The notes under the pieces: model-generated
What the model was told of the DNA's origin: nothing
Seen by the model: only the letters and a program-made list of their open reading frames with translations
Databases searched by the model: none
In this document: piece by piece, positions 1-56,644 of the stretch
Layout of the letters: every line of letters starts with the position of its first letter
Numbering within the stretch: the stretch's first letter is position 1
Made by a program: the position numbers and the translations under genes
Source of the DNA: Nemertoderma westbladi
Lineage: Eukaryota; Animalia; Xenacoelomorpha
Length of the DNA stretch: 56,644 bases
Assembly (NCBI GenBank): GCA_032718475.1
Contig: JAUCBJ010006940.1
Location: 1-56,644, forward strand
Direction of reading: 5' to 3'

Positions 1-8
1 TGGAAGAT

Positions 9-899
9 TTAGATCATATTGTCGGTAAGGTAGGATTTTAAAAGATTTTTAAAAATGTGTTTAGATTTAACAATTATAATTTCTCTGGGTAGACTATTCC
101 AAAGTAATGGGCCCAACACCGAAATAGATTGGTGAGCTACGTGTAAATGTGTTAATGGAATGACAAATTTACCTAAGGCAGATGAGCGGGTGTTATAATG
201 ATGAAATTCAGATGATTTGGCAAATAGATAGGATAGTGGATGATTTGAGTTAGATGAGACGTCAAACATTAATTGGCCTAGATAGAATTTGAAGATCGAT
301 TCTAGAGGGAGAATAGTTAGAGATCGGTAGATAGGAATGGAGGAATCGCGATAGTGACTGAAGGTAATACAACGTAATATTTTATTAATTTTAATTCTGA
401 GTGGGCGAAGTGTTGTTGTGTGTGTGGAACCCCAGGCTAATATGGCATATGTTATGTACGGGTGTACTAGACAGAAGTATAATGTGCGAAGGATCTCCAG
501 TGGGAAAATGTGTCGTAATTTGTAAAAAATACCGGACGATTTGCTAATTTTGCTTAGAATGTAATTAATATGAGTCTTCCAATTTAGTTTTCTATCTAAC
601 CATACACCAAGAAATTTTGCACATTCTACTTCTTTAATATCGTTATTTTTTATTTTAACTTTTGGTAAGCTATTGTGAGTAGTTTGATTTGTAGCTATGA
701 AATATTCGGTTTTTGTTAGATTTAAGGATAGGCGGTTGTCAATTAGCCAATCAGAGATCTTATCAAGCTCAGTGTTAGTTTTAGAGATTAGTAATTCAAG
801 ATCTTTGTCGCTGTGTAGAAGTGTAGTGTCGTCCGCAAAAAGGGTAGTTAGTAAATTAGAGGCATTAGGTAGGTCATTAATGTATAATAGGAACAACAA
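9..899 (-). pseudogene. LINE ORF2 reverse transcriptase, C-terminal fragment
   Basis: GTPQGSVLSP just upstream (about 900-930), LFADD catalytic motif, FLGVWLD..LNW, CR1-like C-terminus LWNSLP. Confidence 0.9.
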
Positions 900-960
900 C
901 GGGGATAATACCGATCCTTGAGGGGTGCCACATATAAGGTCTAACGGTGGTGATGCGCAA

Positions 961-1455
961 TTATTTAAAAATACTGATTATGTACGATTTGATAAAAAAA
1001 CTTTTGATTACATTTTGAGGGTTTCCGCGAATTCCGTAAGATTCTAATTTTTTTAATAAAATTCCGTGATCCAGGGTATCAAACGCTTTTTTAAGGTCGA
1101 TATAGATCGCGCAGGCTGAGTGTTTCGAGTCAAGAATAGATCTAATTTTTTCGGTGACAGTTAAAATTGCAGACGACGTGGATATTTTTTTCCTAAAACC
1201 AAACTGACGGGATGTTAGTATTGCAAAACGATCAAGATATGTTTGAAGCTGAGAGTATATAATTTGTTCATAAATTTTGCTAAAAACGGGTAATAGGGAA
1301 ATAGGTCGATAATTATTAGGATCGAGTGGATCACCACCTTTATAGCTCGGAATTACTTTAGCAACTTTTAGGCAGTCGGGAAAGTGTCCAATAGAGATAG
1401 ATAAGTTAATCAGGTAAGTCAGATGGTGCGCAATAGGTTCAGCAATGAGTCTCAA
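961..1455 (-). pseudogene. LINE ORF2 reverse transcriptase, N-terminal fragment between two frameshifts
   Basis: NYRPISLLPVFSKIYE, QFGFR, IDLKKAFDTLDH motifs. Confidence 0.9.
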
Positions 1456-1502
1456 GAGTTTCGTTGGGAACGTATCGTTGGTAGAAGAGTTAGGATCTAA
1501 GT

Positions 1503-3308
1503 TTAGGATGAGGTAGTGGATTTCTTGAAAGTAGTGGGTATCAGAGCGAATGAGTTCGAGTGACGGTTGCGGATGTGGCGTGTAGGTGACCTTACTGAGT
1601 GGGGTATAGATCGTTCTAACTTTGGACCAATTGAGCTAAAATGATCATTTAAGATCGATGAAATTTTTACCGGATCGTTTGTAGTCTTAACGCCCTCATT
1701 GGTGATAAAATTAATTTTGGTTGGTACTGCTAATTTTTTTGATCTGTTCAAAACGGAATTAATAACTGACCAGGTTTTACGCATATTACCTCTACTTTTA
1801 TTAAATTGAGTTTCATAATATTGTTGTTCAGCCGCTTTTAATATGGTATTAAGCTTATTTTTATATTTTTTATATGACAATTCATTAAATGCCGTCGGGA
1901 CTTTAACAAATTTTTGAAATAATTGATTTTTTTTCTTAATAGATTTTATTAATAATGTGGTTATCCATGGTTTACGGGGGATTCTTTTTTTCGGTACAAT
2001 TTTTGTTGGCAGATGCTTGTTACATAATTGTTGAAAACTGGTATAAAAGTGATTAAATTTTGATTCGTTCGGAATATTTTGCGATTTGTATGAACACATT
2101 TCAGCTGATCTGAAGTCAGACATAAAGTTATTTGCATTAAATTTAGAAAAATCGTATGTTGTTATATTTTTACTTTGTTCAAAAAATGCTGAGTATTCAT
2201 GAAAGATTGCAAAAGTTGCTAAGTGGTCAGTACTGCCGTAATCCGATAGAAACACTCCTGAGCTATTAATACGTGTTGTTATATTTGTGATTATATGATC
2301 CAACGTGGAGTTGGCTCCAAACACAATGCGTGTTGGTTGTTTAATAAGCTGTGAAAATCCGAAAGAATTTAAAGTTTGCAGATATTGAGAACTTTCAGAC
2401 GTTGTTTTGTTCAGGTTTACGTTAAAATCACCAGTAATCACGACATCCACATTGAGGTTGGATATCGTAATTAAAAGTGATTCCAAAATTTCCTGAAATT
2501 TATTAAATTTAACTGAAGGAGGTCTATATATTATTCCTACTAAGAGTTGCTTATTATTTTTGGTTTTAATTTGAATCCATTTATTTTCTATTCCATCAAC
2601 TGTTAATTCGGGTTTATCAACGAATGGAATATTATCTTTGATATAGTATCCCACACCCCACCCAGAACCATGTACTCGTCCATTCGGCCGGTCTGATAGT
2701 TTCGGACCGATATATCCCTCTAGATTTAGATTAGTTAAGTTATCGTTAGCGCCTACTAGTGTTTCTGAGAATGTTAGAATATCGAATTCATGCTCTAAAG
2801 TACTTAAAATATCTGTAGTTGGTGAAAAATGTTTATTTAAACTCCTGCAGTTGAGATGAAAAATTGAAAAATTCGGTTTAGAGTCTATCAGGTGAACTTC
2901 ATCATTAAATCCCTCGTCAGTGTAGTATTCACTATATCGGGCAGTGTTTAAAAAATTAGCATCGGGGTCAATCGAATTAAATTTTGGATTTGAAAAGCTA
3001 CTGTATATATTATCGTAGCGTGATGAGCATTCAAAAATATCACAATCGTCCGTAGAAATATTTACAAAGGGGAAGATATCATTATAACAATATAAACAAT
3101 AATTGCCAGAGAATGATGCAGACCTGTATGATTCATGGAGTTCAGTGGTGGTCAGGTAGGAACAGCAGGGAAGATGGAACCAATTTTTACATAAAACGCA
3201 ATGAAATTGTATATCAGATGGGACAAACCCTGAGTAGCAGAAAGTGCACGAATGGATAGGGGAAGGGGACAAAGGACAAGGGACAGACATCGTAAAATAA
3301 CTATACAA
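1503..3308 (-). CDS. LINE ORF2 N-terminal part: PHD-like zinc finger + APE endonuclease (frameshifted relative to RT)
   Basis: CTFC...CVLCKNWFHLPC...CLYC; APE motifs HLNCRSL, FSET, IYRPP, TGDFN, PTR, LDHI, TDH; CR1-type PWIT and linker. Confidence 0.9.
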   Translation of the reverse strand: MYSYFTMSVPCPLSPSPIHSCTFCYSGFVPSDIQFHCVLCKNWFHLPCCSYLTTTELHESYRSASFSGNYCLYCYNDIFPFVNISTDDCDIFECSSRYDNIYSSFSNPKFNSIDPDANFLNTARYSEYYTDEGFNDEVHLIDSKPNFSIFHLNCRSLNKHFSPTTDILSTLEHEFDILTFSETLVGANDNLTNLNLEGYIGPKLSDRPNGRVHGSGWGVGYYIKDNIPFVDKPELTVDGIENKWIQIKTKNNKQLLVGIIYRPPSVKFNKFQEILESLLITISNLNVDVVITGDFNVNLNKTTSESSQYLQTLNSFGFSQLIKQPTRIVFGANSTLDHIITNITTRINSSGVFLSDYGSTDHLATFAIFHEYSAFFEQSKNITTYDFSKFNANNFMSDFRSAEMCSYKSQNIPNESKFNHFYTSFQQLCNKHLPTKIVPKKRIPRKPWITTLLIKSIKKKNQLFQKFVKVPTAFNELSYKKYKNKLNTILKAAEQQYYETQFNKSRGNMRKTWSVINSVLNRSKKLAVPTKINFITNEGVKTTNDPVKISSILNDHFSSIGPKLERSIPHSVRSPTRHIRNRHSNSFALIPTTFKKSTTSS

Positions 3309-3396
3309 TGTTAGAATGTAACCTGACTAACTGACTAACAACATTATTACAGTCTACATATTATCGTAAATCTTACATATAAGAACTAAGGCGATA

Positions 3397-4310
3397 TTAT
3401 CGTAATCTTAAATCATATATATCTTGAGAGATAAATGCAACCGGTACATACAGTAGTCGTAATCTTAAATCATATATATCTTGAGAGATAAATGCAACCG
3501 GTACATACAGTAGTCGTAATCTTAAATCATATATATCTTGAGAGATAAATGCAACCGGTACATACAGTAGTCGTAATCTTAAATCATATATATCTTGAGA
3601 GATAAATGCTACCGGTACATACAGTAGTCGTAATCTTAAATCATATATATCTTGAGAGATAAATGCAACCGGTACATACAGTAGTCGTAATCTTAAATCA
3701 TATATATCTTGAGAGATAAATGCAACCGGTACATACAGTAGTCGTAATCTTAAATCATATATATCTTGAGAGATAAATGCAACCGGTACATACAGTAGTC
3801 GTAATCTTAAATCATATATATCTTGAGAGATAAATGCAACCGGTACATACAGTAGTCGTAATCTTAAATCATATATATCTTGAGAGATAAATGCAACCGG
3901 TACATACAGTAGTCGTAAACTTAAATCATATATATCTTGAGAGATAAATGCAACTGGTACATACAGTAGTCGTAATCTTAAATCATATATATCTTGAGAG
4001 ATAAATGCAACCGGTACATACAGTAGTCGTAATCTTAAATCATATATATCTTGAGAGATAACTGCAACCGGTACATACAGTAGTCGTAATCTTAAATCAT
4101 ATATATCTTGAGAGATAAATGCAACCGGTACATACAGTAGTCGTAATCTTAAATCATATATATATTGAGAGATAAATGCATGTGGTACGTACAATAGGCG
4201 TAATCTTAAATCATATATATCTTGAGAGATAAATGCAACCGGTACATACAGTAGTCGTAATCTTAAATCATATATATCTTGATAAATAATCGCAACCGGT
4301 ATGTACAATG
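3397..4310. repeat. 57-bp minisatellite, about 16 copies, between LINE ORF1 and ORF2
   Basis: Unit CGTAATCTTAAATCATATATATCTTGAGAGATAAATGCAACCGGTACATACAGTAGT repeated almost perfectly. Confidence 0.97.
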
Positions 4311-4586
4311 GAACACCCCCACTGGATATACAATACAATTATCGTAAATTATCATATATCTTATATGTATTATATATATATATATTTATATATATTATAT
4401 CACGTCCAATGCGATATGTAATGGGATGTTCCGTTCATAGTATCTATTATTTCAATAATTACCATCATTATTGTCAATAAGTACCACGTATGGGTTATCA
4501 GGTTTGGGATTTGGAACAGCAACCTCCCCGGCACCGGTACCGGTACCAGGGATCGATGAACGAGGTGATCGACGGAGAGGAGGATG

Positions 4587-4714
4587 TCATCCGACCGTGC
4601 CCAAGTTGTTGGGGGCTAAGGTGGGATCGGATTCCTGAGGAACTTCGTTGCCGTTTCCCGACGACCGGTTATCGGTAACTGGAGTCACCAAAGGGCGGGA
4701 AACCCTGTCTACAT
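4587..4714 (-). pseudogene. True C-terminus of LINE ORF1, displaced by the BEL insertion
   Basis: Removing 4715-16940 gives ...VYSNSDV-DRVSRPLVTPV...LGTVG* in frame, TGA at 4589-4587. Confidence 0.75.
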
Positions 4715-5072
4715 TGTCGTGAACTCAATAAAAGTACTTAATCTTATTCACGATTTTAGTAGATTACATTTGGTGTTGGGGGGCTATTTCGTGTCGGAAA
4801 GTATTTTTATATTTTGATAGATGTATTAGGTTGTGTTGATATATTATTACTACTGTACCCCTTTTTTATTGTTGTTATCAGACTGCTATACTGCAGTACT
4901 GTCATATTGTTATCAGTGATTGGTGTAGATTGATGTAGTGCAGTAGTGCTATTATTTTTATGTACCACGGTCCTTATTACTACGGTACTAAATTTAGAAT
5001 GCAGAATTGAGATATCTAAATACTGAAACTGCTGAAATGTTTTTATATCCGAACCACTATGGGTTCGTGACA
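4715..5072 (+). repeat. 5' LTR of BEL/Pao element 1
   Basis: Direct repeat of 16578-16935; no difference seen by eye. Confidence 0.97.
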
Positions 5073-5084
5073 TGGTGCGGTGAC
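5073..5084 (+). promoter_or_regulatory. Primer binding site, tRNA-His-like
   Basis: TGGTGCGGTGAC directly after the LTR; one mismatch to the usual His PBS TGGTGCCGTGAC. Confidence 0.7.
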
Positions 5085-5587
5085 AAATTTTGAAATCCAG
5101 GACAGACCTGGAAACTGCAAGGTACAAACAGTCAGACAGTTCAGCAGTTCCGAATTTAAAAATCGCCAACTGCCGGTACCTACCCATGATAATAACATTA
5201 ATGAATACCAATCACGGCGGTCACTGGTAAGGGTAACCGGTAACGTACCTACTGTCATATACTGCAGATATAGGCTAATATGCCTGATATGATGACACAA
5301 TATGGCTGACAGTCAGATATAATTGAAATGGATACATAAAGACGGCTTAACTAGCCCTAGAAGAAGCAGCCTAATGCAGTAGGCCTAATGTTATTTCTGT
5401 TATTTAATATTGATAATGCAATTCAAATGCAATATGGAAATGGTGAGTCAAGTGATGATAGTATTATTATTATTATTGCCTACCTGCTTAGGCCTACCAC
5501 TACCGGTACCGGTACATCTACTGAACGTTTACTGGCTGCTATTGCTATCAACTGAACTTGACCGAAATTGTTAATTGTGAAAAAATG

Positions 5588-7034
5588 TCTGGGAAAATAA
5601 GACAATTAATTGGCCCATTAAAACAACGTTTGATTAAAAACGTTAATGAATGTTCAACTGTTCTAGACATTCGCATCAGATCAGGCCTAACTATAGATGA
5701 GTATAATGTGTTAAGAGAAGATATACTCAAATTAAATAATAAAATTGAAAGACAGATTGGACAACTGCAGCAATATGATACCGATTTCTTAGAACTACTT
5801 GACGATTTACCCAAAGCAGACAATGAACACGTAATTTATGAACAAACTGCTTTGGGTGATAACTGGATAAAGGCTATTTAGATATAGTAGCAATTGGTCA
5901 AGATTGTATAGATAGCTTAACTGCCAGATTAAGCACAATTGACAGAAATCAGTCATTTGCATCACAAACACCTGTTGAAATCCCCAATGCCAGTGGTAAT
6001 GTATTTTATGGTACGAGTCAGAGACCACCCGCAGATAGACATGGACATAGTTTTAGTAGAGATCATAATGCTCGCTTGCCTAAATTAGATTTACCGAAAT
6101 TTTCGGGTGTTGATATCAACAAATGGGTTGATTATTGGGCAATGTTTGAATCATGCGTGGGTTCCAGAACTGATCTCTCTAATATACAGAAATTTTCATA
6201 TTTGAAAAGTTCTCTGACTGGGAGTGCAGCCAATGTTGTAATGGGTTTTGCTTTAAATGAAGAAAGCTATATTGAAGCTATTGAATTATTGAATAAAAGG
6301 TATGGAAGCAAAACATTACAAAAAACGGCACTATAAAGAGTGGGGGTTATTGAAACTATCAAGTAAAAGAGTGTCCGCAATTAGAATTATGGTAGACACA
6401 GCACAGAGGATATTCCGCCAATTGAATGTTTTAGGTGATAATTTGTATACAAGTGAATTAGTAGCAGCAGAATTCCAAGCAAAATTGCCTGACTGTGTAA
6501 AAATTGAACTTTGGAAGGATCACAAAGTGGATGAACCATGGATTTTGGTTGATTTATTTGAATGTTTAGATAAATACCTGTTCATACAAGAGCGTCTATC
6601 TGAGAACTTTGATAATATCAGTGCTAGTAGTAGTAGTAAAGAAACCTGTGCCAGATACATTAATGCGAAGGATGACAATTTTGAGAGTGGAACAACTAGT
6701 ACAATGATGACTACTTCTACTTCCAGTGCATCTACTAGTAGCAATAAAAATTGTATACTTTGCAATGATCCTCATTATCCAGAGCAATGTACTATTTACA
6801 GGACATTGGATAGCAGATTGCAAAAATTGAAATCATCAGGACGTTGTTATCTATGTACCCAAAGAGGACATTGTGCAAGTGAGTGTCCTTATAGGGATAA
6901 TATATTCTGTTTTCATTGTAAAAAACGAAGGCATCACAATCGATGCTTATGCCCAAGAAAATTTGGTAATGGCAGTGGCAATGCGACAGGGTCTCCTAAT
7001 ATGAGAAATGCTCACAATGATTCAACAAAGAAAT
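5588..7034 (+). pseudogene. BEL/Pao gag (DUF1759 + three Cys/His knuckles), frameshifts near 5870 and 6330
   Basis: LPKLDLPKFSG..W..YW..F, QKFSYLKSSLTGSA, CILCNDPH, CYLCTQRGH..SEC, CFHCKKRRHH; continues in frame at 12134 after removing the Gypsy. Confidence 0.9.
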
Positions 7035-7252
7035 TGATATGTACTGATACGTACAATATACATGGCTCGCCCCTTATAGGACTATGTACCTAAGATACCG
7101 GTACCACGAGATAGGTGGAGGGTTTTCCCTATTGCTATGCTGTACTGATATTACACTGTAATGCTGTACTACACTTTTATATTATACGTGTCTGCCTTAT
7201 ATACTATTGATATTTATATTATTGGGGATATTCCGATAGTGCAGACATACCA
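7035..7252 (+). repeat. 5' LTR of Gypsy element
   Basis: TGATATG...CATACCA; one substitution seen versus 3' LTR. Confidence 0.96.
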
Positions 7253-7336
7253 TGGCGCTGCGAGTAGTTAAACTCATAACACGCATTTAGCATTTAAAGT
7301 GTAGCCAAAAGCAACCGCCTGAACGCCAACCCAAAA

Positions 7337-9652
7337 ATGTCACTACCAACTGAGGATGACACCCTCAACCTCGATACTTCATCCGTTGACAAACTCGATA
7401 GGAATACGCTAAAAGCTCATCTCACCAACGCTGAGATCACGTTTAGCGATAAAACTTCGACAGTTGCCCTGAAACAGAAACTGCGGAAATTCCTAGAGGA
7501 GGGCGACATAGAAGAAGAGGTGGTAGAATCAGTTGCAGGAGCAGCACACGGAATAGATGTAGCAGCTCTGCTCCACCAGCAACAGCAGCTGATTAACGAC
7601 CAACGTGAACAGCAACTACGGATGTTCACTCAACTGCAAGGGTTGCAAATACAACAGGAGGAACAACACGCCCGGTTTATGGAAACTCTCAGTGCTGGCG
7701 ACACTTCTCGCCAACGCGACCGGAACATCGATACCGTCGCTCCACGCGTCAACGAACGTGAAACAACTAAACTCACGGTACGCGCACCAAACCTATTGGA
7801 GGACAACGTCGACTTCAAGGAGTTTAAAAGGTGGGAGGCCACTTGGCGAAATTATTCCCGGGTCACGAAACTCGATAATAAAATCAGAGAGGATCAACTA
7901 GCAACCTTCTTCTCATACTGCAGTCCGGATTTTTTGAACCGATTGCAGTATGCCATTAGTATCCCGCAGGATACCACATCGTCAATGGAGGAAATCCTTA
8001 CGATCATACGAAATCACCTGCGAGCCCAACAAAATATAACGGTGGACCGTTATAAACTCGTCCGTAAACGTCAGGATGATAAAGAATCCTTTGACGACTT
8101 CTATATTAGTTTGTGCGAGATGGCAGATGACGCGATTCTTGAGAGCATGGCAAAGGATGATTGGTTATCAACTCTCATAATTTGCCGTATAGAAGACAAC
8201 GAAACTCGGTTGGAGTTGCTCGCAAAGAAACCTACGCTAACACGCGAAGAAATCGTAGATTTTTGCCGCAATAAAGAACTGGCTATGAAAGACGACCAAC
8301 GACTAAAGCAAAACGTCGGCGCGGTTTATCCAAAATCCCGCCCCCATAGTCGCGGTCGCCCTCGCCAGAAAAAATCTGCTGATCCTAAGGAGAAACAACC
8401 TCGCCGCAACTCCCAACTTCCTCCCAATGTTTGCTACAAATGTGGCGGTACCTGGCCCCACAACAGCAGCAAACCGTGTGCCGCCAAGGGTAAAACGTGC
8501 TCCAACTGCAATCGTAATGGCCACCTAGCCGACGTGTGTCGTAATCCAAAAGAGAAACAGACGCCGAAACGAACTGGAGCAATAATCCTGGCTGCATTCA
8601 AGGAGGCGGCCTACACATCGAGGCCCCTTATATCCATAGACTTCCATGATACTCAGGGCGAATACATAGCGACTAAAGCCTGCATAGCAGATACAGGGGC
8701 TCAGGTTACAGTTGCCGGAATACAACTGTTAAAACGGTTCGGTATAATGAGGGATAAACTCCAACCAACGGAAGTAAACCTCCAGAGTGCGGATAGTTCA
8801 TCCATACATTGTCTCGGGTCCATAGACTTTATTCTTTGTTCGAAACCATCCTCTGACTCTCATACCGAAACCATATACATTTGTGATAAAATGAAGAGAG
8901 ATGTCTTCCTCTCCCTAGCAGCTTGTAAGGGACTACACATCGTACATGACCTGTTCCCCGCCCCCCTCCCAAATCAATACAGAGTTGGTGCTGTGAAGGA
9001 AGTCCTACCGACGACAGATATAAAACTCGCAGAGAAAACGGAAAAAAAACTCATAGAAGAATTTTCCGACGTTTTCGCTATCCCTTCAGAGTTGAGGACG
9101 ATGAACGGCCCACCGATGAAAATCGAACTGAGGGAGGACGCAACCCCGTTTTGCATCTACGCTGCTCGGAATATTCCGCTCGCCTACAGAGAAAAGGCGC
9201 GCATTGAAATCGAGGATATGCTTACAAAAGGTATAATCGAACGTGTCGGGGATCGAGCTGTTCCTTGGTGTCATCCGATTGTCGTATGCCCGAAACCCGG
9301 CAACCCAGAGGAAATTCGGATGACCGTCGACTTGACGAAACTCAATAACCAAGTGAAACGGACAATTCATAACGCGCGTACGCCATCCGATATTATGATG
9401 GACCGCACACCAAACGCTCGCTGGTTCACCAAACTCGACGCCAAATCGGGTTATTGGCAGGTGGAGCTGGCGGAGGAGTCGCGCGACCTTACCACATTCC
9501 TAACGCCTTGGGGGCGCTACCGATACGCCAGGGCCCCTATGGGATTCATTTCCACTGGAGACTCGTATAACTACCGTGGCGACCTAGCTCTGGACGGTAT
9601 ACCTAACGTTAAGAAACTCGTGGATGATATACTCATAGAGATGAATCCCTAG
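7337..9652 (+). CDS. Gypsy gag-protease-RT (frameshift just after the RT active site)
   Basis: CYKCG..H..C and CSNCNRNGHLADVC knuckles, IADTGAQVT protease, KLDAKSGYWQ, PMG, LVDD. Confidence 0.93.
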   Translation: MSLPTEDDTLNLDTSSVDKLDRNTLKAHLTNAEITFSDKTSTVALKQKLRKFLEEGDIEEEVVESVAGAAHGIDVAALLHQQQQLINDQREQQLRMFTQLQGLQIQQEEQHARFMETLSAGDTSRQRDRNIDTVAPRVNERETTKLTVRAPNLLEDNVDFKEFKRWEATWRNYSRVTKLDNKIREDQLATFFSYCSPDFLNRLQYAISIPQDTTSSMEEILTIIRNHLRAQQNITVDRYKLVRKRQDDKESFDDFYISLCEMADDAILESMAKDDWLSTLIICRIEDNETRLELLAKKPTLTREEIVDFCRNKELAMKDDQRLKQNVGAVYPKSRPHSRGRPRQKKSADPKEKQPRRNSQLPPNVCYKCGGTWPHNSSKPCAAKGKTCSNCNRNGHLADVCRNPKEKQTPKRTGAIILAAFKEAAYTSRPLISIDFHDTQGEYIATKACIADTGAQVTVAGIQLLKRFGIMRDKLQPTEVNLQSADSSSIHCLGSIDFILCSKPSSDSHTETIYICDKMKRDVFLSLAACKGLHIVHDLFPAPLPNQYRVGAVKEVLPTTDIKLAEKTEKKLIEEFSDVFAIPSELRTMNGPPMKIELREDATPFCIYAARNIPLAYREKARIEIEDMLTKGIIERVGDRAVPWCHPIVVCPKPGNPEEIRMTVDLTKLNNQVKRTIHNARTPSDIMMDRTPNARWFTKLDAKSGYWQVELAEESRDLTTFLTPWGRYRYARAPMGFISTGDSYNYRGDLALDGIPNVKKLVDDILIEMNP

Positions 9653-9689
9653 AAGAACACATCGATCGCGTCCGCACTATATTGGAGCG

Positions 9690-11882
9690 TTGTCGCACCC
9701 ACGGAATAACTCTGAACCGCAAAAAGTTTCAGTTCGCGGTTTTATACTTTCCAGCGCCGGAGTAGAGGCCGATCCGGAGAAAATCCGCGCAATCGTTGAC
9801 TTTCCTACTCCCACGAATATAACAGAGTTGAGAAGCTTCATGGGTCTCACCAACCAGCTGGGATGTTTCTCCTCAGCCGTGAGCTCAGCCGCAATTCCTC
9901 TGCGTGAATTATTGCGCACTAGAAATAGTTTCACCTGGACAACCATGCAGGATAATGCATTTAAAGAGGTTAAACTCGCGTTAACGAGTCCCCCTGTCTT
10001 AGCCCCATTCGAACTCCAGGCCGAAACGCGCCTTGAAACAGACGCCAGTCGGTTACAAGGTCTGGGTTTTAATTTAATGCAAAAACAACAAAATGAATGG
10101 AAATTAATCATGTGTGGTAGTCGATTTTTAACGAGTGCGGAAAGTCGATATGCAACTATAGAACTCGAAACCATTGCAATAAAGTTTGGTTTGGAGAAAT
10201 GCCGCATATATCTGGCTGGCATTGAACCTTTTAAAGTAATTACTGACCACCGCCCACTCGTTTCTATTTTTAACAAACATACACTGGGTCAAGTTGAGAA
10301 TAACAAAATACAGCGTATAAAAGCTGAGTTGCAGTCAAATTATCAATTTGATGTAGAATGGCGGCAAGGTGAGAAAAATCGCATTGCCGACGGTTTAAGC
10401 CGTGCCCCAGTTGATAATCCAGAGGATGTAATCGAGGATGAGATGGATAACACCTCAACTTTGGCTGCAATTTCCTCTGCATTACAATCCCATCAAAATA
10501 GTATGCAAAATACTACCTTACAGTGTGGCTCGCCCCATATCCCTTCTACTGATGACCCTGTCATAGAAGAGATCCGGGCTGCAGCATTAGTGGACCCTGA
10601 CTACCAATCCCTTGTGTGTGAAATTCTTCAGGGACCTACAAATAAAAATACTGTGTCCAGCCTGACACAACAGTGTAAATCTATTATCCACGAAATGTCC
10701 GTCGAAAATTGACTGCTTTTATTTGGTGTACAATTAGTCATCCCGAAATCAAAACGAAACCTCGTTCTAAAACGTTTACACGCCCCACATCAGGGTATAG
10801 TACGTACCAAACAACGAGCTCGCGAAGTCGTTTTTTGGCCCGGGATAAATAAGGACATTGCCAAACTCGTTGGGGGCTGCGAGCAATGCCAACAGCGCCA
10901 ACGCAGCCTACCTAAGGAGAAACTAATAACGGACCTTCCCCCAGACAGACCATTTCAGTGGGTATCTGCGGATTTATTCACTACTGCTGGACGCAAATAC
11001 TTAGTTTATACAGATATGTTGTCAGGCTACCCTGTAGTAGCCCAATGGCGAAACGACCCCTCATCACGGCAGGTCGCCGCTGTTGTCCGTCATTTCTTTG
11101 CCGACTTCGGAGTTCCAACTCACATGCGGACAGACAACGGACCACAATTCGCCGCAAAACATTTTAAAAATTTTCTAGAACACTGGGGAGTAAAATGGGC
11201 ACCAAGTAGTCCCCATTTTCCTTCCAGTAATGGCCACGCGGAATGTAATGTTAACATAATAAAATCTATGCTAGCGAAGTTGCCCACACAGGATATTACT
11301 TCTGAGAACTTCCAGGAAGCTATTCTAGAATTACGCAATACCCCGCGTTTCGACGGCCGTTCTCCCAACGAGATTGTGTTCGGTCACAATCTACGGTCAC
11401 GAGTGCCAGCTCACCATACTACATACGATCCTAAATGGCGCGATGCTGCTGAAGAAGCAGACAACAAACACAGCATTATTCGTAAGAAGGCGATAGACCA
11501 CTATAATAGCACTGCGCGAAACCTAAAACCATTGCCCGTTGATACCAAAGTGCGCCTACAAAACGCCCGCACCAGACATTGGGACCGCACCGGAATTATA
11601 ACCAGCCGGCAAGGAGCGCGTGACTATTGGATAAAACTCCCATCTGGGCGCGCAATGCGGAGAAACCGACGTTTCATACGACAATTCAACGAGCCGCGAG
11701 AACTTGGAAACGACTTGCAAACCGGTGACTTCGAAACTGAAAGTATATCTGATACAAACGTTGAAACTGAAGCAAGTAATAACCACTCAGAAGAAACTGA
11801 AAGCAATTTACTATGCCGCAGTACACGCTCACGTAAACCCATTGTGCGATTCGATGAACGGGTTTACGAAACAAGATTTTAA
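9690..11882 (+). pseudogene. Gypsy RNase H + integrase, with in-frame TGA at 10710-10712
   Basis: ETDAS, YATIELE, TDHRPL, ADGLSR; LHAPHQG..C..C; TDNGPQF, SNGHAE; frame continues through the single stop. Confidence 0.92.
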
Positions 11883-11915
11883 ATTGAAAAACATTAAAAA
11901 TCTAAAAGGGGGAGT

Positions 11916-12133
11916 TGATATGTACTGATACGTACAATATACATGGCTCGCCCCTTATAGGACTATGTACCTAAGATACCGGTACCACGAGATAGGTGGA
12001 GGGTTTTCCCTATTGCTATGCTGTACTGATATTACACTGTACTGCTGTACTACACTTTTATATTATACGTGTCTGCCTTATATACTATTGATATTTATAT
12101 TATTGGGGATATTCCGATAGTGCAGACATACCA
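11916..12133 (+). repeat. 3' LTR of Gypsy element
   Basis: Direct repeat of 7035-7252 after PPT. Confidence 0.96.
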
Positions 12134-15100
12134 GAAATCTGGTTTTCGTGATACTGAGAATTACAGAAAGGGGCCAAACGAAAGTTACAAACCACCTAAT
12201 AATGTTCAATTTTCATCATCTTCGACCAATTCAGACTGTTCTGTTAAAAATAAGACTATATCAGATAATTATACAATTAATGTAAATCACACTATGATGA
12301 ATGTTGACGACTTTACTGTTTTCCACACTGCTACTGTAAAAATGAGAAGACCAAATTCTGAAACCAGTGTAATGGCAAGAATACTACTAGATTGTTGTTC
12401 CAATAAAACATATATTTCAGAACAGAAGGCTAAAGATTTGTCAATGGAAAAACTTGGACAACAAGTTCTATCTACAAAAGTGTTTGGAACAAAGAAATTA
12501 ATGACTGTTTTTTCAGAATTCGGTGAAATTGAAATATTTTTGAATGACGGATCAACAAAGTTGATGACTGTAAACACACATCCTGAACTCACAGGAGATA
12601 TAATTCGTGAGGAGTTAAGTGATGAAGATATGCAAATTATCATGAAATATCCACGAGAACTACTGGGTGATGAATTAAATAAGGAAAGGGAGATGATTTG
12701 CCCAGATATATTGGTTGGCATGGATTACTTTTGGGATTTCTTCAGACCAAAGAGATGTGAGAAAGAAATTGAATTGCCATCTGGAATGTTACTTATGCCT
12801 TCTACTCTTGGTTTACTTCTTGGTGGGTCATCTGAAAATGGACTATACTTACAGAGAGGGGAATCTGCACAAACTTTTTTTGCTTCATCAATGAACAGTT
12901 CTATGCATGTTCCATATTTAGAGATTGATAGTAGCGATCGTCCAACTTACGAAGAGCCAGATTTATCACGATTTTGGAATTTAGAAGCAGTCGGAATTAA
13001 TGATGATGCTATTGCTAAAGACGACACAGAAATAGACAAACTTCAAAAAAACATTGTAGTTAGAAATGGCCGCTATCATGTTGGTTGGCCATGGAAAGAT
13101 ACAAATCCTAAATTGCCCACAAATTACGGTTTAGCACATGGAAGGTTAAATTCATTATCACGTCGTCTATTGAAAGATATACCTTTATTACATGGCTATT
13201 CAGATATAATAGTAAAGCAACTGGAAAATGGAATGATAGAAAAGGTTGATATGATGGATAGTGAAAGTAAAGATGATGACTCAAAGTTAGTACACTATTT
13301 ACCTCATCATCCCGTGTTCAAACTGGATTCCGAAACTACTCCAATAAGAATGGTGTATGATGCATCCTCAAAGGCACATAAATCATTGAATAGTCTAAAT
13401 GATTGTCTAGTTAGTGGTCCCAACCTTGTCGTTAATTTAACTGGACAGTTATTTCGATTTCGCTTATGTAATATTGCTATATTAAGTGATGTAGAAAAGG
13501 CCTTTTTGAACATAGGCCTCCATGACAAAGATCGCAATGTATGTCGATTCTTATGGTTTAAAGATATGTCTAACCCTGTCATGAAAGATAACATTCAATG
13601 CTATAGATTTACACGAGTCCCATTTGGCATAATATCCAGTTTATTTCTATTACTCGGTGTAATTTATGTTCATCTTGCAATGTATGCTGTAAAACATGAA
13701 GATCAAAGGGTTTTATGTGAAGAAATACATGATAATATGTATGTAGACAATGTTTTGCTGTCCTCAAATACACCTGCAGAAGGGTATGTTAAATATATTG
13801 AATCCAAACGGTGCTTCTCAGATGCATCACTCAATCTCAGACAATTCATTTCAAATTCTGTGGAATTAATGAATCAAATACCCCCTCAAGACACTTGTGA
13901 TAACTCTATTGTTAAAATATTAGGACTGACAGGGGATACTGATGCTGATACAATTGCCATTCGAACTGTTAATGCATTAAAATGCAATGATAAATTAACT
14001 AAACAAAAATTGATAAATATGGTAGCTAGTTTTTTCGATCCACTTGGCCTATGGTCACCTTCGTCCTTAATGGGAAAATTATTATTTCAGAAATCATGGA
14101 CCTTAGGAAGAAACTATGATTGGGATAAGGTACTACCATCTGAGTATCAAGAAGAATGGAAAAATTGTGTCATGGCAATGAAAAGTGTAGGATTCAAATT
14201 TCCACGAAGAATTTTTAGTGATGATAAAGATATAGTTAAAGATATACGATATCAATTGATTTCCTTTACAGATGCATCAAATTTAGCATATGGGACAGCA
14301 ATTTATGTTAGAAGGTGTAGTAACAAAACTATTGAAACTAATTTACTTTATGCAAAATCGTGTTTGGCGCCATTGCCAAAGGTAAAGGCTACTGGAGATG
14401 GTAAGGTCAAAGTATCAACTCCTAGACTGGAATTAGTAGCAATTGAAACTGGTATTAAATGCTTACAATTTGTGATAAAACATTCCAACCTTGGATTCAC
14501 TGATATTTATTTGTATTCTGACTCACAATGTGCTTTGCACTGGGTGCAATCTACGAAACCAATGAAAATATTTGTTTCGGACAGAGTTAAAGAAATAAAG
14601 AAATTAACCGCTGTAATTTATCAGTATGTACCAACTGATCAGAACCCCGCTGATCTATTAACACGTGGTGTAACATCAGAGGCTCTGTGTAACATGAAAT
14701 TTTGGTGGAATGGTCCCAACTGGCTCGTTAAGAATGAATCATTTTGGCCAAAATTATGTATGAACCCTATTAAGAAAGAAGTTGAAATTGCAATATCAAT
14801 AGAACATGCCGATATTACTTCAATACATAAAGTATTTGCATTGTCAACCTCATATCCATTAGATATGGATCCTACCAGATACTCATCATACATTCAATTA
14901 TTGCATGTTACAGCTTTTGCATTGCGTTTTATAGCAAAAAGGATGAAGAACAATGTTAAAATTAGAAATATGTTTAACCATATTACACTAGATAGAAATA
15001 TTCATACCAGTGAAGTTGTTATTGCTGAGGCATTATGGATAAAAACAATGCAGAGAATACATTATAAAGATGTAATAGAAGATATTATTACTAAGAAATC

Positions 15101-16604
15101 AAACACTTTGGTTAATCAACTAGGCATATTTATTGATAAAAACAAAATGCTTAGATGTTCCGGACGTTTTCCTTTTACAGAGGGTTGCTTAGAAAGCAAT
15201 TTTCCACTATTGTTGGCAAAATCCGAATATGTGACAAAACTGATTATTCTGGAGACACATGAATTGATAATGCATGGACGAGTTAATCATACTCTAAGTG
15301 AACTCCGGAAAAGATATTGGATTCCACAAGGACGCTCCTTAGTACGTCAGATATTGAAATCATGTTATGTATGTAAACATTATGGAAATGGTCCCTATAG
15401 ACTACCTGTATTTAGTCGTTTACCGGATGAGCGAATGGAGGGTTACAAACCTCCCTTTAGTATGACTGCCTTAGATTATTTTGGGCATATATTTACCAAG
15501 AGCTATAAAACAGATGGGGAAAAGGACAAGGTATGGGTATGCTTGTATACCTGCTTGGTTACAAGAGCTATTCACTTAGAATTGGTACCTGATATGTCTG
15601 CTATAGAATTCCTTTTGGCCCTTCAACGATTCTGTTCACGAAGAGGATATCCTAAAAGTATCCTATCTGACAATGCATCTCAATTCCTTCTAGCTGATCT
15701 TGTCCTTAATGATTTCTGGGATAAATTAATGTTAGATGATGATCTTTCCGGATATCTTACAAAGCGGAGAATTAAATGGAAGAACATCCCAGAACTATCA
15801 CCTTGGCAAGGTGGAATATATGAAAGGCTTGTTGGAGTTGTAAGGACAGTTATGAGAAAGAGTATAGGAAGGAAACTTTTATATGTTCATCAATTACAAA
15901 CTATATTGTGTCAAATTGAATATATGATCAACAGTAGACCTTTGACTTATATATCTAGTGAAATTGATGATAAGAGGGTAATTACTCCAAATGATCTACT
16001 AATTCCAGGACATACTAAATTTATTCAACTATTTGAAGATCATAATGATGATGATGATACTGATTATCTACCGAAAGACTCAAGTGTGATGGAAGTTAGG
16101 ACAAGTGTTAAGAAACAAAACGAAATATTAAATGACTTTTGGTCGCGATGGAATAGAGATTATCTGGATATGTTGATGGAGAGAAATACTATATACGATC
16201 ATAAACACAAGAAGATTAATATTCGTAGCATTCCTTCAATTGGAGAAGTGGTATTACTAAAACAAGATGGAACTTCCAGGTGTTTCTGGAAAACTGTGAT
16301 TATTCATGAACTTAATCACAGTAAAGATGGTGAAATCCGTTCTGTACAGGTGATGACCCCCAAAAAGAAAATACTAACTCGACCCATAAGCTTATTATAT
16401 CCATTGGAACTCACAATTGAAGATAAACGAAACAAGAGCAATGAAAAGAATCAAAGCGATTCGGATGGTAACAAACATATTGCAAATAGACCAGTGAGGG
16501 AATCAGCAATTAAATGTAAGAAACGTATTAGAGATTTGTTACAATCAGATATATTGTTCTCCTTCTGTGGTGGGGAATGTCGTGAACTCAATAAAAGTAC
16601 TTAA
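12134..16604 (+). CDS. BEL/Pao pol: aspartic protease, RT, RNase H, integrase (uninterrupted frame)
   Basis: ILLDCCSNKTYI, YLPHHPV, SDVEKAF, RVPFG, MYVDN, FTDAS, PRLEL, DSQ, NPADLLTRG, H-H-C-C, SDNASQF, YERLVG, DUF5641-type C-terminus. Confidence 0.95.
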
Positions 16605-16935
16605 TCTTATTCACGATTTTAGTAGATTACATTTGGTGTTGGGGGGCTATTTCGTGTCGGAAAGTATTTTTATATTTTGATAGATGTATTAGGTTGTGTT
16701 GATATATTATTACTACTGTACCCCTTTTTTATTGTTGTTATCAGACTGCTATACTGCAGTACTGTCATATTGTTATCAGTGATTGGTGTAGATTGATGTA
16801 GTGCAGTAGTGCTATTATTTTTATGTACCACGGTCCTTATTACTACGGTACTAAATTTAGAATGCAGAATTGAGATATCTAAATACTGAAACTGCTGAAA
16901 TGTTTTTATATCCGAACCACTATGGGTTCGTGACA
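16578..16935 (+). repeat. 3' LTR of BEL/Pao element 1
   Basis: Direct repeat of 4715-5072, preceded by polypurine tract. Confidence 0.97.
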
Positions 16936-17601
16936 TACATCGCTGTTTGAGTACACCTGGATTGGCTCCCCATTCAGTGATACACGTACCGTGACTACTC
17001 CATTGTACGAGTAGGCAGAGTGTAGCCGTTGGGTTTTTTTCATTTTCAGTGCATAGTGAAGGACAGCCGATCGACGCGGGGTTAGGTGGTCCGTCATATA
17101 AACACCTTCCGGAAGTGCTTTACGATTACCAAATGCTACCCAGCGCGACGAATGGCCGTAAAAACGAACAATAATGGGGCGAAACTTTATATTGACCTCG
17201 CTAGTATGGGGCTTTGGTTTCCCCAGACAGTGAAAAACATCAACTGAGTTGATGTGTATACCTAGGCTAGATAGTATACCTGTAATCTGTTCATGATCTT
17301 TGGTCCTCGTAGTCCCAGTACTGTTTCCGGTACCGGTATCTTCGTGAATCCTGTGGAAGAGTATCGAGTGGCGCCGCTCGTACTGGTCCAGATCATCAAT
17401 GGTTATCGCCTGAGCTGCAATTTCCTTCTTTAAGGATATATTATCCTTCTTTAGAGTTTCGTTTTCCTTTATCAACATGGGGATGCTGTCTAATTGCGAT
17501 TTAATCAGTTTAACGTCGTCGTCTAATGTATCGAATTTCGATTCGATCAGTTCTTTTAATTTTTCAATCGCCGTAGCCCAGTTGTCGCCCTTGGGACCCA
17601 T
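16936..17601 (-). CDS. LINE ORF1 (coiled coil + RRM/CTD type), interrupted
   Basis: Heptad region then DDLDQYERR, PIIVRF, GVYMTDHLT, HSAYSYNG motifs typical of CR1/L2-group ORF1. Confidence 0.85.
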
Positions 17602-19993
17602 TATTATACAATTGTTCAGTTGTAAGTTAAGTCAGTGAGTGTGTAGCATGTACATGTAAGACTGTACAATCAGTCAGTCAGCAGTCAGGCAGTTTATCCT
17701 GTCATCGCAGTAAAAAAATACCTAGCGAATCTACTCGTTAAATATGAGCCTTGTCGTACCGTGGGATCACGGAATCTGAATTTATAAATATCTACCTTGT
17801 ATATTTATTTATTGTATGTTTTTGTATGTTATCATCTTGTAAATTTAAGGTCAGGTCTAATATACGTTGATAAAATGGCACATATGTAAAATATATATTT
17901 TATATTTTTCCCCTTGGGTTTATCATTAAAAGAAAAGTTATAACTAATTTAATAAAATTAAACATTTATAAATTACATACAAAATTAATTGGGCTATAAA
18001 TAAATATATTAATCAATAGTCTTTCAGAAATTTATAAATATATTTTTTAGAAAACATTACTTACTTAACTAAATATAGAATAATAACTGGAACACAATTC
18101 AATTAAATCACATCAATTCAACAGAATATAAAAACAAATATTAAAAAGTAATGAATAGGGTTAGCTCACAATAATGATGCTACAATAATTATTAGCTGAA
18201 CATCAGACTTGGTTTCCTGTCACCGTTCCATATCTGTGTTACATATGAATGTAAGTATAGGAACGAACCCGCTGTGTATCCAATACAGAGACCCGAGGTT
18301 TACCTAGTCTGTAACCAATCCACTGATAGTTGTAATTAATGCTAAATATATCCTTTATAAGGATATAAATAGCTGAACTGGTGTTTTTGGGTGCAGAATG
18401 GAGTGCGATTGTCCAAACAGAGTTGATAGTTTAGTAACACGGACGGACGTACAATGACATAGGGTTGTCGGGTAACTTTAGGGAAACCACAACCAGCCAC
18501 AGTGGGACCGAGATAATTAGAATAGATTAGATAAACATATAACATTATAGTAGTTCTGAATGGGAACCAACTCCGTTACACTCATTGTAAACCAATGTTT
18601 TATTGGTTAAATAATATAACCAATGGGAACCTCTGAGTTATAATTAGAACGTTTTATTAGTAGATGGTCCAGGTTTGTATCTACCAAAGAGACGTAGCAG
18701 ATACACAGGTATTACTCGAATACACAATACAGATAATATGGGAATAAAATCGAACAAAAACTAATTGAGGAAAATCAATTGAGGGAAATTTATATCATTA
18801 TTGTATTTATATCTGATATAAATTAATTATTTTAGATCTAATTTTAGCGAAAATTGCGAGCTCTCCCTATGCAAAATAATTAAATCTTTATTATTATTTA
18901 TAATTTAAATAAAGTTATAAAATTCCCATAATATAAATTATTACATAAACCTATTTATAATACTGGCCCTCAACATCAATACTATTAAATATTTTCGGTA
19001 ACTGAATATAATATTCTGTAAGATACGGGATTGAACTGGTGTTATTCAATCAATTGATCTGATCTTCTTTTGAATACTTAGTATAGTTTGAGTTTAGAAC
19101 ATCGGAACTACTGTCTGTGTGTAGGGTTGGATTACTTTATTGGGATGTTATTTGTTAAATTGTTGATTTGTTATAATTAAGTTTCTCTTCTCTGATATTC
19201 CAATATTATATATATAATAATCTGCTTCTGTTTTCTTATAATCCAAATGGCATCTTGTTTGGTTTGCGATTATTCTGTAAATATAGGAATTAAATAGGTC
19301 CATAAAATTTTCATATTATTGAAACTTTTTTTATGTTACATTTCTTTATATAATATGTAATTTATTTCGAATATGCATCAAACAATACCCCCCACCAACA
19401 GACTACATGTATTAATTGACCAAGTAGAAAAGGGCGGGAAATTTAAAACTATCATTATGATAGGCCCTAGTGATATAAGGCGGTAAATTTAAAACGATTT
19501 CAACATTGAAACTAATTCAATACAACTAAATAGTACAGTAATAATTTTAAGGAACATTTCTAAAGGATAAATTTATTCAAGACTGAAAACAAAGATTAGT
19601 ACTGGAGGACTTTGTGACTCAATGTATCTCACCTTATTATATCGAAGATTCAACTCCTTAAATAATTCGGATTGTTGGTCTAGTTGGAATATAAGATATG
19701 TTGCCGAAATCTCAATGTTAAATAATAATGTGTCAGAGTTGAACTGAAGTTGTTGATTTAGAAGTCAAGAGGTGATACTTGTCTGGAAAATAGCAAAACG
19801 GAAATGATTTCGTATAAAAATTGATTAGCTTATCCAATAATTAATTTTTAACGAATTCGTTTATTTAATTTTTCACTCACCAAAATGTAAAATAATCGTA
19901 ATTTTTATCTTAAGTATTTCCCTAAGTTCTAAACAGAGACATTATTAGTGAATAATGGTTCTGGGGTTGGTTATTCAACTCAATGTAACTCAC

Positions 19994-20086
19994 CGACGAC
20001 ATATTGAAGCTTGTCTTACTGGATCTATCGGAGATTTTGAGCTAATTTCATTGAGTTGTAGATTTGGAAACCTTCTAGATAATTGT
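19994..20086 (-). other. Candidate small exon (QLSRRFPNLQ...SICRR)
   Basis: TTTCAG acceptor, GTGAGT donor, 93 nt, open only in phase 2; more exon-like segments at about 19880-19930, 19632-19783 and 19148-19274. Confidence 0.35.
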
Positions 20087-20471
20087 CTGAAATATAACAA
20101 AAATAAAATATTTTGATTTCATAACTTTAATTTGCTCATCTAACAGCTTAGTTTAACAAACTCTGTGCAACAAATTAATAAACACTTAGTCTGTTGTTGT
20201 TATTTAATAGCAAAAACCAATACCGGTACCATTATAGAGGTAGGACAAGTAACTAAGTCATTGTATATGTTATCCCCGACTGCTATACTTACTTTAGTAT
20301 TTATTTAGTTAGTGGCGACCGACTGGGTTCCTTCATTAAATTTACTAAATTGTGTTTCTTTTTGCGGCAGACTTAATCTATAAATAAATTAGGAATAATA
20401 AATGTCTAAATGGCAGTTTAATGGAAAATTAAATCATTAGCTAAACATCAGCTGGAGAAAACAAACTAACA

Positions 20472-23131
20472 AACGCCGAGCTCTATGGTACTATACCATC
20501 TGTATCAACCACCCTCCGTGAACGCCGAGCTCTATGGTACTATACCATCTGTATCAACCACCCTCCGTGAACGCCGAGCTCTATAGTACTATACCATCTG
20601 TATCAACCACCCTTCGTGAACGCCGAGCTCTATGGTACTATACCATCTGTATCAACCACCCTCCGTGAACGCCGAGCTCTATGGTACTATACCACCTGTA
20701 TCAACCACCCTCCGTGAACGCCGAGCTCTATGGTACTATACCACCTGTATCAACCACCCTCCGTGAACGCCGAGCTCTATGGTACTATACCACCTGTATC
20801 AACCACCCTCCGTGAACGCCGAGCTCTATGGTACTATACCACCTGTATCAACCACCCTCCGTGAACGCCAAGCTCTATGGTACTATACCACCTGTATCAA
20901 CCACCCTCCGTGAACGCCGAGCTCTATGGTACTATACCACCTGTATCAACCACCCTCCGTGAACGCCGAGCTCTATGGTACTATACCACCTGTATCAACC
21001 ACCCTCCGTGAACGCCGAGCTCTATGGTACTATACCATCTGTATCAACCACCCTCCGTGAACGCCGAGCTCTATGGTACTATACCACCTGTATCAACCAC
21101 CCTCCGTGAACGCCGAGCTCTATGGTACTATACCATCTGTATCAACCACCCTCCGTGAACGCCGAGCTCTATGGTACTATACCATCTGTATCAACCACCC
21201 TCCGTGAACGCCGAGCTCTATGGTACTATACCACCTGTATCAACCACCCTCCGTGAACGCCGAGCTCTATGGTACTATACCACCTGTATCAACCACCCTC
21301 CGTGAACGCCGAGCTCTATGGTACTATACCACCTGTACCAACCACCCTCCGTGAACACCCGAGCTCTATGGTACTATACCACCTGTATCAACCACCCTCC
21401 GTGAACGCCGAGCTCTATGGTACTATACCACCTGTATCAACCACCCTCCGTGAACGCCGAGCTCTATGGTACTATACCATCTATATCAACCACCCTCCGT
21501 GAACGCCGAGCTCTATGTTACTATACCACCTGTATCAACCACCCTCCGTGAACGCCGAGCTCTATGGTACTATACCACCTGTATCAACCACCCTCCGTGA
21601 ACGCCGAGCTCTATGGTACTATACCATCTGTATCAACCACCCTCCGTGAACGCCGAGCTCTATGGTACTATACCACCTGTATCAACCACCCTCCGTGAAC
21701 GCCGAGCTCTATGGTACTATACCGCCTGTATCAACCACCCTCTGTGAACGCCGAGCTCTATGGTACTATACCATCTGTATCAACCACCCTCCGTGAACGC
21801 CGAGCTCTATGGTACTATACCATCTGTATCAACCACCCTCCGTGAACGCCGAGCTCTATAGTACTATACCATCTGTATCAACCACCCTTCGTGAACGCCG
21901 AGCTCTATGGTACTATACCATCTGTATCAACCACCCTCCGTGAACGCCGAGCTCTATGGTACTATACCACCTGTATCAACCACCCTCCGTGAACGCCGAG
22001 CTCTATGGTACTATACCACCTGTATCAACCACCCTCCGTGAACGCCGAGCTCTATGGTACTATACCACCTGTATCAACCACCCTCCGTGAACGCCGAGCT
22101 CTATGGTACTATACCACCTGTATCAACCACCCTCCGTGAACGCCAAGCTCTATGGTACTATACCACCTGTATCAACCACCCTCCGTGAACGCCGAGCTCT
22201 ATGGTACTATACCACCTGTATCAACCACCCTCCGTGAACGCCGAGCTCTATGGTACTATACCACCTGTATCAACCACCCTCCGTGAACGCCGAGCTCTAT
22301 GGTACTATACCATCTGTATCAACCACCCTCCGTGAACGCCGAGCTCTATGGTACTATACCACCTGTATCAACCACCCTCCGTGAACGCCGAGCTCTATGG
22401 TACTATACCATCTGTATCAACCACCTTCCGTGAACGCCGAGCTCTATGGTACTATACCATCTGTATCAACCACCCTCCGTGAACGCCGAGCTCTATGGTA
22501 CTATACCACCTGTATCAACCACCCTCCGTGAACGCCGAGCTCTATGGTACTATACCACCTGTATCAACCACCCTCCGTGAACGCCGAGCTCTATGGTACT
22601 ATACCACCTGTACCAACCACCCTCCGTGAACACCCGAGCTCTATGGTACTATACCACCTGTATCAACCACCCTCCGTGAACGCCGAGCTCTATGGTACTA
22701 TACCACCTGTATCAACCACCCTCCGTGAACGCCGAGCTCTATGGTACTATACCATCTATATCAACCACCCTCCGTGAACGCCGAGCTCTATGTTACTATA
22801 CCACCTGTATCAACCACCCTCCGTGAACGCCGAGCTCTATGGTACTATACCACCTGTATCAACCACCCTCCGTGAACGCCGAGCTCTATGGTACTATACC
22901 ATCTGTATCAACCACCCTCCGTGAACGCCGAGCTCTATGGTACTATACCACCTGTATCAACCACCCTCCGTGAACGCCGAGCTCTATGGTACTATACCGC
23001 CTGTATCAACCACCCTCTGTGAACGCCGAGCTCTATGGTACTATACCATCTGTATCAACCACCCTCCGTGAACGCCGAGCTCTATGGTACTATACCATCT
23101 GTATCAACCACCCTCCGTGAACGCCGAGCTC
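20472..23131. repeat. 49-bp satellite, about 54 copies (left block)
   Basis: Unit GAACGCCGAGCTCTATGGTACTATACCACCTGTATCAACCACCCTCCGT. Confidence 0.98.
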
Positions 23132-23307
23132 TTTTTTTTTTTTTTTTTTTTTATTTATTTTTTTTTAATTATTTAATTCAGCAAAGTTATAAAGCCATAG
23201 AGTAAAAACTAGAGCACAACCGTAAGGAATATGTAAGTACAGACATTAATAAATATGATAACTAAATATAATATAAATGGAGTAAGATACATACATACAA
23301 GGGGCCG

Positions 23308-24798
23308 TTATTTACAATAAATATTAAAAGACTCAAACAGGGCTGAAGAAGGACGGCAACAAAACCTTACAGCACCGATCAAAGAGTTAGATGATTTATT
23401 AATACGAAGGTAAAGACTGCTTAATGAGTTACGATGTATTTGCACCAAAGAACGGATATTTAAATTAACAAGCATCTGGCTGGCGCTGGAAATTTCATCG
23501 GTTTCGGAGTTGTACAGTCGAATACCAAACAAGTTCCGCACGGCTCTATTTAAGGCAGCACAAATCTTATTGAAATTTGAAATGGAATAAAAGCGCCGCG
23601 ACCATAAAGCATTACAATAAATATTGGAGCAATAACTATTAAAAAGAACACATTTCACCTCAGTGGAGCAATTACTAAATTTCCTACTAAGCATATTTGC
23701 ACGTCCGTAAAATTTTCTTAGCTGAGCCAAAATATCGGCGTCGTCCGAGAAGTCTGACGTCAAGATATGGCCCAGATAGGAAAACGAGTCAACCCTTTCG
23801 AGTGGCTTGCCATATAATGAAATATTAGGACGTGTAGAAAAAGGCCGCAGCTTACTGTAGATAAACATGCACTTTGATTTTTTCGTGTTAAAAATCATAT
23901 TATTGCGAGAAGCAAAATTACTGCAAATATCGACCAAAAATTGCAACGCACAAGGATTTGATGCAATAAGACATATATCATCAGCATAGAAAGTGTGGTT
24001 CAGACAGACATCAAGGAGGGCACAGCCAATATTAGAACCGGACAGTTCTAAGCTGAGAGTGTCGATAAAAATGTTAAAAAAGCGAGGCGACAAAATGCTT
24101 CCTTGTCTTACCCCATTACAGCAATAAAATTTATCGGACGTACAACCATTCCAGAAAACTTGCATAGATTGGTTGGCATACCAGAAAATAATTATGCATA
24201 AAATAAATAACGGAATTTTACGTTCGAAAAGGCGTCTAAAAAGAAGACCATGATCTACTTTGTCGAACGCTTTGGAGGCGTCGAGAAAGCAGAGAAAAAT
24301 ATTAGAGCCATGCAACAAGTAGAAATTAATTAATTCCTTTAATGTATAAATACATGTTTCGGTTCCTACTGAGTCCTTGAAACCAAATTGGTTGTCAGAG
24401 GTACAGAGAAGGTGGTCAATGCGAGATAATATTAAAAATTCGTACAATTTACTTAAAACATTGGCGGTCGCGATGGGCCTATAATTAGACTTGTCTGTGA
24501 TGTCACCGGATTTATCCTTAACAATGGGCAGGATATTCGATGACAGCAAGGACAAAGGGATAAAACCATGAATATTACAGGTGCTAAAAAACAAAGATAA
24601 AAAAATTAACAAACGATTACTGGCATATATGATGTGCTCCGCAACTAGCCCATCGGGGCCGGATGACTTATTGCACTTTAGGTGAGCGAGACCGAGCCTC
24701 AATTCATCAATAGAAAATATCATATCTTTTGTGTAAGCAATATCCTTTAAAGAACCCTTGATATCGTCGTGTTGGGTGGGAGGAATCGAGTTGAACAC
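23308..24798 (-). CDS. LINE ORF2, RT half
   Basis: NYRPIA, QFGFK, LDASKAFD, NGVRQGSILSP, FYADD, YLG; joins 36719 in frame (FSSV-FNS) to give a 949-aa ORF2. Confidence 0.93.
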   Translation of the reverse strand: MFNSIPPTQHDDIKGSLKDIAYTKDMIFSIDELRLGLAHLKCNKSSGPDGLVAEHIIYASNRLLIFLSLFFSTCNIHGFIPLSLLSSNILPIVKDKSGDITDKSNYRPIATANVLSKLYEFLILSRIDHLLCTSDNQFGFKDSVGTETCIYTLKELINFYLLHGSNIFLCFLDASKAFDKVDHGLLFRRLFERKIPLFILCIIIFWYANQSMQVFWNGCTSDKFYCCNGVRQGSILSPRFFNIFIDTLSLELSGSNIGCALLDVCLNHTFYADDICLIASNPCALQFLVDICSNFASRNNMIFNTKKSKCMFIYSKLRPFSTRPNISLYGKPLERVDSFSYLGHILTSDFSDDADILAQLRKFYGRANMLSRKFSNCSTEVKCVLFNSYCSNIYCNALWSRRFYSISNFNKICAALNRAVRNLFGIRLYNSETDEISSASQMLVNLNIRSLVQIHRNSLSSLYLRINKSSNSLIGAVRFCCRPSSALFESFNIYCK

Positions 24799-26034
24799 TG
24801 TTCGCGCTTTCAGACCTTTGGCAGTTTAACCCGCCAAATTAAGATGTCTTCTAGATATTAAATCGCTTTTTAGCCTATGACAAGTATTTGATTCACTACA
24901 CTAGTCGAAACCAATCTGTGCGCGACCATTCACCCGCTGGATATTCCCGGGAGATTGGGTTCGACGGTTTAATTTTGTTGCTATGTAAGCCTAATGTATT
25001 ATTCGACTGACAGTATTATATAATCTCTGACAATATTATTCACCTTCGGGGAATATTAACAGTTCCTTTAGGACGTGGCGCTTTATCTATATAAACAGAG
25101 TTATGACTTAAACTACTCACAACGATATGGCTTAATTATAATTCACATATATGGCGCATTCTTTAGGAATTGCTTCTTTAACAGACTCACTCATACACAA
25201 TGCTGCACAATACTGCACACTAATCTGCCAATCTTCACTGATTTTAGTCACATATAAAAGGAACACAGACTGACTCATGTAGGGTCTATCAAATAACATT
25301 AGATTCACTTCAAACCACTTTAACATAAGTCACAATCTTTATTGGTAACCTTTCTCTCTTACCTTCGGTATATCAAGAATATTGGGTTTTCGGGGGTTAT
25401 TTCTCGTTATTCCAATATAATAATTCATCAACCAACATAATGAATAACCGACAACAAATAGCAGTATACAGTATCGATTGAGCAGGTAATTTTAGCAGTT
25501 TCAGCAGTTATTACAAGCCGTGTGTCAGCAGTCAGTGTATTCCCAGATCAGTGATTCCATGAGTTTGATCGGTATGTCAGTTAAAGGATATATGCCCTTA
25601 TAATTAAACCTACTAGTGTAAGACTAAAAACTGAAAACACGGAGGTGCCAAAAGCCGGTTCTTAGGCTCTGGGCAAAAACATAACACTGAACTACTGAGT
25701 TTCTGTATATACCTTCAACACAGAGACAACAAACGCTCTGATTGGTCAACCTGAACAACGAGAGAACAGAGAAACAAAGAAACGTCGACGTGGCAATATC
25801 AGCTGCTAGCCGTCGTCATGGTAGCGACACTGTTTTCAAGAGTATCGAGCTTTTACGTCACGGAATTACGGATTATGTCCTCTAAAGTACAAATACAGAA
25901 GAAATAGCTTTTATGTCCGCTAAAACACCAGTACAGCAAGGACACGGCCTTTTTATGCCTGGTAAACCAACTACAGAGTATTTTACGGGAAAAATAAGGA
26001 AAAATAACCGGACAATTCAGCAAAAGCTTTTACA
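24799..26034 (-). repeat. 3' LTR of BEL element 2
   Basis: TG...CA bounded direct repeat of 35478-36713. Confidence 0.97.
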
Positions 26035-29000
26035 CCGCTCCCAGAAAATGGGATTTTCAGTCTATAAAATATAAAAATCACAGTTTCTAAAACATAAAGA
26101 TACTCTAAACAGTTAGTCTTTCTTACGCAGACGGCGTTTACGCAGTTTTTTGAGGCTAGCAAGAGTCCTTTTCTCTTTGGGGGGAGCCACTTTACTAGGA
26201 GGGCCATAACTCCTGGGTGAAGGGTGCAATATGATTGCATTAAAAGGTTTTGGTTTACGGTCGGTGTCTCGTCCATTTCGATATGCTTCTCCTCGAGCTG
26301 ATTTTCCTCCGCTTGTCATGGGATACGTTCGTCCAAAACTCTCGCAGAGAATAGGGTTTTCTAAGCTTGATATCTTCTTTGAGATTCGAGGTTTCCCAAT
26401 CGAACTGAGATAAGGCCAATTCGTTTATCGATTGGACTTACTGTTATAACTTACGTTTATCTGAACAAACGCAGGTTTCTTTTTTGATCTTTATAGAATA
26501 GCGTTTAACTCGTTTCGTACAACGCTCTCCTTCACCTTGATGAAGGGTTGTATCGCGTTAAACGGGACGACCATACGGTTGGATAGTGATATTAGGTGTC
26601 TGCGTCATAACCCAGCTAGGTAAGATGGGCGGCTAGCTAGAAATCACTGTCGGAGTGTTACCGATTAATTGTTAGGGTAGCACTAGATCTTGAACAGTGA
26701 ATACAGTCCGCGAGGATCCGCGACACCACCAGGATCGCAGGTCTGAGGTCCAACTAAGGAATGAGGAGGTTTGACTGAGGATTCCGGGACTCTGATCGTA
26801 GGTTTACTCCAGGATCGTTTGAGCCGAGTGAGCATAGGTGATACGTCAAACAAGTTTCGCTCGAAACTCCAGTAAATATAATGAGCACAATTGTGTTTAA
26901 CACAACGTTTCCGTGGATGTTTATGTCTTTCCGTTTATTAGTTGGGTCTAGGGCATTTATCATAATAATACTAAAGACGCACGTCTGGTAGGGTAAACGC
27001 GGGTGATATTTGTTTGTTGTTACAATGCTTCTATCAAGAATTCCAAATATACGTTGGAGTTACCGCGTCCATTTGTTTCTTTAGTGTCTTTTCTTTCGAG
27101 TCGATTTCGAATAGAATTTTCGCATTCGAATTTCAGTTTATGGTTCCGACTCCGCTGGGCAGGATATATAGTCGACATAGTCCGTATTGTGTAAATCGAT
27201 AGGATGACCAGTAGTTAAGAAGCCCATATACGTACCATTACGCTGCGTATATCGAGCAGCGAATTTTCTATAGTCCAACTCACGCGTGAGCTGCTCTTGG
27301 GACATTGGCGGTTCGATATAACGACCATCGTCCTCCGCAGCAGTTGGACTAACGTCGCCGCGTATTAAGCTATCAACAAACGCTTGTAAAAGTAGAGTAT
27401 ATTGCTCCCCGATACCAAGACCATCTTCTATCAACTCCGTCATATCTGCTATATATGAGTTTATCCATATTATAATGAGTCCACATTTAGGCGAGCGGGC
27501 GTCGCTGCCTACCCCAATCAACCCCCGGACAGTACGAGATCCTCAGCGCCGATGTGTCGTCGCCGCTGTACTTTCGCCAACGACGTAGCCGCACAACGAC
27601 AACGACAACCGGCACAAGTCACTCAACTGTCCGTCCCAAAGGCTTAGATGTACTTCAGGTTTTCCTTGGAGAGTTAGGTTACTTTACGATTGCGACTGGC
27701 TACTGTAAACACACCTTAGTAGTAACATTCGCCTATAAACTCACAAGTACCACACACACAACTTGTCACAAATTACACACACTCGGGTCACTTGTCCGTT
27801 AGTCAATGCCTTCCAGAATGTCACTGTATTATTATGTATCCTTGGATACTAGTAGTGCGCTATTTATTCCCTATGCTATTCAATGGGACAAGCTTTCTAT
27901 TGTTCTTTTAACTCAATTCTAATTCTAGTGTGGTTGTTGCTATGGTGACATTATGCAAAGCTAGCGGTAGAATTAGAGTAATTCCAATGCATACAGATCT
28001 GGGATGTTATTTAATAGTATTCTTTAATAGTCAATGTTCTGTTTTATACATGACTTTATGAATTTTATCGGCTATTGACTATGTTTGGGAGACTTTCACA
28101 CACTCATACGCATGATAAGATAAATCTCCGCTCCCTTGATCTATTAATTAATGGAATTTTGGGAACTTTATAAATTGCGTAAAAATGGCAATTTATTAAA
28201 TTCATTAAAAGGCATGAATTTAAATTTATTCCCTGAAATTTTATTATTTGACAACTAAATGGACATATTTTGATTCTAGAACATGTCTGGGGACACAAGA
28301 TCCTTAATTCTATGACCATTGTCTTTTTAAGAATATCGGTAAATGCTACGATATCTTAATTGACTAGAATTATTGCAGGATCTGAATTTTACAGATTTTG
28401 ATTTATTAGCTTTTGCAAATATTAATTAATTAATATTTGAGATGGGCACCGATTTATTCCAGAACTTGTCTGGGGACGTTAACCACTGATTCTAGAATTT
28501 GTCTTTCAAGTATATCGGTGGGTGCCGCGATATCTTAATCGACTAGAATTACAGATGGTCAAAGGGTTTAACAGATTTATTTTGCGTTATACGCTACTGT
28601 TAAAGGGACATCACGCTACTATATGTATTATTTAATATACGGTATGAGAGCAATATCGCACGAAGCAATGTCAGTGTGAAGAGGCAAGTCGTTTCCAAGG
28701 TCTACCCAGAGCTTGGTTTAGCCGAGACACGAGGATCTGAACTTTGCATTCCTAATACTCTGCCTACCAATAATACTTAAATATAGTAGTGGCTTTATTG
28801 TACTTTAATAAGTACGGACATTTCATCTTACTGTAGTTACGTATTTATAATATAATACGGACAGTAAGGAAAGAGAAAAATAATTATTTCTTCGCCGTCG
28901 CACTAAATATAATATAAGTAATTACGTACGTAATAAACACGAATATATTGCACTATTCTACAAAATAATCGCTAAATAATATTCTACTAAATTAAATTAA

Positions 29001-29100
29001 AGAAAACGATTATAATAAAATTACATAGTAATACATACAGAAATATAAAAATAATAAAATAATATAAAATAATAGAGTCACACACCCACTCCATATGTTG

Positions 29101-32100
29101 TTACGTTATGGAGTCCCTAGATGTTTGAAGGATTAGGGAGGTGGTCGTGGGATGAGAATCTTGCCTTCCACAGTTTCCGGAGAGTCCTCCATTCCCTTCC
29201 GGTAAACACAAACGACCGACTGGGTGATTGAGTCGCTGCATCCTGAATACAATTCCAGGTTTCCTCTTCGTCCTGGAATAGTGACGATAGAAACATCGCT
29301 CAAAGTATATGACGGCGTCACAAAGCCGATTCCAGGAGCTATAGTGGTCCGTCGCTCTCTGCAGGAGAGGTGAGAGTCCCTGCGAGACGTCTGATGTTCC
29401 AGAGCTCCAATCGCTCTCTCTGATCTTCATGAAGGATCCACTCGCGGAGGGGAGGCCCAGATCCACGGCGTCGTCCCTGGCAACATGTAATACCGACAGA
29501 TCTATCCCGGGTTCAAATAACTCCGATCCACCCGTCCGGGTTTCAGGTTCGACTTTCTCCGCTCCCTTGGCTGGTCTAATCTCAGTCGGAGTAAGATGGG
29601 GAGGCCATTCATTCTCCTTACTCAGGAAGTCGGGTTCACCTAACCGGTCTATAGTATCTGTCAGTTCTTGAGGAGTTGCTCCTCTGGAAGCGATGTCCGT
29701 TGGATTAAACTTCTTGGGGCAATATCTCCATTGATCTACATTGGAGCTAAGATTGTCATTATCTGAGGAGTGTGGTGTTCCCTCAGTTGGGTCGTCTCCC
29801 TCACTAGTATCGTCTTCCCATTCACTCACCTGGCAGACACGATCTTGAAGCAGTCTTTCCCTGAGCGTTCTACGGGAAGGTCCAGTAAGGTACCAACCTA
29901 CTCTAGTTCTTACCGCATAGGTCTGTAGTGGCTGCGGTTGAGCAGGTCGTTTCTCTAATGTCTCCAGCGCCTCATGCGCGTTTTGGCCGATGAGTATTTG
30001 CACTCCAGGATAATCAGTCTGGAATCGAGGTATGTTAAGATGTTGGATGCTCTCATCCTCGTCCCAATTATAAAGGTCTGCTTGAGTAGTAGCGAAGTTC
30101 TTTATAGCCACCATTTTCACTGACCTTATACTGTATTCTCCTAGTTTATCCTGTGGAGTGGACAACTCACCTATATAATAGTCGGCAGCTACAGTAGAAT
30201 TCCAAACCTGCATGATCCCTGACATGTTTAGCTTGGTTCGGAACTTGGGTTGTCCAGCAAAGATGACTTCGGCTAGTTCCCTATCGATGAATGTTCCTGT
30301 GCTACCGGAGTCCAGGAGGGCGTTCACTATATAGCTCTTCTGAGGTCCGTGGACCCGTAACTGGACTACAGGAAATTCTCGGATTCCTATATTGGAAGTT
30401 GGCGCTTTCCAAGATGGTTGTTGATCGGAAGTAGTTAAGGCAAGGTCGCTGTCTGTGTCTTTCTCATACACGAGTGCTCGATACACTGCGGTGGTGTTTA
30501 TTAGGTAACAGGATTCGTTTTGGTCGGAGAACTCGTCCGTATAGAATCCTTCCATCTCAGATTGATCAGTGTCGTTCACATCACTGAATTGGACATGTAG
30601 TTCGGACTCACTTACCTGACTCGGGCTGTTTCGTTCGAATTCCGTGTGCAACAAGATATGATGTTTTGCGCCGCACTTTGCACACCTTGCGTCGGAGTTA
30701 CAGGTTCGCCGTTGGTGTCCTCGTCTGAGGCAATTATAACACAACCGCTTATCCCACATGACTTCACGTCTATCCTCGAGTGATTTCCTCAGGAATTTAT
30801 CACACGCATTTAAACGGTGGGGCCCGTCGCACAGCACACATTTCGGCTTGATGTTACTTACTTTAACCTGTGCTATGTGGTGCACACTTGTTCTTTCCTC
30901 GGGCTTTCTCACCTGAATTCCTTTAGGAGACGTAGGAGGGGTTTTTTGTACCGGTTCCCTTCTGTCATTGGGTCGAGACTTGGATTTACTTACCTGTTCT
31001 TTAGGCATTTTATTGACATAATAAGGTCTGTCAGTGTCTTTCCCGCTGTCCTCTCCTTGAGAGGTTTGGCTTTCACCGTCGTCGGTATAACATACTGGTG
31101 TTACCCTTCTCCTAGAAACGGGTTTCTCACTTACCTTGTTTTCCAATGTCTTCTCTCTGGACTGCCTTAGGAGCTGTAATTTCACTTCTCCATCTAAGAA
31201 TGACATGAGATCAGCCATGGTAGGGTCTCGTCGTTGTTGTTCCATCATATATAACACTTTCTTATCCCAGCGTGTACCTACTCCACCCTTCGGTAAAGTA
31301 GAAGCCACTGCTCTAATAACCATAGCACTCTGATACTCATGAGACTTACCTAGCCAATCTAATTGTCTGCAGATCTCCTGAATTTCATCGGAAAACTCTA
31401 TAATCCCGCTGCTAATAAACTTTCGGGGCGCTACCAACTTTGCATACAAATACCCAGCTATGTTATTCCTATTACCATACCTGATGTTTAGTGTATCCCA
31501 AACTTGTCTTAATCCGTCTGGATGTCCAATAAACCTTAACGCCATTAACTTGGGAGATCCTTCCAAGCACTCGATGAGGTATCTAAGTTTTTCTCCATTA
31601 GATAGTACAGAGTTCTGTATGTTATCTTTGTAATATTCATTAAAAGGTAACCATTTCATCTCATCTCCATTGAACTTAACGATCTCTCCAACCTTTACCG
31701 CTTGCCGGGCTTCGGTTCTAGCCATTTGACGCGTAAAACTTTCTTGGGCCATCGTGCTATTTAATATCGAGTTATCGGTATATAAATTTCTCGGATTATG
31801 ATCAGTTCTATAGGGAATATCATTATCAACAGGTCTATAATTACCCTTAATAGGGTTCACTATAGGAGTTTCTACTTCGCTAGCAGTGTATATGCGTGTA
31901 GGCTCCACACCTTGCGCATGCAATACTTCAGACCTAACAGGTTGACACATTGTTACAGAGGGTGGTGGTATACCCTTTTGGGTGTTTACTAATTTATCGC
32001 GTTCAAGCGCGATACTTTGCTGCACTTCTTGCAACTCTAACCTACTTTCCCTTACTGTGCCCTTGAATTGTTGGACAGTCTCCTGCATCTGCCCGAGCAG

Positions 32101-33129
32101 GATATCCATCCCCCGCCGTCTCTCGTCCACCCAATCAACCGCCGAAACGGGATCCGCCAACGTCGTAGCGGGCAGACGAGGGACAACGGGCGACAAATTT
32201 GGAATATTTCGCTCGGGGTCCAGGACCTGAACTGTCTCCTGGGCAGTTCTACGGGGCACAGGTAGCTTAGTGCTATGCAGAGGGAATTTATAGGTAGCTT
32301 CAGGGAGCTCAGGCGTATCTATTACCGAAGGGGTGATTTCAAGAACAGGCCTACTTATTTCAGGCTCATCTACTATAGTAGGGAGTCTTTCTATTGTAAT
32401 TATTTGGTCTGTGGGTTCTGTACTCTCTAAGTTGTTGTTATTTAGTTGCCTTCTAACAGCTGGAGGCAAATCAGGCAATTTCTGTCGGTGGAATGTTCTT
32501 TTACGTCTGCTTAAGCGGGATCGATTTACTCCGCCTTCAGTGTCGGTGGTATCGCCTTCCTCGGATGATGTATAACCTTGTCGTTTAGGAGTAGATCGAT
32601 TCATCATCTGCATATTACTAGCTGTTAACTGTTTATTAAATTTATCTTGCCTCTCTTGAAGATTTTCCAACTCTAGTTGGGTTGTCTCTTCAGATGCCCT
32701 CCGTTCTGCTTCTGCCACTGCTATCTTTCTTTCGGCTTCTACTGCTGCAGCTGCCGCCTTTGCCTCTGCCGCTACCGCTTTTGCCTCGGCCGCTGCCTCT
32801 GCCGCTGCCTCTGCCGCTTTCTTTCTATCTTCTATACGTTTTTTCTTTACTTGTTCTTCTTGAACCTTAACGACGCGGAGTTGTTCATCGAATTTAGCTT
32901 GATTAGCCGCTAACCTATCCACGTCGATAGCGTCAAGCACACGCTGTGCTCCTTCGCTATTAGGGCTAAGTCCCTCTAGCCTTCTCCTCAACTCTTCATC
33001 TCCCAAAAAACGCTGATAGTCTGACAGATAGATATCAATGGCATCCTTCTTATGCGGTTTCTCTGCCGTCGCTTCGCTCTCGGTTGTATCTAGTAGACTG
33101 TCTGACAGGTTCTGCTTTGCGTCAGACAT
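29101..33129 (-). CDS. BEL/Pao Gag-protease polyprotein lacking RT, most of RNase H and integrase
   Basis: KFNGDEMKWLPF / EKLRYL (DUF1759), CVLCDGPH, CYNCLRRGH, CAKCGAKHH, ALLDSGSTGTFI, TRVGW..GP, then directly QWRYCPKKFNPTDIASRG and YSSW. Confidence 0.92.
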   Translation of the reverse strand: MSDAKQNLSDSLLDTTESEATAEKPHKKDAIDIYLSDYQRFLGDEELRRRLEGLSPNSEGAQRVLDAIDVDRLAANQAKFDEQLRVVKVQEEQVKKKRIEDRKKAAEAAAEAAAEAKAVAAEAKAAAAAVEAERKIAVAEAERRASEETTQLELENLQERQDKFNKQLTASNMQMMNRSTPKRQGYTSSEEGDTTDTEGGVNRSRLSRRKRTFHRQKLPDLPPAVRRQLNNNNLESTEPTDQIITIERLPTIVDEPEISRPVLEITPSVIDTPELPEATYKFPLHSTKLPVPRRTAQETVQVLDPERNIPNLSPVVPRLPATTLADPVSAVDWVDERRRGMDILLGQMQETVQQFKGTVRESRLELQEVQQSIALERDKLVNTQKGIPPPSVTMCQPVRSEVLHAQGVEPTRIYTASEVETPIVNPIKGNYRPVDNDIPYRTDHNPRNLYTDNSILNSTMAQESFTRQMARTEARQAVKVGEIVKFNGDEMKWLPFNEYYKDNIQNSVLSNGEKLRYLIECLEGSPKLMALRFIGHPDGLRQVWDTLNIRYGNRNNIAGYLYAKLVAPRKFISSGIIEFSDEIQEICRQLDWLGKSHEYQSAMVIRAVASTLPKGGVGTRWDKKVLYMMEQQRRDPTMADLMSFLDGEVKLQLLRQSREKTLENKVSEKPVSRRRVTPVCYTDDGESQTSQGEDSGKDTDRPYYVNKMPKEQVSKSKSRPNDRREPVQKTPPTSPKGIQVRKPEERTSVHHIAQVKVSNIKPKCVLCDGPHRLNACDKFLRKSLEDRREVMWDKRLCYNCLRRGHQRRTCNSDARCAKCGAKHHILLHTEFERNSPSQVSESELHVQFSDVNDTDQSEMEGFYTDEFSDQNESCYLINTTAVYRALVYEKDTDSDLALTTSDQQPSWKAPTSNIGIREFPVVQLRVHGPQKSYIVNALLDSGSTGTFIDRELAEVIFAGQPKFRTKLNMSGIMQVWNSTVAADYYIGELSTPQDKLGEYSIRSVKMVAIKNFATTQADLYNWDEDESIQHLNIPRFQTDYPGVQILIGQNAHEALETLEKRPAQPQPLQTYAVRTRVGWYLTGPSRRTLRERLLQDRVCQVSEWEDDTSEGDDPTEGTPHSSDNDNLSSNVDQWRYCPKKFNPTDIASRGATPQELTDTIDRLGEPDFLSKENEWPPHLTPTEIRPAKGAEKVEPETRTGGSELFEPGIDLSVLHVARDDAVDLGLPSASGSFMKIRESDWSSGTSDVSQGLSPLLQRATDHYSSWNRLCDAVIYFERCFYRHYSRTKRKPGIVFRMQRLNHPVGRLCLPEGNGGLSGNCGRQDSHPTTTSLILQTSRDSIT

Positions 33130-33209
33130 GCTTATGTGTACAGTTGAATGTCTACTGCTGTATTACAGTCTGAGCAAGTCTAGTAACTCAGTATTAACTG
33201 CTAGCCTAG

Positions 33210-33640
33210 TAATTAATTACCGGTACTGCTACTCAGTGTAGCGTGATATATATATAATATATTAAAATACCGGTATGCTTATAGTATATATAAGTATTAT
33301 TACAGACTAGGTTTATCTCAGAATACCGGTATAATTTTAGCACAAATATATATAAATATATAATAGGCCTATCGGGAATACCGGTATACAGCTTACAATT
33401 TGTAGTATATATAATTCTGGACTAGAATTAATTACAAGTACCGGTATAATTTCAGCCTAAATTTATAGAAATAAAGATAATAGGCCTATCGTAAATACCG
33501 GTATGCAGTTTACACTTATAGTATATATATAAGTATAATTACAAACTAGAATTAATTACAGAATACCGGTATGATTTCAACCTAAAATTTATAAAAATAA
33601 ATATAATAAGCCTATTGTAAATACCGGTATATCAATTATT
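33210..33640. repeat. Degenerate about 60/120-bp repeats centred on TACCGGTA in the element leader
   Basis: Recurrent ATACCGGTA, TAGGCCTAT and GACTAG blocks. Confidence 0.75.
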
Positions 33641-34569
33641 TTAAATAACTGAATTTCTAAATTTTAAGGGTTACTTGGTTACTTTAACTTACTTTATTGC
33701 CGTTATTTAAGCAGTAGTCCAACTGATATTGAGACCTAATTGTTGTATGGCAGGCCTACTATTTATAAATCGTTTGAGTTGATTTATAATATATATATAC
33801 CCGTTTAATGGGTTTTGTCAATGTTGAAATAAATGTTATTATTTCTGGGGAGTAATCACTACACAAAGCGGTGCGCTTTCAGTGAAGTGTTACTTATAGG
33901 ACACTAAAACAAATAATTCTAATTTACCTAAGTTACTTAATACTACAAATTACGTACAATTCGGGTTGAGATTACAATCTCTAAATAAACACAAAAATTT
34001 ACAAAAACACAAAATACGAAATTTTTAGGGTAATTTTACAAGAAGTCTACAAACCAGCCTAACAAAGGGTTAGAAAACCGGTTATTACAACGGACAGGGT
34101 ATTACGGTATTTGAAATAATAAGTAGTAGTAAATACACTGCGTTGTCTAGATAGGAAAATACCACCGCCTGACGACCTATAGCCGTATCGCTATAGGTTC
34201 TACGTTATGTATCACGGAGTGTTCCTACCTAGAAGTTAATAGAGCTAATCGAATGTGCCTATCAACCACTTTACAACACAGATATAATGTCTACAATAAT
34301 TACTTCGGAAAGTACTGTACACTAAACCCTAAATTAGGTACGAGTACTTGTATAACAGATAATCAGTAGTTAAATATACTTGAACAGCTAAAAGAACCAC
34401 GGCATCTGCTGGAGTGACCGATGCACAAAATCACCAGTCTTTACCTACGCCGAGCAGCCCGTGTAGTACCGGGGTTAATTTAACTATAGCGGTATGTATA
34501 ACAAACACAATTACTGTAGGAACAAACTTAGGGAATGAATGTTGCGGATAATCGCATAAACTCTGAATA

Positions 34570-35140
34570 ATAAATATTACGCTACGCGTACAAACTACTC
34601 AAACAAAATACAGACCGAACACTGACAGACTACTATCAAGCCTAAACAAACTACGGTATATGCAGACTCCGAAATGATTAGGGAGTATGCGCTCTAACCC
34701 AGTAGTGCGACTTATTCTTTAGTTGGGGGTTTACCTTACAGCGTTCGCTGCCCCTACTGCCTAACCGTACTTAATCGGACAGATGATCTACACACGCGGC
34801 AATCCGTTCAGACCTAATAACAGCCAGACAACTATCCAGCCTACAAATTATCTAAGTAAAATTATACGCTACCCGTACAGACTTACACAAACAAAGTACA
34901 GACTAAACGATGGCAGACTACTCTCAAGCCTAAATAAACTACAGGACATGCAGACTCCGAAATGATTAGGGAGTATGCGCTCTAACCCAGTAGTGCGACT
35001 TATTCTTTAGTTGGGGGTTTACCTTACAGCGTTCGCTGCCCCTACTGCCTAATCGTACTTAATCGGACAGGTGATCTACACACACTGCAATTCGTTCGGA
35101 CTTAACAGCAATCAGACAACAGCTCAGCCTACAAATCGTC
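34570..35140. repeat. About 288-bp tandem duplication in the leader of BEL element 2
   Basis: CAGACTCCGAAATGATTAGGGAG at 34663 and 34951 with a long near-identical core. Confidence 0.9.
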
Positions 35141-35465
35141 TGTACAATCTGATCAGGCTTACACGCCTTCTGTTCAATACTGGCCTACAAATAAATAAAA
35201 CTTGACAGAAATAAGTAAAATCTCAATAAAAAATCAGGGCGGCCGTTCCCTGATTAAGTACTAAGACCTACCGGTATACAACAATCAAATCGAATAATAC
35301 TAGTGTACTTATACGGAAGTACCGGTTAGGACAGCTAGGCCTACGGAATACAGAAGTACCGGTTCTAGCGGTTGGGCCTACTGACTACTGACCTACAGAT
35401 GTACCGGTTCAAGTTTACCGGTTGACCGGTACTTTCAACTTTATTGCTTACTGCAACAAAGAAGC

Positions 35466-35477
35466 TATATCCTTTAA
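35466..35477 (-). promoter_or_regulatory. Candidate self-primer binding site (non-tRNA PBS) TTAAAGGATATA
   Basis: Abuts the 5' LTR; exact reverse complement of the LTR-internal 12-mer at 36271-36260; same pair in copy 2 (51748-51759, 52509-52520). Confidence 0.6.
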
Positions 35478-36713
35478 TGTTCGCGCTTTCAGACCTTTGG
35501 CAGTTTAACCCGCCAAATTAAGATGTCTTCTAGATATTAAATCGCTTTTTAGCCTATGACAAGTATTTGATTCACTACACTAGTCGAAACCAATCTGTGC
35601 GCGACCATTCACCCGCTGGATATTCCCGGGAGATTGGGTTCGACGGTTTAATTTTGTTGCTATGTAAGCCTAATGTATTATTCGACTGACAGTATTATAT
35701 AATCTCTGACAATATTATTCACCTTCGGGGAATATTAACAGTTCCTTTAGGACGTGGCGCTTTATCTATATAAACAGAGTTATGACTTAAACTACTCACA
35801 ACGATATGGCTTAATTATAATTCACATATATGGCGCATTCTTTAGGAATTGCTTCTTTAACAGACTCACTCATACACAATGCTGCACAATACTGCACACT
35901 AATCTGCCAATCTTCACTGATTTTAGTCACATATAAAAGGAACACAGACTGACTCATGTAGGGTCTATCAAATAACATTAGATTCACTTCAAACCACTTT
36001 AACATAAGTCACAATCTTTATTGGTAACCTTTCTCTCTTACCTTCGGTATATCAAGAATATTGGGTTTTCGGGGGTTATTTCTCGTTATTCCAATATAAT
36101 AATTCATCAACCAACATAATGAATAACCGACAACAAATAGCAGTATACAGTATCGATTGAGCAGGTAATTTTAGCAGTTTCAGCAGTTATTACAAGCCGT
36201 GTGTCAGCAGTCAGTGTATTCCCAGATCAGTGATTCCATGAGTTTGATCGGTATGTCAGTTAAAGGATATATGCCCTTATAATTAAACCTACTAGTGTAA
36301 GACTAAAAACTGAAAACACGGAGGTGCCAAAAGCCGGTTCTTAGGCTCTGGGCAAAAACATAACACTGAACTACTGAGTTTCTGTATATACCTTCAACAC
36401 AGAGACAACAAACGCTCTGATTGGTCAACCTGAACAACGAGAGAACAGAGAAACAAAGAAACGTCGACGTGGCAATATCAGCTGCTAGCCGTCGTCATGG
36501 TAGCGACACTGTTTTCAAGAGTATCGAGCTTTTACGTCACGGAATTACGGATTATGTCCTCTAAAGTACAAATACAGAAGAAATAGCTTTTATGTCCACT
36601 AAAACACCAGTACAGCAAGGACACGGCCTTTTTATGCCTGGTAAACCAACTACAGAGTATTTTACGGGAAAAATAAGGAAAAATAACCGGACAATTCAGC
36701 AAAAGCTTTTACA
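35478..36713 (-). repeat. 5' LTR of BEL element 2
   Basis: TG...CA bounded direct repeat of 24799-26034. Confidence 0.97.
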
Positions 36714-38077
36714 AACACACTACTGAAGTGATCGCCCCACGAGTTGGCGATATTCTGGGGACCGGATACATCATCGATTACAGGCGAGGGAGGAGCGGAG
36801 GAGGAGTTTTCCTTTCGAATGTTTTGCCAAAACTTAAAACAGACTTTATCCATAAGCGAATGAGCTAACTTGTCCGCGCGTAGCGTCGCTGCATTACGTT
36901 TGACTGCTCGTAAACGCCGTTTGAACTGAGAACGTGTGGAGCACATCTGGCGGAACACGGGACCTTCTCGAGGACTGCCCATTGAGCGCCAGTAGAGAAA
37001 ACAAGAACGAGATGCCTCGTGAAGCATGCCGACCTCGTCATTCCAACCGGGAACGCCGCAGGGATGGGACGAAGAGGGAGAAGGTTTCCGAGTAGGTATC
37101 GTTGCCTCAGCAATGGAGACTAAACCGTCAACAATAGTATCATAGAATGTGGAGATGCACTCCAGGTGACTAGAGGCGCCACAGTGTGGGTTAGTGCAGG
37201 AAACAGCATCGAGTGGAAATACCAGCTGCGATAAAAACTCGTTGGTGGCCTCCCTGTAACGACCGAGGTTGTAAGGTGATGCTTTCTCCCACTGTGGTAA
37301 GGGTCTGCGGGCCGCAGCGGGAGTCTCGGAATTGTGAGAAACAACGGGGGGAGGCGAGCCACCGTCGATCACAACTGTAAGAGGTAAATGATCATCGAAG
37401 GTTAGTGAGTAGTTAACCGAAATATCCCGGATTGAACTAATCATGGACCCTGTGCAGACACAGTGGTCCAACCAAGAAGTAGATCCGTGCGAGGAGCTAA
37501 CGAAACTGAAGGTATCACTGGGTAGATAATTAAAGTCAGCAATGTGGAGACCGGAGTCAGAACAAACACTAGACAAGTCCTTGAAGAATAAGCGGGTTGG
37601 ATCTGCATTGAAATCCCCTATAATGCACACTTTATTAGAGGGGGCCGTTTCGGATATAGCAGCAATTCTACCCAGATAATCCAAATACTCATTATGGTTG
37701 TCGGAAGACTCGTAGGGAAGGTAAACATTCAGAACAATCACAGAAGAGCCATCCGGGCAGGAAACGGAAAGAACCATGATCCTTGGGTCTGAGCTTTCAA
37801 GGATCCGGACGAAGTTTGAACCTAAAGATTTCCTCCACAACACCCCCAGGCCACCGGAAGGCCTGCCGGATAAGATACCAGCCTCAAGGTCAGTAGGGGA
37901 GGAACCGAAGCCAAAGTGGTCAGCAGATAACGAGTTCAAGAAGTCCAGGCTCTGTTTAGTAAGCTGGGTCTCTTGAAGAAGGATTATGTCACAATCTCGG
38001 GCCATTTCTTTGACTACAAATTGACTAGAGAGGGATCTAACCGAATTACAATTATAACTTCCGATTTTAATAGCCAT
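36714..38077 (-). CDS. LINE ORF2, APE endonuclease half
   Basis: SYNCN, LQET, GRPSGG, VYLP, GDFNAD, LDH, DDH, PGWN. Confidence 0.93.
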
Positions 38078-38153
38078 GGTTAATAAATTTATAAGAACAA
38101 AGAAAACAAGAAAAGGGAAACTAGAAACAAAGTATTAGCAATGCACGCCGCAG

Positions 38154-38612
38154 CTACTGAAAGGGATCCCGATGAATCCACTCCCTAACTAACACGCCTT
38201 CCGGCCAGAGATTAAGGTTGTCCTGAGATTTCAGGGAAAGAGCAACTTCCTCGGAGCAACTAACATTGAAAGAGGCGTAATCATCAAACTTGGTAGCAAT
38301 TTTGTCACAGGTGACATCAACATTAAAATTACCTTTAACATGAGTAACCAGGTCGTCAGTAGAAGTAACCGGAGCAAGACGGGTAACAAATATCTTTGGT
38401 TTAGACTTGGACGGCACACCCCTCAGGGAGTAGGAGGAAGAGGTCCCAGTGCCCACAACCGGATTACCCCGGTTGCGTTGACGGGGAGGGGGCCTCAAAC
38501 CCGAAGAACCAGAAATAGGGCGCCCTTTTGGACCGACATCGATAAAAGGAGACTCCTCGCGGACAATGACAACATCGGAATCACCGGAGACACCAGACTC
38601 AACACCAGACAA
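38154..38612 (-). pseudogene. LINE ORF1 C-terminal RRM-like part (5' truncated)
   Basis: IFVTRL, YASFNV, WPEGVLVREW motifs immediately upstream of ORF2. Confidence 0.8.
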
Positions 38613-38615
38613 CAG

Positions 38616-40122
38616 TGAGCATTAAAATACCTGAGTGTTTAAAGCTCATCTATCCCATCATAGTAGACATGTACCGTACAACAAGAGTCCCACAAGAAAT
38701 GAAAACAAATAAGTTGGTGCCAGTTCCCAAGAAGGGCAACCTAACACTCTATGGTTCTTTTCGGGGAATCTCATTGATCTCGATTGCTGCAAAGCTATAC
38801 AATAGGATTCTATTAAATCGCATCAGGGATCCCATTGAGAGACTGCTCCGTGAAATCAGAATGGGTTCCGTAAAGGTCGTGGGACCATGGAGCCCATTTT
38901 GGCACTTAGAAGGATAATTGAAGAATTATCAAAAAAGAAAGACAGGCATCTGGCTGTTATCTTTGTTGACTTCTTCAAGGCCTTTGATTCAGTCTCTCGC
39001 TCACGTATGTTCAGCATACTTTCATTATATGGGATTCCTGATGAAATTATTGCAGCAATCAGATCAGTATACGATGGTTCGACAACATTTGTGTCTACTG
39101 TTGACGGTGACACAGAACCATTTGAAGTGTTATGGGGCGTCCTCCAAGGAGACACACTTGCACCATTCTTGTTCATTATTGTGGTTGACTATGTTCTACG
39201 CATGTCCGTAGATCATCATAATGATGATGGGGTGATGATAACTCCACCTACTGGCTCCAGAAGTCGAGGAAATCCTGCCAAGTACCTAACTGATCTAGAC
39301 TTTGCTGATGACTTAGGAGTACTCTCAGAATCATTAGAGGGAGCCCAACGGCTCCTCAGCTCATTAGAACATGCTGCTTCTAGTGTTGGTCTTTTTATTA
39401 ACTCCAGAAAGACCAAAATTCTGACAGTTAACTTTGAAAGTCCTCAGCAAGTCTCTGATCGGATGAGCATAAGCTCAAAGGATGGTATGCTTGAGCATGT
39501 GGACGACTTCTGTTACCTGGGATCATGGATCCGGAAGTCAGGTGAGGACCTTCGAATACGTAAGGGAAAGGCATGGGCAGCCTTGAATAGGCTTTCCAGG
39601 ATTTGGAAGTCACCGAGAATTAATCGGAAACTTAAGGTCCGATTATTTAGAGCAGCAGTAGTTCCAGTACTCCTCTACGGGAGTCCATGCTGGGCTCTAA
39701 CTGCTGAGGACACCAAATCTCTGGATGGCACATTCACAAGAATGCTACGCCGGGTTCATTGTGTCAAGTACAATGCACACATCTCCAACCAGACACTATA
39801 TAACATTGGAGGTGTCTCATTGGTTCCCCCAAGCTTGACACTAGAACAAAATCGCCTCCGCTTTGCAGGACATTGCTTTCGCCGTGAGGACCAGCCAGTG
39901 CATAATCTTGTACTTTGGCAGCCTCATGGAGTGAATAAGCATGGTGGACAGCCCATGACTTTCTTGAGACGCATCTTAATGGACACTGGCCTTAAAGATG
40001 CGGATGATCTAGCAAATGTCATGGGTGATAGGGAGTTGTGGCGGTGCAATTTTGTTGACAAGCCGGCACAGCATTCTTAAAAATGCAGCTGCAATGCAGC
40101 ATGCCGATCCTAGTAGTAGTAG
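38616..40122 (+). mobile_element. RTE-clade LINE, 5' truncated, (TAG)n tail
   Basis: PKKG, FRGISL, VDFFKAFDS, GVLQGDTLAPFLF, FADD, RLRFAGHC; short 3' UTR then TAGTAGTAGTAG. Confidence 0.92.
38887..40080 (+). CDS. RTE reverse transcriptase (partial; upstream piece 38615-38860 in another frame)
   Basis: RT motifs as above; frameshift near 38855. Confidence 0.9.
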   Translation: MEPILALRRIIEELSKKKDRHLAVIFVDFFKAFDSVSRSRMFSILSLYGIPDEIIAAIRSVYDGSTTFVSTVDGDTEPFEVLWGVLQGDTLAPFLFIIVVDYVLRMSVDHHNDDGVMITPPTGSRSRGNPAKYLTDLDFADDLGVLSESLEGAQRLLSSLEHAASSVGLFINSRKTKILTVNFESPQQVSDRMSISSKDGMLEHVDDFCYLGSWIRKSGEDLRIRKGKAWAALNRLSRIWKSPRINRKLKVRLFRAAVVPVLLYGSPCWALTAEDTKSLDGTFTRMLRRVHCVKYNAHISNQTLYNIGGVSLVPPSLTLEQNRLRFAGHCFRREDQPVHNLVLWQPHGVNKHGGQPMTFLRRILMDTGLKDADDLANVMGDRELWRCNFVDKPAQHS

Positions 40123-41165
40123 TGAACGACGAGCTCTATGGTACTATACCACCTGTATCAACCACCCTCCGTGAACGCCGAGCTCTATGGTACTATACCA
40201 CCTGCTGTACCAACCACCCTCCGTGAACGCCGAGCTCTATGGTACTATACCACCTGTATCAACCACCCTCCGTGAACGCCGAGCTCTATGGTACTATACC
40301 ACCTGTATCAACCGCCCTCCGTGAACGCCGAGCTCTATCGTACTATACCTCCTGTTTCAACCACCCTCCATGAACGCCAAGCTCTATGGTACTATACCAC
40401 CTGTATCAACCACCCTCCGTGAACGCCGAGCTCTATAGTACTATACCACCTGTATCAACCACCCTCCTTGAACGCCGAGCTCTATGGTACTATACCACCT
40501 GTATCAACCACCCTCCGTGAACGCCGAGCTCTATGGTACTATACCACCTGTATCAACCACCCTCCGTGAACACCGAGCTCTATGGTACTATACCACCTGT
40601 ATCAACCACCCTTCGTGAACGCCGAGCTCTATGGTACTATACCACCTGTATCAACCACCCTCCGTGAACACCGAGCTCTATGGTACTATACCACCTGTAT
40701 CAACCACCCTCCGTGAACGCAGATCTCTATGGTACTATACCACCTGTATCAACCACCCTCCGTGAACGCCGAGCTCTATGGTACTATAACACCTGTATCA
40801 ACCACCCTCCGTGAACGCCGAGCTCTATAGTACTATACCATCTGTATCAACCACCCTCCGTGAACGCCGAGCTCTATGGTACTATACCACCTGTATCAAC
40901 CACCCTCCGTGAACGCCGAGCTCTATGGTACTATACCACCTGTATCAACCACCCTCCGTGAACACCGAGCTCTATGGTACTATACCACCTGTATCAACCA
41001 CCCTCCGTGAACGCCGAGCTCTATGGTACTATACCACCTGTATCAACCACCCTCCGTGAACGCCGAGCTCTATGGTACTATACCACCTTTATCAACCACC
41101 CTCCGTGAACGCAGATCTCTATGGTACTATACCACCTGTATCAACCACCCTCCGTGAACGCCGAG
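40122..41165. repeat. 49-bp satellite, about 21 copies (right block of the same array)
   Basis: Same unit and orientation as 20472-23131. Confidence 0.98.
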
Positions 41166-41332
41166 TCAACACACCAGTCGGGATTCCCTCGCCAACTCGG
41201 GGGACCCGTCGCAAGATATATAAATCGTATTAGCAATACTTAATTAAGAAGCAATTAATAGTCAATCAAATAATATAGACTATTTGTTGGAATTTGTAAA
41301 ATATCATCACATTTTGTTAATTTACCACTCAC

Positions 41333-42628
41333 CGAAAATAGGAAGTCCCACACCCGTGTTCTGAGTTTGGTCGGTTCACATATCGTGGATTCGAGTTTGG
41401 TTGGTTCACATATCGTGGTTCACAGTTTGGTTGGTTCACATATCGTGGTTCAGAGTTTGGTTGGTTCACATATCGTGGTAGTTCAGAGTTTGGTTGGTTC
41501 ACATATCGTGGCTCCGAGTTTGGTTGGTTCACATATCGTGGGTCAGAGTTTGGTTGGTTCACATATCGTGGATTCGAGTTTGGTTGGTTCACATATCGTG
41601 GATTCGAGTTTGGTTGGTTCACATATCGTGGTTCAGAGTTTGGTTGGTTCACATATCGTGGATCAGAGTTTGGTTGGTTCACATATCGTGGTTCAGAGTT
41701 TGGTTGGTTCACATATCGTGGATCAGAGTTTGGTTGGTTCACATATCGTGGATCAGAGTTTGGTTGGTTCACATATCGTGGTTAAGAGTTTGGTTGGTTC
41801 ACATATCGTGGTTCAGAGTTTGGTTGGTTCACATATCGTGGTTCAGAGTTTGGTTGGTTCACATATCGTGGTTCAGAGTTTGGTTGGTTCACATATCGTG
41901 AATCAGAGTTTGGTTGGTTCACATATCGTGGGTCAGAGATTGGTTGGTTCACATATCGTGGTTCAGAGTTTGGTTGGTTCACATATCGTGGATTCGAGTT
42001 TGGTTGGTTCACATATCGTGGATCAGAGTTTGGTTGGTTCACATATCGTTGTTCAGAGTTTGGTTGGTTCACATATCGTGGATTCGAGTTTGGTTGGTTC
42101 ACATATCGTGGTTCAGAGTTTGGTTGGTTCTCATATCGTGGTTCAGAGTTTGGTTGGTTCACATATCGTGGTTCAGAGTTTGGTTGGTTCACATATCGTG
42201 GTTCAGAGTTTGGTTGGTTCACATATCGTGGATTCGAGTTTGGTTGGTTCACATATCGTGGTTCAGAGTTTGGTTGGTTCTCATATCGTGGTTCAGAGTT
42301 TGGTTGGTTCACATATCGTGGTTCAGAGTTTGGTTGGTTCACATATCGTGGTTCAGAGTATGGTTGGTTCTCATATCGTGGTTCAGAGTTTCATTGGTTC
42401 ACATATCGTGGTTCAGAGTTTGTTTGGTTCTCATATCGTGGCTCAGAGTTTGGTTGGTTCTCATATCGTGGTTCAGAGTTTCATTGGTTCACATATCGTG
42501 GATTCGAGTTTGGTTGGTTCACATATCGTGGTTCAGAGTTTGGTTGGTTCTCATATCGTGGTTCAGAGTTTGGTTGGTTCTCATATTGTGGTTTAGATTT
42601 TGGCTGATTCCCACATCGTTCACATATC
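41333..42628 (-). other. Candidate exon encoding (YVNQPNSEPR)n, with one in-frame TAA at 41784-41782
   Basis: Acceptor TATAG at 42629 and donor CG|GTGAGT at 41332; 1296 nt, phase 2-2; the only indel is 3 nt. Confidence 0.35.
41360..42600. repeat. 30-bp minisatellite, about 41 copies
   Basis: Unit TGGTTGGTTCACATATCGTGGTTCAGAGTT. Confidence 0.98.
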
Positions 42629-42913
42629 CTATATAATTATCAGCTTATGAGGTTTTGCTGGAATATATTCGACTATATTTAGTAGATTTCGGTAGTTGAA
42701 TTCGGAAATGATTCACGGTGTTTTACCTATTAGAACAATAATTTAATAATTTTAATTTAAAAATAAAGTTACAATGAAGTTTGTACAAAATAAAATAAAG
42801 TTACAATGACAATGACGATGAGATGGACTGATCTGATTAGAAAATAATTTGTAATATAAAATCAATTTAATAACCTTATAATATATTATATTTACAGTCC
42901 ACTATACTATTTC

Positions 42914-45900
42914 CTAACTGTCTTTATGTTTTTTTCTAGTTAGTAATTTAACTAAGTGGCTCTGGTTAGTTTTATTCAATAATTCACAGAATACAATAAA
43001 GTCATCATAAGGTCTCCTTTTAATGGCTTCTATTAGTTCGCTGTTCCTTTGTAAACCAGTCGGCTGATATTTGATCTGCTCAATAAGATTTTCAGTAAGA
43101 ATATTTCTACTTCTCAATAGCGGTAACAATTCACTCAGCTCCATGTTATAAACCAGTTCAACTTTATTCCTCATAAGAATATTTTCAAATTCTACATCAA
43201 CATTTCCTTTTATCATATCTACTAAATGTTGTTGGTTTGTTTGTGTTAAACTATCCATAAATACTTTCATAATGAACTCTGATTTCCCTTTCAGAGATTC
43301 TATAATGGCTCGGCTCTTTAGTATTTTCGTTTCTCGTGTTTCTATAAACTGAATCTGATCATTGTTTAGTATAAAACTTTTTTCGATATATAGTAATAAC
43401 TCAGTTGGTTCAAGTTTTTCTTCAAATTTTATTGTTTCAACTTTTAAATATTCCTGATCCTTCGATTTAACTAAAAACCAAGTTTTATATTCCTGAGTTT
43501 CTATACTTGCATTATTCTCACAGGTAATTATTGGTTTACTCAAACAATCTGATAGTAGAATAAAGTGGATACATGATTCATTGTGGCATTTATATAGACC
43601 ATGCCTTTCACATTTATATGAACAAGGACATGTTACTTTCAATTGAAAATCAACAATATTGTTCATTTTTCCAGCTGATATAAGTTCTCCCAAGCTGTCA
43701 ACAATGTAATCTTTTACTCTGTTTGCAAAATCAGAATCTGGAGGACTTATAATATTTTCGGTGCTATCAATATTATCTTTAGGTTTCATAAGAACTTTTC
43801 TTACAATTTGAACTTTTATTCTTGAAAAATGCCTTGGAGACACATATAGAATTATATCGTGATCAACATCACAGTATATAACTACAGACCGGTAGTAAAG
43901 AGTTGGTTCAGATTTAATATCTCCAATGAGATACGACCATTCTATAAGGCGTTTTACTAGTCGATAAAATAGACCCTCAGGTAAAAAACCATTAAAAGCA
44001 ATAAAAAATTCAATATCATTTGCTTTAATAGGGTAAATAGGCTGATTGGCATTTTTAAGTCTACAAGGTACATAATATGATTTATTCATTTTTGACTTTT
44101 TTAACAATGGTTCTGATTCGTCTCCATTACCTGGCACAGTTTCTCCTATTCTTTCACATATTAAATCAAAACGCTCTAGGATTTTTAACATAAAATTTTT
44201 TTTGAGTCCCATATTACCCCAGATATCGTCCAGTAAATCCCAGTGCAATACACCCTTGTCATCCAAATCCTCAAAATATTTCAAATTTTTCCAATTTATA
44301 TGTTCTTTGACTGTAATAATACTGGCAAACATTGAACTTAACCACTCTGGTTTCAATATAATTGTATCACGCAACGATTCTTCATCAAAATAGATAATTC
44401 TACCTCTATCATGGTAAAATTCTAACATTGTCTTTAAACCGGGGTATTCAAATTCTACTTTTATTTCCTTTAACTTACATTCTAAATCTATAATATCAAT
44501 ATAAACGTCATTATTTTTAAGTAATTGAGTTACAAGTTTTTCAAATTTTAAATAATCCAAAGGAATTTCTTCCTTAAATTTGTCCATTTCTTTAACAATT
44601 TCTAACTGTAAGTTTTGAAGTTCTTCATCTGAATCTGATCTTGCCTCTTTGCTATTTTCCACAGCAAATGCTTCTTTAACTAAAATATTGCAATGCAATG
44701 TGGACTTTAATAGTTGGAAAATTTCCTTAAACTTTTTACGAGCTAAAATGTTCTGAGTTTCTGGATCTTCATGCAAACTGGCTTTCTTTGTTCCAACTAA
44801 GAATACTGGAGGACCAGAAATGTTTGCGGCACTTTCTGAATTATTTTCACCAAATGTAAATATATTGCGCAACCAAAAATCAATAAATTCTATATTAGTC
44901 ATCTCGCTATATATCTTATTTATATTCTCTTCATCGGCTCTGAATATAATGTTGGCTGTTTTATCAGCATCTTGGGTAAGATCAAAAACAACTATATAAA
45001 TAGCCCGTCTACTTAGAAACATCTGATGGGTTGTATAATAAATACATTGGCCACCAAAATCGACTATCTGTAGTGAAAAGCGACTGTCTTCCTCATTAAA
45101 TTTAGCCAGAATATCTTGAGGTTTACCAGATAACAATATATCCTCTATACCTTTTGAGACTTCTGCAGGGATATCATATTTATTGTCCTCAAATATTGAT
45201 TCATGTGGCGTTACGACTTTTCCGCTATCAGATATATTTCCTCTTTCGCTATCTACTGAAATATCTTCTCTAATTTCCTTGCTGCGTTCTATTTTAACAG
45301 GCTTATCATAAGAACTGGTTCTATTATTCATGTCTCTATCGCTATTTTCACCAGATATTACTGATAAAGTTGACTGGATGCCATCAGTGTATATTTTTTC
45401 ACTGTCCACATTAGAAGCATCTTCTTGAACTTTGAATTCTAGAACACTTTTTGCAACTTTCTTTGCAACAGCATTGTCTGGATCAGCCTCTAAAATATCA
45501 ACATTCTTTAAATTAGTCCAGTCTGTGTGTTTATCAGTATCTATAACACAATTAGCCACTGAATCAATACCATCTGTTATTGGTTCATTAATATCAAACG
45601 GTTGACCAATAAGGGCCTTCTTCAAACTAGTTTTACCAGCCCTCTCTTGTCCCACTAACATTAACCGGGTTTTCAATATCCATGTAGTCCCTTTAGAAAG
45701 AGCTGCTTTATAAGCAGCCAATGCTTCTGGCCCTCTCGCCAGTATCTCTACAGGCAGTTTTTGTTTTTTTATATAATTAATTAAAAATTTTGGAAGTCTC
45801 ATTCTATTTGTTCCACTTATATTCATAATCATAAGTCCCATGTCTCTGAATTTATTAACAATTTCTATTGTTGAAACTTCATTTAAACCCCAAATACTAA

Positions 45901-46176
45901 CCAGTTTCTGGGTTGTTAACTCAGAAATATCTGCATCCAGTCTAAAGTAAAGTTCTTTCTCTTTATCTGAAAGAACATCAACAGTAGATATAATTATATT
46001 AGTTATCTTACCCTGGAGTGGTTTATTTATGGGACCAACCCATCCAATATACTCAACAATTTCCTTTAATTCTTCAGCTTTCTCCAATATACTTTCCACC
46101 TGTTTGATACTTTTCTTTCTTTCAGTTTGATCTTTACTGAACGTATCAATTACTGTAATTGTGCCGCCATCATCTC
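42914..46176 (-). CDS. Roco-family protein, large 3' exon: end of WD40, winged-helix, Roc GTPase, COR, two CARD-like death folds
   Basis: P-loop GQERAGKTS, TDGI, DFGGQ..YYTTHQMFLS..AIYIVVFD, PPVFLVGT, COR L.FYHDRG.IIYF...IL.PEWL, YYVPC; two C-terminal L..L....IL.......I...TNQ.HLV repeats; acceptor TTTATACAG|GA. Confidence 0.9.
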
Positions 46177-46498
46177 CTGTATAAAGTATAATTATTGTTA
46201 AGCTGTCTTTCCACAGAGTTGACATCCAATATTACGATGAAAGAAACTGGGTGGGAGCAAGTTAAATTTTATTAATCAAATTACAAATATAATTATAAAT
46301 ATAATTCGTTAGGGTCTCCAATATGCACCTACGGTCCCTATACGTTTCCCTGCCTATGTCTTCTGTTTTTTGGTTACAACATTTATTCTGTTTTTGGTGC
46401 AATTTTCAACAGATATAAAGTCGTACATTACGTTAGTCAATTCTGCAATTTATATTAGAATCCTATGCAATGTCTTGCAATGCATTGCAATGTCCTGC

Positions 46499-46820
46499 AA
46501 TATAAACAACTACCCGCGATACTATATACTATTAATATAAACAACTACCCGCGATACTGTATACTGTTAATATAAACAACTACCCGCGATACTGTATACT
46601 GTTAATATAAACAACTACCTGCGATACTGTTAATATAAACAACTACCCGCGATACTGTATACTGTTAATATAAACAACTACCCGCGATACTGTATACTGT
46701 TAATATAAACAACTACCCGCGATACTGTATACTGTTAATATAAACAACTACCCGCGATACTGTATACTGTTAATATAAACAACTACCCGCGATACTGTAT
46801 ACTGTTAATATAAACAACTA
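46499..46820. repeat. 35-bp minisatellite, about 9 copies, intronic
   Basis: Unit AATATAAACAACTACCCGCGATACTGTATACTGTT. Confidence 0.95.
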
Positions 46821-47988
46821 TACTACTACTACTACTACTAGGATCGGCATGCTGCATTGCAGCTGCATTTTTAAGAATGCTGTGCCGGATTGTCAACAAA
46901 ATTGCACCGCCACAACTCCCTATCACCCATGACATTTGCTAGATCATCCACATCTTTAAGGGCAGTGTCCTTTAAGATGCGTCTCAAGAAAGTCATGGGC
47001 TGTCCACCATGCTTATTCACTCCATGAGGCTGCCAAAGTACAAGATTATGCACTGGCTGGTCCTCACGGCGAAAGCAATGTCCTGCAAAGCGGAGGCGAT
47101 TTTGTTCTAGTGTCAAGCTTGGGGGAACCAATGAGACACCTCCAATGGTATATAGTGTCTGGTTGGAGATCTGTGCATTGTACTTGACACAATGAACCCG
47201 GCGTAGCATTCTTGTGAATGTGCCATCCAGAGATTTGGTGTCCTCAGCAGTTAGAGCCCAGCATGGACTCCCGTAGAGGAGTACTGGAACTACTGCTGCT
47301 CTAAATAATCGGACCTTAAGTTTCCGATTAATTCTCGGTGACTTCCAAATCCTGGAAAGCCTATTCAAGGCTGTCCATGCCTTTCCCTTACGTATTCGAA
47401 GGTCCTCACCTGACTTCCGGATCCATGATCCCAGGTAACAGAAGTCGTCCACATGCTCAAGCATACCATCCTTTGAGCTTATGCTCATCCGATCAGAGAC
47501 TTGCTGAGGACTTTCAAAGTTAACTGTCAGAATTTTGGTCTTTCTGGAGTTAATAAAAAGACCAACACTAGAAGCAGCATGTTCTAATGAGCTGAGGAGC
47601 CGTTGGGCTCCCTCTAATGATTCTGAGAGTACTCCCAAGTCATCAGCAAAGTCTAGATCAGTTAGGTACTTGGCAGGATTTCCTCGACTTCTGGAGCCAG
47701 TAGGTGGAGTTATCATCACCCCATCATCATTATGATGATCTAAGGACATGCGTAGAACATAGTCAACCACAATAATGAACAAGAATGGTGCAAGTGTGTC
47801 TCCTTGGAGGACGCCCCATAACACTTCAAATGGTTCTGTGTCACCGTCAACAGTAGACACAAATGTTGTCGAACCATCGTATACTGATCTGATTGCTGCA
47901 ATAATTTCATCAGGAATCCCATATAATGAAAGTATGCTGAACATACGTGAGCGAGAGACTGAATCAAAGGCCTTGAAGAAGTCAACAA
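46821..47988 (-). mobile_element. Second RTE copy, 5' truncated, in the Roco intron (ORF 46871-48004)
   Basis: Near-identical to 38960-40122 in reverse; (TAG)n tail at 46821-46840. Confidence 0.95.
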
Positions 47989-49072
47989 TCGGACGAACTA
48001 CCAATTAAATTTTTTTTTACAAAGTTTAAGTTGACTCGATATGAAACTGTTTCGAAAATTTCTACAAATTTGCTCCGATTTAAAGAGGGTTGGGAAAGAA
48101 GGTTAAACTCATGCATGCAATATGTAAAATAGACGGTAATGCCTGAACTGACCATAATTACATTGGGAAACTTTTAAACGGAAACATGTAAAGCGCCACA
48201 ACGAACATTATTTATGGAGAGTGTTATAGTTTTTACTGACAGTGTTGGTGGTGGGCTTAAAATTTGAATGTAAATAATGGTAATTGGTAAATAAAATGTA
48301 TCGATTTACAGTTATATGCGGTCTTATATAATGGCTATAAACGTTGTGGAATAACACAACACTGTATCGACAATGGCCACATATTCGACGAATATAACGT
48401 GTCAGTTCTAGACTCCCATATATAGATCCAACCGATTTGGCAACTCACGAAACTATTCAAATACGAACAAATTTATATACATATATTTTTATAATAATTT
48501 ATTTTACCAGGAATAAAACGACATTAAAAATTATACTTTCTTTGATGAGTGACACTTATATACTTATATGAACTTACATTAATATTTTTCCACACTCACT
48601 GTTCTGTACACTCGTAATTTTTGAAAAAGACTCTTATTCTGCTATAAACAGTACAATAATTCCACACTTATTGTAACATGAGAAAACCTACCAAATCCAA
48701 TGATACATTTATCTGTTTGTGGGAAAGTATGTTTGTTTGTTTGTGGTGGTGGGAAATTTCAAAAAGGTCAGGGTATCATATTCTGTATCACTACCGGTCT
48801 AAATACTCAGTGTCAAGTTGTTCAAACAGTATTCCAAACCGTATGAGTAAAAAATCAGCTCCCTACTGCACGAGAATTTAACTCGCAGAAATAAGCTGTT
48901 TCCTTATTAAAAATTGTATTAGTTCAACTCAGAGCAGAGGACCCCATGTAACCGGAATTTTCAATTTTACATTTAAATTTTTACAAAAGTTTTATAAAAG
49001 TGACTTTTACGAAATTGTTGCCTCCGTTTCGTTGCCATTTTTCCCATCAATAGTGATTTATTTTTTATATAT

Positions 49073-49444
49073 TTGAAAGCTTGCATTGTGAGGATTCCAA
49101 AAATGTATTAATGTCTAAATTTCGTTGATAAACAGATGAGATATGGGCGTTCTAAGATTGCAAGAAGTATCTTTCATTATAATATACCAGTATGTATGTG
49201 TAGCTATGCATACATAAATCTAATAATATATTATAAATAGGATAAATAAATGGGATTTTTATCATAAAAATGATAAAAATAATATCACGTTTTAGAATGT
49301 TGTGTTTATATTAATTATAATAAATGACCACCAGCGAATGATAATTTATCACAATCTTTGAACGCCAGTATTATATCTCAGCTGTTTCTCAACGAAACTC
49401 AAAATATATTTATATTTGGAATCCTTACAACTCAAGCTTTCTAA
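49073..49444. repeat. About 90-bp imperfect inverted repeat pair, probably from a non-autonomous DNA transposon
   Basis: TTGAAAGCTTGCATTGTGAGGATTCCAAA...GCGTTCTAAGATTG versus CAATCTTTGAACGCC...TTTGGAATCCTTACAACTCAAGCTTTCTAA. Confidence 0.65.
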
Positions 49445-50265
49445 TAATATGTCGTTGTGGCCAATATGAGGAATGGCCGTGATGCAATGAGGGCGATATC
49501 GCAAACGTTAAACGTCTATAAATTCAAAAAAGAAAATTCTACGTAGCCCCATGTTAAATAAAGTATGATAAAGATTGTATGAAAATAAGGTGGGGTGTGG
49601 GTTAGGGATGTCCCTTCTTATCTAAAATGACAGGTGTAATATATTATTATAATAAGCCTTTGTTGTAAGTAATGGGAGTGTGTGGCAGCCTTGAAAATGA
49701 AAGTTTTTATTATACATTACCGGTTGTATTCTCTTACAGTTACTTTACTGCATTGCAGTACCGGTACGCCTATTGGTACCATTATAGTTTGGTTATTTAA
49801 GTAGAACTACCAGTTGGTTAAAACGCCATTGTTACAAACCAATAACAAACAACCTAACAGATAACTGAATACATAATATTATTAAGCTAATTGCTGGTTT
49901 ATTTGTTTATTTTTATGTTACATTTACCTGAACCAAACCGCACCTAAAACTATCCGACTACAGGGACTATGTTGTAATGGTCTATATTCTGATACCCCTA
50001 TTAGACTAATTTTAATTTCGTTCCCATGGTACCCAATATTGGCAGGAGGCAGTGAAGGTAATGTTCAGTTAATCCGCATCATATCGGTAAGTAAATTATT
50101 AATTAAATAAAATTAAATTAAAGAATAATAATTAATGTAATTAATTAATTTAAGTGTTATAATGATTATTACTTACTATGGTACATGGTACGGTACTGAA
50201 TTAGACACTAGGCCTAATTAATTAATTTAACGTGTTTTAATAAAAGAGGTCTATTAATTAATTAC

Positions 50266-51118
50266 CTGTAATAATATGCCGGTCTTCTTTACAGAAATCG
50301 ACAGAATAGATTCCGCTCCCCGTTCCTTCAATCCGGTTGATAACCTTCCCAGTTACAGAATTTAGAATATAAATCAACCCGGTGTTCCACCCAACAGCAG
50401 CGATTCTGGATCCGTTCGGACTCAATACGATCCTCCGGACCTCAGGAGTTGCTTCCTGTCTCCACAAGGTCTCCCCTGTACCAACACCGAAGCGATGGAT
50501 CCCTCCTCCCTCATCTACCGACACCACTGACTCCCCATCCGGACCCCAACCCAGACTGTTGACCCCCCAACTGTGCCCCCGGTATTGATACAACATCTCC
50601 CGGGTTCCGGTCACCCAAACTTTTACTGTTCCATCCCGCGAACAGCTGACCAACCGGGACCCGTTCGAGTCGAACCGAATACAGTAAACCCACCCAGAAT
50701 GCCCCACCCAGTTCGTAACCTTATATTTCCCCCCAGTTATTGATATAATAGAAATCCCCCCATCCAACCCACAAGTTGCAATGACGTCCCGGTTGGAGGG
50801 ATTTATATCTATTCCCAACCTATATACATACTCCCCCCCACCAACCACTAACTCCTCCCCCGGTACCTCCACTACGACCCTCCAACCGGTCGCTTCCCGC
50901 TCCCAGACAGTCACCGACCCCCCCACCCAGGTTCCCGAGGCAACGCGGTTCCCGTCCGTAGAAACCGCGACTGTCCTGTAACGGGTAGAACCTCCGGATC
51001 GCGGTAGATATTCCTTTTCGTAGAGAGTTGTTGAGTTTATGATACAGGGGAGGTTGTCAGACACAAAGACAACCTCCTCGGTACCCGGGATCATTTTGAG
51101 TTCCAGGATCGCCGCCAT
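50266..51118 (-). CDS. WD40-repeat exon of the Roco gene
   Basis: GHSGWVYCIRFD...LVSCSRDGTVKVW, GHSWGVNSLGW; donor ACAG|GTAAT; splices in phase 1 to 46176 giving HIITG-DDGGTITVID. Confidence 0.85.
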
Positions 51119-51280
51119 TGTTAGGGGGATTATTGAATCTAAAAGATAAAATAAAGTAAATTGCCGCTAAATTGCTAAAGTACTAATAAGTATTACAGCG
51201 CTAGTAATTGTTATTAGATAGTCAGCGTAGCCAGTAATTATTTACTAGCTGTTTTTATTTATTCGGTTTGTATAAACGAT

Positions 51281-53109
51281 TGTAAAAGCCTTTGCTGAAT
51301 TGCCCCGTTATTTTTATTATCTTTTACATTAAAATACTCTGTAGTTGATTTAATAAGTGTAAGAGACCGTATTATTGCTGTATCGGTGTTTTTAGAGGAT
51401 CTAAGACCTATTTCCTCCGTATGTGTACTGTGAAAGGCATATTTTGTGATTCTATGGCAATTCGTGACGCAAAGGGGTGATAGCTACTCTTGAACAGTAG
51501 TTACTATGACTACGGTTAACAGCTGACATTCATACGTGTTGATTTCCTTTGTTCTACGGCGTCTCTCAGTTCAGTCAGCCAATGAGAGCGTTTTTGTGGC
51601 TCCTTGTACAGAAAATTTCCGAGAAATGACGCAATGCCTATGTGCAGTGTTTACATTCAGTCTTGAGCCAAAGAAAGAACGGCTTGGAAGTATTTTGTGC
51701 TGTACTGCTTTTTAGTCGTACACTAGTAGGTTTAATTATAAAGGGCATATATCCTTTAACTGATGACTGCTGACTGATCATACATGCTGACTGCTGAAAC
51801 ATTGCAAACTCATAACAATCAGTGTTTTCATTGTTGTTTTATACTGCTATTTACCGTCAGTTCTTCATAATATGGTTGATGAATAATTATATTTGGAATA
51901 ACGATAAACAACCCCTAAACCCAATATTCTTGATATACCGAAGGTAAGAGAGAAGGGTTACAAATAAACGATTGTGACTTATGTTAAAGTGGTTTGAAGT
52001 GAATCTAATGTTATTTGATAGACCCTACATGATTCAGTCTGTGTTCCTTTTATATGTGACTAAAATCAGTGAAGATTGGCAGATTAGTGTGCAGTATTGT
52101 GCAGCATTGTGTATGAGTGAGTCTGTTAAAGAAGCAATTCCTAAAGAATGCGCCATATATGTGAATTATAATTAAGCCATATCGTTGTGAGTAGTTTAAG
52201 TCATAACTCTGTTTATATAGATAAAGCGCCACGTCCTAAAGGAACTGTTAATATTACCGAAGGTGAATAATATTGTCAGAGATTATATAATACTGTCAGT
52301 CGAATAATACATTAGGCTTACATAGCAATAAAAATTAAACCGTCGAACCCAATCTCCCGGGAATATCCAGCGGGTGAATGGTCGCGCACGGATTGGTTTC
52401 GACTAGTGTAGTGAATCAAATACTTGTCATAGACTAAAAGCAGATTTAATATCTAGAAGACATCTTGATTTGGTGGGTTAAACTGCCAAAGGTCTGAAAG
52501 CGCGAACATTAAAGGATATAGCTTCTTTATTGCAGTAAGCAATAAAGTCGAAAGTATCGGTCGACCGGTAACCAGTAGGCCTGACTGCCTGATCATCCGG
52601 ACCGGTACCTACTTCCGTATAAGTACAGCAGTATTATTCGATTTGATTATATATGCCGGTAGGTCTTAATAATTAATCGGGGACGCCTGGTTTTTATTGG
52701 GATTTTACTTAGGCCTATTTCTGTCAGTTTTATTTGTTTGTAGGCCAGTATTGAACAGAAGGCGTGTAAACCTGATCAGATTGTACAGACAATTTGTAGG
52801 CTGAGCTGTTGTCTGATTGCTGTTAAGTCCGAACGAATTGCAGTGTGTGTAGAGCACTTGTCCGATTAAGTACGGTTAGGAAGTAGGGGCAGCAACGCTG
52901 TAAGGTAAACCCCCAACTAAAGAATAAGTCGCACTACTGGGTTAGAGCGCATACTCCCTAATCATTTCGGAGTCTGCATGTCCTGTAGTTTATTTAGGCT
53001 TGAGAGTAGTCTGCCATCGTTTAGTCTGTACTTTGTTTGTGTAAGTCTGTACGGGTAGCGTATAATTTTATTTAAATAATTTGTAGGCTGGATAGTTGTC
53101 TGGCTGTTA
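51281..53109 (+). mobile_element. Truncated relative of BEL element 2: 5' LTR (51281-52508) plus about 600 bp of leader
   Basis: Starts TGTAAAAGC, ends CGCGAACA; downstream sequence matches the reverse complement of about 34815-35477. Confidence 0.93.
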
Positions 53110-54792
53110 ATAATTATATGAAATATAATTAAATAAGGGAGACAACTCATAGTCTCTATAATTACACTTAGAATGTTGTGGCCTATAGACTACAATAATA
53201 GTACCACTTCCTGCTTGTAGAACATTGTGATTGTGCTGGTGGTTTCCAAGATTTCTAATCTTAGCAAGAAGGTAATTTCTCTCTTTTGAGTGCAGTGGTT
53301 CCTTGGAAATATCAACAACTAGATGTTCATCTTGATGAGCAATCTCCATATGCTGAAACAGCTTTGAATATCCTTTTTCGCAAAAGTAACAAAAAAATTT
53401 TCTGTCCCACTTCCGTATTTTTCCATAATTGTTTGTGGCGAAGATGTGAATATTTGATTTGTCCTGATTTTTGACTCCATTTGATAATGTTGCAAATGGA
53501 TCATATTGACATTGATCACTTGATTCCTCGCAATATTTAATTTCTTCATTACATTCAGATGCAGTGTAGTTTGAATCATTATCTGATGATTCATTCTCTG
53601 ATGATGCATCCTGCATATCCGAATCTGTTCCAGTTGTAGTTTGGAGTCCCACTTGCCCTATTTCCTCACTTTCATTTATACCAATATCATTAATGGTAGG
53701 TAAAGCAGATTCAAATAAACTAGCTCCAGCAATAATGTCTCCTGATATAGATCCATTAACAATTCTTTCCTTTGTACCTTCAGCAATAATGTCTCCTGAT
53801 ATAGATCCATTAACAACTCTTTCCTTTGTACCTTCAGCAATAATGTCTCCTGATATAGATCCATTAACAACTCGTTCCTTTGTACCTTCAGCAATAATGT
53901 CTCCTGATATAGATCCATTAACAACTCGTTCCTTTGTACCTTCAGCAATAATGTCTCCTGATATAGATCCATTAACAACTCGTTCCTTTGTACCTTCAGC
54001 AATAATGTCTCCTGATATAGATCCATTAACAACTCGTTCCTTTGTACCTTCAGCAATAATGTCTCCTGATATAGATGCATTAACAACTCGTTCCTTTGTA
54101 CCTTCAGCAAAAATGTCTCCTGATATAGATCCATTAACAACTCGTTCCTTTGTACCTTCAGCAATAATGTCTCCTGATATAGATCCATTAACAACTCGTT
54201 CCTTTGTACCTTCAGCAATAATGTCTCCTGATATAGATCCATTAACAACTCGTTCCTTTGTACCTTCAGCAATAATGTCTCCTGATATAGATGCATTAAC
54301 AACTCGTTCCTTTGTACCTTCAGCAATAATGTCTCCTGATATAGATCCATTAACAATTCGTTCCTTTGTACCTTCTAATTCGTTAAGACTATCAATTTTA
54401 AAACTAGAAGTTGTAGTTTGGAGTCCCACTTGCCCTATTTCCTCATTTTCAATTATACCAATATCATTAATGGTAGGTGAAACAGATTCAAATACACTAG
54501 CATCAACAATACCTCCTGATATAAACTCATTAAATGGTTCACATAAAACTCGTTCATTAGTACTTTCTAATTCGACAAGACTATCCATTTTAAAACTATC
54601 CTCCGAATCGTTAGGAGTATTAATTGCAGTCATAGTAACATCGAAGGCACTGTGCACTTCTCCCATCACCCATTCAGGACTAATTAGCTCTATGATTCCA
54701 TCATCATACTGAACTCGAACTTTATATCCTTCTCTACGTTTTCCTTTTCCTGGATAGAAACAAGAGGTAATATTATCACTATGAAAATTCAT
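53107..54792 (-). pseudogene. Truncated ORF with 18-aa repeats and a Cys/His domain resembling tyrosine-recombinase (CryptonV-like) transposon proteins
   Basis: WDRKFFCYFC...KLFQHMEIAH.DE..V......SKER.......RNLGNHQHN..VL..G.G.IIVVYRP; cut off at the junction with the LTR-element leader; no catalytic domain visible. Confidence 0.55.
53727..54375. repeat. 54-bp coding minisatellite, about 12 copies
   Basis: Encodes GTKERVVNGSISGDIIAE on the minus strand. Confidence 0.95.
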
Positions 54793-55587
54793 CCCACTTC
54801 CGGGGAAAATCGGCGCAAATAACAGATGATTACTCTCAAAACGTTAATAACGTATCACTAAAACCTGATCCTTTCGCAAAATGCATAAGTTAACATTGAG
54901 AAAAGATGTTAATTCATTTGCATCCAATCCAATATCACCCCCCCCCCCCCTTCATCACATACCTAGGATGCAAGGCAGCCATACATCGTAAAAAGAGGAT
55001 ATACAAATTCGTCAAAGAATAAAATATTGTCTAATATTTCTGAAACCACACAAAGCCTATCAAACATTTATCTTTTAGGGGTTTACTGGGTCGGAGATTT
55101 CATTACCGATATCATTTATTGTGTTTGGCGGAATCTAGGCTGTCTGTCTTTTTGTCCATCAGCAATTTTGATATAGTACGAAAAGTGCAAGCATTTCAAA
55201 AAAGAGTCAAGACGTGGGTAAAATTTTTTTAAAGTGTTACTATCGGATTCACCGACCTCAAAAACCCTGTAGTGAAATATTAGTGGAAAAAATCCAATAT
55301 CGAAAGTGATATAGCGAAAACGCGTAAAGATTTAAAATCTCCATAAAAGTTCGGTCTTAATTAAACAATAAAAGATTATGATTTTTACAAAACAACAACA
55401 AATACACCAAACAATGTACCGGTATAAAGGTATTGTCCAACATAACATATAGGATTACCCTTAAAGGTTTGCAGCTTATTTCCAAGAGGGTCCTTTATGT
55501 TACTTGGTTACAAATACAATATTATTACACAAATACGATACGCATAAAACAAATATAATATGTAATTACATATTGTGGAAGTTACAT

Positions 55588-55804
55588 AGAATTAATCGGA
55601 AACTTAAGGTCCGATTATTTAGAGCAGCAGTAGTGCCCGTACTCCTATGGGAGTCCATGCTAGGCTCTAACTGCTGAGGACACCAAATCTCTGGATGGCA
55701 CATTCACAAGAATGCTACGCCGGGTTCATGGTGTCAGGTAAAATGCACACATCTCCAACCGCAGACACTATATAACAGTGGAGATGTCGCATTGGTTCCC
55801 CCAA
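55588..55804 (+). mobile_element. Third, decayed RTE fragment
   Basis: Matches about 39616-39832 with indels. Confidence 0.9.
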
Positions 55805-55807
55805 TCT

Positions 55808-56644
55808 ATATTATTATTATTATCATTATTATCGTACCGTACATATTGATTAAAACACAATAGTACAGACAGATTAATATATGTATGTATGTATGTATGA
55901 AAAAAAAAGAAGGAAAAAAATGAAGCAAAAATTAAGAGCACAAAAGTGGCCTAGATATATAAATGTATGTACAGAATAAGCATTAAACGTACCTAGTGAA
56001 CAAGTCAACAGACAATATAATATTAGAACGTTGCAACGTAATTGCGCATATATACTAATTCATCGTAGCTGAAACCGGGAACCGTTAATTCATTAATGAT
56101 TGCTAATGATAACTCGTTACAAATTAACGGACGCCATTCCTGTTCATCCGGAATTTCAACGTACGATAAACGGCCTGCTAACATTGGTGTTATACAATTT
56201 AGGTCTGAAATATTACATTCGTTACCTATTCGTCTCAAATTCCTACCTGAAATTGACCGACAATCAAACATGGTTAAATTAGCTAATAATCTTACACATA
56301 ACCGTTGGCTATTCAGCACTGTGTCTTTAAATTTAATAAACCGTTTACGAAGCATACTGTAAGGGTGTGGAAAATTAACTAAATGTTGCACAATAAACCT
56401 ATGGCTATTATAAGGCAAAGCCCAAACCCATCTGACATTGTTATTCCACGCTGTAAGAACTCTTCTACAATTATCTGACGATAAATCCCATATTGGGCTA
56501 CCGTAAAAACTTGTGCAGTATAATTTCTGTATTTTAGTAATGCAACTGGGTACTGCGAATCGAAATTCATTTCTTAGATTATCCAATTTCCCAATAAATG
56601 CGCCGCGTTTGCGGTCTATGTCGGTGTCGGTTGTACCTTTGAAA
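55808..56644 (-). mobile_element. 3' end of another LINE (Proto2/RTE-X-like ORF2 C-terminus, stop at 56023) with (TAA)n-type tail
   Basis: YCTSFYGSPIWDL...WNNNVRWVWALP..SH parallels the C-terminus of the ORF at 23308; ATT-repeat tail at about 55808-55832. Confidence 0.8.

Follow-up and report, generated by a model that had tools for sequence, protein, structure and literature searches.

Element organization and primer site

The window, by which we mean the whole stretch of 56,644 nucleotides of Nemertoderma westbladi DNA that was analyzed, contains on its minus strand an element lying between two 1236-bp LTRs that are 99.9% identical to each other. The 5' LTR (36713-35478) and the 3' LTR (26034-24799) have TG...CA ends, and a 5-bp target-site duplication, GTGTT, is present on both sides of the element (36714..36718 and 24798-24794, minus strand). 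The element is a young, recent insertion that interrupts a LINE between the endonuclease frame and the reverse transcriptase (RT) frame of the latter. A 2.3-kb leader, within which a 278-bp tandem duplication of 88% identity is found (34572-35136), precedes a single open Gag-protease frame (29101..33129, minus strand). The encoded protein has a DUF1759 domain, three Cys-His motifs, and the motifs LLDSG and LIG, and the frame reads straight on into a short remnant resembling the end of RNase H. This copy lacks RT, and a search of 26035-29400 for an integrase remnant found none; mobilization would presumably have to occur in trans. The approximately 3 kb that separate the stop of the Gag-protease frame from the 3' LTR (26035-29100) contain no long frames, only small ones of 103 and 134 codons. 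Ahead of the 3' LTR there is only GGGAGCGG, an unusually weak polypurine tract; that of the family is about 10 nt. No close protein relatives were found, the matches listed having identities of 20-45% over local stretches. The summed contig depth of the family, which is not a copy number, was very high in two public DNA runs and suggests that the family is abundant.

The LTR ends and short target duplication, the DUF1759 Gag, the triple Cys-His array, and the LLDXG and LIG protease motifs are those of the Belpaoviridae, as far as the accessible text of the Sinbad description extends (PMC554778). The element differs from this family in having neither the RT nor the integrase of Pol and in its primer site. 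The ICTV account assigns to BEL/Pao elements an 18-nt site for tRNA-Arg or tRNA-Gly (PMC8742986), whereas the 477 nt inspected beyond the 5' LTR of this element contain no TGG. The element is non-autonomous and BEL/Pao-derived rather than a full member of the Belpaoviridae.

Directly after the 5' LTR the sequence is TTAAAGGATATAGC (35477-35464), of which positions 35466..35477 (minus strand) form a primer-site word abutting the LTR. The exact complement of this word, the 12-mer TATATCCTTTAA, is located in the 5' LTR at 36260..36271 (minus strand) and again in the 3' LTR at 25592-25581, and is a candidate for the 3' end of a primer. Pairing of the two words stops exactly at the LTR edge (offset 0); beyond the 12-nt helix there is a one-base bulge followed by two further pairs (GC). 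The initial annotation is confirmed in these respects, namely that a TGG is missing and that an exact 12-nt complement in the LTR pairs up to the LTR edge. When the LTR was shuffled 5000 times with its dinucleotides preserved, a 12-nt match arose once at offset 0 and twice at offsets 0-3, and in an empirical scan 41 of 110,792 window 12-mers were complementary to a segment of the 1236 nt ahead of them. The other LTR elements of the window, a second BEL/Pao element with matching 359-bp LTRs (4715-16936) and a Gypsy element nested inside it (7034-12133), both have TGG primer sites and a self-complement of only 4 nt.

It is conceivable that the match is a coincidence or a relic, in which case the 12-mer would be conserved for a role in a core promoter while its complementarity would have no present function. 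The 12-mer does lie inside a promoter-like block, the element's protein is distant from the clade of relatives described below, and very many elements were screened. The host LINE, too, matches the primer-site word exactly over 11 nt, at a point 49 nt past the 3' LTR (24750-24740, minus strand); it is probably due to chance and shows that matches of such length do arise in this way. Nevertheless, we consider coincidence very unlikely, since the chance is about 4 in 10,000, the match falls at the exact position of the relatives' design, and no alternative primer site is present in this recently mobile element.

Two further observations on complementarity were set aside. Primer-guided target choice, considered in view of the 11-nt flank match, was rejected because none of 16 relatives has a match of at least 10 nt in its flanks. 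Three additional complements of 9-10 nt between the conserved LTR block and U5 are partly palindromic, one of them being broken by a common variant at 35814, and were not relied on.

Elsewhere in the window, two inverted LINE RT fragments of 1161 bp that are 99% identical (38963-47988) enclose tandem repeats and an uninterrupted Roc-COR-CARD frame of 1105 codons (42914-46231); this Roc-COR gene resembles clusters that are commonest in molluscs, which points weakly to a host among marine invertebrates. From about 20329 onward there is a long tandem array, the 49-bp units of which are about 98% alike.

The LTR 12-mer and its promoter-like context

A second, truncated copy of the element (51281-53112, plus strand) comprises an LTR (51281-52508), the 12-mer (51748-51759), the primer-site word (52509-52520), and part of the leader. 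The 12-mer belongs to a conserved block (36256..36310, minus strand) that also contains a T-rich tract ending in TTTTTAG (36303), a possible splice acceptor with which the block begins in the variants seen, together with a TATA-like box and an initiator-like motif. Between the two copies this block, also when taken as 36319-36256, is 87% identical, as against 62% upstream and 55% downstream. A conserved block among differing flanks had been noted initially at roughly 45 nt, and its extent is now revised to about 55 nt. The initial annotation had further pointed to the same pair of words in the diverged copy. Both words are indeed there, but the second copy is 97% identical to 36074-35478 and the primer site sits in an unbroken 54-nt identical run (35511-35458), so the primer-site word of that copy adds little evidence and is not independent. 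Of the two words, only the LTR word lies within diverged sequence.

Public contigs contained several subfamilies with the same block, diverging about three bases after the 12-mer. Small indels cluster at 36249-36258 in these contigs, and depth drops steeply from 36261 to 36249. A template with its end in this neighborhood would account for divergence just past the 12-mer. Among the substitutions listed at a frequency of at least 2%, none falls in the 12-mer; this invariance is not specific, because a single substitution is listed in the whole 176 nt examined. The initial annotation had proposed looking for compensatory changes between the two words, and within the window family there were none, no variant of either word being seen in the public contigs.

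The TATA-like box, TATAAGGG (36274..36281, minus strand), has two mismatches to the TATA consensus TATAWAWR, and its counterpart in the second copy, TATAAAGG, has one. The box begins 10 nt before the 12-mer, and the caveat raised at the outset, that a TATA-like box so close upstream may place the 12-mer in U3, still stands. The usual distance from TATA to start is about 30 nt; this spacing would put the start of the RNA near 36251, beyond the 12-mer, and leave its 5' end with no primer. An initiator-like motif, GGCATA (consensus BBCABW; 36270..36275, minus strand), is present in both copies and would place +1 at 36272. A CCAAT box (36420..36424, minus strand) is likewise kept in both copies, as is an initiator-like CAGT that comes after it at 36367 and is a candidate upstream start. 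An AATAAA is located 237 nt after the 12-mer (36017..36022, minus strand). Nineteen nucleotides before it, a strong splice-donor-like GTAAGA (36041-36036, minus strand; both copies) might act as a curb on polyadenylation in the 5' LTR or might serve a spliced Gag mRNA.

These features allow self-priming to be imagined from the other end of the RNA. The TATA-like box would then be the true promoter, with a transcript beginning near 36251. The 12-mer would be the end of U3, carried only by the 3' LTR, where it would pair with the primer site and be cut; the 3' part of one RNA would prime, and a second packaged RNA would accept the jump. The single mismatch in the second copy's box accords with such a promoter, as does a sequence context resembling that of the TATA-like boxes of three relatives (L040, L059, and L074), which lie much further upstream. 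High variability right after the 12-mer is what would be expected near a U3/R border, and an exact complement would still have a use. However, conservation ends 24 nt after the TATA-like box, short of the usual start, and the region around 36251 in which transcription would be expected to begin is not conserved. The cut would presumably also strip R and the poly(A) tail off the molecule concerned. In addition, relatives with an LTR intron (below) have their TATA-like boxes upstream of the splice donor, which fits a supply of the primer from the 5' LTR. A primer taken from the U3 end of the 3' LTR was found described for no LTR element in the literature searched. On balance, we hold priming from the 3' LTR to be unlikely. 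The weaker TATA form is that of the recently inserted copy; its share of contig depth is 72% and 86% in one pair of runs and 28% and 36% in another. That a copy with the weaker form has moved recently speaks against the box as the only promoter, as do the initiator-like motif and the CCAAT box in both copies and the T-rich tract of the block. With a start at or upstream of 36272, the box would be a second start, giving primer-less RNA, or no promoter.

When RNA from 36272 to 35421 was folded, the 12-bp helix was within the minimum-energy structure for both copies. From the upstream start the helix would cost 4.3 and 9.5 kcal/mol, and with the RNA extended to 35380 its predicted probability was 0.01-0.09. 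Folding predictions of this kind do not decide between transcript starts. The primer site is flanked by a predicted U5 hairpin just before it (35496..35517, minus strand), the pairing of which is kept in the second copy via a C-G to U-G change, and by a predicted leader hairpin just after it (35439..35461, minus strand), which has G-U here and A-U in the second copy.

Self-complementarity in BEL/Pao relatives

Relatives were collected using an alignment of seven full-length protein hits as the query, yielding 79 metagenome loci (from the best 80 of at least 594 confirmed stretches) and 15 genome-collection loci, 94 in all. These marine BEL/Pao relatives may belong to a Sinbad/Suzu-like clade. 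Three scans of viral contigs gave no loci. Loci L080-L093 are BEL/Pao elements inside contigs of prokaryotic genome records, and most likely represent animal host DNA binned or assembled into those records.

For 16 of the 94 loci, the LTR end could be fixed independently of complementarity, from both LTRs and the flank past the 3' ends. One of the 16, from a Wolbachia assembly, has a TGG. Twelve of the 15 others possess a 10-13-nt complement of the primer-site word in their own LTR, which is contiguous in four cases and in eight is formed only across a GTRAG...YAG splice junction internal to the LTR. Self-complementarity amounted to 4 nt in the three TGG elements examined. Words paired across loci matched in 7 of 340 cases, six of them among three families with one common word, and shifted words matched in 1 of 912. 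Some calls depend on the settings: L088 has 11 nt under the looser acceptor filter and 8 under the strict one, and L030 and L059 reach 11 and 12 nt only once the LTR end is shifted by about 10 and 7 nt. A free scan returned junction matches of at least 11 nt in 25 of 58 loci, some of which are copies of the same family; control words gave 2 when reversed, 2 when complemented, and 7 when taken in the same sense.

The primer-site words of the relatives are diverse. Among 27 tabulated loci, chosen for giving a call, there are 24 different words, and sister families change both words together (L003/L005, L083/L084, and L059/L074/L078). This diversity bears on the possibility that the pairing is structural, acting as a switch or as an aid to 5'-3' circularization, and that a host RNA lacking a CCA end, such as a tRNA half, is the primer. 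Lineages of plant Ty1/copia elements are known to prime with half-tRNAs, according to the available portions of PMC6317226. A host primer predicts few common words, whereas those found are many and each matches its own LTR; the window element moreover has no TGG, and there was no Rfam match in 33100-36800. We therefore judge a host primer of this type to be quite improbable.

The relatives also bear on the form that priming would take. The initial annotation proposed Tf1-type self-priming in a BEL family, and the part of this proposal that concerns priming by the element's own RNA gains from the match of each relative's differing word to its own LTR. A primer formed by the extreme 5' end of the transcript, as also proposed, would fit the initiator-like +1 at 36272. 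In several relatives, however, TATA-like boxes precede the pairing segment by 49-240 nt, or splicing creates the segment, and there the primer would be a longer 5' fragment. Given these distances, the "first 11 bases" form of Tf1 is probably not used. The relatives in which the match exists only at a junction include L008, L023, L027, L037, L040, L044, L083, L084, and L088, with introns of 75-1022 nt and GTRAG donors. A splice-built primer was rejected for the window element, for which the best junctions gave 9 nt and 8 nt in the two copies, at different sites.

The window element is atypical in several respects. The closest TATA-like box to a pairing segment in the relatives is at 28 nt, none being as near as the 10 nt seen here, and the distance from primer end to LTR end is 782 nt as compared with 44-247 nt. 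The window word stands at offset 0 and begins with TT, whereas the words of 22 of the 27 relatives begin with GT, mostly after a spacer of 2-4 nt. In a quick Gag-protease tree, from which L040, L044, L088, and L093 were omitted because their open frames were not long enough, spliced and contiguous types are interleaved and starred branches force at least five changes, as if the LTR intron had been repeatedly lost or gained. The window protein forms a long branch (3.21) outside the starred 30-row clade. As it falls outside the clade tested, the relatives provide a strong prior, not direct proof, for the window family. It could be that much BEL/Pao diversity self-primes, often by an LTR-spliced primer, and that the window family is the odd one, with its promoter atop the primer and a primer from the U3 end of the 3' LTR; to this combination we give only a small chance.

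A model for priming and its implications

From the complementarity of the two words and its recurrence among relatives, we regard self-priming in some form as likely. The probable course, in our assessment, is that the packaged RNA carries the 12-mer copy of the 5' LTR and that this copy anneals to the primer site; cleavage would free its 3' end for extension by the RT of a partner element. The RNA would begin at or upstream of 36272, so that the 5' LTR copy of the 12-mer is included. The 12-mer would pair with the primer site, predicted to lie between two hairpins. Next would come a cut directly behind the 12-mer, as in Tf1, for which the Pol of an autonomous relative would probably provide the RNase H in trans. 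RT would then extend the cut 3' end through U5 and R before jumping to the R of the 3' end. Each step past base complementarity is modeled on Tf1. The model is supported because the match is rare by chance and because relatives repeat the design with words of their own. It is weakened by the TATA-like box 10 nt before the 12-mer, by the atypical distance, offset, and TT start, and by the long-branch protein. Further points against it are the low helix probability with a longer 3' end, the energy cost from the upstream start, and the want of covariation within the family.

Tf1 uses its first 11 bases as primer, which are cut by RNase H, as stated in the accessible parts of PMC7175516; Tj1 has been proposed to prime like Tf1 in those of PMC4600332. 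For the plant Tcn1 and TAR lineages, self-priming has been predicted from a complement of at least 10 nt located 0-5 nt from the LTR (PMC6317226, available text). In Tf2, transcription from a start that lies downstream of the LTR yields an RNA without the primer, according to the available text of PMC5341516. Tf1/Tf2 of Schizosaccharomyces pombe, Tj1, the Tf1/sushi group, and Tcn1 resemble the window element in having no tRNA site and an LTR segment complementary to the sequence beside the 5' LTR (PMC7175516, PMC4600332, and PMC6317226, each as far as its accessible text goes), but they belong to the Ty3/gypsy superfamily. With 12 nt at offset 0, the window element falls within the complementarity range of the Tf1/sushi group, while its Gag-protease is of BEL/Pao type and not that of a chromovirus. 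It would thus work like Tf1 without being a member of the Tf1/sushi group. The plant Ty1/copia TAR lineage (Houba and Osr-1), for which the available text of PMC6317226 predicts self-priming from the same range, differs in its Copia proteins and plant hosts.

In a survey of BEL/Pao elements (PMC3118150) the words primer, PBS, tRNA, and priming are absent, as are PBS and tRNA from the Sinbad paper (PMC554778). The accessible portions of PMC3601003, PMC6934838, PMC8220671, PMC13524379, and PMC3587641 contain no BEL/Pao self-priming. Nor was a claim of it found in the titles and abstract openings of the openly accessible literature searched.

Descriptions of self-priming concern Gypsy elements of the Tf1 type, and a prediction of it exists for a single plant Copia lineage, the BEL/Pao elements being profiled as tRNA-primed. 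The window element is BEL/Pao-derived and does not have the tRNA primer site by which that family is characterized. If the model is correct, a third LTR superfamily would self-prime; it would do so in animals and across many families, some variants using an internal primer and others one that splicing assembles. The family definition would then need revision, and primer sites missed by tRNA-based annotation would be explained. Self-priming elements would also be beyond the reach of silencing by tRNA fragments.

What the first reader, a model, noticed from the sequence alone, without database searches (positions are those of the whole stretch)
42914..51118. WD40 - Apaf-1-like winged helix - Roc-COR - CARD-CARD protein: apoptosome-like parts around a Roco GTPase
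Seen: a phase-1 splice (50266 to 46176, 4089-bp intron) completes a WD repeat and gives a 1371-aa frame. After the WD40s, IIISTVDVLSDKEKELYFRL...KLVSIWGLNEVSTIEIVNKFRDMGL...MRLPKFLINYI resembles the Apaf-1 winged-helix domain. Then come Roc-COR and two CARD-like folds. Established: Apaf-1 is CARD-NB-ARC-WHD-WD40; Roco proteins dimerise through COR; DAPK1 has Roc-COR-death domain. Inference: a sensor (WD40) / GTPase switch / caspase-recruiting (CARD) receptor in reversed order with Roc replacing NB-ARC, a possibly undescribed innate-immune or cell-death platform.
Basis: partly seen in the sequence, partly recalled or inferred. Interest (0 to 1): 0.85.

Follow-up and report, generated by a model that had tools for sequence, protein, structure and literature searches.

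The report
Roco GTPase with borrowed Apaf-1-type part
An animal gene, predicted to splice from two intact exons, joins a WD40 propeller, a likely Apaf-1-type winged helix, an LRRK2-type GTP switch and two cell-death adaptor (CARD) domains; it likely works as an immune or cell-death alarm, a new combination within a known domain-swapping invertebrate family rather than a reversed apoptosome.

Summary
The gene model holds. A GT-AG phase-1 join (50266/46176) gives 1371 aa. That acceptor ranks 1 of 745 open candidates for finishing the last WD40 blade; no RNA run was listed, so splicing is inferred. Roc, COR-A and both CARDs pass Pfam cut-offs. The winged helix is probably real and of NB-ARC (Apaf-1/Dark) type: one profile test and a guided model support it, but Pfam, HMMER and hhalign do not. 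It lacks the ADP-gating His-Asp.

The protein is a member of the modular invertebrate Roco family. At least 49 of 151 relatives carry a death-fold domain after COR, 3 a CARD, and a freshwater-mussel protein already has a probable propeller-Roc-COR-CARD-CARD order. None of the 151 has WD40 or this winged helix. A sensor-Roc-COR-effector layout is published, and this scan noted a Roc-COR-CARD gene in another genome.

An apoptosome wheel is unlikely, because the ring-forming NBD and HD1 are absent. Best reading: ligand- and nucleotide-controlled exposure or clustering of tandem CARDs recruits a caspase or CARD adaptor. Verdict: new variant of a known kind, moderate interest.

The parts
50266..51118 (-). 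Coding exon 1 (aa 1-284 plus 1 nt): six WD40-type blades and the first half of a seventh by my reading; ATG at 51118 with A at -3 and G at +4
   Evidence: PF00400 E 2.4e-22; own WD40 HMM 74.3 bits; blade count by eye and; GC3 0.57, CpG o/e 0.92
51119..51166 (-). Polypyrimidine tract and AG acceptor 20 nt before the ATG: likely a 5' UTR intron, or a phase-1 acceptor for an unseen upstream coding exon
   Evidence: sequence; no convincing upstream coding exon in 51100-56644
46177..50265 (-). Predicted 4089-bp phase-1 GT-AG intron
   Evidence: no transcript seen
46828..47988 (-). 5'-truncated reverse-transcriptase (LINE) copy inside the intron, same strand as the gene; not part of the protein
   Evidence: RVT_1 E 6.3e-15; 99.2% identical over 1161 bp to 38963-40123
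46499..46820 (.). 35-bp minisatellite (9.4 copies) in the intron
42914..46176 (-). Coding exon 2 (aa 286-1371 and stop)
   Evidence: GC3 0.24, CpG o/e 0.51
46139..46176 (-). End of the last WD40 blade, supplied by exon 2
   Evidence: rank 1 of 745 candidate acceptors
46013..46138 (-). Long helix / linker (aa about 298-339); no family match
   Evidence: low confidence
45755..46012 (-). Likely NB-ARC-type (Apaf-1/Dark-like) winged-helix domain, aa 340-425, with Pro-Lys in place of the MHD His-Asp
   Evidence: for; against or null:
44585..45754 (-). Alpha-0 linker and Roc GTPase domain (aa about 426-815) with a long insertion between G2 and G3; G1, G2, G3, G5 match the family, G4 lacks the Asp
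   Evidence: PF08477; PDB Roco hits E 1.9e-18; motif counts
44156..44554 (-). COR-A (aa 826-958)
   Evidence: PF16095 46 bits vs cut-off 35.3
43460..44155 (-). COR-B by homology to relatives (no direct Pfam match), ending in a conserved Cys/His cluster at 43520-43630 (aa 1134-1170), a predicted zinc module
43211..43435 (-). CARD 1 (aa 1199-1273)
   Evidence: PF00619 26.2 bits vs 23.9; weak PDB hits CED-4, RAIDD, CED-3
42935..43183 (-). CARD 2 (aa 1283-1365)
   Evidence: PF00619 46.1 bits; weak PDB hits to Apaf-1 and CED-4 CARDs, E about 0.02

Best explanation
This is a two-exon animal gene, predicted to splice into one 1371-aa modular Roco protein that likely acts as a cytosolic alarm: the WD40 propeller would bind a ligand, the Roc-COR unit would change its nucleotide and dimer state, and the tandem CARDs would then be exposed or clustered to recruit a CARD caspase or adaptor. 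Shown: intact frames, WD40, Roc, COR-A and two CARDs, and kinship to invertebrate Rocos that swap their end domains. Inferred: splicing (about 0.9); the winged helix being a fragment taken from an NB-ARC / Apaf-1-like gene (about 0.8); and its role as a rigid coupler between propeller and Roc rather than a nucleotide gate, since it lacks the His-Asp motif and its NBD/HD1 partners. Untested: ligand, GTP turnover, direction of the switch, CARD partner and outcome (cell death or immune signalling).
For: Splice and frames. Domains. G1 Gly/Lys/Thr, G2 Thr, G3 Asp-x-x-Gly and G5 Asn match the family consensus, and the Cys/His cluster is kept, which argues for an intact protein. Family: 5171 hits at E<=0.001, best 150 returned at 25-43% identity; the 30 looked up are, where named, invertebrate animals. 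At least 49 of 151 have a Death, DED or CARD domain after COR (hand count). Others end in TIR, caspase, HEPN, GT4, trypsin, OTU or kinase domains, and begin with Neuralized, ankyrin, Macro, NACHT, FN3, NHL, TPR, SH2 and others. Winged helix: best site in the whole protein for an NB-ARC-WHD profile (z 5.5 and 5.8; 0 of 500 and 1 of 400 shuffles reach it; 0 of 169 relatives score as high). It does not fit COR-A's own helical subdomain (z 1.0-1.8). The guided model has pLDDT 87.8. Its best matches are Apaf-1 (Z 11.9, rmsd 2.0, 86 aligned, tied within 1 Z with a wheat NLR and CED-4), and the highest identity among 50 rows is to fly Dark (22-23%). Literature: PMC8195603 section 15 (sensor-AP-GTPase-COR-variable effector), PMC4104024 passages, PMC4691890 passages.
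Against: No transcript or protein evidence. The junction motif scores below typical WD40 repeats. The exons differ sharply in GC3 (0.57 vs 0.24). G4 reads Thr-Lys-Lys-Ala where 96 of 148 aligned relatives have Asp at the last position, so GTP binding may be weak or less specific; G4-G5 vary in Rocos (PMC6337361, passages). The winged helix scored only 1.2 bits with HMMER (9 of 1000 shuffles as high), nothing with hhalign and nothing with Pfam (the APAF-1-like_WHD family PF21296 exists). The single-sequence model failed (pLDDT 34.7). The successful model was steered by an NB-ARC alignment, with no control job. No close homologue with the same order exists to show conservation.
Confidence: 0.55

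Rival explanations
1. Nucleotide-insensitive scaffold or decoy: the protein is made, but the Roc domain no longer switches, and the tandem CARDs sequester a caspase or adaptor or hold a complex constitutively.
For: G4 Asp is replaced by Ala; the MHD His-Asp is lost; the Roc-COR branch is long (1.44 vs terminal median 0.45).
Against: G1, G2, G3 and G5 are intact, and 52 of 148 relatives also lack the G4 Asp; G4-G5 variation is normal in Rocos (PMC6337361, passages).
Confidence: 0.18
2. The gene model is incomplete or wrong: exon 2 is expressed without the WD40 exon (an in-frame ATG lies 17 codons before the acceptor), or further coding exons lie upstream through the acceptor at about 51138.
For: In-frame upstream ATG in the exon-2 frame; acceptor 20 nt before the exon-1 ATG, in phase 1 and open; GC3 contrast.
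Against: Exon 2 begins with exactly the residues that finish the last blade (rank 1 of 745). The exon-1 donor cannot be read through. The upstream ATG of exon 2 has T at -3, while the exon-1 ATG has a good context. CpG is undepleted upstream, in exon 1 and in the 5' intron (0.92-0.96) and depleted in exon 2 (0.51), as expected for one gene with a methylated body (inference).
Confidence: 0.12
3. One reading: an apoptosome-like wheel in which the winged helix gates or couples to the Roc nucleotide site as it does to the NBD in Apaf-1, and activation builds a CARD disc.
For: The winged helix is most like that of Apaf-1/Dark, directly precedes the Roc linker, and sits with WD40 and CARDs. An unchecked note reports a caspase-Apaf-1 fusion in the same genome.
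Against: NBD and HD1, which make the ring contacts, are absent, and the His that binds ADP is missing (PMC4691890 passages). The characterised bacterial Roco cycles between dimer and monomer (PMC5714945, abstract). None of 169 relatives has such a winged helix, so Roc-COR does not need it.
Confidence: 0.1
4. A young, silent or decaying shuffle product with no function.
For: Repeat-rich neighbourhood, a recent LINE copy in the intron, no listed RNA, no orthologue found.
Against: 1371 codons without a stop; nucleotide-binding and Cys/His residues are kept despite only 25-43% identity to relatives.
Confidence: 0.05

Closest known systems
Modular invertebrate Roco proteins (Trichoplax ROCO set, PMC4104024; Aplysia TIR/Death-ROCO proteins, PMC9334734; Neuralized-Roc-COR-Death-TIR proteins P0003-P0011; Owenia ROC-caspase, PMC11463336)
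   Same: Same Roc-COR core (up to 349 bits, about 30-36% identity), same long G2-G3 insertion and Cys/His tail, death-fold domain after COR, variable N-terminus.
   Different: No WD40 and no NB-ARC-type winged helix in 151 relatives; this protein is a long branch beside a 46-member clade (FastTree, midpoint root, no outgroup).
Sinanodonta woodiana KAL3889163.1 (P0084) and unionid mussel kin P0058, P0093, P0145
   Same: Probable beta-propeller, Roc, COR, two CARDs in the same order; its kin swap Death, HEPN or TIR at the end.
   Different: The propeller is NHL/SGL-like (inferred through kin, not folded), not WD40; no winged helix; it lies in the other main branch of the tree (distance 4.4), so the match is likely convergent.
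Apaf-1 / Dark / CED-4
   Same: WD40 (Apaf-1, Dark), a winged helix of the same subtype (Z 9.8-11.9, 8-23% identity) and CARD.
   Different: No NBD, HD1 or HD2; no MHD His-Asp; one propeller, N-terminal; CARDs C-terminal and doubled; Roc-COR as the nucleotide module.
DAPK1 (Roco group 3, PMC6337361)
   Same: No LRR; repeat domain before Roc-COR; death-fold domain after COR.
   Different: No kinase; WD40 and winged helix in place of kinase and ankyrins (ankyrins recalled); two CARDs instead of a death domain.
Prokaryotic AP-GTPase counter-invader proteins (PMC8195603)
   Same: Sensor repeats, Roc (AP-GTPase)-COR, variable C-terminal effector.
   Different: Those have LRR sensors and are bacterial.

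Membership tests
Roco proteins | Roc domain followed by COR | tested here: met
   Roc 48.7 and COR-A 46 bits, above cut-offs; PDB Roco hits
Roco proteins | C-terminal COR subdomain (COR-B, dimer interface) | tested here: inconclusive
   No direct Pfam match; the region aligns with relatives in which COR-B matches weakly
Roco proteins | G1, G2, G3, G5 motifs | tested here: met
Roco proteins | G4 guanine-specificity Asp | tested here: not met
   Ala at 750; Asp in 96 of 148 relatives; G4-G5 vary in the family (PMC6337361), so this does not exclude membership
Roco proteins | GTP binding, hydrolysis and nucleotide-dependent dimer cycle | not testable with these tools
   needs biochemistry
Apaf-1 / NB-ARC (STAND) apoptosome formers | NB-ARC ATPase (NBD and HD1) | tested here: not met
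   No NB-ARC match at E<=1; the only P-loop belongs to Roc
Apaf-1 / NB-ARC (STAND) apoptosome formers | Winged-helix domain of NB-ARC type | tested here: inconclusive
   Supported; not by 28, 29, 37, 61, 67, 68; I put it at about 0.8
Apaf-1 / NB-ARC (STAND) apoptosome formers | MHD/LHD motif in the winged helix | tested here: not met
   Pro-Lys at the His-Asp columns
Apaf-1 / NB-ARC (STAND) apoptosome formers | N-terminal CARD, C-terminal WD40 | tested here: not met
   order reversed
DAPK1 group | N-terminal kinase domain | tested here: not met
   no kinase match; an unseen upstream exon is not excluded
LRRK1/2 group | LRR before Roc, kinase after COR | tested here: not met
CARD adaptors | CARD fold by family score | tested here: met
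   both pass PF00619 cut-off; not folded
CARD adaptors | Homotypic binding to a caspase or adaptor CARD | not tested
   no partner sequence from this animal in hand

The most novel reading that the evidence does not exclude
The regulatory winged helix of an Apaf-1-like ATPase has been grafted onto an unrelated GTPase and works there: the WD40 propeller moves the winged helix, which controls Roc nucleotide exchange or dimer state and so builds a CARD platform that activates caspases. That would be a natural hybrid of the STAND and Roco switch systems, a GTP-run alternative to the apoptosome.
Probability: 0.12. Interest if true: 0.78.

Novelty: new variant of a known kind. Interest (0 to 1): 0.42.

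Why it matters
Invertebrate Rocos form a large, barely studied set of proteins that swap sensor and effector domains around an LRRK2-type switch. This one gives a compact, kinase-free test of how the Roc-COR nucleotide cycle controls an output that is easy to assay (CARD clustering), a question still debated for LRRK2. The winged helix without its NB-ARC is the unusual part. If it proves functional, it shows that a piece of the Apaf-1 machine can be reused with a different nucleotide switch; if not, it records how such fusions arise from broken NB-ARC genes.

Tried and rejected
No whole genome is held, so no paralog survey. No RNA holder listed. Metagenome scan with exon 2: 60 pattern matches, none a relative. 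Word-index protein searches: exon 2 gave 2 hits; exon 1 gave 118 generic WD40 proteins at 20-35% identity, bacterial, fungal or protist where named, with domain lists cut short and no close relative; the CARD pair gave none among 779 candidates. Winged helix by Pfam, PDB phmmer, phmmer on stored proteins, BLAST to one NB-ARC protein, HMMER and hhalign: no significant match. The glocal profile was a second method, tried after HMMER was weak. Single-sequence fold failed and its Foldseek search was meaningless. PF21296 rang in none of 4 actinobacterial and 14 control genomes, so no Apaf-1-family alignment could be built; bacterial NB-ARC winged helices stood in, and their profile does find Apaf-1 366-447 (E 1.8e-5). 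Idea that the winged helix is a duplicate of COR-A's helical subdomain: rejected (z 1.0-1.8 vs 5.8). Upstream coding exon: none convincing; 51840-53112 is repeat. Similar-sequence look-up in earlier findings: nothing. No complex prediction was sent. Ten literature searches listed no paper describing WD40-winged helix-Roc-COR-CARD. The library lacks most subscription papers; figures (including the Trichoplax architectures in PMC4104024 Fig. 1) and supplements were not seen.


Full report
Setting. The window is animal-type DNA full of retroelements and tandem repeats. No genome is held and no RNA run was listed, so everything rests on DNA and comparison.

Gene model. Two open frames lie on the minus strand, 50258-51166 and 42914-46231. 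Joining 50266 to 46176 gives a 4089-bp GT-AG phase-1 intron and 1371 residues. To test the join, I built a score for the last 11 residues of a WD40 blade from 390 repeats in 118 fetched proteins and applied it to every AG downstream of the donor to position 30000. Of 1305 sites, 745 stay open for 11 codons, and 46176 ranks first (3.9 bits, next -5.2, mean -28.3). It also opens the 1087-codon frame, while reading through the donor stops after two codons. The score is below typical repeats (5th percentile 13.3), but it is the second best in this protein. By my reading the join completes a seventh blade. Against the model: GC3 is 0.57 in exon 1 and 0.24 in exon 2. CpG is undepleted upstream, in exon 1 and in the 5' intron (0.92-0.96) and depleted in exon 2 (0.51). 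That fits a promoter-near first exon and a methylated gene body, but a separate origin of exon 1 fits too. An acceptor 20 nt before the ATG points to an upstream exon, probably non-coding; I found no coding candidate. The intron holds a LINE fragment 99.2% identical to another copy in the window and a 35-bp minisatellite.

Domains. WD40, Roc, COR-A and CARD match Pfam, and both CARDs pass the cut-off alone. The best solved relatives are prokaryotic Rocos and LRRK2. Against 149 aligned relatives, G1, G2, G3 and G5 match the consensus. G4 has Lys for the usual His (126 of 147) and Ala for the usual Asp (96 of 148). The G1-G3 distance is 196 residues (median 178 in 87 measurable sequences). A Cys/His cluster after COR is well conserved (C1134 74 of 74, C1136 66 of 72, H1155 64 of 65, C1170 65 of 67, plus a second set of four in about 40 sequences), which suggests one or two zinc sites (inference).

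The winged helix (aa 340-425). Standard searches do not see it: Pfam, PDB, HMMER with a profile of 60 bacterial NB-ARC winged helices (1.2 bits; 9 of 1000 shuffles as high) and hhalign. A single-sequence model failed. In its favour, every named family shown by the ESM atlas is a STAND-type winged helix or related helix-turn-helix (scores 0.77-0.85; top hit an unnamed cyanobacterial cluster at 0.92), though shuffled proteins often give such agreement. A full-length (glocal) profile from 33 non-redundant NB-ARC winged helices picks this segment as the best site in the protein (-8.7, next -20.2; z 5.5-5.8; 0 of 500 and 1 of 400 shuffles), above all 169 relatives scored (best -12.9). Five control segments of the same protein score z below 0.9, and a COR-A profile gives z 1.0-1.8. 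With those sequences as alignment, AlphaFold gives pLDDT 87.8. Apaf-1 is the top match in both structure searches (Foldseek E 0.002, TM 0.75; Z 11.9, rmsd 2.0 over 86 residues, tied within 1 Z with a wheat NLR and CED-4), and Dark has the highest identity among 50 rows (22-23%). The alignment steers the fold and I had no control job, so this is supportive only. The His-Asp of the MHD motif is replaced by Pro-Lys. I put NB-ARC origin at about 0.8; an Apaf-1-like donor is the likeliest but is not shown.

Relatives. A full HMMER search found 5171 proteins at E<=0.001 and returned the best 150; with one more, all 151 were scanned with Pfam (thresholds 1e-3 to 1e-6; seven lists cut to five rows; many are fragments). 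The 30 looked up are, where named, from nemerteans, lancelets, echinoderms, molluscs, a centipede, an annelid, a brachiopod and cnidarians. At least 49 of 151 have a Death, DED or CARD domain after COR (hand count), three of them CARDs (P0050, P0084, P0112). None has WD40 (best 5.6 bits vs 74.3 for this protein). P0084 from the mussel Sinanodonta woodiana has two CARDs after COR. Its N-terminus matches those of P0058, P0093 and P0145 (E 1e-27 or better), which weakly match NHL/SGL propeller families, so it has the same outline with a different probable propeller and no winged helix. In a FastTree tree of 122 sequences (28 short ones dropped, midpoint root, no outgroup) this protein is a long branch beside a 46-member clade that includes the Neuralized-Roc-COR-Death-TIR proteins; P0084 falls in the other half.

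Mechanism. In Apaf-1, three-quarters of the ring interface is NBD-NBD, the rest WHD-HD1, and His438 binds ADP in the resting state (PMC4691890, passages). With no NBD, HD1 or His-Asp, a wheel is unlikely. A bacterial Roco is a dimer when empty or GDP-bound and a monomer with GTP (PMC5714945, abstract), and COR's C-terminal half forms the dimer interface (PMC6337361, passages). The simplest reading is a sensor-switch-effector protein: ligand on the propeller shifts the Roc-COR state, which frees or clusters two to four CARDs for a caspase or adaptor, with the winged helix as a coupler or leftover. Confidence 0.55; rivals are a decoy or scaffold (0.18), a wrong or incomplete model (0.12), a true apoptosome-like platform (0.10) and a silent gene (0.05).

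What is known. Trichoplax has at least 17 ROCO genes with CARD, death, TPR, LRR and AAA domains (PMC4104024, passages and figure legend). Aplysia has TIR/Death proteins with ROCO domains (PMC9334734, passages). Owenia has a ROC-caspase (PMC11463336, passages). LRR-AP-GTPase-COR proteins with at least 24 effector types are described as counter-invader systems (PMC8195603, section 15 and passages). [quoted passage not shown] PMC6321704 and PMC2575513 (passages) did not mention Rocos. Ten searches listed no paper with this exact architecture; figures and supplements were not seen and may hold one. Earlier notes of this scan describe a Roc-COR-CARD gene and a TIR-Roc-COR-caspase in other genomes, and a caspase-Apaf-1 fusion in this one (unchecked).

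Verdict. Real, intact and probably spliced; a Roco family member, not an Apaf-1 family member. The WD40 plus orphan winged helix is the new element. New variant of a known kind, interest 0.42; the hybrid-switch reading has probability 0.12 and would deserve 0.78.

Noticed in passing
window 43520-43630 (-); about 40-74 relatives: A conserved Cys/His cluster after COR-B in the invertebrate Roco family, with four near-invariant residues and a second set of four in a subgroup: a probable one- or two-zinc module with no Pfam match.
   Followed up: partly
P0046 (Owenia fusiformis CAH1786849.1): The ROC-caspase also carries a Bcl-2 domain before Roc (E 5e-23): Bcl-2-Roc-COR-caspase in one chain. The passages I saw of PMC11463336 mention only the ROC pro-domain, and I did not check that it is the same protein.
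   Followed up: no
P0058, P0084, P0093, P0145 (unionid mussels): A family with a shared NHL-like N-terminus, Roc-COR and swapped effectors (HEPN, two CARDs, Death, TIR).
   Followed up: partly
P0030, P0067, P0129: NACHT NTPase and Roc-COR in one chain (coral, sea anemone, clam): other STAND-Roco fusions exist.
   Followed up: no
P0085, P0095, P0096, P0111, P0113, P0135: Roc-COR proteins ending in GT4 'conflict' glycosyltransferase domains.
   Followed up: no
window 46828-47988 (-) and 38963-40123 (+); fragment at 55572-55807: Two LINE copies 99.2% identical in opposite orientation, about 6.7 kb apart, one inside the intron: recent insertions.
   Followed up: partly
window 53107-54843 (-): 578-codon frame with twelve 54-bp repeats followed by a Cys/His-containing region; probably part of a mobile element (recalled resemblance, not tested).
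   Followed up: no
window 41358-42619 and 40122-41165: Long tandem arrays (30 bp x 42; 49 bp x 21) start about 300 bp after the stop codon; only ATTAAA-type poly(A) signals lie between (42871, 42756, 42747).
   Followed up: partly
window 50266-51118 (-): Exon 1 is strongly G-biased at fourfold sites (G 61 of 155) compared with exon 2 (G 32 of 330); unexplained.
   Followed up: partly
window 5525-16604 and 29101-33162: Nested LTR-type elements (BEL/Pao-like and Gypsy-like frames, named by eye from the translations).
   Followed up: no
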